Shown here: positions 1-64,000 of the stretch, one piece after another
Position numbering within the stretch: the stretch's first letter is position 1
How the letters are laid out: each line of letters begins with the position of its first letter
From: Channa argus
Lineage: Eukaryota
DNA: 64,000 nt
Direction: 5' to 3'
Assembly: GCF_033026475.1 (NCBI RefSeq)
Contig: NC_090211.1
Span: 3,913,726 to 3,977,725, forward strand
Program-made: the position numbers and the translations under genes
Notes under the pieces: model-generated
The model's database searches: none
What the model saw: the letters and a program-made list of their open reading frames with translations, nothing else
Told to the model about the DNA's origin: nothing

Positions 1-1060
1 TTTACATTTTTAACGATTAGAAACATAAAATCAAAGACTAAGAATTACCGGACTGGTTTATTATCCTAATGATATGTCTAAAAATACATTAGAAGATTTA
101 ATGCTATATAAAATAAAGATATAAATTAGTATAATAGGAATTAAACAATGTTAAAAAGCATAACCACTTTGTGGCCTTTAGATTTCATTAGATTTTTCTC
201 AGTTATAAACAGTACACAAGCCACTTGGTTGTGTCATATCGGTAGATATCTGGGACAAACGTTACTGGGTCTTGGTACTGCTGAAAGGACCCACATAAAT
301 TTAATTTTATGTTTATCACTGAGTCACATGAATCACATGACCTGTGCGTTTGTGTGCGTGTGTACTAACTACTGTCTTCTACATACAGTGGCTGATACTC
401 TAATCATGAATAAACCTTAAAAACCTGGTATGTCGGGGGGGAAAAAAAGAGCATTGGGGTGGAATAAAGTGAAGATATGAGCCCTGCTATGTCATCAACT
501 GTGGTCTCCCTTTGACATCATATTGGGGATATACAAAGATAAGCCCTTAAAATGACCCTTATACATGATCCTACCGTTCTGAAACATCCTGTTCGAGTCT
601 CAGTTGTGCATCAGCAGGTTCCTTCTCTTCACATTTAGTAAAGGGAAAAGGTATTATTTATTAGTCCATGGCTGCGGGTGAACGTGAAGGCCACAGATAG
701 TAGGGGCTCATGAATAATTTTATGTTAACAACATACAAACAAATTGAATGAAGACAGAATTCAATCTGGGCTATATGTAAAGATTACTGTAGACAAATCT
801 GAATAACCATAGCTAAATAAAAAGTCAAAGATATGTTTAAAATAAAAATAAATATTTTAATAAATGTGTCAACCTTACAACCTTATTCGGGAAATGCAGT
901 TTCACAAAGCTAATAATGATGCAGAACACCTATAAGGTTTTCTCATTACAACACAAATCTAATTGTTTGGGGCAGCAGGTTGTGTTGTATTGCATTTGCA
1001 TTGCATTTATAGTAACATGTAATGACTAATTAATTTTTTATTAACGTGTGACACATGCAG

Positions 1061-1206
1061 GAATGCGTCCACTGCATTATGCAGCCTGGCAGGGAAAAGC
1101 TGAATCTGTTCTGATGCTGCTTCGTGCTGGAGCCTCAGTTAATGGCGTTTCTCTCGATGGACACATCCCTCTGCACCTGGCGGCTCAGTACGGACACTAT
1201 GAAGTG
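1061..1206 (+). CDS. caskin1: caskin exon (first in window): ankyrin repeats, ...[48 protein letters not shown]; gene continues upstream of window
   Basis: Frame agrees with ORF 1048-1230. Acceptor AG at 1059-1060, donor GTGAGT at 1207. Ankyrin-repeat consensus (TPLHxAA...G). Continues in phase into the next exon. Confidence 0.8.
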
Positions 1207-2004
1207 GTGAGTCTGCAGCTACTACATTAATACAATATTTAACTGACCTATGAATTCTGTTGTTTATTTGCATAAGCAACATATAAAACATAATATGATT
1301 AAAGAATTGGTCAAATGTGGAAATTTAAAAACGATTAACACTTAACTTTTTTGATTTAAAGCCTACTACATCCGAGTTTAAAAGTATATTATGACATGTC
1401 TCAGTATGTAGTCGCTTTGACAAACGTCTCTTTTAATTATTCGAAATATGCTTGAAAAGTAATATGGTTTGGAGTGAATTTAGTTTTAATTTTAATTTCT
1501 GTTTGCTGTGTGTGTGTGTGTGCATGCGCACCTGTGTGTGTATGAGTAGGCCTCGGTGTGTGCATGTGTGTAAGAGGAGTTCTTGGTGTGATTGAATGTT
1601 TGGGTAGAATATGAGGGTGATTTTGGAAGAGGGTGCTGGGTAGATGTGGGGTGATCAGCTTTTATATGTGATTATAAGTGACCCTGGTTTTGTGCTGTCA
1701 TCCGTCTTAGAAGGACAGATGTGAGCATAAACACGAGGGGATCTTTGGAATTATGAAATGAACACTGTAGTTTTTCTTTTCAGAGTACTTCTTTTATCAT
1801 GCACTACTCATTTATTTTAGGCTAGGATTAGTATGAATGTCGAGTTGTCAAGCTTCTTCACTTTGTATCTGTATCTATCTATATCCATAGACGCTAAACC
1901 CCCAATAGCCCTTTCCCATCCCCAGCTGTGCAGTGCCGGTCCACCTATCTATCTAGCTATAGATAGATATACATATACACACACACACACACAGTCATGG
2001 CCAT

Positions 2005-2950
2005 GTGTTGTTTGCACAGATACAACACAAAAAACAGAAGAAAAGTCAAACTTGATAATAGTTCACACGGAACTCAAAAATGTACAAAATTATTGGCACC
2101 CTTATCTTAATATTTGGTAACACCCCCCTATATAAACCCCTAAAACTAACTGAAATCAATTGCTTCCTGTACCCATGAATGAGTTTCTTAAACCTCTCTA
2201 CTGGAATTTTGGACCACTCTTCTTTTGCAAACTGCTCCAGGTCATTCAGATTTGAAGGAGGCCTTCTCCCAACTGCTGTTTTGAGATCTCTTAAGATCTC
2301 TTAAGATCTGGACTCATTGCTGGCCATTTCTGAACTCTCCAGCACTTTGTTTGTAACCATTTCTGAGTGCTTTCTGAAGGGTGTTTCGGGTCATTGTCCT
2401 GCTGGAAGACCCATGACCTCTAGTGGAGATGCAGCTTCCTGACACTGGCCACTACGTTAATCAGGGTTCTTTATCCACCATTCTAATTTTTTATTAATTT
2501 CTGTCCAGATACAGGGAGGTTAGCTACAGACCCATGGGCTGTTAACCTCTTGATGATATTATATGAGTGGACACAGGAACATTAAGATCTCTGGAGATGG
2601 ACTTGAGATTGTCCATGTTTTTCCATAATTTTTTTTCTCTCAAATCCAGAGACACCTCTTTAACACTTCTTCCTCTTCTCCATGCTCAGTGTTGACACAA
2701 GTCAACTTTTCTCCATTTTAACTGGCTGCAAGTGTGATTACCATATTGCCCACAACTGTTACTTGCCACAGGTTTGTCTAAATACAAAGTACAGCAGCAT
2801 CGAATGCTTGAAAAACAATTATTTCTAACAATTTTGACAAGGTGCCAGTAATTTTGTCCAGTGCATTTTTGAGTTCTGTGTGAACTTTTATCAAGTCTGA
2901 CCTTTCTTCTCTGTTTTTTGTGTTGTTCCAGTGCAAACAAAAACAATAAG
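2005..2950 (-). mobile_element. Tc1/mariner-family DNA transposon remnant (internally deleted, non-autonomous) in a caskin intron
   Basis: Terminal inverted repeats of about 90 bp: 2008-2100 (..acaacacaaaaaacagaagaaaagtcaaacttgataatagttcacacggaactcaaaaatgtacaaaattattggcaccc) pairs with 2862-2950 in reverse complement. The internal sequence on the minus strand encodes a Tc1 transposase fragment (gggtcttccagcaggacaatgacccgaaacac = WVFQQDNDPKH). Confidence 0.7.
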
Positions 2951-3644
2951 TATGTGAATACCAATACATTTGCAATTGGAACAATTTTCTGAGAGAAGGG
3001 TTGGATTTTCTGACAGACTACAGAAATAGAAGGGCTCCGATATTTTTGGCCATGATACACACACTAAGATTAATTTACTGTGGGGCCATCAACATCAGGA
3101 GATGGATCACATTATAGTATTTTCTTTTTATTTATGTTTATTATATTTCCTTTTATTTATACAGCTTTTCTGAAAATGGGGTGTTTATATTATTTATTAT
3201 GAATGTGCATGTGTGAGTGAATTAGCAACAACCCACCTTGTCTTTTTTAAATCTTAGGTCTTCTGTTTGAAATAACGCCCTGAGTCTATTTAATCCATCC
3301 TGCAGGGTCCCTGCATAGCTGTGATAATAACCCCCAACTGTATTGTTCATCCAGGCTTTGTCAGCCCAGAGCATGTAAGAGTTGACATCACATTATTGAC
3401 TGAATGGTAGTGAAACATTATCCACATTACAGCACTGACATAAGACAACCCTTTGAGAGCTGAGGTGCTGCTACTCATCGCAGGTGCTTTATCTGGTAAA
3501 GGTTAAATTTTGATCCCTTTGCACATGGCCAGGCTAGTTGTTTCCTTCTTGCTTAACTCTCTACTTAGGAAACAAACTTTATTTTACTAACATTTGTACT
3601 TCTCCTTTGCAATAAAAATGTTGTGTGATTGTTTTTTTTTTCAG

Positions 3645-3740
3645 TCTGAAATGCTGCTGCAGCATCAGTCCAAACCCTGTCTGGTCAACAAGGCCAAGAA
3701 GACCCCTCTGGATTTGGCCTGTGAGTTTGGAAGGGTTAAG
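3645..3740 (+). CDS. caskin1: caskin exon: [32 protein letters not shown] (ankyrin repeat)
   Basis: Polypyrimidine tract and AG at 3643-3644, donor GTAGGC at 3741, phase 0 on both sides. Ankyrin motif. Confidence 0.75.
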
Positions 3741-5019
3741 GTAGGCTTTTTCTAGTTACGGAAACATAAACCTCTTGTTGTGGTGACAACCATATTTAGT
3801 TCCTTTTTAGGCACTAAAACATGTCCACATAATGTAAATCAATACCTTTTGGTTTATAGGGGAGGTTTAAATTAAGGTTAGAGTTATAGTTAATAGTGAG
3901 GTTAGGGCAAGTTTCCAGAGAAGAGTAATGTAATTGTCAGTCTAAGTGATGGAAACTTGCTTTTGAGTGTTAACTGATCTTTCTAACACTGCACTGCTCT
4001 TGATAAAAAGTCACAGCTGTACAAACGCAAACATGCACAAACAGTCTGACACACACGCACGTCAGTCACAAAGGTTTGTCACCTTTTCAGTCACTCAGTT
4101 TGTTTTGTCAGTTTGTCAGAAATGACATAAAAATGAAGTCTGATTCCCACTCGCTGTTTCAAACTGAGATATCTTTAGAGTGTGTGTGTGTGTGTGTGTG
4201 TGCGTGTGTTTGTGAGATCCTCAGCTGCTACTTACTGGTAGTGGGGTGTGTCAGTGGCAGCTGCTGTGTTTCCATTCAGCTCACTCTGTTTGTCCTTCTG
4301 TTTTTAAGGACAGACTTTAACCATGTTTGTACAGTTGCTGTAAAAGTATTCTGATGCAACAGCTACTGTCATTGTTTGCCACAATGTAAACATGTTCTAC
4401 GTTAATTCAGTCATGCTGGGAAGCTGTACCTCAAAAAACATGAAACTAGTAAATAAAGTCTGAACAGTAAATAAATCTGAACATTACAAAATGTAGTTTT
4501 TTTTTCTTTTGGGGTTTCACTTGTGTCTTTAGTCAGTTGATTTAACTGAAAAAACAAATTGTCTCCTTGTCAGCAGCCTTGCAGAAACATCTCATTTCTA
4601 CCACTCTAACTCTGAATATACATTGTGATCAGACATGTGTTATAGCTTGTCTGTAATGACAAACAGCTTTCAAACATCTGCTCATTCTCTCATAAAAAAA
4701 CATCTGTAAATCAGTTAGAACTTGTTGGCCGAGACAGTAGAACCTGAAATCACAATGACAAAATAAAATGTGAATTAGTTTTATCTCTGAAGTGATAAGA
4801 CTTGTGGTTCTAGCTGTGACTCATTTTGTCTGTTGTCAAACATCTTGATTAATTTAAAGTTCAGTGCTTTGGGTCACTTATGTATTCTGTCATACTCACC
4901 TGCAGTGTCTCTTAATGCAGTGTGCTTTTCTTACATTGTTGTCGAAGTTGAAGTTGAAGCTTTATCTTATCGGTGTCTTCACGTTTTTCTCTTTCCTTGA
5001 CTCCTCTGGCCTCCCTCAG

Positions 5020-5150
5020 GTGGCCCAGCTGTTACTTAACAGTAACATGGTTACAGCATTGTTGGAAGATGAGAGGAAGGAGCCGACAGATTCGGCCTTC
5101 ACCACCCCGCTGCACCTTGCTGCCCGCAATGGACATAAAGACATCATACG
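5020..5150 (+). CDS. caskin1: caskin exon: [44 protein letters not shown] (ankyrin repeat)
   Basis: Frame of ORF 4864-5154. Acceptor CTCAG at 5018-5019, donor GTAAGA at 5151. Phase is continuous with neighbouring exons. Confidence 0.8.
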
Positions 5151-8100
5151 GTAAGACCTGTGGTTGAAAACAGGTGTATGTTTGTGGACAACATCCACTC
5201 CCCCAAAAAAATTATTGGAATGTCAAAGCTTATTTATTGGTTGCAAGATAAGATGAAAACAAAAAGGCAATATAAAAAAATCTATATGAATAATAAAAAC
5301 CTAAAAATACAAATAAGAATACAATCACCAAACAAACAATTCCACTAGGGTTCATGTTATTGCACAGTGTTACAATCATTAGTAGGAATGTATATTATAG
5401 TGAGTATTGGTTTACTGGGAGCAGCTGTGTTTGAAAGGTCGGACAGCAGCAGGGAGAAAGACCTACGATATCGTAACAGTCTGTCACTGATGGAGCTGCT
5501 CAGAGATCTCACTATTTCAGACAGGGAGTTGGATTCATTTTCCAGCAAGGATGATAGGTTGCCTACCATCCTTATACAGTCTCTTCCTCTCTGCTGTAAA
5601 GATACTGCTGCACCAGCAGACCACTCTATAAAAGCTGGCTGAGGCCACCACTGAGTCAAAAAGGTCTTTAGTAGTGCTCCTTGCACTCCAAAAGACCTTA
5701 GTCTCGTCTGCAGAAAGAGTTTGCCCAGTCGTTTCCTATGAAAAAATAAATATAAAAATATAAAGTGCGTCTGTTATCTTTTCAGTCCAGTTTATTGTTT
5801 GGGTGAACACCCAGGTATTTGTAAGAGTTCATTCTCTCAATGTCCTTTCCTCGGGTGTTCACCGGTGATGGTGAAGAGTGCGTATGCCTGCAGGTGTTCA
5901 CCACCAGCGCTTTAGTTTTCCCTGCACTGAGGCAGATGTTGGATGAAAGTTTAGAATTGTAGCTTTTATTTGATATGAATTAAGTGTTTAAATTACAAAA
6001 TACATCAAACAGGATAGAACATAGCACCTTTGTATCAAATCACCCAAATTTGATCTCAACCATAGGTATTGAAACAGACAGTTTTCATACATTAAATTCG
6101 AGTACATGAAACAATAGTTGGTTGCAAATCCCTTGTTACATCAGGTGCATCAATCCTGCAAGTTACTGATATCAACACATTATTGGTTCGTCTTTAGATC
6201 TGATTTCCTGGCTTTTGTTGCATCCTCATTGAGTTGTTAGTTTTGGGGGTCTCTTCTTCAGCATTTGAAATGCATGTTCACTCAGTTTAAGCTCTGCTGA
6301 TTGACTTGACCATTTTGAAACCATAGACTTTTCCTTACGATAAAGTCCTGTGTTGATTTGGCAGCAACCATTACTGGATCATTGTCTGGCTGCATCATAA
6401 AGCCCCTCCTTGTTGCTATGGGTAACAAGAAAGAACTGTCAGTCACATTTTCAAGTACTTCTGGAAGAGAGAATGTGATTTTAAAAAAGTGTTTTGTTTT
6501 ATGTTTATGTTTTAAACTTATTGAAGTCAAAATACTATCCAAAAAGAGACTGGTGTCTTGGTGTGAAATCACAATACATTTAGAAACTGTTGATATTGAG
6601 TGGATTATTTCTGGTCCAGTGTTCCTTCTCTTCAGATCAAATCTAATACAATACCACAGTGAAAAGCCTCCGACCTATCAGTAAGGTCACTCTGGTCTTG
6701 GTGTCCTGTTGGCGCCATGTTTGTTCCCATCAGCCTCCCATGCCTGTAGTCATTATTATAACCCAGTTCTGCCTCTCTGTGTGAAGATTCTCAGCCTTGA
6801 GTTGGTGTTGTGGGCTGGCAGATAGACCAGCGGTGGTATGTAGAAAGCTGGCAGTAATGAAAGACATCACCGAAGCACAAGTTCTGTGAAATTTTAGTTC
6901 ACCATTGAGATTTGATCATCCAACAGATGAACTAATATTTAATTCCAGTTGCTGAGGGAATTTGAAGGCTAACACTTCTTTATTCGGCATTTATTCAGCT
7001 TTATCCAAGAATTTAAGGACGTGTCAATTATTGTGTGTTATTTCATTAAATGACTTATGTACTGACATCATCTAGAGTGAACTGTCAAATAAGAGATCAC
7101 AATTGAACATTTTAGCTATTCAGTCTGTCACTCTTGGCAAATGGCATTTTATATCTGAGCTTCATTTGGTCTATATTTGCAAATGTTTTGTTGTAGCAGT
7201 TCAACGGTAAGTTTATTATATTTTTCTCACTATAGTTGTTATATATTATATAGTTTGGAAATAGAAGTCTTGAGCTGAGCACAACTGGCCTGATAGTTTG
7301 TTTAGCTTTTCATTTTTGTAAACAAATTTCCTGACAGATCTGGAAGTCACTCAATATGAGTCTGTTGAGATTTCACCCAGTATAAATAACATTTCTTATG
7401 TTTGTCTTAAAGTGTCAAAGCAGTCAGAGATGATCCACACTGTGATGTGAAGCAAAAGATTCATGTCTTATAAACCATTACATGAGCTGACACAACAGTC
7501 CCTTGTGCAGACCTGGTATGACTTTAAAAAAAATCTCCTTATTTTTGCATTTTTAAGTCACTACTTTGAGACATTTCATAATCTTGGGTTTCCTATCAAG
7601 GGGGATAGCGTCCGTGGGCCTTTGTGCCTGTAGAGGCTGTGTGCATGTTGACGGCAGAGGGCAGGGCTCCTGTGGTTTGTGGTTGTTAACCACTGAGCCA
7701 GAACGTTTGCATGGTGATGTGGGAGTATGAACTCTGGAGCTGGTGTGTGTGTGTGCGCGCGTGTGTGTGTTCTGTATGGTTTTGTCTTCCTCACATTTCC
7801 AGCGAGATCTGAAATACACTACAGCGTCGCTGTGACCCAGTTTTAAAAGGCTTTTATCCCTGTTACACAAGTGTGGTTCTGTATGTGTGTGCGCAGTGGA
7901 AGCTACCAGTCAGCAATACACCTACAGTGCACTTCAGTGTTAACCTGCTTTATAATAAGGTGCCTGAATCCTAGTGACAGCAGCACAGATATAAAAATGT
8001 GCCAGAGCTGCTTTCCCAGCGCTCGTCAAGTATCATTAAAAAAAGAACTAAAAGAACTGTGTGTGCATAAAGCAACACAAGGCGTATTTTTCAATTTCAA

Positions 8101-8814
8101 GTTATTTTTTATTCTAAAACAAATGTTCAAATCGCACATGGCAGCAGTCACTGGTATTACAGAATTATACCAAAAACAAACATATAAATACAACTGGTCG
8201 AATTGATTTTGACGATTAATTTGATAGATTTGACGGGATGCAGTTTCTGATCATGAACACCAGCATGACAGGTTATTGTGCTGCCGCCTAGACAACTTTC
8301 ACTTTTCAAAATGTATTATTGTGATCTCATGTGGATGATAAGGACCTTATTAAAGTGCTGCTCGGGACATAAACTTTGATACGTTATTCCTCATGAAGCG
8401 GCAGCAACACAGGATTTTACTTGCAGTCATAAGGCTGATGAATAAATTCACGAGCATACTGAAACTCAGTTTATTATGTTTTCATCATGCATGCAACATT
8501 CCCAAGAAAATCATCTCACAACACTGCCGTTGTGTATTTTTCACATAGTGGGGTTTTGGAAGCAAACTTTAATTTAAAGGGCAACTTCACAAATTTGCAG
8601 CTCACTTTGTATGGTGTAAATGAATGTGAATGACTGACTTTGAACTTCCTGATATTAAAATACCTCCCAGCTTCCATCTTAAAACCAGCCAGATAATGTC
8701 ATCTGAAGGAGGTTAATGAAGGGATTTAAATCATACCGTCTTTTACGCTTGGATAAGTTCTGTGCTCAGTTTCAGGACTCAGACGTGGATCATGTGTCTT
8801 CCTGTTTGTTTCAG

Positions 8815-8923
8815 GTTGCTGCTGAAGGCTGGAATTGACATCAACAAGACCACCAAGTCTGGAACAGCTCTGCATGAAGCTTCTCTGTATGGAAAAACAG
8901 AAGTGGTCAAACTCCTGCTGGAT
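8815..8923 (+). CDS. caskin1: caskin exon: (R)[36 protein letters not shown] (ankyrin repeat)
   Basis: Frame of ORF 8762-8950. Acceptor TTTCAG ends 8814, donor GTGAGT at 8924. Confidence 0.8.
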
Positions 8924-9278
8924 GTGAGTTCAGAAGTGATGATACATTGAGAATATACAGAGCAGTGAGGAGGCTTAATATGTTTAAGGTTTAAGATTTC
9001 CAAATAAGTATCATCTTAGAAGAGAATCTTCAGGAGATAGGATGGTTGTGCCCACAGTGAGATTGTACCATTCATCTTTTCATAAGCAACACTTCTCTTT
9101 TGAGTTCAGCGATGATGTACCATGAGTGCAATCTCTTACAAAACGCCAGAGGGCAAACTGCATATTTTCCAACTAATTCTTTTTACATCAAAGAGACAAA
9201 AAAGGTTGAAGAGCAAAATATAAAGACAATGTATTCTGTATCTTGTGTCCCGTGTATGTGCGTGTGTGGCCCCTTCAG

Positions 9279-9387
9279 GCTGGAGTGGATGTGAACATCC
9301 GAAATACCTACAACCAGACAGCGCTGGACATCGTCAACCAGTTCACCACCTCACACGCCAGCAAGGACATCAAGCAACTGCTCCGAG
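9279..9387 (+). CDS. caskin1: caskin exon: [36 protein letters not shown] (last ankyrin repeat)
   Basis: Frame of ORF 9243-9518. Acceptor CTTCAG ends 9278, donor GT at 9388 (phase 1). Confidence 0.8.
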
Positions 9388-11427
9388 GTCAGAGTCCATG
9401 CAGATACACTAGGACAGTCTTCTTTTACTTATCTTTCTCTATTTTATTTTACTTCCTTTTCTTTTTATGGCTTTGTGTATTTTTTTCCACCCCATCCTTT
9501 GTGGAGAAACATCAGTGAAAACATATTATAGGATGAATTTAGTATCATATTGACCATCAAGGAAAGAAATAGGGAAGATAGAAGTAGTTTTAGATAGAAG
9601 AAGTTTGTATTTAATATGTGAGAAGGAGTAAAACCCAAACATTTAGAAATGGTGATTTTTGCAGTTTCAAAAGTGCTGTACAAGCTCAGACCTCTGAGCT
9701 CTGGTCCCCTCTGTGCAGCAGACATATTGAGGTTCACCTGACAGTATAAGCTGTAATTCAAACAGCAGCTGTGTTTAAATTTTGGTTTATGTAACGTTAC
9801 ACTCACATCTATCAGCTCTCACAGCTTCAAAGACCAGACTTCTCACATTCGACCTCAAATTTAAGAGAGCTGTATATACACAGTGTGTGTGTGTGCGTGT
9901 GCGCGTGTGTGCGTCTGTGTGTGTGTGTGCATGCTTTCTGCTCTGTAATCCTGCAGTCTTTTGAAGTTCCCTGTGGGAACAGACTGAGGGAATAATAAGC
10001 AGTTGTGTTGGAGAAGTGATTTAAACATGGATGGAGAGACTTTCCCGTCTTGTTTACTGGTGTATGGAGGAAAGATGAATAAGTAGCACACACTTGGTCC
10101 ACATGCACTGTGGATTAATTATTAATGTGTCGTGTTAGCAGCTGCATACAGCAGTCGGATCTCTGAGGAAGGAATGAGTCAGTGTAACAAGAGAAAACAT
10201 TGTGGATCTGCACGTCTATTCAAATATGTATATTCCTAGTTTTAAATAACATGATAAGAATATATAAAAAGAGAGAAACCGTTATCTATTTCTTCTTTGA
10301 ATGTTTGCGGATGAATGTATGAAATCTTTGCATTCCCTGAAGAATTACCCCAAGCTATTTGTGGTTTTGTTTGTGTGGAAAAAATTGCTGAGCTCCAGAG
10401 GTCTTTAGGATAAGACAGGCAGTATTTTCTTCTTAACTTCCTTCTTTCTTCTCAGTGTGTTAATACATTTCTCAATACTTTATCAGTTTCTCCAACTTCA
10501 CTGTTGAAGATATAAGTCTTTTAAAACAGCTTATAAAATACATAGTTTCAATTTTGAAAAAAGTGTCAATCTTTTCCTAAAACAGCTGTTCAGTGTATTT
10601 CCCTCAAATTAACTGGAATTAATTTCAGTTATCAGTGACTATTTTTAGTGGTGGATTAATCCACATTTAGGACATTTGGTTTTTCTCTTTTTGTCACAAC
10701 AATGTTTTAGGTTTTGGAAAAGAATTTGTACAAAAGAAGATGTCATATCGGGGTCAATTTCAAAATATTTGTACATACATTTTTAAAATATTTAAATGCA
10801 TATATGAATGAATGCATATTTCTAATAATATAAAACAATTACTCAGTTATTAAAATTACTATATTATTTATATGTTATAATGTTTTAAATATTATGCTTT
10901 TTTGAGTGTCACTGTACTTACAAGTCTACAAATGAACTAAAATACAAGTTGAATGTATGTAAAGTAGTAGACTTTCTTTGGACCCTCCCAAAGCATTTAT
11001 GACATTCCTCTGAGTGAATGTTGTCAAAGAGTGGACTGAGGGTGCTGTTGGGGGGGGGGGCTTAAAGAGACAGAAATTAAAAAGAGTTTCATCTTCATAA
11101 AGAAGTAATACTGCATTAAGGATTATTATACAAAAAAAATTTGAATTGCAAATTGTCCACAACAATTTCAGCAGATCCTTGGAGTAAACATATAAACTCT
11201 AAATAATGCATAAAATAATCAATTTAAAAAAATTAAATGATATGAACAAAATACTCTTCGCCAGTAGAATTATGGTTCTTGACAATGTGAAAACAAGTTT
11301 AGTGAAGATGTCACTGCACTGTGTTATAAACAATCAAATTTGAAAAACAAAAGAAACCTTTGTGACGGATCAACGACTATTTGTAAAAGCCTTTTTCTGA
11401 TGCAGTTTTCTGACCTTCCCTCGACAG

Positions 11428-11522
11428 ATGCAACGGGTGTTTTGCAGGTCAGAGCTCTGAAGGACTACTGGAACCTCCACGATCCTACTGCACTGAACAT
11501 TCGAGCTGGAGACATCATTATG
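11428..11522 (+). CDS. caskin1: caskin exon: (D)[31 protein letters not shown] (SH3 domain, N-terminal half)
   Basis: Frame of ORF 11340-11564. Acceptor CGACAG ends 11427, donor GTGAGA at 11523. SH3 hallmark ALKDY...GDII.V. Confidence 0.8.
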
Positions 11523-12013
11523 GTGAGAAAAGCATCTCAGACACTTGTTTCTTTGGTAGTTTGAACAGATTTGTTCTCCTTTTATATGAAATATGTGAAG
11601 TCCAGTAGGTTTTACATTCTACTAGTAATAGAATGTGGGTATCTAGTGTGTAGATAGTGTGTGTAACATAGTGGATTGACACTAACACATGACACTTTTA
11701 GTAGGTTTTGTTGTAGGTTATGCATTATTTAATCTGTTACTAAAACCTATTAATTATTAATAAATAATCATAGAAGGTAGTAATTAAAACACAGATAATA
11801 GTCACAGCAAACCAAAAATGAGGTATAACTAAATGGAGATAACACTGGTAAATATGTACGAAAGTAACACAAGCTGGAAATTTTTGCCAGAACTGTTATG
11901 TCACAATATGAGCTGAATGAACTAAACCACTGGAAGTCGATCAATATAAAACTTCATTGTGAGATTGAGTAAAGTAAACTTCAGCTTTCACAGAGACAGG
12001 TGCTGGCAAGTCC

Positions 12014-12066
<53 letters not shown>
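12014..12066. repeat. (AC)n microsatellite, ~26 units
   Basis: Read directly from the sequence. Confidence 0.95.
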
Positions 12067-12071
<5 letters not shown>

Positions 12072-12869
12072 CCTCTGAACCCTTTCCTGTATTTCCTCTC
12101 TGTAGATCGTAGATGTGTGTTAGTGATTAGTTCATCTGATTTGTCAATTAGCTCAAAGGCATTTTCCTCTGAATTTGAAATTTCAAACACAGTTTACTGC
12201 ATATCAATAAACTAATGAATGTGTGAAGCATCTGTCCCATATTTTGCTAATTGACATTTGATTTCCTGGTTTTCTGTGTAAACTGGTAATAAAATGTTAT
12301 GCATACAAAACACAATATTTCTAAGTTGATATAACACAAACAGTAATGATTATTCATGTCCATATTGAATACACCTACTTCATAGTATTTCTTATCCAGC
12401 AAAAAAGTTTCAAATTCTCTGATTAGAGGAGCGAGCCTCAATCAAAAACTTTTTACCAATGCTGTTCAAGGAGTCTTCAAAACACATTTCTACTATAAAA
12501 TAAATTCTGAAACAGTTTCATACTGTAGTTTTAGGAACAGCCTCACAGAGCAGTTCATAGCTGGAGCTTAGTCTTATTATTTTCTCAGCCAGTCTGACTT
12601 CCTATGAGTGAATCAGGGGGTGAGTAAAGCTGAAGGTGTTTACCTGGAGCTGCAGGGATGTGATGCAGGTGTTCGTCATGTTGGGACTTGTACTAGAGTA
12701 TTAAACATCACAAAACTGTGCCATGTTGTGCACTGACATTCAAGTAAGCTCTGTTTTTGTATATACAGTGGAAAAATCAGACAGACGACACTGTTGTGTT
12801 GCTTTCGCACTAGTGTTAACCCTTTACAGTGGATGGGGGGCTTGTAGTAACACATCTGGCCCACTACAG

Positions 12870-12987
12870 GTGTTGGAGCAACACATGGATGACCGCTGGA
12901 AGGGCCACATCCACGACAGCCAGAGAGGAACGGACAGAGTTGGCTTTTTCCCTCCGTCGATAGTGGAGGTCATCAGCAGAAGAAACG
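12870..12987 (+). CDS. caskin1: caskin exon: [39 protein letters not shown] (SH3 domain, C-terminal half)
   Basis: Frame of ORF 12723-13097. Acceptor CTACAG ends 12869, donor GTCAGT at 12988. SH3 motif G.FP...VEV. Confidence 0.8.
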
Positions 12988-13603
12988 GTCAGTTAAACAT
13001 AAAAGACAGAAAAATTGCCAACATGTTTGATAACAAACAAAAACTGACATGGAAAACTTTGGAAGACTGTTCCGATTATATACTAATATCCTTATAGTAA
13101 AAAAGTCTGGTATTATTTTTCTTTTTGCCAGTCAGTGTCATAATCACCATTAGGGCAAATTTTCATCCACATTTGGTGTCTAGATAAACCTGAGTCAAAA
13201 TAACTGGCGGTACACGTTAGTTGACATGATTAGTTGGTTCTCTCTGTCATAGAGATAGTATCCAGCTGTGCAGGAATAAGATCTATCAGCGTTGTTTTGA
13301 GTCCATAAATGAGAATAAATAATAAAGAATATCACCAGACTGCCCATCACTCCAGATCAGAGACTATCGGTTCATTTGGGCCTTGCTGTAGATTAAAGTC
13401 CCTCCTTCACATCCTGATTTTGGAACTAATCGGCCTGCTTACAGACCATCCCATGCTTCACCTCCTCTCTCTTTCCTCTTGCATCCATCTCTCCATCTAA
13501 ACCACGTAATGACTGACCTCCCCCTTTACCATCAGCTTGATAACCTCCCCTCCCTCCTCCTCCTTCTCCTCCTCCTCTTGTCCTCCCCCATCTTGCCCTA
13601 TAG

Positions 13604-13777
13604 GGGGCACCCTTTCCCGGCACGCCTCTCTGCCCACCCAGCGCCAGCAGCTGCATTCCAGAGCCCCCCTTTCCTCCAGCCTCAGCGCCGCCCCTCAGAC
13701 TGATGACTCCCACACTCTGTATACGTCTCCCACCCATGTGGTGCTGCCGCTAGCCAATGGCCTCACTACCAGCACAG
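13604..13777 (+). CDS. caskin1: caskin exon: GTLSRHASLPTQRQQLHSRAPLSSSLSAAPQTDDSHTLYTSPTHVVLPLANGLTTST (Ser/Pro-rich linker)
   Basis: Frame of ORF 13537-13839. Acceptor TATAG at 13602-13603 after a ~170-nt polypyrimidine tract, donor GTATAC at 13778. Phase fits both flanking exons. Confidence 0.65.
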
Positions 13778-16094
13778 GTATACACACTCTCAGGACACAC
13801 ACATGGTGTAAAGATAAAGAGGGGCATTTATACATTTAACCACGTCAGACCTACTGTACTGATTCTAAGCAAAGCAAATTCCCATCAACTATTGCTACAT
13901 AAACATCCCAACTTGATTTCCTGAGACCATGGAAGAGTCAACTTCTCTGAACAGACAAGTAGCTTAGTGAGCAGAGTTGTGTCCGCACATACTGTTTCCC
14001 CGGGTTAAATGACTGAAAGCCTGTGGGGACTGATCTTTTGTAAAGAATATTTTATAACAAAAAGATTTATTAATCAATTTACACATGTATATCAGCTTAA
14101 TAGCTCTACTTTTTTTTAACAAACACTTGAAAAAAATATCAACCTCGCCTTCAAGGGAACATACTATGCTTGTTACAGTATATACAATATTTTATTATTT
14201 TGTATTTTCTTCAATATTCATAGATAGCATCAGTATAATGTTTTATGGCTCACCAGGTCACTCACTCAAAACATTTTGCTTTCAGTATTTTTGACAGCTC
14301 CTATTCCAACATCAAACCTCTGGATTAGAGCTGTGTGATATGAGCAAAAATGTATATTCCAATATAGATAAGATCTGCATTGTGTGGCCTCATAGTGCCA
14401 AAAAGATTGTGATTAGTGACGTTTTTCTATCATACCACAACAAATATTTTCATATTGCACAGCCTTAATCTGGATTTATAGCTTTGTTTTGGTTAACTCA
14501 CTAACTGACTACTACATGATTTGTGTTAGAGGTTCACCTGTAAACAAAATATCAACATTGTTATCCTTCAGCGTTTGAAATATAAGTAAGCTATAAGAAT
14601 TAATTCCTATTCTAATGTGATCAACAGGAACTTTCAGCAATGTAAAGACTTGCTGGGATAACTGCATTTTATTCTGCATATGTTAGCCCCACTTAGGGTT
14701 AACATAAAGTTTCTCTTTCGTTCTTGATGATCATCTTGGACACTCCTCCTGCAGGAGCATTATGTGCTTCTAAGATTAACGTTTTTTTGCAGAGTCTAGC
14801 ACAAACCAAATTTTGTTCCCATATTACAATCAGGGTCTATCTTGGTCTTTTTCTGTTGAATGAACCCCCGATGCTGAAAACAAAACCTCTTAAATTTCCA
14901 GCAGAGTCAAACCTGGATAATGTTATATGCATGTACACAGCAATAAATAATAGTCTAAAGGTGACTGTAACTGTAGCATATAATGGATGTAAACTTTTAA
15001 GGAATTATTCAGCTTTAACATCACCAAAAGTTATCACTTATAAACTGCATGAACATAAACATTTTCTTCTTCATTTAAGTTCCCAATTAAAAGATCTCCT
15101 CCAACAGAACCCAGCAGAAACATTTTCTACCCCATCCACCCCCCACCTGAAAGTACAAAGTCCATTTGAGTCTTTGTGTGTGACAGGTCTATCTGCAAGC
15201 CGCCTGTCTCAGTCTGGATGTCCCTTTGAGGACATCTGGGTTCTTAGGGACTCATGTAATGGTAAGAGTCCCCTGAACAACAGCTTCTCCCCAGCTATTC
15301 TGAAGCTGCATCGCTGCGCCGCTCAATGCTCTGCATCAGGACCCCACACACCAAGACCACAAAACGCAACTACTGTGCACAAAATGTGACAGCTGCATTG
15401 CCTCTCGTTGTCTCATGTTGTCTTGCACTTAACCTCACATCACCTTGCATCTTGTGTTAAGTTTCCCTTTGGACACTACAGTCAGAAGTTCCATGCTTGT
15501 TCTCCTCTAGTGTGTGAGAGGAGAATCCGTCAGAGGTACAAAATAACTATTGTCATGCTTGTTATTTTTATTATCTACGTATATGGAAAACTACAGGTGA
15601 CATGCAAACGACAGTCATCTTGGTGTGTTGGGTCCATACGCTCGTCTGCTTCAGGCTGAACTTACAAGTCAGTCATCCCCTGTCTTCTCCTCAATTTCTA
15701 CAGTGTAAAGAAACAGTTTTTAGGTTTTGAATTGAGTATGTCTTGTCCTAGGCATAAGGATCCCCAAACTGCAGAATAACTGGCTACCTTAAAGCCTGAT
15801 GCTTCTGGCTACATGATTGTTGTTAATGGACTCACCCGTGCTCCTCTGCTCTAGCACAACACAGCTTTTATACCAGAAACCTGCATCCTGCCCGTTGTCA
15901 CTCCCATTGTCACTCCCCAGTCCCTGCAGGCCTGTTGGCCCTGTCCTCTTGACCTGCTGTGACTCGACAAAGAGCACCCGCTGCTTCCTACAGCCTGACT
16001 CCAATCCTCTCTGCTGATATGAGCTGCAGTGATTGATGGTCTCTCCTCCCCACTCCTAGACCTCAGAAATTCAATTTTGTTGTTTTGTGTGCAG

Positions 16095-16231
16095 CTGGAG
16101 ACAGAAACAGCGTAGGGAGTACCGGCAGTGTGGGCAGCACCCGCAGCGCCGGGAGTGGACAGAGTACCGAGAGCAACAATGCACCCAATGGACTCCAACA
16201 CCACAACAGTCACCATGACAATGGCAACAAG
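16095..16231 (+). CDS. caskin1: caskin exon: AGDRNSVGSTGSVGSTRSAGSGQSTESNNAPNGLQHHNSHHDNGNK (conserved GDRNSVGS linker motif)
   Basis: Frame of ORF 16085-16336. Acceptor GTGCAG ends 16094, donor GTACAA at 16232. The GDRNSVGS..GSVGS.RSAGSGQS motif is recalled from CASKIN proteins. Confidence 0.75.
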
Positions 16232-16728
16232 GTACAAAATTGCCATCAGACTGATAAGCCTGCATATTTCTGTGGTTTACATAGTGTTTGTACACATCTG
16301 GTCCAAACACAAATTTTAAAGTTTGACAATATTTGACATTATAGTGGGATAATCAGACTAAATTACAGTTTTTTTAACCTTGATTTCTATTTAAATCATT
16401 ATCTGAAACAAAGCTTTCAAAAATCACGATTCTTGCAATATTTCAATTCAATTGACACAAACATTTGCCTAGATAAGTTTTTTGTATTTAAGTTTAAAAG
16501 CTGTATTTGCCCCATGTCAAAATACTGGTTTTCTGCGCAGAATAAAACCTCCATTTTAAAACTCGTGGTATAACAAATATCCTATCCAGTTGGTGTTGAT
16601 AATCGGCTGTTAGCAGCTTGGATTTATTAATATTCTCAGACATTATATAATGCCGATTCACAATTTTACATAGTGATTTCACTCTTGTCAACTACCACTC
16701 AGTTTGTTATATGTAATTTTGTGTGTAG

Positions 16729-16792
16729 CCAGCGCCCCCTGCTGTTGATTCTGGACACTTAGATGCAAGCCAACTGATGTCTGATGCTGCAG
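16729..16792 (+). CDS. caskin1: caskin exon: PAPPAVDSGHLDASQLMSDAA (short linker exon)
   Basis: Acceptor GTGTAG ends 16728, donor GTAATT at 16793. It is the only arrangement that keeps phase between the flanking exons (phase 0 in, phase 1 out). Confidence 0.55.
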
Positions 16793-17075
16793 GTAATTTT
16801 CTTTTTATTATTCTACACAACATTTTTGCTCCTTTTTTCTCTTTAACGAGCAAAAATGTTGTATAGTTCTCCCAAAACATCTACATGTTCTCCTAAAACA
16901 TCTACACATATTGATGAGTACATACAGTAAAAGAAATAAACTATATAAACAAAATAGTTTTTTTCTTCCTATTTATCTAATAATTTTGATGTAAATAAAC
17001 TTTCAATCATTTTGAACACTAAACTTTAAACTAGATGCATATTTAATAACAGTATCACTTGGTTCTGTGAAGCAG

Positions 17076-17173
17076 GTGGGACCTCTCGGAGGCAGACCGT
17101 GACAGTGCAAAGACCTGTTGAGCAGAGCTTCTCCCAACAGTTTGTTCGTCCTCAGCAGCTGCTGGAAGGGAAG
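17076..17173 (+). CDS. caskin1: caskin exon: (G)GTSRRQTVTVQRPVEQSFSQQFVRPQQLLEGK
   Basis: Acceptor AAGCAG ends 17075, donor GTAAAG at 17174. Restores phase 0 ahead of the SAM1 exon. Confidence 0.65.
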
Positions 17174-17378
17174 GTAAAGATGTGCACAGAGACCGTATGT
17201 GCACATACAGTCATTTTGTCAGCAGGTTTAATAGCACTTAGGGGGTGTTTCTAGTTTTAAACTTTGAGACCCTTAACAGGTCTGTGACTACAACTTTAAT
17301 TTTTTTATGTCCATTAATACACATGCAACAGGTTGATGACAGTAATAATTGTTTGTTCACGCTTTATGTATATCTCAG

Positions 17379-17489
17379 GATGCAGAGGCCATCTATCAGT
17401 GGCTGAGTGAGTTCCAGCTGGAGCAGTACACTGGGAACTTCATTAGTGCTGGTTACGATGTACCGACGATCAGCCGGATGACTCCTGAG
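17379..17489 (+). CDS. caskin1: caskin exon: [37 protein letters not shown] (SAM domain 1, first half)
   Basis: Frame of ORF 17349-17543. Acceptor TCTCAG ends 17378, donor GTGAAC at 17490. SAM-domain signature. Confidence 0.85.
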
Positions 17490-17868
17490 GTGAACAAACT
17501 CACATTGAAGAGTAACTGTGTTTTATGTTTAATTCAACAATAACATTTAATTATAGTTGGATTTGGTTGTCACTTTTTTTGCAGCATTTATCTAAATGTT
17601 GTTGCCTGTGTCTGTACAAGATCACAGATATTTCCAACACAGAGTTAGTGCGTTACATAGACAAAGTAAAGCCTGATATACTTGTAAAATGTGTTCAGAA
17701 TTGATTTAAAGTGGAAAATGTTAGCTTATATTTAATTGTAATTTGGATCTGATTCGCCAGAGGCCACTTGTTCTGACCTTAAACTAGGAGTTTAAAACAA
17801 GAGTCAGTAATTGTGTAGCTTATGTGCTGATTGACTAACTTATTTATTTTCTCTTGCTGACTTCACAG

Positions 17869-17970
17869 GATCTGACTGCCATCGGGGTGACCAAACCAGG
17901 CCACCGCAAGAAAATCTCTATGGAGATCAACAACCTGAATATCCCTGAGTGGCTTCCTGAGTACATACCT
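17869..17970 (+). CDS. caskin1: caskin exon: [34 protein letters not shown] (SAM domain 1, second half)
   Basis: Acceptor TCACAG ends 17868, donor GTAAGA at 17971. The [11 protein letters not shown] motif is typical of CASKIN SAM1. Confidence 0.8.
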
Positions 17971-18054
17971 GTAAGACTCTCAATTGCAGCAGAATACACC
18001 TACTTCAAAAGAAAATGATGCCCAATGACCTAAGTGATCTTTTGTCTCTCACAG

Positions 18055-18193
18055 TCTGATCTGGGTGAGTGGCTCAGTGCCATCGGCCTCCCACAGTACC
18101 ACAAAAAACTCTCTGAAAATGGCTATGACTCCATCAGCATCGTCAGAGACCTGACATGGGAGGATCTGCAGGAGATTGGCATCACCAAGCTGG
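18055..18193 (+). CDS. caskin1: caskin exon: [46 protein letters not shown](G) (SAM domain 2, first part)
   Basis: Frame of ORF 18034-18228. Acceptor TCACAG ends 18054, donor GTGAGC at 18194. Confidence 0.85.
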
Positions 18194-18288
18194 GTGAGCA
18201 GACATTGTGTTCACATTATGGTAAATGAACATTGGTATGACTGCTTGTATCGGTACAAATTTACACTATGGATGAATTTTACCTGCAG

Positions 18289-19977
18289 GTCACCAGAAGA
18301 AGCTGATGTTGGCAGTGAAGAAGCTGTGTGACATCCAGAGGGCGATGCTTCAGGCCGAGTCGGGTCAAGCCACACTGCACCGCAAAGGCCCCGGAGCCCT
18401 TAGTCTGGTCACCATTGAGCCGCCAGATGCAGGAGGCGAATGCTCTTCACCTCACACCCCAAAGATGTTGACCTTCCAGGACAGCGAGCTGAGTGCTGAG
18501 CTGCAGACGGCCCTATCCAGCCATTATGGAGGCTGTGAGGATGGTTTGGCTATAAAGAACGCAGTCGGGATGTCTCAGAGCCAGGAGAGCATAGACACCA
18601 GGTCCAGAGGCTCCGGACGTTCCCAGGAGCCTCCCACAGCCTCCATTACCCCCCACAGCTGGTCCCAGGAGAGCCTAGATGGGAGCCCTGCAAAGGAGAG
18701 GAACCTTCCTGAGGGCTGGGACCAGAGGCCGCTGCCCAAGCAGGTGCCCCTGGGGACAGCTACTGTGTTTAAGTACCCGGCCATTCCAGCAAAGCCTAAA
18801 CTGCCTGGGTCTCGTGGCTCCTCACCTCACGGCTCCCCGGCCCTGAAGGGTTTCAGCTACCTACATTCTCACTGTGGCTCAACAGAATTGGGCTCATCTT
18901 CAAGGCCTGAGGACCACACCATGACCCTGAAAGCACCCAAGAAGCGCTTCCAAGGCACAATTCGCTACGCTCTGTCGGATGGAGAGCCTGATGAAGATGA
19001 TGAGGAGCCTGCTCTTCCTTCCGGAAACCTACAATCTTACGCCACTTTAACTCGTAAGCCTGGTCGTAGCCAGTTGGCGCGATTACAGTCAAGTTCAGAA
19101 AAGAATAGTAACGTAGGAAGGAGTCAATCATTTGCAGTGCGTGCCCGCAAAAAAGGTCCCCCTCCTCCCCCTCCCAAGAGACTCAGCTCAGTGAGCAGCA
19201 CCACCAGTGGAGAGCTGAGCGACAGCAGCACAACTTCATCCACTGGCGGGGTGGTGACAGACAGTCCAGGCAGCGTGAGGAGCATCACAGCATCTCTGGA
19301 AGGCAGTACAGAAGATAACCCCCCTCCAGGTGCTAAACCAAACAATATCCAGCAGGAGCCGACACCTCTTTCCCTCATTTCTGCAGGGCAGGAGCCCAGA
19401 GAGGCCACAGTGGTGAGAAGGAGAGTGCAGAGTGAGTGCATTACCACCCAGAACAGCAGCAGCACAGAGCTGGACCGAGGGGTAAAGTCTGACTCTGAGG
19501 AAGAAGAATCTAAAGGGCACGGACTAGAGGGATCCTCGTCCCCTCAGAACAGCTCCAGTGAGTGCATCCCCTTTGCAGAAGAGGGCAACCTGACTATCAA
19601 ACAGAGGCCCAAAGTTCCAGGGCCACCCAGAGCTGAGGCAGTGCTGGAGCCTCCAGAGAAAACAGCAGCCAAGAATCTGGAGGTACCAGAGTTTAATCTA
19701 AAAGAGTCAGACACAGTAAAGCGTCGACATAAACCCAAAGACAAAGAGCAGGGAGGAGGATCCCCCAGCAGAGATGGAGCTGAAGCATCTGGCTTAGACT
19801 CAAGCAGCAGCAGGCCTGCTTCCCAGAGCCAGGAGGAGGCCAGCCTGAGAATCAGCGAGGTCCGTCCCGAAAGGCCAGCTAGTCCGGCTAAAGGATCTCC
19901 TATTAAGCCCCCACTGTCCCCGAAACCTCCTGCTGTCGCCCCAAAACCTGTTCGACACAGTCTGCTAGCTGCGCAAG
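18289..19977 (+). CDS. caskin1: caskin large exon (1689 nt): end of SAM2 (HQKKLMLAVKKL...) followed by ~540 aa of Pro/Ser-rich low-complexity sequence
   Basis: Frame of ORF 18306-20000. Acceptor CTGCAG ends 18288, donor GTAAGA at 19978, 16 nt before the in-frame stop. Proline-rich tracts (PPPPPK, PIKPPLSPKPPAVAPKP) are typical of the CASKIN Pro-rich region. Confidence 0.85.
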
Positions 19978-20310
19978 GTAAGACACCTAAGTTTAAATGA
20001 TGCCCTGTTTGCCTAAAGTTTAAATCTGATTACATATCAAGAAAAGTAGATTAATAACTTTTTCACGTCAACCGAAGTCTGACTGGACCTTATGAAACTG
20101 CAAGTATTAAATACCTTACGATTGTTAATCTGGCCAGTGAACTTGAAATCATTCTTTCTTTCTCTTCTCTTCTGAATACTTTCTCATACCTGGTGATTTG
20201 TCTTTATAAAAGTCAATTTAAATATATAAATTTTGGTGGTTTCTTAGGACTCGACAATTTTGACTCGAGACTAGTTGGTAGTTCACTTGGTGTTGCCTTT
20301 TCTTCAACAG

Positions 20311-20593
20311 GACTTTCCTCTTCACCTACCACAGTCAGTGGGGTTCAAAGTGTGGCCTTCACCTCTCCCTCGTCTCCATCCCATGGGCCCCTGTCTCCCA
20401 CCCCAGCCTCGTCCCCTCAGAGCCCCGCATTAACAGTGAGGCATCCAGTGTGCGTGGTGGGTGCGGGACAAGTCCCAGATTCACACTGTGGTCCTGCAGT
20501 AGTTCAGCAGAAACTGGATCAGACCAGCACATCTCTAGAAGCAGCTCTAAAGGCTGTAGAGAGAAAACTGTACCTAGAGGACAGTTCAGACAG
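20311..20593 (+). CDS. caskin1: caskin exon: (G)LSSSPTTVSGVQSVAFTSPSSPSHGPLSPTPASSPQSPALTVRHP...SLEAALKAVERKLYLEDSSD(R)
   Basis: Frame of ORF 20193-20597. Acceptor CAACAG ends 20310, donor GTAAGG at 20594. Confidence 0.8.
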
Positions 20594-20860
20594 GTAAGGT
20601 GACATCATGACTCAGATCCTTTGCTTTAGCAAGTAAACAAGTTGTTCATTTAAACGTGTAAGTACAAAACCCAGTCTTCACCAGTCATCCTTTTTCACTC
20701 TCGTGGGAGTATTTTAATCATAAATAATCTGAAATGATGTCTGTTCAATCATTAATGGAGAACATCATCAGGATGTTGTTCAGTCTCTAGAGTCAGTAGT
20801 TCATCTCCTTTTTACTACTGTTATATTAATATTATGTTTCTTATTTTATTACACCAGCAG

Positions 20861-20954
20861 AGCAAACACAGTGAAGTCTGCAGGGACAATTCTGGATGAC
20901 ATCGGCAACATGTTTGATGACCTGGCCGATCAGCTGGATGCCATGTTGAACTGA
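20861..20954 (+). CDS. caskin1: caskin terminal coding exon: (R)[30 protein letters not shown]
   Basis: Acceptor CAGCAG ends 20860, TGA at 20952-20954. The C-terminal [18 protein letters not shown] peptide is recalled as the conserved CASKIN C-terminal domain. Confidence 0.8.
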
Positions 20955-23866
20955 AGAGTATTTATAAATCCTGAAAAAACAAACACACAGTAACCATCTT
21001 AAGCCTCAGGAAGTAAAACACGGAAAGAGGAGATGATGGACAGATTTTCCCAATAGTGTTTTTAGCCCTGACTGTGAAGCTACTTCGAAGAACTAAAGTC
21101 AAACTTGGACTAAACACCAGCACTTATTTTTCATTGTGCTTCCTAAAGTGGGTCTTTTACTCACATTTGTTACAACAAATGTTTGCTGTATGGATGATTG
21201 TCTTTGACTCAACACAAACCTTTTTATCCTTGTGTTGAACTAGACAAACATAAACTAAACAAAGATATAAAAGCTGGACCAGCAGTACATTATAAATATG
21301 AGGACAGACACCTGAGCAGATTATTCTAATTCTTGTTAAACACTAATATTGTAAGATGAAAATGTATCTTTTTGACATTAGAGAGAGCTAAACCGCTGAC
21401 GTCACTTTCTCTCCAGCTTCTGTTCAAGTAGCTTTTTTTGATGTATGTGTAGAAGTGAAGCCTTTCCCTGTGGTTTATTTTAAGATAAATGTTGGTAGAG
21501 ACCAAAAACAGAGCTAAAATAGTATCAGGTCATTTTATTCTATCTTGTCCCAATGTTGAAACGGTCTATCAGCAGTTTCTGCAGGTTCATCACATTGAAA
21601 TAAAATAATAAAATGTATTTCTTGTATATCCCAAGGGATTTTTGTAGCCATAATCATTGCTCCTGTCCATACTGGCTGTGATCCCTACATTCCAACACAA
21701 ATATGTTAGATATAGACACAATCAACATATCTTGTTCTAAAATTGAGATGAAGTTAATACAATTAAGATGCACAAATTAAATGGATATCTTTTGAATATG
21801 TTGATAGTTTTTTTTTGTGAAAAACAGTATTTTCTTATGAGCTTCATCTGAGAGTTGCATGTTGGTAGTTTCTGTTTCCTTGCGAAAACAAAAACAATAC
21901 ATTTACACAACTACGAGAATAAGGAACTATATTATGTTGCTCTTTTAAACATTTACTATCTTGTCAACAGACTGTAAGGTTGTGTTTAAAGTCATTTTTA
22001 ACAATTTGTGTTACTAAAAATGTCAGTGTGCTTCTGAATGTTCTTAGTGCTGCAACAGAACCTGGATCATCCAGTTTCACTTCAGCTCTCTACTCACTAT
22101 ATGCCAGATCATTTCAAAATGTACCTTTGTGATATTTAAACACACATGTATTTTATACTAAGTGATCTTGAGCTTTTGTAATTAGTCTTCCTCTTGGCTT
22201 GGTGCCAGTTTTTTGTGTTGTTATAAACTGATTTTTTTTGCTACAGATATGTGTGTTTATGAAGCTACAGAACATATATAAGTGCTCAATGATGATGTTT
22301 ATGCAAAGGGAAGAGATGCATGTTTATTTCATTTAGGGAGTTGGTCATTGTGTGTACAGCGGGAGATGGCATGTGACCTGTCAGTTCTATACATAGTACT
22401 TTTGATATTTTAGCGAAATAGTATTTAAATTAGGGTTGTCTAAATATGTATATTGTACACTTGAGGTATATAAAGGAGCAGATACTTAACCAAAGGTTTT
22501 TGTACAGATTCTCCTGATATTTTCACAAATATTTCTTAAAAAAATACAGAATGCTGAGCTGTGGTCCTTCTTGTTATTAAAAAAATATTATGAAATGTTA
22601 TTTTCTTGTCTAGCTGCAGTGTATGGATAAGGGTTCCATATTTAGCATGAAATAACTCTATTTGATGATTTTTTAAAACTTCTGTGTTTAAATTGTAAAA
22701 AGACTGTTAACCCTCTGTGTTTTTGTTATGTCCTATGAACTCATATGAATGAAATGCTCTATGTTGGACTTTATTTCTGATTCTCAGGAAAATCCCTCCT
22801 GACATGAACACCTGACTCCTCTATGTTCTCCTGCTCACACTATGAAAGATTAAAAAAGCAAATTAAAAATGACATTTAAATAAACAAAAGTAAAATACAA
22901 TAAACAGGAATGATAAGCAGTTGATTAAAGTAGTGAGCTTTTTGTCCTTGAAGGTTATTTACATGTCACATTCAACTTATAATTGAACAGAAAATCTAAC
23001 TAGAATGGGCATTTCCTACAGAAAATGCGTGTGATTGCTGAAAGCCAGCCGCTGCAGCTGCTGCAGCCATCGCCGAATCTGCAGCTCTGAACATTGTAGA
23101 AGCAACAGCACTCGAACAAAACAATTGAAATAATTTGCAGTACGTCCAGAGGAGCAATAGAGGCAACACTGTAACATGTGAAGCATTTCATCATGTGGCA
23201 GCTGTCCACAAAGAAGTGACAGCACATGAAACAATGAAGTTTTTATTTGCTATTCACCAACTCTCCAGCAGTTAGCAGCTTGTCCAAAGGAATCAACTGT
23301 TGCCATCTTGCCCTCTCAACACTAATGAAGTTCTGAAGATAAGAGGCAAAGAAGCATCAATAAAATTTCGATGTTGAAATGAGATTTTAAACACTAGATT
23401 ATTATAGTTTTGTTCAACGTGCTTAAAAGATACAAAAGGCTCATAATTTATACATGAAAGTGACAAGCTGTTGTCTTGATTTATTCAGTATATTATCTGT
23501 TTTCAAAACAGTAATCATCATGATCCCTGATAAATATTTAATATTGATAATAATGTAAGTTTCAGAAGTTACACATAGAAGTATTCCTTTACAATTTCTT
23601 TAATGTGAAAAAAACAAAAGGAAATTTTGAAATCAGCAAACTATTGAGAATGAGGAAAACCGGATAGACTAGAATTAGTATAGGAAACTAGGTTTGAGGT
23701 TATCTCAACAATGATATTACTGAAATATGAATGCTGTGGTGGAATACATACTGAATTTACTATGTAAGCTGATTGGCAGGTTCGCTGCCCTTAAATAGTT
23801 TCATAACCTTTTTTCACATGTAGATAAAGTTGGACATCATCGTTCTGGTCAAACTGATTCATATTA

Positions 23867-24008
23867 GATGATGTTGTTTTGGTTGTCATCTGTCTTGTTA
23901 ACTGTGCATTTTTGTTTACCCATTAAATAACTACAATGCCTCTCAGCTCCAGTGTTATGGCAAAAAATACACAGTTAACAAGACAGAGGACAACCAAAAC
24001 AACATCAT
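23867..24008. repeat. MITE-like palindrome: ~39-bp inverted repeat arms (1 mismatch) around a ~63-bp spacer
   Basis: 23867-23906 gatgatgttgttttggttgtcatctgtcttgttaactgtg is the reverse complement of 23970-24008 cacagttaacaagacagaggacaaccaaaacaacatcat. Confidence 0.7.
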
Positions 24009-24059
24009 GTAATATGAAGCAGGTTGACCAATTACATGTTTACAATAAAAAATAAATAA

Positions 24060-24340
24060 AAATCACATTCAAGCCGCAATGTCAACGATTCTTGCCCGGT
24101 CCAACATGTCTGCGACGTTGACGTACACTCCGCCCAGCAGGCAATGCGATGTTTATGTAAACGCCCTTCTCTCGTCCCTGTGTTTTAAATAGGAATTTGT
24201 ATCTGGTGACCGAAAAGCTTGTCTCCCACTGTTGTGTTTTACAGGGACGAGGTAAGAGCCTTGGATTTGGTTTCCGCGTTGACGTGACATTAGCAGTTTT
24301 CCGTATTAACGCGTCAGTGTTAAGAGGTAACGTCGACTAA
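24060..24340 (+). promoter_or_regulatory. mvp: CpG-rich putative mvp promoter/TSS region, two TGACGT (CRE-like) motifs
   Basis: Many CpGs (cgcaatgtcaacg, ccggtcc, ctgcgacgttgacgtac, ccgcccagc, aacgcgtcag, gtcgac) against a CpG-depleted background. The region sits directly 5' of a noncoding exon that ends with donor GTAAGA. Confidence 0.35.
24170..24241 (+). other. mvp: mvp 5' noncoding exon (start uncertain), donor ...cagggacgag|GTAAGAGCC
   Basis: Splice donor at 24242. The same 17-nt exon-end sequence (acagggacgagGTAAGA) recurs at 41081-41096 in the mvp partial duplicate. The next exon begins at 25791, 13 nt upstream of the ATG. Confidence 0.4.
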
Positions 24341-25803
24341 AGATTTATGCGCGATAACATGCAATTTGTAATCTGTTCCAAATTAACCAGTGTCAACCCT
24401 ATAAGTCGGTACAGAAATCTGACACCGATCGTCTCTGTATTAAAGAACATATTAGGACTATTTTGTGTTCGTTCATGCGATGTTATATGTAGCTTCCTAA
24501 CGTTAGACCTTCACAAAACGAACCTGCTAACTGCTTCTAATGAAAGCACAGAGTTTGGTTCGTCACTTTAGTTTGTCAGGACGTTTGTGCGCAGTAACCT
24601 TAGTGTTTATTATGAGTTACACCGGAACTACTTCATGCGCTTGACTTGGCTTATAGAAAGTAATTGTGGTCCGCTTTGATTCGGGGATAATTCTGAGACG
24701 ATCCGGGTCATTGTTGGAACAGAAAGACACGAATATTTCTCACAGGCCTGTTGTTATAAACCAGGAAGCCCCGAGGAACAACAGCACAGGCCAGGAATAG
24801 CAGGTCCACTGTGTGCAGAAGTACTCAGACATAATATCAGAAAAAGTGCACGAACTATACTAAAATATTTATATTCTTGGGGAACTCCATGAGTTATTTT
24901 AGTTTAGATTAGTATAGTTAAATGTTTTGGAAAAATGAACCTAAAACTCTTTGCTAAATAGTTTAAGATGCAAACCTGTAAAAATAGTGTCGATTCAGGC
25001 TTTGTGAGGGAGCATTTCATTGACCTTTTCTGATCTATAACTAAATCTATAAATCAGCTGACACCCGTCTCTTTTATTGATAATTACAGAAATGAAAGAG
25101 CTAATAAGAATCCTGGTTCTGAAACTATACTAAAGCATTTTTTAAAAAAAACTATATACCAGATAAACTACTAATATTTGTAGGATCATTAGCCAATGGA
25201 TCTACTCAATCAGTCAACAATGACTGACAAAGAAAAATTCATCAGACTTTGTACTTTGTGTGTCATGTCTTTGTGTAGTAGGTGTATCTGTGTGCATACT
25301 CGAGGTTTAGCCCTTGGGTTTGTCTTGTCAAATGTTAATTCAGTAAACACAACTTTTCCAAAGCCTAGAAAAGTCCCTTTTCTTCTTACAGCATCATCTT
25401 GTTAGTCAACTCATTAGTCACATGAAATTTAATAAAGATATTTCTTGTTTGCTCAGTTTTCTTTTTGTCAGCTTTACTTATGTGCTTGACCTGTTACCTC
25501 AGAGTTATGTTTAAACTTTGAGCTACATTCCTTTAGATCAGGGTTGGGTGTCTCTTTGTTCAACTTTGTTGCTGATAAAGGCGTTAAAAAAGGTAAATAA
25601 GTACTTTGTTTCAAGAGACTATACTGTACTTTTTCTCTTTCAAAATAGAAAACTATAAATCTTAAAATAAATTCTGTCAAGAAATTGGGTGAACTGCATC
25701 AGTAAATAAACCCAAATAAGACTAATGTGAGGAATCTTATAAAAAAAAAAAAAAAAAAAGTTTAACATTTTTCTTCTCCCATCTTTGCAGTATTTAGTTA
25801 AAC

Positions 25804-25958
25804 ATGTCTAGGTCAGGAGGAAACAAGTTTGATGGGGAGGTGGAGGCATCAATCATCCGTATCCCACCTCATCACTACATCCATGTACTGGACCAGAACA
25901 CCAACATCGCCCGAGTGGAGCTCGGACCACTAACCTACATCCGCCAGGACAATGAAAG
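25804..25958 (+). CDS. mvp: major vault protein coding exon 1: [51 protein letters not shown]
   Basis: ATG at 25804 (ORF 25804-26106). Acceptor TTTGCAG ends 25790, donor GTCAGA at 25959. Strong match to the recalled MVP N-terminus ([15 protein letters not shown]...TYIRQDNER). Confidence 0.9.
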
Positions 25959-26987
25959 GTCAGAAACTGTTTTTAAATTACAAACTCCAGCCTTGTCAAG
26001 ATCATGTATCGAAAGTTTTATTCTCAAAAATAATAGTTTTAAAGTTTTCACTACTTTTTTAGACCTGTCAACCATTGGCATTGTGACTCTTAACTTAACC
26101 AAATAGTTACTGAGGTCAGCCACTCTCCAAATAATATAAAGATAAAATAAGTAACAAGTCCTGTTAATGTTAGTTTTGGAGCTGTGGTAGAGAATAATAA
26201 AAAAATAGTTACTTTGATTAACTCTTAAGTTGTAATGTTAATTTTCAACAAATTTGTTGATTTATGTTCTTGATTGATTTCGGTAGTGAGTGCAACATAA
26301 TTGTTTTGGATTGTTGGCCCACAGACTTCACTTATCCCAGCACTAGTCAACGATTAGTTACTGTTGCAGATATGTAGAATATCCGTATATTGTTTTTCTT
26401 TTCTCTCCAGCAAATTATGGCTATAATGAACATCACAGGGTCTAGAGGACCCAATCAAGCACTTGCTAGATACTTTGCTCTTGAGCCTTGTGATTGATTA
26501 TGATTTAGTGATAACCTACTGCTTAAATCTGTTGTGTCATCGTGTCCCTGTAAATAAACTGGATTAGATTAGTGTGTTATCAGTGTGTTAGTGTGCCACT
26601 ATCATAAGCAAGCAAGGTAACTATTCATTTAGCTGGATACATTTCGATATCTATTATCTCAGCTTTATACATTGAAACAAGACTTTATATAATATATCGA
26701 CTGTCTGTGTGAAGAGATGGTGTCTGAGGGAATAGAAATCATTATACAAAGCTAATATTAAACACTCCACATTCTTTAAAAATGCCTTGCAACGGATGAT
26801 GTGTTTAATATTACCAGTTTCAGGACCCATGTGCCGGTTAACCACCAGCTTTTTGATTAGCATAAATTCTTCGCAGTTTCCACTATACATAAGGGTCTGA
26901 TGACACACAACACTAGTATGTGACATGAGAGTATTTGAGAGGTAACAGTATTAATATAGTGTGAGGTTTGAGAATAATTTATTGTCA

Positions 26988-27560
26988 CGTCTAAGCACCT
27001 AGAACATTTAAATATAACATACAAGGAAGAAACACACACTGTCTTTTAGACGTCTTTTCCACACGCACACACACAAACACACACTGTCTTTTAGACGTCT
27101 TTTCCGTTTACTTTCTAGGCCTATTAATTTACAATGGAGTTTTAACTTTTAGTCTCACTAAAAGTGGATTCCACCATCCTACCCGAATAAACTTCCTGCC
27201 TGATAGAGTCTAGAATTCTCAGGGCTTTATACTTGACGCGCTCAACAGCCGCAGTCACACAGGTTTTTAACTTAAAACCTACTCACGGAACTTAAGTCTA
27301 CGACAGGACTCCGCCGTCGTCAGCCTTTCGTCTTTCTCCTTCGGATTCCGTCAATCCTCGGTTTCCAGTCAACGAGGAGGAAAACCAGTTCCTCTCAAAA
27401 GGATCCTATGAACCCTCCTAGGGGTCCGCTGTGGCCACAGTCTTTCCTGGAGACCTCCACGTCCACTGGAAGACTTTGGATATGTTGGAATCCGTCTCGA
27501 GGGACCAAGTTAATGTCAGGTCTAAGCACCTAGAACATTTAAATATAACATACAAGGAAA
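26988..27560. repeat. ~42-bp direct repeats flanking ~490 bp in mvp intron 1, plus an internal 26-bp tandem duplication
   Basis: gtctaagcacctagaacatttaaatataacatacaaggaa occurs at 26990-27030 and again at 27519-27560. cacactgtcttttagacgtcttttcc occurs at 27040-27065 and 27079-27104. Confidence 0.6.
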
Positions 27561-28461
27561 GAAAGACAAAGGCGTTATTCAGTTTTACTCATGAGGAGAG
27601 CAGGCACAGATGCAAGACAGTAACATCTCCTGCTCGCTCTGAAATGCATCTAATGTACTGCCTCTCTTTTATTCAGTTAACGGAGGTTTCCTGTTACATT
27701 CTTTCTAAAGGAAGGGGAGTTGCAAAGCATTGCACCAAGATAACTGTCTGCATTTAGATGTGGTTTTTTGTCTAGTAACTCTTCTCAGAAAGGTCACAGA
27801 GATGTGCTTCCTGTTTTTTCTCACAAAGCAGAAGTGTTAGCCACACACATGCACATGCTATTTCTTAAACAAAGAATATATAAAACTTAAGTCGACTACT
27901 AAAGAGAATACAGAAAATGAGAACTTTATATACATTTATTCCAACATTTATCAACTCCAAACTACAAGGCAGCTCTTTCCACATTCCCTGTCCTGGGCCT
28001 TTTTTATATGTGATTTCTTCATATGTGTTCTGAAGTGCAGTAATGCATGCATATGTGTAGATCCTGCAGGCTGGGTAGAGGATTTTAGCATGGTGACTGT
28101 GTTTATGAGGGGAAATGCAAAACAGTTTTTTTTTTTTGTTTGTTTTGTTTTTGCTGACCAAGGCAGAATCCATCCTTAACAGCAATGACATGTCTAATTA
28201 AATCAAACTTCTGCCATGTTCATTATTGTACTGTCTGTCATATTATTCCCATTTGTTGTGTTTTTTATTGAATGCCAGAAAATAGTCAACAATGTCCGTG
28301 AGTAGATCCGAGACATTGCATTGATAACTTCAGATGTTTGTAATAGAAAAGATCACAATAAAAATAAGCTAAAACCCAAAGCTATTAATTACTATAAAGA
28401 TTAAATGAATGAAAATCAGTAAATTATATTTAGTATAGAATTCTTCTGTTTTCTTTCCCAG

Positions 28462-28657
28462 AGTGCTTTTTTCCCCGGTTCGTATGATCATGGTGCCACC
28501 ACGTCACTACTGTGTCGTGCTCAACCCTGTTGCCCGCGATGATAATGGCCAGGCCCTCTTTGACCAATCAGGTCAGGCCAAGCTCCGCCACGCTGATCTG
28601 GAGATCCGTCTGACCCAGGACCCGTTCCCCCTCTATCCTGGAGAGGAGATCCAGCAG
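28462..28657 (+). CDS. mvp: mvp exon 2: (R)[65 protein letters not shown]
   Basis: Frame of ORF 28463-28729. Acceptor TCCCAG ends 28461, donor GTCTGT at 28658. MVP repeat-domain motifs ([31 protein letters not shown]). Confidence 0.9.
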
Positions 28658-28863
28658 GTCTGTAAGAATCCTGGTCTGTGCCACAGGCCCTCTCTGCTAT
28701 TGGAATCAGACAGTGTGTCTCAAAAGTAATGACATATTATTATGTTTGGATATTTTTGCATATTTTTACATATTTATCAAAAAATGAACAGTAAACAATC
28801 AACTGTTGTTTTTTTTTTTTTTCTTGTTTGGGACCTGGCTGACATCTTTCCATTGTCTTTCAG

Positions 28864-28987
28864 AATGTGACTCCGCTGCAGATCGTGTATCCAGACACTG
28901 CCTTGCGCCTGCAGGCTTTGCTAGACTTTGAGGAGGATGGAAAAGAGAAAAGAGTAGCTGGAGACGAGTGGCTGTTTGAAGGACCTG
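28864..28987 (+). CDS. mvp: mvp exon 3: NVTPLQIVYPDTALRLQALLDFEEDGKEKRVAGDEWLFEGP(G)
   Basis: Acceptor TTTCAG ends 28863, donor GTATGT at 28988. Phase verified by codon count. Confidence 0.85.
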
Positions 28988-29240
28988 GTATGTTTTTTAG
29001 GACCAAATAGCCTTTAAGTATAAATACTAAAACAGATATTTTCACTAACACAAGTGTTGATTTTGTTGAATGTGAAGCAGTAGCTCACTAATCATTCAAT
29101 AAGAACCAAAATGATAAATCAATTTGTCATTAGCGTTTAAGTGGCAGAATTGTGCCATATTTTAACAAGCATGAAGTGAGCTGCAAATGTGTTATGTAGA
29201 AATTATGGTATATTTGACATTTGAAATCTTTTTGCTGCAG

Positions 29241-29372
29241 GGACCTACATCCCAAGAAAGGAGGTGGCAGTGTTGGAGACCATCAAGGCCACCGTGATTA
29301 GAGAGAACCAGGCCATCAGGCTGAGAGCCCGCAAGGAGGGTGTGGACAGAGGAGGAGTCCGCAGAGTCACAG
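29241..29372 (+). CDS. mvp: mvp exon 4: (G)[43 protein letters not shown](G)
   Basis: Frame of ORF 29264-29446. Acceptor CTGCAG ends 29240, donor GTAACA at 29373. Confidence 0.9.
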
Positions 29373-29816
29373 GTAACACACACACTCACTGTATGCTTAA
29401 GCCTTTAAAATGGCTTTACTTCCGCATACAAATTTGCAAAGTGTAGACTATACATTTGCATTAATGCTCTCTGCTCATGGGTGTGTGTATGCATCCTCAG
29501 CTCCTATAAAGTGCTAGTAGAAACCAATAATACAGTGTTTTCATGCCCAGTAATGTCCATAACTTTGACTGCCTTGAAAGGTTAAACTAATAACAAAACA
29601 ACACTTCATGACAACTTTATATAATACACTTAAATATGAGAAAGTTCATGTCAGTTTTCATGACAAAATACTTTTTGTCTTTTCTTTAACAAAAGCATTA
29701 ATAATCGGTAAAGTGCTGTAAAACTACTGTTTGTTTGTTGTAAGTAATTACAAAACAATCTTGGTGTCTTAAAGCACTACTTTACGTGTGCATGTGTGTT
29801 TGGTCATGTTATTCAG

Positions 29817-29911
29817 GTGAGGAGTGGCTGGTCAGTAAGGTGGGAGCATACCTTCCAGGTGCACACGAAGAGGTCATTGACATTGTGAACGCTTTCATCC
29901 TAACCGACAAG
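29817..29911 (+). CDS. mvp: mvp exon 5: (G)[31 protein letters not shown]
   Basis: Acceptor ATTCAG ends 29816, donor GTGATT at 29912. Matches the MVP motif GEEWLV..GAYLP. Confidence 0.85.
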
Positions 29912-30405
29912 GTGATTAAATCTATCACTGTTAATCTGTGTGGTCTGATTTGACTTTGAAGTTCTTGTTTTAAATGGTTTCCAGTATATATTGGAAAATT
30001 CAAACTATAATTAGTGCAAGATTTTAAAGCATAGAGACATTGTGTTCTAGAGACAGAGGCAGAGACCAATACAATGGTGAGGAAATGCATCACACAGCAG
30101 AGCTTCCTGAATGGAGAACAGAACAAACTTCAGTGAAGACGAGAACCTTGACAACCATTTAAACGTTTTGACTAAATACCAGCTCAATCAACTCAATTTT
30201 TATAAGCCACAGCTGAGCAGCAATCACGTAGGTTTTTCTGTGTCATAAAGATGGGTGTGATCAGGCTTTAGAAGAAACGCATTTCTTCCTGTACTTGTAA
30301 AAATCATATCATGGTTGTAAAAAAAGCTGCAATGAGCATTGTAAACGGATGTGACGTCCAACCTGCTTGGATTCAGATACTGTATTACAAATTGGTCTTT
30401 TTCAG

Positions 30406-30642
30406 AAAGCACTTCACGTGCGGGCTCTGCAGCCCTTTAAAGATGCCGGCAAGACCGATCGTCGCACGGGGGAGGAGTGGCTCGTCACCATTGCTGACAG
30501 GGAGGCTCACATCCCCTCTGTGTCGGAGGAGGTGGTTGGTGTGGTGAATGTGACCACTCTGAGCAGCAGGCAGTACTGTGTGATTCTGGACCCAGTCGGA
30601 CCTGATGGGAAACCACAGCTGGGCCAGAAGAGGGTTGTAAAG
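30406..30642 (+). CDS. mvp: mvp exon 6: [79 protein letters not shown]
   Basis: Frame of ORF 30367-30726. Acceptor TTTCAG ends 30405, donor GTGAGG at 30643. Confidence 0.9.
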
Positions 30643-30856
30643 GTGAGGAGGGGCATCCATCTCCATTGTCTTTTATGTACTTTTAAAATTCCCCTGAACT
30701 TAAATGAAACTGTGTCTATGGTTTAAATGTTCCCCTTTTGTTTCTTTCCAGTGTCGCCTGCTTACTCCTAAATTCTTTTGATTGTTTAGTTGCGAATTGT
30801 TATGTAATAACACCCATTGTATGATGAAAATGTCCTCCTTTCTTTGTCTTTTACAG

Positions 30857-30982
30857 GGTGAGCGATCATTTTTCCTGCAGCCTGGTGAACACCTTGAAAA
30901 CGGCATTCAGGACGTCTACGTGCTGTCGGAGGAGGAGGGTCTCGTATTGAGAGCTGTGGAGGCGTTCAATGACACTGAAGAG
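30857..30982 (+). CDS. mvp: mvp exon 7: [42 protein letters not shown]
   Basis: Frame of ORF 30782-31006. Acceptor TTACAG ends 30856, donor GTGAGG at 30983. Confidence 0.9.
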
Positions 30983-32443
30983 GTGAGGAGAGTACTCGGT
31001 CTTTAATTTATAATCCTACAGCCGTCCTTAATGTTATGACACCCAGTGGTTACTATGGTATCCTTGGGTGGTTTAGTACTACAGCAAACAGTGGTTGAGC
31101 AGCTTCTTCTGTTTACAGCTAAACAAACTCGAGTTGTTTTTTTTGGTTAGTAATAATATTAAATAACGTCTCCGATTTCATGCTGTCAGTAATTTTCCAC
31201 ACAACAGGTGGAGACATTGAAAGGAGCAGAACAAAAAGGACCAAAACAAGAGTTTTGTAGTTTATTTTTGATGACCTTGCAACAATCTTTCCCGTGACTG
31301 CTTACTAATAAAATTATTTTGCAGTTGTATTAATAGTATTAAAAGTAATTAAAAAAACATTTTCTGCAGCCCTGTTACAGATCTGTTTTATCTGCTTGTC
31401 ATTTTACAATGTGAAACATTTCTTTGGGACAGTTGGAGTAGAAAAGAATTAAGTGGAAGAAAGTGCTGGTATAAGATAGTAATTTGTGAAGCTGGTCTTG
31501 TGTACCTAAAGTTGTGCAACCAGTAGAATATGATGAATCACAAAAGCAAACTATCTTTACACAGAGGTGTGTCATGGTAAAGGACAACCTATATGTAGCC
31601 TGGTATGAAGCAAAATGCCAAAGGTGTGTCTCTGCAGCAGCATTGTGCAGCTCAGGCCACACCTGGGTTTGTTGAATTTTGTTTTGTTTTCTTGTGGTTA
31701 AGTTTGTGTTATAGAAATGTTCTATGTTGTAGTTAGAGGTTATTGCAGCCATTTCTGGATATAGAGAATGACAGGTGTAATAATCAGGGTGTGGTCTGGA
31801 GAAGCTGGGAAAAACAGCTGCTGGTAAACTGCTGAGAGGAGATTGGAGAAAAAAAACTCTTGTGGTGGTGGATATCATGTTATTCCAGAATCTGAAATAT
31901 TGTTAGTTTTGGAAAAAAACTTTATGAGCATTGTAGTGTTGGGCCAGTTACACCATTTATTTCAATGTGTTGAGCTATGGCAAAAAACAATGCACAACCA
32001 TACTGGACTATGACTGGTATTTCCTCATAAGACGGAGAAGGGATTTGGTGAGAATTGTTAGGTTCTCAATTCCTAGTGTCTTTACCAATAAGCAAGTTTC
32101 AAATGTTTTAGAAAGGAGGTTGTTCCGTCCTTCACTGTACCATCTTCCCTTCTAACCTGGCTAATCCATTATACCCCTGCTTTCTTCTTCTTCTCTCCTT
32201 CCTTACCTTTGACTCAAACCCCGTCATGCCCCTCGTATCCTGATGCCATTACATTTCATTATTGTACCACACACCCATTTATATCTTCCACTTTTCTTTC
32301 AACTCTGGAATTCATTTTACTCTTAGCCCCTCTCTGTGACCCCCCCTCCTCCTCTCCTAAACGCTCCTTCACCTCTCCAATGCATTGCCACGTTAACCCT
32401 TATCTCCGTCCTCCTCATCTCTCTGCCCTGTTCTCTCTGCCAG

Positions 32444-32659
32444 CATGAGGAGGAAGAAGAGCAAGAAGAGGAGCAGATGCAGGAGAGGGCCAAGCGCTCT
32501 CGGAGGAGTGGCATCCTCCGTCGCCCTGGAGATCGCTGGATGCTGCGGGGCCCCATCGAGTACGTCCCGCCCGCTGCTGTGGAAGTGATGCTGAGACGAC
32601 AGGCCATCCCACTGGATGAGAACGAGGGCATCTACGTCAGGGACATTAAAACTGGAAAG
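32444..32659 (+). CDS. mvp: mvp exon 8: [72 protein letters not shown] (5' boundary is the best acceptor; upstream in-frame alternatives exist)
   Basis: Frame of ORF 32336-32665. Acceptor CTGCCAG ends 32443 after a ~280-nt polypyrimidine tract, donor GTATGA at 32660. The second half matches MVP (RGPLEYVP...[21 protein letters not shown]). Confidence 0.75.
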
Positions 32660-33683
32660 GTATGAGTTACAGGCCTTTGCCTCCACTCAACATGGGTGGA
32701 TTTAGAACTAAACCTCCCTTTAGAGGTGTTTATTTCTTGATTCAGATCAGACAGTGGTCTTTCCTGTTTGTTGAAACCCTGATATTCATGACCGGTGAGC
32801 AGGAACATCTGTCAGACTTTGAATGACCCCCCCTACTAATCTTTGGTTCAGCCGCAGTGCTCATGTCTGCTTCCATTTGCCTTTTAATGTTTTCTGAAAA
32901 TCTCTCCCCTTCTTATGGTTTCTCTTTAACCTCCTCTACATTGAAAAGCTTGCTATAAACATTGAACCTTTTTTTTTTTAAGTTTTGCATTTACAGTGGT
33001 CTTTCTTAACTATGTGTATATCAGTCCTTCCTTTAAACCTTTATAAATGCTGTTTTTAGTTTGCTCCAACTAGTGAGACATTGTGATGTTGTTCTTATTA
33101 CAAACCCTTAAAGTGTCATCTCCTTAGCTTGTATAAAATTCCAAAATCTCGAAAACAGCGGCTTATGCATCCAGGTGATCTTAGATAATACAGATAAATG
33201 TGGGACAATCTACTTGCATATAATGCATTGTTCTGGACAGAAAGGCTTTAACAAAGAGGACTGATCACTTTGATTATTTGTGTCTCTTTAATGCATAGTG
33301 CTGCTCTCCTCAATGTGCTCTTTAGTTGCCTGACATCATGTATTTTATTAATGGCGAATAAATGATGTTTAAAGACATTGAAGACTAAGACAATGTTAGT
33401 CTAATAGTACAGTTTAAATTAATAAATAACAATTGTAGCCCAGGTCATCTGATTGGCCAAAAAATGCAAATGACTTTGGGTTTTCTGATCAGTTGCAAGT
33501 ATTTGGGTTATTCTGCTAAAAATTCTTGTGGGCAAAGTCTTGTGGGCAGAAAATCTGGAGAGGGCCAGCACAGGCTGCTGAAAGGCTCTCTGTCTGATTC
33601 AGTTAGGAATAAAATTCAAAACAAACTAACTCCATGTCTGTACAATGTTCATTCGAAATTCAATGTGTCCTGCTGTCTCTCAG

Positions 33684-33919
33684 GTACGTGCAGTGATCGG
33701 ACACACATACATGCTGACTCAGGATGAGGAGCTGTGGGAGAAGGAGCTTCCTCCAAATGTCGAGGCTCTTCTTGCTTCTCCTATCGACCCGCTGGCCAAC
33801 CGCTCAGACCGCATTGTGATGGCTCCGAGCAGGCCAAGGGACAAGACTCGTGTTGTCTCCTACAGGGTCCCCCACAATGCTGCCGTCCAGGTCTATGACT
33901 ACAGAGAGAAGAAAGCCAG
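33684..33919 (+). CDS. mvp: mvp exon 9: [78 protein letters not shown](R)
   Basis: Frame of ORF 33645-33962. Acceptor TCTCAG ends 33683, donor GTGGGA at 33920. Confidence 0.9.
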
Positions 33920-34005
33920 GTGGGACCTAGGTCTCTTATACGAATGGAGGAAAGAGAGGTAAAATAAACCCGCTGATGTGATGGTGTTGGTGGCTTTGTC
34001 TGCAG

Positions 34006-34203
34006 GGTGTTATTTGGACCTGAGATGGTGATGCTGGGACCTGATGAGCAGTTCACCATGCTGTCTCTGTCTGGAGACAAACCAAAGAGGGCCAACGTCA
34101 TCAAGGCCATCTGCCTTCTGCTGGGACCAGACTTCTTCACCGATATCATCACCATCGAGACGGCCGACCACGCCCGACTGCAGCTGCAGCTCGCCTACAA
34201 CTG
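34006..34203 (+). CDS. mvp: mvp exon 10: (R)[65 protein letters not shown](W)
   Basis: Frame of ORF 34007-34207. Acceptor CTGCAG ends 34005, donor GTAATC at 34204. Confidence 0.9.
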
Positions 34204-34669
34204 GTAATCACATACAGCACAGTCTGACACAAAATACTGTAGATGCTCAGGTGACAACAAGTTAAAATCTTTTGAGCCAAGGGAAGAGATGACACCTGAA
34301 AAGCGTTATGACTAATGGTCTATCAAGACTCCTGCAATGAGCAGAAACTGGGATAACGAGATAAATTGTCTCTATCATGAGAAAAACTCTTTTTGTTTAT
34401 TTTTTATTTTTTATTTTTTGGCATAAGGTAATGTCTTTAAGGTTACCAGGTTACGATAGACTATTGTACTTATAGCTCTTGTGTGCATGAAAAGACCTTA
34501 AATTAGTTTCAAAAGTAGAGCAGGTTAGTTTACCAACAGACCCAGACAAATCCAGACCTCAACAGTTCACTGTCTGTATGTTTTAGATGTGTTTTCCTTT
34601 TTTTTATTGTAGTAACATTTAACATGTCTGACTGTAATTCCTCCTTGTCTCCTTTTTATTTCCCTTCAG

Positions 34670-34814
34670 GCACTTTGAAATAAAGTCTCCTGAAGACTCT
34701 GCTGATGCAGCTGCTCTGTTTTCAGTTCCTGACTTTGTCGGTGATGCTTGTAAAGCCATCGCCTCCCGAATCAGAGGAGCTGTCGCCTCAGTGCAGTTTG
34801 ATGATTTCCACAAG
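34670..34814 (+). CDS. mvp: mvp exon 11: (W)[48 protein letters not shown]
   Basis: Acceptor CCTTCAG ends 34669, donor GTTTGT at 34815. Frame of ORF 34791-35018 at the 3' end. Confidence 0.9.
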
Positions 34815-34977
34815 GTTTGTAATTCACTGTCTTTATGTTTTCTATCACCATCTTTCAGTTGTGTAATAAAGAAAGGAGAACAGCTTTTAACTTGCATTGC
34901 AACCGTGTCACCTATACCTACTATAAAGAATCACTTAATCCCAAGTTCCCATAAACTAAAATTGACCTTGTCTGCAG

Positions 34978-35189
34978 AACTCGATCCGGATCATCTGCTC
35001 AGCAGTGTTTGGCTTTGATGAGAAGCTGGCAATTCGCCCCAGTCTGCGCTTCCACCAGAACAACTTGGTGATCAGCAGCGTCGACATTCAGTCTGTGGAG
35101 CCCGTCGACCAGAGGACACGAGATGCCCTGATGAAGAGTGTCCAGCTGGCTATTGAGATCACCACCAACTCCCAGGAGGCTGCAGCACG
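34978..35189 (+). CDS. mvp: mvp exon 12: [70 protein letters not shown](R)
   Basis: Frame of ORF 35005-35241. Acceptor CTGCAG ends 34977, donor GTCAGA at 35190. Confidence 0.9.
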
Positions 35190-35413
35190 GTCAGAAAAAC
35201 ACACACACGAACACACAAAAATGTGTAAATGTTTCAGGTAGTGAATGTTTACCAAAAGGAAAAATGGATAGTGGATTTCTTTTTTCTTCTATAAAGGATC
35301 GAGATTTTATAGTTTATATCAGTGATATCTACATTTTAAAGGCACAATTAAACATCATCTGTCATTCAAATAATGACCTGTGTGTGTGTGTGTGTGTGTG
35401 TGCGTGTGTGTAG

Positions 35414-35530
35414 ACACGAGGCAGAGCGTCTGGAGCAGGAGGCTCGGGGAAAGCTGGAGAGACAGAAGATCACTGACCAGGCTGAGGCTGAGAGAGCCAG
35501 GAAGGAGCTGCTGGAGCTGGAGGCGCTGAG
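35414..35530 (+). CDS. mvp: mvp exon 13: (R)[38 protein letters not shown](S) (start of coiled-coil region)
   Basis: Acceptor (GT)n-TAG ends 35413, donor GTGAAC at 35531. Matches MVP ([37 protein letters not shown]). Confidence 0.85.
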
Positions 35531-35759
35531 GTGAACACAGGTTCACTAGGATTACTGGCTAGAACATCATAAGTAGATCTTAAAAGTTTTTTTTTTTTTT
35601 TCTGGTCTGAGGAGATGGAGAAGCATTTAATAGTGTAATAAACCGTAAATTCATTTCATGAGTCAGAAAAGTGGATGTTGTGTTAAGTTACATTGTCAGT
35701 GTTAATCTGCAGTCTATTAACTCAACCTTTTTTGTGTGTGTGTGTGTGTTTTTGTTTAG

Positions 35760-35886
35760 TGCCGCAGTGGAGAGCACAGGAGCTGCGAAAGCTGAAGCTC
35801 AGTCTCGGGCAGAGGCAGCCCGTATTCAGGGAGAAGCTGCAGTCAATGAGGCTAAACTAAAAGCTGAAGCTCAGAGGATCGAGGCT
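35760..35886 (+). CDS. mvp: mvp exon 14: (S)[42 protein letters not shown]
   Basis: Frame of ORF 35671-35931. Acceptor GTTTAG ends 35759, donor GTACGT at 35887. Confidence 0.9.
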
Positions 35887-36227
35887 GTACGTTTCTCATA
35901 CACTTGTTTCTCCATCGGAGTAGGGACATAGAAGTAACAGTTTACCTACTTTGAATAGGGAGCAGCACTAATTTTCATCTGTAGGGAAAAATAAATGTAG
36001 CCAGTAATAACAAAAACATGACAATAGTACATATTTACATATTCTACGCTTTCAACTTAATTTTTCAAATTTTAGTTGAGTTCAGTAAACCATTTCTTTT
36101 TTGACAAATTCCAACAAAAAAAATCCATTAGACTCTACAAAACTGGCTTTGACTACATTGTCTCTTTAGTACAGTTCAGGCCAGGTCTGTTTATGTGTGA
36201 ACCAACACTTTGTGCATTTTCGTGCAG

Positions 36228-36416
36228 GAGGCAGAGCTGGTGCGACTGGCCAAAGCTCGTGAGCAGGAGCTGAACTATAAGAAGGAGATGGACCGTTTGG
36301 AACTGGAGAAGCAGGAGCGTATGGCTCAGATCGAGAGTCAGCGCTTCAGTCAGCTGGTGGAGAGTCTGGGCAGCGACACACTGAAGGAAATCGCCAGAGC
36401 CGGGCCTGAGCTGCAG
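36228..36416 (+). CDS. mvp: mvp exon 15: EAELVRLAKAREQELNYKKEMDRLELEKQERMAQIESQRFSQLVESLGSDTLKEIARAGPELQ
   Basis: Frame of ORF 36210-36515. Acceptor GTGCAG ends 36227, donor GTACTG at 36417. Confidence 0.9.
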
Positions 36417-37190
36417 GTACTGTACTGTACTGTACTGCTGAGAAAACAACACTTCAATAACTTTCGATATAATACGAACAGTTCAGATGTTAGCTCTGAT
36501 ACTTACACCCGGTAGTGAAGCTATAGCTCCACAAATGTTAATCTTAATTTAAACAACAAAATGTAATATGGAGGAGTAACGTCCTCATTACCACCAAGTT
36601 AAACTTGACCTACTGTATTAGTTCATAGTGTCAGCACGTCTTTATAAAGAGATATTTCTAATTAAAAGCCTAATTAAATATCAAAACCTCTTAAATTCAG
36701 GTTGCATAGGTTTGGAGTATTTTTTGTTACTTCACCTCAGTGACTTTTGTAACATCTCGCCCCACTTCAGAGATGTGTTCTGTTAATATGATCTAGTAAC
36801 TCTTCACCCATTCGTGCTCCATACTGTATAACTTAAAACAAACACATCCAGTTAAGCTAACAGACTATAGACTGTCACAGAATAGAGTTAATCAGTTATC
36901 TGGAAAAGTTAGTGACAATCAAAATTAGTGGCCTGTCAAATGAAAGATCAGAAATTAAGTAGTTATGAGTTAAAGTTATTTAAAATAACATTGTCTTAAA
37001 TGTTTAGCTTATCGCTTCTGGTGTACAGAAGCTTTTCCACGTCTTCGCATGTTACAACCACAAACCTAAATGTATTATTGGGATTTTATGCGATAGACCA
37101 ACACAAAGTGGCAACACAAATTTTGAAAGTTGAATATGGAAATTTTCAAGGGGTATTAATATTTTTCTTGTGGTGTGTGTATATATCCAA

Positions 37191-37192
<2 letters not shown>

Positions 37193-37259
<67 letters not shown>
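37193..37259. repeat. (TA)n microsatellite, ~33 units
   Basis: Read directly from the sequence. Confidence 0.95.
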
Positions 37260-37264
<5 letters not shown>

Positions 37265-37916
37265 TAAGAAATTAAAAAAGATTAAGAAGATAAAGGACGA
37301 CTGACCCTACCTGGAGAAACTGAATCTCAATAAAAAAATTACATTGCAGTGGTGTTTGGATAAAACAACAATAAAACCAAGATCTGTGTTTTAGTGGCTC
37401 TGTGCAAGATCTGCTTTATTACAACCCAGCAAACTGCTGGAGTACAATCAAACTCGTAGCGATAATGTGGCTCTCCTTTACTGACCTACTTTGACAGCAG
37501 CACTGACCTTTTGGGGAGAAGCCTGTCAGAATCATGACAGAAAGTCAAAACTTAGCCTCTAACGCAGCAACAGATTGGCAGACGGATCCCCAAGAGATGG
37601 CATCCCTGTCCTCCAGAGTTAACTGTGCGTGACATCAATTTTTTAATTAGTTACAAATCTTGGCATATACTAAATAACAAGAGGAAATTAGAAGTGAAAA
37701 ACATTTACTGTGCAAGAATGCCTATTTATAAGATTTTATCTAAATTAAATGTCCACATTGTGTCAACATGTAATTCCAAACCACCCCGTTGAGTCAAAAA
37801 TGGTTAAATATTAGGAGGCCTTTTAATCTATAGTTAAGTTGCATCTGATTTGGGCTTGTTGTCTGACTTATCACCAATATTCAGATTTAAAACTTAGTCT
37901 GTTTCTCATCCTTCAG

Positions 37917-38042
37917 GTGAAGATGCTCCAGGCTCTGGGTTTGAAGTCCACCCTCATCACAGATGGTTCTTCACCCATCAACCTCTTCACCACAGCCAAC
38001 GGCCTGTTGGGGGCGCTGCCGGGCCAGGGCCAGGGCCAATGA
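37917..38042 (+). CDS. mvp: mvp terminal coding exon: [41 protein letters not shown]
   Basis: Frame of ORF 37839-38042. Acceptor CCTTCAG ends 37916, TGA at 38040-38042. Matches the MVP C-terminus ([32 protein letters not shown]). The 16 exons total 2631 nt, giving 876 aa. Confidence 0.9.
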
Positions 38043-41039
38043 GGGTGAGGACAAAGATTAGAGTGGAAAGTGTCCAAATGTAAACCTCTGCAATATGACA
38101 CACAGGCACAGTCAAATGTCTTTCCAATGGCTGATATTACAGCAAGATGCTGAACTAAACAGTTCAGGGTTTATTGTATCGCTTTCAAATTTTCCTTTCT
38201 GATGTTTTTACACTATACAACTGGCTCTATAAATACACCAGACGGTACCTTTTAAAATATTTCATGCCAACATTTTGCACCAACTGATAAGTTTCTTCAC
38301 AACTTATCTTGCAATCTAGGAGCAAAAGTCTGGAATACTAGATATTTTCATAATCAATAGTTTCATCTTTTGCTTGTGCAAACCCCCAATACCACTATAT
38401 ATATTGTTGTTGTTTGTTTGTTTTCTGGCAGACATGGATATTGGAAAAAAATAATAATTTAATTTATCTATATCTGGAATACAATAAATTATGCTCTAGA
38501 ATTTGATCTGGAACCCAGACTGTCTGGATGAAATTGGGATGAATTATTTAAAGGGGAGACTAGTTTTGAGCTGTAGAAATCCTGTTCTTGGTGACAAACA
38601 GGGTCAGAATTGGCATAAATCTTAAGTGAGATTTATTTACATAGAATTACCAAAACAAAAAGTCTGTGGTTGTATAGCACTCTTTATAAACCTCAGAACT
38701 TGCAACACAAAATTGTCACACACAAACACAAGCATAGCCATAAATATGGATCCTGATAGGTACATAATCTACACATTATCAGACAAATTATATGAAATGA
38801 ATTCACAAACCAAAAATCCTGTGGAACCATATTCGTTCTCAGTAAGCTCTTAAGTCTCAGATGGACATAAACTTTCATCAAAACTTGAATAACTGTTACA
38901 AAACATCTGGTTCTTTGATTAAAAAAAAATAAAAGTCAAACTGAAACATTGAAGAGATTACTACAATAAAACAAAAATTGTGATTTTCTACATTTTCAAC
39001 TTTCTATCTGAGAAATCATATTTTCTTTACTCTCTGTTTAATACCTCATTAATTATTCATAAACCAGCTGCTCTTGCTGGGGAAAAGAATTGGTATAAAC
39101 CACTGAATATGCATTACCTGTAGCTTTAACAACAGATATTTAAGCTCTGAAATAGTTTAGTCTTGTGTCTGACGACCTTATAGTACCTTTGCACATTTTC
39201 ATCAGATGAAAGAAACAGATATTATCTGACACAGGTAGAAATTTGTTGTCAGTCACATACAGCAACATTGACCATGAGAACATGAATGAGACTTTTACTA
39301 TAGGATCCAGACTTTCTTCAAAATTCTTAATCTTTCCATTAAACACCACAACAACGATTTAATGGAACGTGATTTTTACTGACTTACACTCCAATTGGCC
39401 ACTGACAAATTATTGTCTGTTGTTTCTATGTTTACTATTTGTTTTGGGGTTTTTGTTTGTTAGTTTTTTTTTTGCTGACCTCTTCACATTTACATCCCTT
39501 TTAGAGCACAGTGAAACACAGTTTAACAGTCAGCTGTGAAGTGTTCTTTCTCTTCGGTGCCTTTTGCTTGTTGAATCTGACTTTCCGCTCTTCAGAGGAA
39601 ATCAGTTCAGAGGTTTACTTCTAGACAGAAAACAGGCAATGTGCTGCAAACTTAAGAATTGTGCCTACATCCTACAGTTTGTTTAGTCATGTAGTCTGAT
39701 AACCAAAGAATTACGTTTTTGCTTTGCACTAAACCATCCACTATAAATGTGATGAACAGTTAATGCGGATGTTTACATAGTCACTATTAAACATGTCTGT
39801 TTGATTGGTCCTGGAAATAAAAACTTCTTTCTTTGTTTGCCTTGCAAAATGCAGTTGGAAGCCATTAAATTCCTACTATCCACATTGTTGTCTCTGCTGT
39901 GATTTTTAAACATTGTAGCTCCAAACCCTGACAGTCGTCACTCTTTATGTATCAGTTAATAGACTTCATTTACAGTTGTTTACAATTGAACCCATTATTC
40001 CCCATAGCGTGAAACAACACGGTCTGCTGTCTGCACAAGGTAATATATTCACACCTTAAAAATGTATAGTTTTACTAATCTGCAGGTGCTGCCAACATCA
40101 AGTCTCCAAATGAATTTAGTTACTCCGATGGGTAAGGAAGTGTTCCAGGTACAACAGAGAAGACAGGTCTCCTCGCTCGGCACAGTGCTCAGTATGACAA
40201 TGCTGTGTTCAGAGATGCTCCGTGCCAGCAGGCAACTGCTTGGGGCCCCAGGCCCTGACCTTTGCAAGTAGCGCATACTTTTGCATGAGTGTAAACGGGT
40301 CTAATGAAGCAAGGAAAACCATGTGATGAAACTGAATAGAAGTTATCATTCTGGGAGCGAAAAAAAAGTAGGATCGTGGAAAGTGGAGCAGTGGAGATGA
40401 CTATTAAATATAATGAACTAAATAGCATTAGCTAAATGCTGCTAATGCAGTGGTAAAGAGACAGTTGAATAACAGAACTTCTTCTGGTTTCACATTGTTT
40501 CTCTTTTCGTTACTTTGACATTTAACGTGAGCTAACTTGGCTAACAGAAGTCAACTTGTTAGCTTAGCTAGCAGGCTGCTAATAATCAGCTAATTTGAAC
40601 AATATGTTTTCTGGAATAAACTGTCAATTTATGAATGATAAGTTATGAAATTCAGATTCTAAATAACTTGAACAAGTGTACTATAAATCGCTATGGTGTA
40701 TTACTGTAAATTATTGTGCTATGTGCAGTGTGGTGTGTATTTTATTTTATTTCTAATGAGAAGTTTAACCAGCCAATAGATTCCAGTTAATACTTTGAAA
40801 ATGATTTTTTTTCCTGCTTCAGATTTTTTTGTCGCTCATGTAGGTTGTCTGTTAAAATATACAATAAAAGGGCTAGTATAACCAGGAAATTGGGATTTCG
40901 CTTGCCAAAAAAATTATGTCTAACACCTTCTTCAGCTTCAGATCATTTTAATTTCACTTTTGTAGACCTCCCAAAGAGGGAGCTAAGTGCAACCATGACT
41001 TCCTACCTGTCCTGATCTGTCCCTATCTGTTTCACCACA

Positions 41040-43830
41040 GTAAGTCTGTTGAAACTGAGCTGCCTACACGACACTACTCACAGGGACGAGGTAAGATCCC
41101 TGAAACTTCATTAATAGGACATTACATAAACTTTGAACTACGAGAATTTATTCACTGACATTACAAACTTAAGATCATAAAATACTCGAGTGTTTGAACT
41201 TTAAGACAGAACTTTCAGCTGCTTCTGAGGCCCTGTTACTGCTCCGAGAATCAGGTCTTAAACTTTCTGCCTTACACTTTGGAACAACTGAAATCTCCAA
41301 AGGACCCGAGAAGCTAAAGTGGTCCATACAGTGCAAATATATCTCAATTAAAAGTAACTTCAAGTTGAAGTTACTTTAGATGTTTCAACATCAGCTGTTC
41401 ATGAAACCCAAATAATAAAATGTGTCATTTGTTATGTTTGTTATTTATTCTAAATTTAAGAACCAAGCTAAATATGAAAGTTAAACTACATGCAAAAGAT
41501 GGGAACATTAACCCAATGTAATGGTGTAATGTCCTTTAATAATAGTGACTGAAGTACATTTAAGATCTTGTCGACTTTGTCACTTCTTTGTGTAGTAGGT
41601 GTATCTGTGTATATTGTATACATTTGGTTCCTTACCTGACATAGGTTCACTGTGCAATACGGTAAATCATGAATTGTTGTTGTCGTTGTTTTTGCTGCCT
41701 TGTACCTCACTTGTAAGTCTCGACCTGCTAAATGACTAAATGTAAATGTTTTTCATTTGGACATTTGCACTTCAGCCCTTCAAAAGTTTCCTCTGTACCA
41801 TGTGTAAATTTTGAGCTAAATTTTCTACAAAATTATGTTTGGGTGTCTCTTTGTAAAGTTTAATCATTAGTAGTGATTAAGAAGTTGGTGTAAAGATACA
41901 CAAATAATAGGTATGTATGTGTGTTTCCCACACATTCATTATACTTACCTGCCCTGGTGTAATGCGTAATTTCATAAGTAAATAAACCCAAATAGAAATA
42001 TTTAATAGAATCTTAACTTAAAGTTTTTTTTTTTTGTCCTTTCGGCTTATCTCGTGAGTTCAGGGTCACCACAGCGGGTCATTGTCCACATGTTGATTTG
42101 GCACAGTTTTTACGCCACATGCCCTTCCTGACGCAACTGTCCCCAATTTCCACTGGGCTTGGACCAGCACTGCACGGATGGGGAGGGGAATGGGCTGTTA
42201 GGGGTTCAGTGTCTTGCCCAGAGACACTTTGACATATAGCTGGGCCTGGGGATTGAACCACTGACCCTGTGGGCCGTGGACGACTGCTTTACCTACAGCC
42301 GCCCCTTAAATTCTTATAGACAAAAAATTATATAAAATAAATGTAGTTTATGCTTGTTTACTTTTTATTTTACCAGCTTTATAGATTTTCCATGGCTAGA
42401 CTTTTATTGTAAAACATGCTAACTGGACACCTTGTAATTACATTTAATTAACATTCTTCTTTTTTTTTTTTAGAAACATCTGACATCCTGTATTTGTCTT
42501 TCAAAATGTGACTGCGCTGCAGATCGTTTATCTGGACACGGCCTTGCATCTGCAGGCTCTGCTGGACATTGAAGAGGATGTAGGAGACAAAAAGGGTGGC
42601 TGGACATGGGTGGCTATTTGAAGGAGCAGGTATAGAGTTAGAGGACATCAACTGGCAAACTTTGGTATCATATTTTAAGCAGCATGTAAGCTGCAAATGT
42701 GTTATATAGAAATGATGGCATTTCTAAAACGTAATGTCTCTTTGTTGCATGGATATAAATCACTGCTATTAAAAGTTGAACTAATAACAAAACAGCACTT
42801 TATGAGAGCTTTGTATAATACAAAAAAATAAATAAAGTTCATGTTTATGTCATTTTTTGTAACAAAATATTTTTTGTACTTCCTTTTAAAGCAATACAAG
42901 TTCAATGCAAGTGCAAGTGCAAGTGCAACCCCAATTTAAAAGAAAGTTAGGATGATGTGTAAAAGGTATGATTTGCAAGCCTCATCAACCCATATTTTAT
43001 TCACAAGAGAACATAAACAACATATCGGATGTTGAAACTGAGATATTTCCATTTCATGGAAAATATTAGCTCGCTTTGAATTTGATGGCAGCAACACATC
43101 TCAAAAAGTTGGAACAGGGGCAACAGAAAGGCTGGAAAAGTAATTGCTGCAAATAATAAAACAAATGGAGGAGCATGTGATAACTAATTAGGTTAACTGG
43201 CAAAGGTCAGTAACATGACTGGGTATAAAACGAGCATTTCAGAGAGGCAGAAACTCTCAAATATAAAGATGGGCAGGGGTTCACCGATCTGTGACAAACA
43301 GCATCTAAAAACCAACAAAACAACAAAAATTTCAATGACTTTGAAATTACACCATCTACAATATATAATATCATCAAAAGATTTAGAGAATCAGGAATCT
43401 CTGTGTGCAAGGGACGAGTCTGATTTCAGAGCTGTGATTTAATTTATTTAATAAATATTTGTATTTATATTTATTATTATTATGATATTTTTCATTTGTT
43501 TCTATTTAACTTATCCTTCACTGTGCATCTCTTTCTTTAGGTGAAGATGCTTCAGGCTCTGGGTTTGAAGTCCACCCTCATCACAGATAGATCGTCACCC
43601 ATCAAGCTCTTCACCACAGCCAATGGCCTGTTGGGGGCGCTGATGGAACAGGGACAGGGCCAGTGAGGGAGACGAGAGTAGGAGTTCAGAGAGGTGAGTG
43701 TGTAGAGTACAGCTCAAACAATGTTCTTTATTCTCCAACAAGGCCCACAGGTGTGTAGTCCTGTGTTGTGTATTGTAGTCAGTCTTTCTGAAGGCTGATA
43801 CTACAGCAAGATACTGAACTCTTGAACTTT
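41040..43830 (+). pseudogene. Degenerate, internally deleted tandem partial duplicate of mvp. It contains a 5'UTR-exon copy (41081-41090 plus donor), intron-1-like sequence (41560-41860), an exon-3 copy (42505-42629, runs into a stop) with flanking intron-3/4-like sequence (42660-42900), and a last-exon copy (43541-43666) with 3'UTR-like sequence
   Basis: Direct similarity to the upstream mvp gene. The 17-nt match acagggacgagGTAAGA links 41081 to 24231. The 25-nt match ctttgtgtagtaggtgtatctgtgt links 41585 to 25264. The exon-3 copy NVTALQIVYLDTALHLQALLDIEEDVGDKKGGWTWVAI* compares with [41 protein letters not shown]. Intron matches pair 42671-42740 with 29150-29240 and 42762-42900 with 29568-29700. 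The last-exon copy [41 protein letters not shown] keeps the acceptor TTTCTTTAG. The 3'UTR match ctgatactacagcaagatactgaact sits at 43796 versus 38131. Exons 1, 2 and 4-15 are absent. Confidence 0.7.
42930..43440 (+). mobile_element. Tc1-like transposon 5' portion: terminal repeat region plus the transposase N-terminus, inserted in the mvp partial duplicate
   Basis: 43040-43120 carries the Tc1 terminal-region signature (ttgaatttgatggcagcaacacatctcaaaaagttggaacagggg). Codons at 43215-43410 read like the transposase N-terminal helix-turn-helix (..STIYNIIKRFRESGISVCKGR..). The element ends abruptly at ~43440. Confidence 0.6.
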
Positions 43831-44974
43831 TAAAGATGCCTTCACAAACCTAAAAATCCTTTTAAATCTCTGGATGTTTTGAAACAGCCTGAACCACAAA
43901 ATGTTATTCTGCAGCGGGGTATTACTGCTAGCTTGAATAGAAAAAGATCTAATTATACCAAGAAAAGTTCATGTTATTACAACATGCAATTTACTATGAA
44001 TTGGCCATTTGGGTCAGGGTAAGGGTAACATTGGTCGTCTGGTAACAACACTGTCTTAAGTCTTAGTTAGGGGTCAGTGTTAGGGGTCAATGTCTCAGTC
44101 TAAGTCTTTTTTTTAGCTTCCTACTGAGATATAGCTGGGCCTTTTTTTTTTTTTACCATGACTGTGATGTCTGTGGACCATATCATGTTCCTGCAGATGT
44201 GCAAGCCCAGAATACCAGCTCCGCCTCACTTAGGCAACGCACTAAAGTGGCCCAGATCCAGAATCTTCGAATAACTCAGACCTGAGTTTTTCTCTGAAGT
44301 GTGAACGAACCAAATCAGATTTTTTAAATTCACATCCGAGCCAACTTTCAAGCTCATCCCTGTCGATACAACCTCTGTCAGAATCTTCAAATCAGAATTC
44401 GAGCATTTTTATTAAATGTCAGCGTCAGCCTCTCACAATCTGGGGGAAAAAAAGATGAACAACAGAAGTGGGCGAAACAGGAGAAGAGGAATTTTCCAAT
44501 CTGTTGAACATTTACAGAGCTTCTGTTCAAACAGGAAGCAACATCTTGTAACTGAGCAGTTTTTGATGAAATTGTGCAATTAGACCCTAATGATGTTCCT
44601 GTTATTGTAAGCAGTTGGCTCACATTTTAATCAATCTTGTGTAGCAGACTAGGACTGCAACAGTATTCACAACAGAGCTGGACACATATCACAAATGTGA
44701 ACTTAATTCAAATTGATTGGAACCAAAAAGAAATGAAGCATTTGATGGAAGAAACCAGGCAAAGGGAACCAGACTCAAGGTGATCGGCCATCTCTCTCAG
44801 TTGAAATGACTGGGAAGTGCGAATTGGGGAAAAATGGTTGAAGTGTAGATATGTTAGAACTAACTAACAAAAATAGCAAATGTGCAGTTACAGCACTTTG
44901 TAAACGTATCCACATATTTAACATGTCATTCAGCATAATGTGTACGTGTTGGTGATAGCTGACTTTTACTCGGA

Positions 44975-45130
44975 GCAGCACAGTGGTGGAGTGGTTTGTG
45001 CTCCTTCCTTACAGGTAAGGTTCCTGGTTTGATTCCATACGCATGTTCTCCCTGTGTCACAGTTCTGCTCTGTTCGCTGCTTTTTTTCTTCTTTTTTCCC
45101 CTGTTGGGTCATGTTCATTCACAGTCATCT
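44975..45130. repeat. Fragment of a teleost-wide tRNA-headed SINE-like interspersed repeat
   Basis: Motifs gcacagtggtggagtggtt...ggttcctggtttgattcc...catgttctccctgtg are recalled from a very abundant fish repeat family. Confidence 0.5.
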
Positions 45131-45954
45131 CACTTTGACATGCCTGCTCATTCACCGCCCTTCCCAGGCTACACAACATACACGCCCACGATTACCTGCA
45201 GCTCTTTAGCAATCAGCCACAGCATTTAATCCCCCTGCTTGCCTCCCTCCCTCATTATTAACCTAATTCTTCTGTATGTTATGCTAAGCTTTCTCATCAC
45301 ATCCCATGATCTCTGCCTTGTCTGCTTCTGTTTTCTCCCTGTCATTGATCACTGGGTTGTCCCATATTAATCTGACTGTTAAGATCTTATTGCTGTTAAG
45401 ATCTTATGCTTATTCTGTTTGCCCAATTTACACTAACCAACACCCAGTTCCTAATGCTGTTTAATGCTTCCTACCTGTTCATGGTACCAACATGCTAAAA
45501 CTAAAGCTTCTAATCTTTCAAACACATCAGCAGTGGTTATTGTTTCTCATGTCAGCTCTTTGGTCCTTCGTAGTAAAACCTCTGCTTGTGTAGGTTTATG
45601 CCAGGTACTTCTGTTGCCTTCCAGAATCCAAACACATGCATGTTTGTTTAATTGGTTACTCTAAAGCCCTTTTCCAACCACTTTTCTAGGGTCAGAAACC
45701 TTTTTGGGGAACTTAGTCCCTCATTAAAGGAACCAGGGTTTAAATGCATTTCTGGGCAGTCGTTCGGGCTTGTTCCTGCAGCACTGGTCACACTCACAAA
45801 CATGCTCAATGGCTTTGTATTAAGAACAGGAAGAATTCATCCAACTCTGAATTCAAGAAAAAGTACACTGAGTCACACTGAGACACATCTTCACTGGATG
45901 TTTTTTAGTCATAAGTTTCAGTAAATCTCATTGAACCCAACTGTAACCTCCTAT

Positions 45955-46200
45955 CTTGTTCAGGGTCCCAACTGGCAGGGTACCCCCTGGACAGGTCTCT
46001 AGTTTATCTTAGTGGCAGCACAAAGAGACACACACAGACAGACAACCTTTCACACTCTCATTCAATCCTACAGGCACTTTAGAGTCACCACTTAACCTAA
46101 CATGCATGTCTTTGGACTGTGGGAGGAAACCGATGTCCTTGGAGGAAAACCCACACATGCACAAGGAGAACATGTAAAGTCCTCAAAGGTCAATCAAACC
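45955..46200. repeat. Fragment of the same teleost SINE-like repeat family, mixed orientation
   Basis: Motifs ccctggacaggtctc, caggcactttagagtcaccacttaacctaacatgcatgtctttggactgtgggaggaaacc and ggagaacatg. Confidence 0.5.
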
Positions 46201-48239
46201 TGTTTTTTGTGTATTGTACTCTTGATGATTCTTAGCTGTCACATGTCCGTCATCTGTCAGAGTTGTATTCCTGCACGTGTATACAGCAAGATACACTTTA
46301 TTTTTTTAAACTGGTGGATTTAAACATTTTCACAATCTGTACTTTATGTACTGATTACATTTTGTTGGCCAGAGGTCAAAGGTGAAGGTCTCTGTGGCCC
46401 CATGTTTTAATTTTTTTGAGTGCAATATCACAGGAACACCTCAAAGGAATTTTGTGAAATTTAAAAGAAGCAACAGCTTTGACTCAAGGATAAATGCCTT
46501 GGGCTTTCTTGCCCCAAGGTCAAAGGTCAAGGTCAAGGACAGTGACATCTTGTGAGTCTTTTTTGTCGCTCCCATTCTTTGAACAAGTGTTAGAGGGGAA
46601 TTCTTTCAAGTTTGCCAGCCCAGTCCTTGAATTTGGTTGTCAGATGTAAAAGGTCAAGGTCACTCTAAAGAAGACCATTTGTTGTCAATGCTATAGCTCA
46701 GACATGGCTGGAGGGAATTTGTATTATATTTGGCACAAATCTTTACTTTGTGGAGGACGTACACAAGGACAACTGTTGTTATCTGCTGCAAGATGGGGGA
46801 TGAATGGTGGTAGTTACCTTGCCATTTTTTGGAAAATTGTGGCAGTTTTGGACCATGATTGCATGAAATTAACAGTTTTTCATTTTGCTCAACTCCAGAG
46901 ATAAAGTAAACCCAATAGTCAAACACTGCATTGTCCTGTGAGACGCTCAGGTGACAGTCTTTCTTGCTACCTGGCGAAGAAAGTAATCATGTTGAGTAAA
47001 ATCATTTGTTAATTAAATGCAGGAAAAAGGCAATGGAAAGAAGGTATCATCACGGACAAAGAGGTTGAATCATCTGACTCCTCGCTTCCAGATGGGCAAC
47101 CGGGTCATGTGTAAAGTCTTGAGCAACTGCATAATTTTTCGAGATAAACTAAAGGCAAACGGGATGTGATAGTGATGTGATAAGAAACCCACTACTACTA
47201 CTACTGACAGTGACGTAGATTGGAAGAGAGAATGGGATTGGAATATTGTATTGAGTCATAAAGGTTGGTGGTGGTCATCGTGTTCTAAAAACTTCTTGCC
47301 GTTCTCTTTTCAGATTGAGGATATGGAAATTGCACAACTATTTAATGTCACTGTAAAATAGGAAAACACCATGATAAAATTGATTAATGTGAATTCTCCA
47401 GTGGTGAAAAGATATTTCTTTTTGAAGAAACTGTCCTATGCACTTCAGGGTTGTTTGCACAATGGGATTTGTGGGGGATTACCTGCACCGTGGACATTAT
47501 GGACAGAATCAGTGATAGTTATCTGTACGTGCAATGGTACACAGCATAAATGAACAGTTAAGAGTTAATTCAGACGGTTTAAGTTTCAATGTAAACAGAT
47601 GGGCTACAAAAAAAGCTCAAGTTGATGCTGATATTGCTACTTTCTGTTTTCATGGCAACACAAACCTTTCTGTTTACACAAGTAAACCCTTTTCACATTT
47701 AATTATTTCTCTACCTAATCATTTCTGCAAGATATGGAGGTGAAGTTCTCTTGAAATCTTATAGCAGTTATCAAGTCAACACTATCTGAGATGAAAGTGC
47801 CATCATGTTCTAGGTTTAGTACCTATTGTTTGCTTAGTAATACCTGTCTTTTTTTTTCATCAAGTGAAAAATGTTAAGAGAAGGAAATAGTTAAATAGGC
47901 TACAGCTAGGGAAACCTTTGTAATGCTGACTTGGCCTGTTAACTTTAGTATAATTGTTGTCATTCATGTAGATGTGCGAGTGTTTTGCTTTACTAAATGT
48001 TCTGTGTTCAGTTCTCAGACAACATTGCACATGCCAATAGATGCAGACTGAATGTCCGGGAATGTTGTTGGTTGCTTGCTCTGTCTCAGCTTGTGACCTT
48101 TCAGACATTATATAGCCTGTACAGATATTCATACAAAAATTCAAAAGGCTACTGTACATTAGCTGCAGCAACACTGCTGGTGCAGGCATTAATCGCACTG
48201 AGAGCCATCACAAGCGCTCAGGCAGTTTGTTGAATGTGC

Positions 48240-49075
48240 TTTCAAACAAAACAGAATAAGGAAACCCACACTGGTGGAGCAGAAACGGAGTGGCACAGAA
48301 AAGGGCTATTTGTTGGCTAATGCCACAAAGTGCGTAAAAATAGCTTCTTTAAGCTGCAACCTGCAGACATGGGCTCAGGAATACTTCCAGAAAACATTGT
48401 GGGTGAACACAATCCACCGTGCCATTTGCCGTTGCCGGCTAAAACTCTATAGGTCAAAAAAGAAGCCATATCTAAACTGGATCCAGGAGCGCAGGCGTTT
48501 TCGCTCATTTAAAATGGACTGCGGCAAAGTGGAAAACTGTTCTGTGTTCAGACGAACCAAAATTTGAAGTTCTTTTTGGAAACCATGTCATCCGGAATAA
48601 AGAGGACAAGGACAACCCAAGTTGTTACCAGCGCTCAGTTCAGAAGCCTGCATCTCTGATGGTATGGGGTTGCATGAGTGCGTGTGGCATGGGCAGCCTC
48701 CACATCTGGAAAGGCTCCATCAATGCTGAAAGGTACATCCAAGTAACATATGCTCCCATTCAAATGTCGTCTCTCTCAGGGAAGACCTTTCCAATATGAC
48801 AATGCCAGACCACATACTGCATCAATTACAACATCATGGCTGCGTAGAAGAAGGATGCGGGTGTTGAAATGTCCAGCCTGCAGTCCAGATCTTTCACCCA
48901 TAGAAAACATTTGGCGCATTATAAAGCGGAAGATGCAACAAACGAGACTTAAGAGAGTTGAGCAATTAGACAAGAATGGGACAACATTCCTATTCCTAAA
49001 CTTGTCTCCTCAGTCCCCAGACGTTTGCAGACTGTTATAAAAAGAAGAGCTGATGCCACACAGTGGTAAACATGG
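48240..49075 (+). mobile_element. Tc1-like transposase pseudogene, the 3' two-thirds, with frameshifts, plus the right end
   Basis: ORFs 48274-48567 and 48750-49040 span three frames. They read ..[44 protein letters not shown].., ..[71 protein letters not shown].. and ..[57 protein letters not shown].. This is the DDE transposase of Tc1. The 3' end ...cagtggtaaacatggccttgtcccaactttttt matches Tc1 termini. Confidence 0.8.
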
Positions 49076-49659
49076 CCTTGTCCCAACTTTTTTCCCCTTA
49101 TTTTTCCCTTAAAATGATACATGTTCTCAGTTTAAACATTTGATATGTTTGATAAGTTTTAAACCCTGTGTGTAGTTCTACAGTCCCGCCAGTGTGACTG
49201 TTATCACAGAGGACATCAGGACAGAATGGTCTGCAGCCAAGCAGATGCAGATCATGCAGAAGAGGTGGCTCCTCTTTAATTCAATCCATCGATTTGATAA
49301 TTCAGTCAGGACAAGCTAATGAAATCCCTCAAGGTTGACTGTAATTCTCTCAAGCTGTCTCCTCATATTTTTCTTTTTATCATCTTCTATAATCTGCACA
49401 TCAGTCTTGTATGTCCCCCACAGACGCCTGCTGCAGTTTGACCTCTGTGTTTATGGGGAGATTGTATAACACACCATCAGTACAGTGACTGTTAACTATA
49501 CCTAAGAGTTTCTGTCTGAGGAGCAGATCTGTTCTTTAATTAAGAGCCTGTGAATTAGTGATTGTTCTAAAATCCAACTATTATTCAGTTAGTCAACTGA
49601 CAGGTCATTGACAGGCCACTATTTGAAGCTAAAAACTCTGGGGTTTTTATGGGTAAATT

Positions 49660-49800
49660 AAGTCAGGATGGTGGATTAGTGCTGCTGCCTTCCAGCAAGA
49701 AGGTCCCCAATTCAAATCTACCTGCTGACTGTGCCCTTTCTGTTGAGAGCTGGCATGTTCTCCCTGTGCTTGCGTCCAAAGACAAGCAGACATAAAGCAA
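49660..49800. repeat. Teleost SINE-like repeat fragment
   Basis: ggtggattagtgctgctgccttccagcaagaaggtccccaattcaaatct...ggcatgttctccctgtgcttgcgtc. Confidence 0.55.
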
Positions 49801-51039
49801 CAGACAGCAGACGCTTGATGTTCGCATTTGTCTGGTTGTTAGTAAATTACAAAACTAATCACTATTACATATAGTAGTTTCATTTTGTGTAACAGACTCT
49901 GCAATTTTATGCCCCACTGGAAATCATTTCTCTGATGTCAGTTCTATGGTCTGATGAGACCAGAAAGGAGTATTTTGAGTATCTGAGTAGATGCTATGAC
50001 TTATCAAGACCCCAGAAAACAGTTGGTACAGACTGTACAGTCTGTACAGTCTCTTCTATCTCAGCTGCTGAAGCTTGTAACTCCTTCAGAGGGGTCGGGG
50101 AAGTCTTGCTGGCCTTCCTCATTAGTCTCCTATTTGCATGGTCACTTGGTTTTTTGAAGATGATCTGTCCCAGGCAGTTTCCTGGCATGAAATATTTAAT
50201 GACTGTATAAATATCTTCTGCTTTTCAATAAGCATTATACAGTTGATAAAAGTGTTCTTTTGACTTCAGATAACCAGGATACTGACTTACTGGTAACAAG
50301 TGATACAAGTGTATCATAAAACTAAGAAACTTTAACATCTGCACATATCGTGGCTATGTAATTATCAATGAGTGTAAACACAGGGGGAATTCACTCAGAG
50401 CACAGTAAGGGCAGGACATGGCATCTGTAGAAAACATGTACGAGGCTCTAAAAGGAACAAGTTCCACCAAACCTCTCTGAGCACAACAGGCCCACTGGAG
50501 ATAATCGATGCAAATGAGATAGGGCACCGGCGGCAAGGGGAAGCGACTACAGCCTGAAGTCAAGATATACAGTATTCATCAGCTTTTCATAATCTGTACA
50601 GGTTGTCATGGAAACAGTTACATTCAGTTGGGCCTGATCCAGTTTTATTAAAACGTTAATCCAAAGTGTTTATGGTAAATTGGTACCACCCTCAAGAAGA
50701 GGGAAAAATTATTGATTTGTCAACTTTGACTGTCAAATGTTCGACTTAATCATTATTGTTCATTAGCTTTCCAAAATCTTATGCACACTACAATATCTCT
50801 GTAATAGCCAATAGTCTCTGATAAACATTTATTCTGTCAAGCTTTAAAGTTTGTCACCGTCTCATTTTTTATAAAAATTCAGAATTCTATAAAATGTTGT
50901 TAATGATCTAACATCAGTTCCCCGCCCTGACCAGACCTCTTGCATTGGCTGGAGAGGAACTGAAACATCTGGCTCCAAAAACTGCAGCCACATCCATTTA
51001 AAATTCTCTATTTAAAGAGATTTCAACTGGGTTACACAT

Positions 51040-51657
51040 CTGGTTCTTTGTATGAATGGATTCATAACTTTAGTTGTTTTGCTGATCAGTTTTTCAGTTT
51101 TACTTTCTCTTCTTACACCTTTTTCCTCATGTCTGCTTCTTTTTTCTCTTCTCCCCCATCCTCATATTCCTTCTTCTGTTCTTAATTTTTTTCTACTTCC
51201 CAGTTTTACTCCTTTTCTTTTCTCTCCTAACAGTTTATAAAGTGCTTGCAATCTTCCTTTCATGTTCTGTCTCCTACTTCTTTTCATTTTCATCGTTTTT
51301 TTCCCTAATCCTCCCCAGCAGATGGCTACTCTTCTTCCTTACTGTCCTTCTCACCCTTTTTTTTCTTGTCCTCTACAGGCTCCTCCTCCTCATCTGGCAG
51401 CTTTCATCCATTTTTTATCCCTGCTTCTCCACTTCTTCCTACACTTTCTCCCCGGACTGATGCTCACCCACAGATTGCTACTCTTCATAACTATTTCCTC
51501 TCTCGTCCACACACAGCTTTATCTCCCCTCTTTCTTCCTTGTTGTGTTGTTGTTGTGGTTATAGCTCAGTCTGTCTCTTCACTGTGTTCTCTCTCACACT
51601 TGATTGATAATAAACTGTAATAGTAACAGAGGGAATTGCCATACTAACACCCCAGCC

Positions 51658-51741
<84 letters not shown>

Positions 51742-52460
51742 CACACATACCAGCAAGGATATCCTCACAGTGAGGTAATTTGAATTGAATCTTGATTCTA
51801 TGCTGTAGTGAGGATTTTGGGCAGATGGACGGTGTATGTGGGACTGAGTCCAAAAACACTACAGTGTATGTACAGTAATCTAGGAGCATGTCGGTGAGAC
51901 GATGGATTTCAATATCTATTATTTCGTTTAAAAAAATTCTGTGTAATGTGAATGTTTGACGGTGCAGAATTGATCTCTTCACTGTTTACTGACTCGTTTA
52001 GCTCCTGTATCTTTTCTTTTATTGTTGTCTTCACGTCCTCCACCTCCCCTGCTGCTCCACCTCCCCACTCTCAGCTGCATTATGACACACCGCCTCCCTC
52101 CTCTCCACCCTCCATCCTTCTTCATCTCTGTTTTTTCTCTATGTGTCTGGTTGCTTTTACACCTTTTTGTTGGTTCAGTTCTTCCTCCTCTGTCTCTTCC
52201 TTCCTGCAGCCTCCCACACCCAGAAACACCCAGAGAAACGTCCATTTATCTGAATTAAATATTGACTACCCAGCCACGATCACACACTTTTTCCTTTTTT
52301 TCGGTTTTCGTTCTGTTACAACTCCCTCATCCGCATCCTTTCTGCAGGCGTCTCCTTCTTTCCTCTGGTTCTCCCCCGCCTTTATTTTCAGACCCCCTCC
52401 CCTGTCTCTTGATTTTTCCTCATGTAGCCTCGGTGGTGGAGTCTCCTAATAATTTATAAG
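51040..52460. repeat. ~1.4-kb strongly strand-asymmetric polypyrimidine (CT-rich) low-complexity tract on the + strand, interrupted by (CA)n
   Basis: Long runs such as ttttcctcatgtctgcttcttttttctcttctcccccatcctcatattccttcttctgttc and cctccacctcccctgctgctccacctccccactc. The + strand here has almost no purine runs. Confidence 0.8.
51663..51746. repeat. (CA)n microsatellite, ~40 units with two interruptions
   Basis: Read directly from the sequence. Confidence 0.95.
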
Positions 52461-52834
52461 AATCTAAAATTCAAATGAAGCGCACACACACACACACACA
52501 CACACACATATTTTATTAACAGAGAGGAAACTGGCCTCTCTCCTCTCTATCCTTGTTTCTCTCTGCCATATCTCTGTATCCCTGGCTTCCTCTCGCTCCT
52601 TTTCCAATGGTTGCTGTGACAATGCACTCTGTCGTCCTAGAAACAGGGTGTAAAAAGTAAAGTCCACTCCCTCGTTATGTCTCTCAAACCATCTTTCTCT
52701 CCTAATTTCTTCATGCCAATTTGAAATCGAGCGGCCCTACAAAATAAAAGCATGTGTGTGGGCATGTGGCATGGGGTTATTTAACATAAAGGCATTCCCT
52801 TCGTTTTGTTTTAGATGTTATCCTTAAAGCAAAG

Positions 52835-53000
52835 TGTGTTTGCATGTTCTCCCTTTGCTTACATGGGTTTCCTACATGTACTCCGGTTTCCTCCCACAAT
52901 CCAAAAATATGCAATTAGGTTTATCAGTGTTTCTAAATTGTTTGTACATGAGAGTTGGAGAATAAATGTTTGTCTGTCACTGAGACAGATTGGTGACCTG
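52835..53000. repeat. Teleost SINE-like repeat fragment
   Basis: tgcatgttctccctttgcttacatgggtttcctacatgtactccggtttcctcccacaatccaaaaatatgc...tgtctgtcactgagacagattggtgacctg. Confidence 0.55.
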
Positions 53001-54045
53001 ATCGGTTGATCACCTGTTTAGTTTACTTTCCTTTATTTTTTTCACACTCTCTTACGTTTGAGACAATTCCTATGCTATGGAACATTTTACTGTTATTCCT
53101 GTGTCCAAGATCAGTCCACGGAAATTATTTAATGATTTTAGACCTGTCACTCTCACTTATTAGTTATGAAACGCTTTAAAAATATAATTGAGACAATTGC
53201 TGAGGACAGAGCTTTTACACTTTAAATATATGGCTGCTAGAGGTATTATTGATTTTCAATCTGCTTTTAATACTATGCAGCCAAATCTCTTAGCAGAAAA
53301 ACTTTTGTCTTTTAATCTTGATTCTTGAATCTTGAATTTTACTGGCTGGATATTGGCCTTTTTTTAACCAGTAGGACACAATATGTGAAAGTTAATGGTA
53401 TTTATTATAATGTAAGGCTCTCTGAAAGGCTGCTCTCCTTTTGAATATCAGAGTATGTACAAAAACCAGCATATCATAAAATTTGCTGTTGATACTGTGA
53501 AGTCTTCTACAGGAACAGGGTCATAGTGCCAGAGGTAATTTTGTATCAAGGTACCTAAAATAATTTCTCCGTCTTAATGTGACTAAAACTAAGAACACAT
53601 TAAGATTGTTGAATTTAGGGAATTTACCACCCTTCTACGGTATATTAACTAGCATACAGGACTCGTAAATTGCCCTATAGGATAGTTGCAAATATCTTGG
53701 GATTGTTATTAATAGTAAACTGAAATTTGAAAAATATGCTGACTTGGTTTACAAGAAATTACAACAAGGCCTGTTATTATCTGTGGATCTATGATAACTT
53801 TGTTTTATCGCAGTGTTATTGAATCTACTTGAACTTTTTGTCAAGTGAAATTGGTTGGTATTACTTCCATCTGGTCATCATTTTATGATGATAAGAAACG
53901 ATTCGATCCTTTTTTGCTTCACTGGCTGCAGGATTGTTGAACTCGTTATAATATTGTTGTGTGTTTTGTGCGATTAATGTTATGTTGTTGTTGTTGTTGT
54001 TCACCTGGATGCAAATCAAATGTCACCTTCCAGGAAACAATGAAG

Positions 54046-54053
54046 ATTGATTA

Positions 54054-54089
<36 letters not shown>
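54046..54089. repeat. (GATT)n microsatellite, ~10 units
   Basis: Read directly from the sequence. Confidence 0.95.
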
Positions 54090-54099
54090 CCAGATAGTA

Positions 54100-54180
54100 C
54101 CCTACCTTTTACCAAATGACAGCTAGAATAGGCTCCAGCCCCCCTGAGACCCCAGGATAAGTGGTTTAGATTACAAATAT
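54100..54180. repeat. Teleost SINE-like repeat fragment (3' part)
   Basis: gctagaataggctccagcccccctgagaccccaggataagtggtttag. Confidence 0.45.
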
Positions 54181-57075
54181 ACCTTCTTAAAATTGTATTT
54201 GTCAGTTGTCAGTTCTCTTGTGAATGTGCAAAGTAAAAACACAATTTGTTCTAACCAAGACATGTCTACAGTATTGAAGTAAATTTAAATTAATACATTT
54301 CATAAAAAGACAGCAAATCATTTACTTTTTGTTTACCAATATTGTTTTGATCAGCAATGGTTAATCATACACTAAGTCTTAAACAGCGGTGACTCTCCTT
54401 CAGCAACTTTCTCATCTACAACTCTATGAGTGATAATATCCAACACAGTATTATCCAGGACCATGATATGTATATAAAGGTTTTCTGTACCATACAGTAT
54501 ATGTACCCTCAGATCAATTCATGAATCTGTACGCTCAGAGGAGGTAGTATTTAACTGGGATTTATTCCCTTCAAACATGATCAAATACTTAACATCAGTA
54601 GTCAAGATCAACAGTGTTTTTGCTAAATGTATTGTGTACACCCATACTCATTCAGTATGCTTCATATAGCAGTCAATTTAAGGCATGCACAGGCACAAAA
54701 AGAGTCCAGTGGCAGGAGTTAGCAATCAATAGTAAGAGAAGGACATAATGAATTCAGCTCACAGTCTACTCATGCATACAGCATCCCCCCACTTTGCCAT
54801 TTAAAAAAATGCAAGCAGGAGGCAGGTTATACTGAGCATTACAAACATTACTGTGTATATACAAAAGAGATGCAGAGAATGAGAATAGACATATTAAAAG
54901 ACACAAAGATAGGTACTCAGGGCTGCAAAGGTGTATCTAAGAAAGTAAATAAACAAAATGGATAAAAAAGAAAATAAGATATAAAAGAAAATGACAAATG
55001 ACACAATCATATGAAACAGAAGATTATTGTTTCCTTCTGTCAGGAGCCACTAAAACTTGAAAAATACCAGTATATAGTACTGCAAGTACAGCTGACTGTT
55101 TGAAATGAGAAGTTCTATTGAAGATTTTCAGTAAGCAAACAGAGCAAAGGTTTTATAAGCTCATATTTTATACAGTATTTACAGCTATATGTGATGCTGG
55201 ACTAATCTTTTATTTGACAGTTGTAAATATGTATATTGCAATAATTGTATCTATGATGATCTTACTTTGAACTTTCACTTCTCATTTTTCCCCATTTTGA
55301 GGGAGTAACACGTGCCTGAAAGAAACTAATATTTTACATCTTTAAGGGATGTCAAACGAAAAGAATTTGGCAAAATCTAAAGAATATCAACATCTCTCTG
55401 TCAAATCAAATAAATTTTAATTTACAGGCAAACATAACAAATCACTAATCTACCTCAATGAACTACTGTCCAAACTCAGGGCAAAACAATTTTATAACCT
55501 TGTAGGTAATTTACAATCTTCATTTTGTAGGCTGCAGAATTAATTTAATGTACTTAGCTCTCTGTCTCTGTCACTGAGTGACGATTTAACATCATTTGTA
55601 AGCAGTTTTTTTTCCACGAGGCCAGTAATTAGCCTTATCCGTATCTCTGGCTTTTCAATTTGCAATGAGAACAACAATAATAATCATTTATACAACATTG
55701 ACATTAGTTTCTATGACTTTTGAATTTAAACAGGTCATTACAGATTTATTGTATTTTCTGATGGTAAATTGATTTTATGAATTTCATTTGGACAGTGTCT
55801 TCTCCCCAATAATAGGGACTTTACAGGAATATTTTAAAATATCATGAGATTTTTGTGCTAATTAAAATAAAATGTTTCCAGTACTTAGAGTTAACCCCTT
55901 TTTTGGGCAGTTTTTTTTAAATATAGATAGACAGATATATACTCTGTAGGAAGTTTTCTATTTACAGAAGTTGTGCCAGTTGGATTAGAGATGAACAACT
56001 GTACCGATTTGAGGAACTGTGTTTACAAAAGAATTAATATCATAATTGCAATGTATGTGGGAGTCTCCAATAGTAACACAATAAACCATAGCACAAAAGG
56101 ATTAACAGTCAGTTCAACTCATGTGAAATGTGAGGCACACTTGACAAAACTCTGTAGGCAACTCTGAGAAGTCGCACAATCAAATTCCATACATTACTGT
56201 GTGAGTACAGTACCTACAGCCAAAATCAGAAAAGCTAGCATTCATACTGAAATCAAGCTGGAACCGTTTTTTTGCATAATGTCAACAGTAAACAGGCATG
56301 CTACATACAGTACAGGAGTGGGTGGAGTGAAGAAGGGAGTGGGATGGAAGTGACCTCATGCAGCGTGAATGTCGTATCACAGTTATTGTAATTGCTTGTT
56401 TCCAGCTCATAAATGGGATTTATGTTAACATCAGAATCATAAATATACTTGACTGGAAGAAAGCCCCGATATGTCTGAGAATTATGTTTTCCTATGTGGA
56501 TCAGTGGATAATCATTGTTTGATCTAACTTAAATTTTAAGGTGTTTCATTGAGGATGTGAACGCTTAGAACTCGATCGGTCCACTATCCTCCTCATATGA
56601 CGTTCACGTTGCATTACAGGACCTATCATTCCTCCTTCACCTCTAAGTCTGACCTCACCTCTTTGCAGAGGCGCCAACTGACTGGTGCAAATGAGTCCCT
56701 GCTTTAAGCCTTACAGCCACATTTTATCTTCACAGCAGTGACATCTTCTACAAAAACCCGTGGTTCATGTACATTTCTAACCCCAGGTTAACTGTGGGTC
56801 ATTACCTCCATGACAATGCAAAGTTTAAAAGGGAATATATTAAATAGGTGGGCAATTTCTCATACTATTTATTTACAAGGTGCTACTCAGTCAGCTCTGT
56901 AAATGAGGCTACAGTCTTATGTAAAAGCATTCTGTAATAAATACTGTAAACATGCACAGGTTATAGGAGATGAAGGGCTGATTGAGTTTCATAATAATAT
57001 ATCAGCCCCTGAAACAAAGTGGACAAAGTGTGTTAGAGTTTACACTTCAATACAGGGATCGGCTAAAACAGAGCA

Positions 57076-57078
<3 letters not shown>

Positions 57079-57120
<42 letters not shown>
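57079..57120. repeat. (CA)n microsatellite, ~21 units
   Basis: Read directly from the sequence. Confidence 0.95.
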
Positions 57121-57125
<5 letters not shown>

Positions 57126-59454
57126 TTTGGCACACTATCATACTGTAGCTCTGTGAAAATGCTGACTAAACTAGGTGGAGGTGAGCTCCAAGACAGTGTA
57201 AAAATCTATCTGTTGCTCGGCCAGTAATCACTATATGCTGCCACATTGTAGCCAGAGATATGTCAAAATTACCTTATTCCAGTTAGATTTCTCTTAAACA
57301 AGTTACAGGTCTGGATTTTTCCTTCAACAGGAACAAAAGTAAAGATTTTAAAGTTTGGTAAATGACCAATGCCATTACGGAGCCTGACAGCAGCACAGCT
57401 CCACTGTGCTTCACACTTTATTTACTGTAGGTTTCATCAGACAAATTTTGCTGCTTCATCACAAACCATTATATATTGTGGGGCAGATTGATAAAGCTGT
57501 GTCCCAACTGCACAGTGCACAGTGATTCTAAGCACATTCTAATTATCAGATAAATAACAGGAATTGCAGAAAAGAGCCGTCTCCTAAAAACTTACTCAGA
57601 AATGAAAAAGTGTTTATTTTAGAGGGATCGAGCAATAATGATAAAGGAGCTGAGGTTTCCAAAACAAATGAAATTCAAATAAAGGCCAGAGCCATTACAC
57701 AAGCATAATAAAGAATTGTTAGTGTATCAAAAATAAATGTGATCCGTCTCGGGTCAGAGCATGTTGTGGGAACCTGAACACTCAGAGCGAAGATCTCTGG
57801 TGTAAATGTAACCTTTATCACCTAAATTAATAGAGGGCTTTGAGATCACAGAGGAAGGAATCAAACTGCCCATCACTTTATGTCCATTAGGGAGAAAAAG
57901 CTGCACCTTCTGTGGTCAGAGAGAATAATTAAATATGTCTGGATCAGTGGGACTCAACTGGAATCGGTTACAAGCACAGAGCTGCACTCAGACGTCGAGA
58001 CGACCACAACTCAGTCCACAACACACATTTTCAACACACATTCTCTGCCTCACACACAGCCTTGTTCTCTCTGGCATATCAGGACTTTATTATTCTTTCA
58101 AGTCTCTGATTGTCTTAGTTTCTAAACTTTACCAAAACACACATTCGATGTCATGAAGTGTTGAACCTACTTTTAGAACATCCATGTTATGTCCCATATG
58201 TTATAAAACCTCAAAATGTGGGATATTACAAAACCCTGACCAATAGTGTATGACATGCAGCATCCCCACAGCACCCAAGCTGGCGATGAGATTGTGTGGT
58301 CATTGCCTTACACTGCTAAGATATATATAAGTTCAGATTTCTGTTGATAGCAGCTTTTAACAAACACCAGTTCTCACAGGTCAAGACTGAGAAGCCAGCT
58401 GAGTTATAGAAAACTGATGTGAAATAAGAACTGCCAGGTTCAGGTTCTGTTCCAGAGGTCAGGAAACTGACAGCCCCACTGACAGTTGTAACAATGCTGA
58501 GGATACTAGAGTTTTATGGAAAAAAAAAATTATATCTTTTGGAGAAGTTTAGCAGCCTTTAAATAATCGTATTTCCAATAAGCCCTGTTTAAATGATGTG
58601 AGCATTACCACCTTTTAGGAGCTTTTTCTTCAAAGTTTTGTAGTTTTTCCAGAAAAACCAATGAAGAAAAAGAAAAACTGAATAAGCAGCCAGTGGAACA
58701 GACTTTGGTCTCTGTTATGTGACCACTGGGGCAGCAGCAGCAGCAGCGTTGGCATATCTACCTCTGTGTTTGTATGCGTGCACAATAAACACAATCACTC
58801 CATTTGTCTTTTACATCTTTGCTTCATGGTGAAACCAGCAGCAGCACCTCCAGTTTTAGTTGAACTAAGTCGAAGAAGTTTTTATATTTTGGCATCAAAA
58901 AAGTGAAAGCCTCATCCCTCAGTTCATTCTGCTGCTGGACCTGGGGCATGAAGATTAATTTAGAGATGAGGTTAATCCCATTTCCATAGAGACAGATGCC
59001 CATTTCCATGACAACAGACACAATGTTCGTCGATGGGAGCAAATGCAGTAAGAGAAAGCAGTCTAAAGAAGAGATAAGCTGCTACTGCAGGATGAAGTGG
59101 ACGTCTGGCGATCCATCCGTTTTCTCCTTCATATCCAGATTGGCCGTCAGAGTCAGGAGCGGATTCATTGGTTGTGTAGGAGGTAGAGTGTCAGGCAAAT
59201 CATGCTTGTCGTCGTGCAGCAAGAAACAACAGCAAAGAACAGAAACTGAATTTTATATTGTTTTCCATTTTGGTGCAAGCGCTTGAGAAAAATAGTGCTT
59301 GTGAACAGGAGTGTGCGGTGTTGAGTAGATTTAGATGTTGTTGTGAAGTCGGTCTTGCCGCTGTATTTATCAGGATTTTAATATCACTGGATGGAGAAAA
59401 AAAAGAAAGAATGAAAGTGTTACAGTGTTTTAGATGGAGAGATACAGACAAAGG

Positions 59455-59595
59455 TTACTTACATCCCCAGTTGAGGGCGATGGCTGCGGTGATGATGGCG
59501 ATGCCTCCCAAGATGGACACGACCGACAGAACCATTGCATTACGACCCAAACGGCGAGCTCCATCAATGTTACCTTGCTGAAAACTGTTGCGGGA
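59455..59595 (-). CDS. prrt2: prrt2-like terminal coding exon: [46 protein letters not shown] (second TM helix of the CD225/dispanin domain)
   Basis: Frame of minus ORF 59455-59649. On the minus strand the acceptor is ttctcttcag, immediately before TCC (AG at 59597-59596). It closely matches the recalled human PRRT2 C-terminus ([44 protein letters not shown]). Confidence 0.8.
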
Positions 59596-60013
59596 CTGAA
59601 GAGAAACAAAGGGTAAAGATGAGGAATCAAAAGTAAAACCATCCTGCACAAATCATCGCTCTAGACACACTTAGTGTTTCCAAATCTGGGCAACAAACTC
59701 TGATGGACTCTTTTTACTCCATCTGCTCAGCAGCAAATTACAGCCCAAAGAGTTATAGACTAGCCAGGACACAAGGGAGCATTTAGGAGCTAAACAGCCA
59801 AGTATTTCCTTCAGAAGGTTGTGGAGAAACATAATGGAATGACAGAGGCCTAAATAGTTTAGGTCTGTCTTTCATTACTGTATGAGGAGCATATAAACCT
59901 GCAGATAGAAAAAAACTTTCCTTTCAGTGGAGACGTTTGAATTATCTTATGCTATAGTTTCTACCTATGTTCTTCTCTTTATTTATATACAAATGTCCGA
60001 ATGAACGTCGTAC

Positions 60014-60303
60014 CATCACAGAGAAGGTGAGGGCTACAATGTTGATGGGCCACAGTGGGCAGAAGCAGGACAGGATGGCCAGGATCAGATAGTCTCTTGG
60101 CTTGGATCCATCCCCAACGGCCTCTGTGATTGCACTGGGCTGGCGTGTGAGCGAGGGCCTGGGTGAGCCCGCCGCCAACGAGCCGGACCGGCTGCCCAAA
60201 CGAGCCCGACCATTGGCGTGGCCGCCTGGCTTAGCGTGCTGTTTGGGCGACACAGAGGGCGCTGTGGGAGTAGAGTCGACCATCACTGGACCGATACCGT
60301 TAC
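60014..60303 (-). CDS. prrt2: prrt2-like middle coding exon: (S)[96 protein letters not shown] (first TM helix)
   Basis: Frame of minus ORF 59942-60346. Minus-strand acceptor tctctttcag (AG at 60305-60304), donor GTACGA (GT at 60013-60012). Matches PRRT2 ([29 protein letters not shown]). Confidence 0.8.
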
Positions 60304-60986
60304 CTGAAAGAGAAGAAGTCCAGACTGAAGGATGCGAAAGTGGCATGTTAAGGAGCTACTGACAGGATGTAGGAAAATGAGAAAGTCTTGAGAGATGAAC
60401 AAATGCACTGTAGCCACCATAATCCCAAAATATAGAATCTCACCTTTAGTATAATGATGTAAATGGTGTGTGTTTAATTGTTATGGGACAACCGAGGTCA
60501 TGGAGCTCAGACATACAAACTAATCCATTATCCACTATGTGTTTTAGAGTAACATATAACTATGGTGTCAACATTTTCATTTGTTTTTTTATTTTATCTC
60601 TTGACATCTAACAGGTGAGGTTTTGAAAAAAGTTGGTGCGCAAAACTGAACGGTCTCATTCTATTATGCTGTTTCAGTGCAAGTACTGATAACTGCTTTG
60701 TTTCAGTTTTCAAAAGGTTCCTGCCTTCATTCGAAAAACTACCTTCGTTGTAAGTTATAGAAAAGAATTGAAGAAATAGGGAATTTTTTTTACATTAAAT
60801 AAAATAAATAATAATAAAAAACACAACAGAATAAAATTGTATGGCTGAAATGGCAAAAAGGTTGGAGCAGATAAAAAGCTTCCCTTTGAAACATTTCTGT
60901 TACTAAAAGAAGATAAGTGGAATGAGTGAGGAATCAAACAATGAACCCTCGTGAACAGGTACAACATGGGTGACTTAAGTATTTAC

Positions 60987-61224
60987 TGGTCTCCATATTT
61001 TCACTGATCACTGTTAGATGGTCCATGGCATTTCCCTCCTCTGTTTGATTGGCCTCAGGAGCATCTGTTGGAGGGAGGGTTTGTTCCTCTGAGCTGGCGG
61101 GTTGAGAAGTTACTGCCGCTTGGTTGACTTCTCCTCCATCCTGCTGGGTGCTGACTGGCTGATCTGGCTGTTGGGACTCCTCCATAGTACTGGATTGCTG
61201 GGCTCCGCTGGGACTGGTGGCCAT
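60987..61224 (-). CDS. prrt2: prrt2-like first coding exon: MATSPSGAQQSSTMEESQQPDQPVSTQQDGGEVNQAAVTSQPASSEEQTLPPTDAPEANQTEEGNAMDHLTVISENMET(S)
   Basis: ATG at 61224-61222 (frame of minus ORF 60934-61224). Donor GTAAAT with GT at 60986-60985, phase 1, matching the next exon. The N-terminus is low-complexity Pro/Gln/Ser-rich, as expected for the proline-rich region of PRRT2. Confidence 0.65.
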
Positions 61225-64000
61225 TTGAGGGTGCAGACAAACCTAAGTCTTGAAGAAAAAACGTCGAGGCGCCGTCTGAAAATAATGGGGAGGAAAAAAC
61301 AGCTGTGGTGTGTTTTTCTATTTGTTACTTTAACAATTTATTTTGGACTTTCTGTGCCTCCCTCACCAGTTATTCATGCATCAGTAAACATGCAGGATGT
61401 TTTGAATATGGCAGACTAGAAATGTACAGTACATGAAAAGCTTTGCAAAACATAGATGCAATAAAATATGATCACTGAACACAAATAACTTTAAAACTAA
61501 CTTCCATGATGCAATGAACAGATTTTAGTTTTTCGACTTAGACCCATATACATTGCCCTGGGGTGTAGAATTGAACTCCATGAACGCAATATCTTGACAA
61601 GTTAACAACATAACAATGAAGTGTTTGGTAATGAGATAATAATTTCACATGAATTACTAATGATGCAGGAGACATTTGGTCATAATTTTGCAATTCCAAG
61701 AAATTAAGATGTTCTAGCCAAAGTTTTGTCTGGAACTCTATTGTCAAAGAAGTTTTGTTTCATCCTCAAAGCTATAAATGTCAGAACATTTGCAGACAAA
61801 TCCTCTTACAGACCTAATATAAAGGCTTCATATTCATCTTTATCTATACAAACTCTAAAAATTCCCAGCTCTTAGTGTTATGTAATGCTTCCACGTCATG
61901 TAAAAGAGCAGCCAGCAGCAGTGATCCCCATGAGATTTACTTTTCAGAACTCAGTTTAAAACAGATTTGTATTTTGTTTTTAATAATGCTTTTGTTTTCT
62001 ATTTTAAATGAAGAGAAGGGAGAGTTATTCAGTTATATAAACAATTAAAACGCAGACTTCCCACAATATCGCAATATAGGCTATATTCAGATATGTTTGC
62101 TTTTCTGTGTAATAACTGCAGTGTTATTTAAAAGCTTGAGGGTGAGTCAGGAGGTTTGAGAAAGAATATTAAAACTGCAGCACTGGAATGAAGAACATTA
62201 TTATGTTTGCTTTTACTTTGGTGTCAGAAACTGACTTGTCTTTGGATCCCGGCTGTCAGAACAAACTGAAGGTGCAGAGTACAAAGAGTATGTCCTCACA
62301 TAATAACCGAAACAATAATAATAACTGGATTTCTTTGATACCAAAAACTAAGACGGGCTGAGATCTAAATGTCACATATTTATTTCTCCTATACTGACAG
62401 AAATTCAGTAGTTTTGATAGGTTTGACCTTAAAGAACACATGGAGTTGGCACTTACATACATGTACATGTATGTGTTCACTTGTACATGTTATACTTCTA
62501 GTACACTTTGAACATTGTGTGGTACAACTGAAAGCTTCTAAATGGACCTTGTGGTGAGACTATTTTGTCAAAAAGGGAAAAAAAGCACAGAATTGGGAAA
62601 GTACTGAAGCTAATGAGACATAATAAAAGTTAGAATGATACAATTATACAGACACTGACAACAAAATAACACAACTTGATTATCTTTACAAAAGAAAGAA
62701 GAAAGTTTTCATCACCTCAAGCACAAAATATTTACACTCCAGATCTATACAGTATATGTGGGTTGATAAGCTTCTTTGTTTATTCCTGTGACTCAACGGG
62801 TTCTTGCCGGCATCTGCTGAGGTTTCTGGCTCCTGGTCTTTTGTGTGGGTGGACATCAGCTCAGTCTGTTTTTGATTTAAGTCCCACTCATCATTGGTGG
62901 AGTTTAGTTAGACTCATAAAATCACTAAACGCCTAATTAAATTTGAAAAAGAATACAAAGTTCCAGCTACAGATAATAACAGAAAGAAAGTGATTGTGTA
63001 ACTCGGAAAATGATAAGAGTTTAACATGTTGTAAGTCACCAAACCAACGTGAGTTCATGGAGGTGGACACCCCAACTGAGCTGTGACAGGACCCATCGGT
63101 ACATAAAGGTTTGGTTCGTGCTCAAATAGAAATTCTCTATAAATAGAGAAATAAAAAGAGCACAAACTTGTGTGCGTCAAGTGTGGGTCTGGTTCAGCCA
63201 CCACATCCTCAGGTTTGTGTCAAGGCTCGATCCATACTCTACATTTCACTAAAAACTGTTTTTCTGCAGTGGCCTAAATGCAGCTGCTCCACTGCAGCTC
63301 TTTTTATACCTCAGTCTGCCCATCTTCTATCTTTTCTACATAAATAAATGTCACTGCTTGATTAATTTTGCTCGTCTTTTACCATTATGGATGTGACGAA
63401 TGCAAAGATTCATTGATCTGAGCGACAGCCAGCAGGACAAACGGCTCCTTGAAGAGCTGGTTTGGAGGGAAAGCTGAGTTGCAGCACCTTCACACTCAAT
63501 ATTGTAATGACCTGCCACGACTGGATTGATGAATTCTACTGTTTCTCCCCTGAGGACCACATGCGGCAGCTTGTGTAAAAGCTCTGTAAAAGCTGACAAA
63601 TGCAAAGTCTTTTCTTACAGAGGTAACACTCTATATCACTGTCCGTGTCCTGATGCAGTGCATTTCTGAACAACCTGAGGGGCTTTGAGCTGCAGTGTAA
63701 TTCAAAACGTGTGTAATTTGAAACAGTTTTTCAAAGGACCTCTAAAAATTTGGGATCCCTCCGTATTTTAGAGATGAGTGAGATTACTAGCTCGACAATT
63801 AATGCATCATTTTTTAAAACAAGGATGCTGTAAACTGCATATATTTGGTCCAAAGCTGTTTTTTTTCCAACAGCTCATTTTATCATTTACTCAGATTAGT
63901 GATACAGAAATATTTCTCAACTATCAAAATCTGTATATATACAGTATTTATAGATATTATATTGGGAATATTTTACTGAAAGCAAAGTTGTAAAAAGACA

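Follow-up and report, generated by a model that had tools for sequence, protein, structure and literature searches.

A probable non-processed mvp pseudogene downstream of the intact mvp gene in the snakehead Channa argus

The genome of the snakehead Channa argus carries a decayed partial copy of mvp about 3 kb downstream of the intact gene. The window that we analyzed, a 64,000-nucleotide stretch of the C. argus genome, contains mvp itself, with exons 100% identical to C. argus MVP (P0121), and a series of mvp-derived pieces at 41055-43844 that lie on the same strand as the gene and are collinear with it. The remnant covers ~2.8 kb compared with at least 14 kb for the parent gene, and 13 of the 17 exons are gone; neither blastn nor tblastn found exons 2-3 and 6-16 in the copy. 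The remnant is probably an inert, non-processed pseudogene, which we call psi-mvp. An initial annotation of the region had described a tandem, DNA-level partial duplicate that was reduced and disabled, and both the retained introns and the lesions bear this out. Coordinates below are those of the window, and features are on the plus strand unless indicated.

Using blastn to compare 40500-44500 with the rest of the window, we obtained eight plus-strand HSPs to mvp in strictly parental order, the lowest E-values being 7e-50 for the last exon and 3e-35 for the exon 4 block. With C. argus MVP as the tblastn query, the matches outside the gene were at 42502-42631 and 43541-43663. The pairwise alignment of copy and gene that the initial annotation had called for thus gives collinear similarity in exons and introns alike, and the second mvp-derived stretch is real. 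The possibility that these matches reflect chance or low complexity, a genome-wide repeat family, or an assembly artefact has virtually no chance of being correct. Some control windows do match the gene region when the low-complexity filter is off, owing to microsatellites. However, the psi-mvp matches reach E-values of 1e-35 to 1e-50 on unique exon sequence, on one strand and in strict collinearity, and a reversed-sequence blastn control yielded 0 HSPs. Searched against the rest of the window and five other fish loci, the pieces matched nothing besides mvp, and they match the mvp exons of five other species. Chance and repeat-family readings, which had been named as what would overturn the finding, were rejected on these grounds. 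An assembly artefact was also rejected because a second, independent C. argus assembly (L002) carries the same region, with 99.89% identity across the 10 kb downstream of mvp.

The 5′ end of the remnant (41055-41102; Smith-Waterman and multi-species alignment) consists of the 3′ end of noncoding exon 1, its GT donor (41091-41092), and the first bases of intron 1. The core of this piece, 41080-41102, matches 24241-24263 at 21 of 23 positions by Smith-Waterman. This short match is corroborated because the multi-species alignment shows that it carries the percomorph-conserved motif GAGCTGCC...CTCACAGGGACGAG/GTAAGA, including the conserved donor. Intron 1 is represented at 41455-41854, aligned by blastn to 25141-25559 with 59% identity (E=2e-10). 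This piece includes the core (41578-41610, 94% identity) of a percomorph-conserved intron-1 element that is also found in Anabas, Betta, Lates, Seriola, and Micropterus, and within the element the Channa-specific GGTGTATC is common to parent and copy. A 3′ part of intron 1 follows at 41968-42015 (75% identity to 25692-25739 by blastn). The exon-1 end with its donor and the intron-1-like sequence had both been claimed from inspection, and these alignments confirm them. Beyond 42015, the copy lacks exons 2 (which carries the ATG) and 3, the intron between them, and most of intron 3, and the match resumes at parental position 28811.

The next block, 42454-42646, aligns to 28811-29003 with 77-78% identity (blastn, E=3e-35). 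It opens with the tail of intron 3 (42454-42504; blastn and seven-sequence alignment), in which the acceptor AG has become AA at 42503-42504, and continues into a copy of exon 4, the third coding exon (42505-42629; tblastn with P0121 aa 117-159 and alignment). This exon copy keeps its GT donor and contains a +1 insertion that shifts the frame into an in-frame TGA at 42619-42621; judged by these lesions, it is predicted to be incapable of being spliced or translated. When exon 4 changes were polarized, 13 fell on the copy branch and 8 on the parent branch, with 1 indel. The initial annotation had correctly seen the frameshift and stop, but had numbered the exon as the third rather than the fourth. 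Partial intron 4 and the first 11 nt of exon 5 (42751-42761) follow at 42630-42761 (Smith-Waterman), with 76.4% identity between 42650-42761 and 29139-29251 by Smith-Waterman and a blastn E-value of 7e-12; the exon 5 acceptor has changed from AG to AT. A deletion has removed most of exon 5 together with ~190 nt at the start of intron 5, and its junction (29251/29568) cuts inside exon 5 and intron 5, off the splice junctions. An internal piece of intron 5 then occupies 42762-42914 (blastn and Smith-Waterman): 42762-42896 corresponds to 29568-29700 by blastn (E=2e-19), and 42755-42914 to 29559-29716 with 79.5% identity by Smith-Waterman. The parent segment of this piece had no match in any other fish locus compared. 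What had been called intron-3/4-like sequence is therefore of mvp intron origin as stated, but it comprises the tail of intron 3 plus parts of introns 4 and 5, and the 11 nt of exon 5 were absent from the earlier list of pieces.

Two transposable elements interrupt the copy. A SINE-like retroposon of 276 nt, missing from the initial annotation, is inserted on the minus strand at 42030-42305; reading that strand and its flanks reveals a GGTTCAATCCCC-type head, a poly(A) tail (poly-T on the plus strand), and a CTTAAA target-site duplication. ARAGORN and Rfam called no tRNA in it and its family assignment is putative; the only extra copy in the window is a partial one at 1889-1943. Across 38000-46500 as a whole, neither Rfam nor ARAGORN made any call. 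In the place expected for exons 6-16 is the 5′ fragment of a Tc1-like DNA transposon (42923-43425), comprising the terminal region, the 5′ UTR, and transposase residues 1-76, which tblastn with a Tc1-like transposase (P0250) placed at 43215-43417. Its identity rests on 1107 homologs at E<=1e-30 that are named Tc1-like or TCB1 transposase and carry PF01498 and PF13358; the N-terminal peptide alone gave only sub-threshold HTH hits in Pfam. The Tc1 insertion noted previously is thus confirmed as Tc1, but is limited to a 5′ fragment without a 3′ end of its own. A fragment of the same family 4.8 kb farther on (48358-49190) covers the other part of the transposase, and its 3′ end forms an inverted repeat with the 5′ region of 42923-43425 (34 nt at 79% and 20 nt at 85%). 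In the downstream fragment, the alignment can be trusted only from residue 104 onward; residues 77-103 are ambiguous, with weak, conflicting alignments over 56-103. The last-exon block of psi-mvp sits between the two fragments, starting within 80-100 nt of the break in the upstream one, a position that a simple model of duplication then deletion does not predict. The last-exon block may have split a single element into these two fragments. A later tandem duplication from intron 16 to mid-Tc1 was considered and rejected, as 43845-48255 has no similarity to the predicted 38188-43425.

The best preserved part of psi-mvp is its last exon. The tail of intron 16 (43504-43540; alignment with the parent and five orthologs) has an intact polypyrimidine tract and AG acceptor, and the exon copy itself (43541-43666; tblastn and alignment) is an open frame whose phase across the boundary tctctttctttag/GTGAAG agrees with that of the parent exon and whose TGA is retained. 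It is 90% identical over 41 aa by tblastn, and the block 43528-43675 matches 37904-38051 at 88.5% (blastn, E=7e-50). The initial annotation was right about the intact acceptor and stop; its count of five amino-acid substitutions becomes four (G17R, N22K, P35M, and G36E) in the alignment, arising from five nonsynonymous base changes. Its shortness (41 codons) would be the only reason why the exon copy is still intact. The 3′UTR-like sequence (43667-43844; blastn, Smith-Waterman, and a poly(A) signal scan) matches 38118-38156 at 43782-43820 (87%, blastn) and 38110-38187 at 43777-43844 (82%, Smith-Waterman). Homology stops near parental position 38187, upstream of the parent's first AATAAA (38483), which lies 441 nt past the stop. 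In the copy, the scan found the first AATAAA or ATTAAA at 44411, 745 nt after the stop, and none nearer.

The substitutions in the last exon look neutral by their distribution over the two branches. The copy branch has five nonsynonymous and three synonymous changes (pN/pS 0.61) and the parent branch none and four, counts that are small. The nonsynonymous share on the copy branch does not differ from neutral expectation (binomial p=1, run as 5/7; 5/8 gives the same answer), whereas the changes on the parent branch are all synonymous (count 4, binomial run as 0/5, p=0.001). Three of the substitutions in the copy, G>R, P>M, and G>E, are radical, in a peptide that is invariant up to its variable tail in the seven functional genes compared. 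In total differences between parent and copy, the last exon (12/126 bases) has fewer than exon 4 (24/124; Fisher p=0.03), a difference that past constraint, gene conversion, or a younger origin of that block could explain. We rejected the idea that constraint or recent gene conversion has acted on the last-exon copy, given that its copy-branch rate is not significantly different from that of exon 4 (Fisher p=0.19). At ~0.12 synonymous changes per site, the parent branch is comparable to the introns in divergence, which also argues against recent conversion.

We considered whether the last-exon copy could be functional, serving as an alternative 3′ terminal exon spliced from exon 16, whose donor follows 36419, to 43541 to give MVP a variant C-terminus, or whether the exon-1 and intron-1 elements that survive could drive transcription of the remnant as a non-coding RNA. 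Alternative terminal exons can arise by tandem exon duplication, and psi-mvp resembles such cases in having a downstream, same-strand copy of the last exon with acceptor, polypyrimidine tract, phase, and stop intact; the greater closeness of this exon than of exon 4 to the parent, the exon-1 donor motif, and the conserved core of the intron-1 element could be read in the same direction. However, psi-mvp differs from such exons: there is no evidence of its use, a poly(A) signal is missing nearby, its last exon shows no purifying selection, and relatives have not conserved it. The copy-branch pattern of 5/3 is neutral and includes radical changes, and RefSeq isoforms X1-X3 all end in the canonical last exon, none using the copy. 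GenBank annotation of the second assembly calls no gene over the copy. The counterpart of the last exon in Anabas has no acceptor and contains stops, and the copy is absent from Betta and three outgroups. Function is therefore very unlikely, and the remnant most likely does nothing, its sequence giving no sign of function. Among the three outcomes listed by the initial annotation (a transcribed last exon and 3′UTR, an extra polyadenylation or alternative 3′ exon site for mvp, or inertness), inertness is favored by the neutral pattern, the missing poly(A) signal, the isoforms, and the lack of conservation.

The comparison with related fish genomes that had been recommended gave two results. In Betta, Lates, Seriola, and Micropterus, the 10 kb that follow mvp contain no copy, and the climbing perch Anabas testudineus has a remnant of its own that is probably younger. 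This is a same-strand, collinear patchwork downstream of mvp (L001 22675-23267) with five pieces of 30-90 nt within 600 nt, derived from intron 8, exon 9, intron 9 plus the start of exon 10, and a truncated last exon that has lost its acceptor and acquired premature stops. One block, 22793-23047, keeps the parental spacing. The Anabas and Channa remnants are alike in parent gene, strand, intergenic interval, and collinear patchwork including part of the last exon. They differ in that Anabas keeps other parts of the gene, has a last exon without an acceptor, and is less diverged, at ~91% identity to its own parent (~9% divergence) versus ~76-80% in Channa. Both remnants lie in one orthologous interval, ~1 kb ancestrally, between conserved non-coding blocks A (Channa 39508-39916, Anabas +432) and B (Channa 49196-49407, Anabas +3644). 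Short "MVP-like" proteins in two other fish were dismissed as counterparts: that of Champsocephalus is one gene split into two models, and that of Syngnathus belongs to a separate tandem pair at another locus. A literature search yielded no relevant report of teleost mvp pseudogenes or duplications.

Psi-mvp would have originated by a local, tandem duplication of mvp at the DNA level in the snakehead lineage, after its split from the labyrinth fishes, a timing that we infer. The second copy would have landed in the spacer between the two conserved non-coding blocks and, being unneeded, would have lost most of its exons, the one with the start codon among them, to several genomic deletions, gained the SINE and the Tc1-like element, and drifted in its non-coding parts to ~76-80% identity. 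The full-length stage later cut by deletions is a proposed step. A processed retrocopy was rejected, in agreement with the initial annotation: psi-mvp resembles one only in being a partial, disabled gene copy, and differs because it keeps exon-intron boundaries and pieces of introns 1, 3, 4, 5, and 16, has deletion junctions off the exon-exon junctions, and has no poly(A) tract after the 3′UTR-like segment. The hallmarks of retrocopies, namely absence of introns, a poly(A) tail, and flanking target-site duplications, do not describe this locus.

The Anabas remnant raises the question of whether a single duplication in the anabantiform ancestor gave rise to both, followed by gene conversion of each copy to its own parent, different deletions, and complete loss in Betta. 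Besides the shared interval from block A to block B, both remnants have AGA (Arg) where every functional gene has GGN (Gly), and exon 4 and the last exon of the Channa copy are about equidistant from Channa and Anabas mvp. However, the shared G>A falls on an ancestral CpG, a kind of site where the same change tends to recur, and the copies carry the derived states of their own species. For Anabas this is GGG. For Channa these are TTG in the last exon and, where exon 4 begins, an AAT (Asn) codon; both of these and GGTGTATC in the intron-1 element are shared by the Channa parent and copy and absent from five other species. The gap in identity to the respective parents, the Channa intron 5 piece that aligns to Channa alone, the lack of any shared deletion junction, and the absence of a copy in Betta, which is nearer to Anabas than Channa is, all speak against a common origin as well. 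A single duplication is thus somewhat unlikely, and the Anabas remnant most likely arose independently of the Channa one.

The copy may alternatively have been born fragmented, by template switching or as patchwork filler at a double-strand break, possibly in association with Tc1, an explanation that we consider unlikely. It would account for two patchworks of short collinear pieces, that of Anabas being in five pieces at only ~9% divergence, for both lineages' events falling in one ~1-kb ancestral interval, and for a last-exon block lying so close to the Tc1 break with a fragment of the possibly complementary part downstream. Against this, the pieces in Channa are sizeable, at 100-400 nt, and a collinear stretch of ~400 nt from intron 1 still shows weak similarity, which is what a longer copy would leave behind after decay; the Anabas block 22793-23047 is at parental spacing; the complementarity of the Tc1 fragments is not firm, given the ambiguity upstream of residue 104; and deletion bias alone suffices to produce such remnants. 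The broader proposal that the mvp downstream spacer is a recurrent site of template switching or patchwork repair, with copies born fragmented independently in the snakehead and climbing-perch lineages, is quite unlikely; in Channa, such copying may be associated with the broken Tc1 element.

Psi-mvp fits the non-processed pseudogenes found beside their parent gene, of which those of the globin clusters are the classical examples. It has similarity to the parent exons, introns with the boundaries of the exon 1 donor, exon 4 donor, and last-exon acceptor preserved, disabling lesions (the missing start-codon exon, the frameshift and stop in exon 4, and the destroyed exon 4 and 5 acceptors), and a neutral pattern of evolution, the latter from small counts. 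Like globin-cluster-type pseudogenes, it is a tandem DNA copy with introns, splice remnants, lesions, neutral change, and transposable element insertions; unlike typical duplicated pseudogenes, it is a far more reduced relic, with 13 of 17 exons gone. Psi-mvp is most likely an ordinary decayed pseudogene of little biological weight. For annotation, it should be masked or labeled as a pseudogene so that its intact-looking last exon is kept out of mvp models, and it has minor value as a dated marker in snakehead phylogeny. Together, two apparently independent mvp remnants in one anabantiform interval could inform how local duplicates originate and decay in compact fish genomes.

Concatenated open reading frames of the 25.8-38.0 kb region encode major vault protein, with the best match to Channa argus MVP isoform X2 (P0121, 876 aa). 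Using tblastn of P0121 against the window, we identified 16 coding exons at 25804-38021, many of them 100% identical, and the window therefore contains the C. argus mvp locus. Counting the non-coding exon 1, which ends at 24263, mvp has 17 exons, and its stop codon is at 38040-38042. In RefSeq isoform X1 (915 aa), exon 9 begins at an upstream acceptor (extension 32336-32440), which adds 39 residues that are present neither in X2 nor in the MVP of other species; this is apparently a predicted variant whose significance is doubtful. Among related species the upstream neighbour of mvp is a caskin-like gene. On the minus strand at 59942-61224 we observe a CD225/dispanin-type open reading frame that is PRRT2-like. 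A CD225 gene occupies the corresponding position in Betta, and the frame would agree with synteny shared with the human PRRT2-PAGR1-MVP region.

About 3 kb downstream of mvp lies a remnant of the gene at 41055-43844 (psi-mvp). Comparison of 40500-44500 with the rest of the window by blastn yielded 8 plus-strand HSPs, every one to mvp and together following the order of the gene, as the initial annotation had proposed in describing a collinear mvp-derived stretch. They pair the exon 1 end and donor (41080-41102 with 24241-24263, 21/23 matches), intron 1 (41455-41854 with 25141-25559, with a core at 41578-41610 of 94%), the 3′ part of intron 1 (41968-42015 with 25692-25739), the intron 3 tail, exon 4 and intron 4 head (42454-42646 with 28811-29003, E=3e-35), the intron 4 tail with 11 nt of exon 5 (42650-42761 with 29139-29251), intron 5 (42762-42896 with 29568-29700, E=2e-19), the intron 16 tail and last exon (43528-43675 with 37904-38051, 88.5%, E=7e-50), and the 3′UTR (43782-43820 with 38118-38156). 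With E-values down to 7e-50, gene order kept and 0 HSPs from the reversed-sequence control, chance similarity does not explain these matches. The very short exon 1 match is likewise real: it carries GAGCTGCC...CTCACAGGGACGAG/GTAAGA, a motif that Anabas, Lates, Seriola, and Micropterus have kept at the donor of exon 1. The pieces of psi-mvp matched nothing besides mvp in the rest of the window and five other fish loci. An assembly artefact is ruled out by an independent C. argus assembly (GCA_004786185.1), whose 10 kb downstream of mvp show 99.89% identity. Intron 1 of mvp also contains an element at 25240-25403 (...GACTTTGT...CTTTGTGTAGTAGGTGTGTC..TGTGTGCATACC...), conserved in 6/6 species compared and kept in part in psi-mvp; the element may be regulatory, or may supply an alternative first exon or donor.

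Exon 2 (with the ATG), exon 3, and exons 6-16 were not found in the copy by tblastn of P0121 against the window. In the exon 4 copy the acceptor is mutated (AG>AA), one nucleotide is inserted, and a TGA stands in frame at 42619-42621; the initial annotation had recognized the frameshift and stop but had called this exon 3, when it is the fourth exon and third coding exon. It had not listed the 11 nt of exon 5, whose acceptor is mutated (AG>AT); the remainder of exon 5 and ~190 nt of intron 5 have been lost, and the junction left by this deletion does not coincide with a splice junction. Intron retention and deletion junctions away from splice junctions exclude an RNA-mediated origin, in line with the earlier view that this is not a processed retrocopy. 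A SINE-like element on the minus strand (42030-42305), with a poly(A) tail and CTTAAA target duplication, had previously gone unnoted.

The last-exon copy (43541-43666) retains the polypyrimidine tract, AG, phase, and TGA; acceptor and stop are intact as first described, with 4 rather than 5 amino acid substitutions (G17R, N22K, P35M, G36E). Five orthologs served to polarise the parent-copy differences: 5 nonsynonymous and 3 synonymous changes fall on the copy branch (pN/pS 0.61), a nonsynonymous share that matches the neutral expectation, and 0 nonsynonymous and 4 synonymous changes on the parent branch. The copy-branch rate in the last exon (8/126) does not fall significantly below that in exon 4 (14/124, p=0.19), and total parent-copy differences differ marginally (12/126 vs 24/124, p=0.03). 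A 41-codon frame surviving ~8 substitutions is unremarkable. All RefSeq isoforms X1-X3 terminate in the canonical exon. No AATAAA or ATTAAA occurs in the 745 nt past the copy's stop; the parent AATAAA sits 441 nt past the parent stop, outside detectable parent-copy homology.

The Tc1 insertion reported at 42930-43440 does have Tc1-like homology (Tc1-like/TCB1 transposases), its content being the 5′ part of an element (42923-43425, plus strand, tblastn residues 1-76). A second plus-strand fragment of the same family (~48358-49190, possibly from ~48120) covers residues 104-358 with frameshifts and stops. Inverted repeats link its 3′ end to the 5′ end of the first fragment. The two fragments show no overlap at the nucleotide level and may be halves of one element. 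If so, the block 43426-48256, headed by the last-exon copy, would have entered a pre-existing Tc1, and a single duplication with subsequent deletions would be too simple a history. Models predicting similarity of 43845-48255 to the spacer 38188-43425 are ruled out, as none was found. Since residues 77-103 have no secure placement and their weak alignments conflict, two independently truncated elements are possible. Another Tc1-like family is represented by a remnant on the minus strand at 2148-2419, which is 26-49% identical to the Tc1-like transposase query (P0250).

We compared the mvp loci of Anabas testudineus, Betta splendens, Lates japonicus, Seriola dumerili, and Micropterus salmoides, each with 10 kb downstream. 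No mvp-derived sequence follows mvp within 10 kb in Betta, Lates, Seriola, or Micropterus, and Anabas has its own remnant 2.4-3.0 kb past its mvp stop (22675-23267 of the Anabas locus, L001). This is made up of pieces of intron 8, exon 9, intron 9 together with the start of exon 10, the tail of intron 16, and a truncated last exon, is ~88-91% identical to Anabas mvp, lacks the acceptor, and contains premature stops; it is much younger than the Channa copy. Both remnants sit between conserved non-coding blocks A and B. Block A (39508-39916, 1.5-1.9 kb past the mvp stop) could be an extended 3′UTR or regulatory element, and is found 0.4-1.7 kb downstream of mvp in all five other species at 68-81% identity. 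Block B (49196-49407), at which the second Tc1-like fragment ends, shows 87% identity with both Anabas and Betta. This block and further ones past the pseudogene (51526-52751, 54517-55111, 56062-56689; identity 87% with Anabas and Betta, 81% with Lates) probably represent exons or regulatory sequence belonging to the next gene.

The shared interval, along with one G>A (Gly>Arg) in both remnants, would fit a single old origin followed by gene conversion. We consider this the less likely reading, because the G>A falls on an ancestral CpG, Betta has no copy, the remnants have 0 deletion junctions in common, the intron 5 piece aligns within Channa only, and each remnant bears derived states of its own species: AAT (exon 4 start), GGTGTATC (intron-1 element), and TTG (last exon) common to Channa parent and copy only, and GGG in Anabas. 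On these grounds a Channa-lineage duplication and an independent Anabas event are favoured. Non-coding identity of copy to parent is 76-80%, and the duplication is therefore old, perhaps tens of millions of years as a rough, uncalibrated estimate. Elsewhere, Syngnathus acus carries a tandem pair of 'major vault protein-like' models (277 and 437 aa, Vault repeats only; L007 2720-16693) adjoining an ankyrin-repeat gene, which could be truncated mvp paralogs in pipefish; the two models annotated for mvp in Champsocephalus esox (368 and 518 aa; L008 10001-23130) look like an annotation split, not a duplication.

The copy is a true relic of a non-processed mvp pseudogene, most likely produced in the snakehead lineage when mvp was duplicated locally at the DNA level; it would then have decayed, and is now probably inert. 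Such a pseudogene is an ordinary kind of feature, mildly unusual only in that Anabas has a parallel remnant at this interval and that a broken Tc1 may have been involved.
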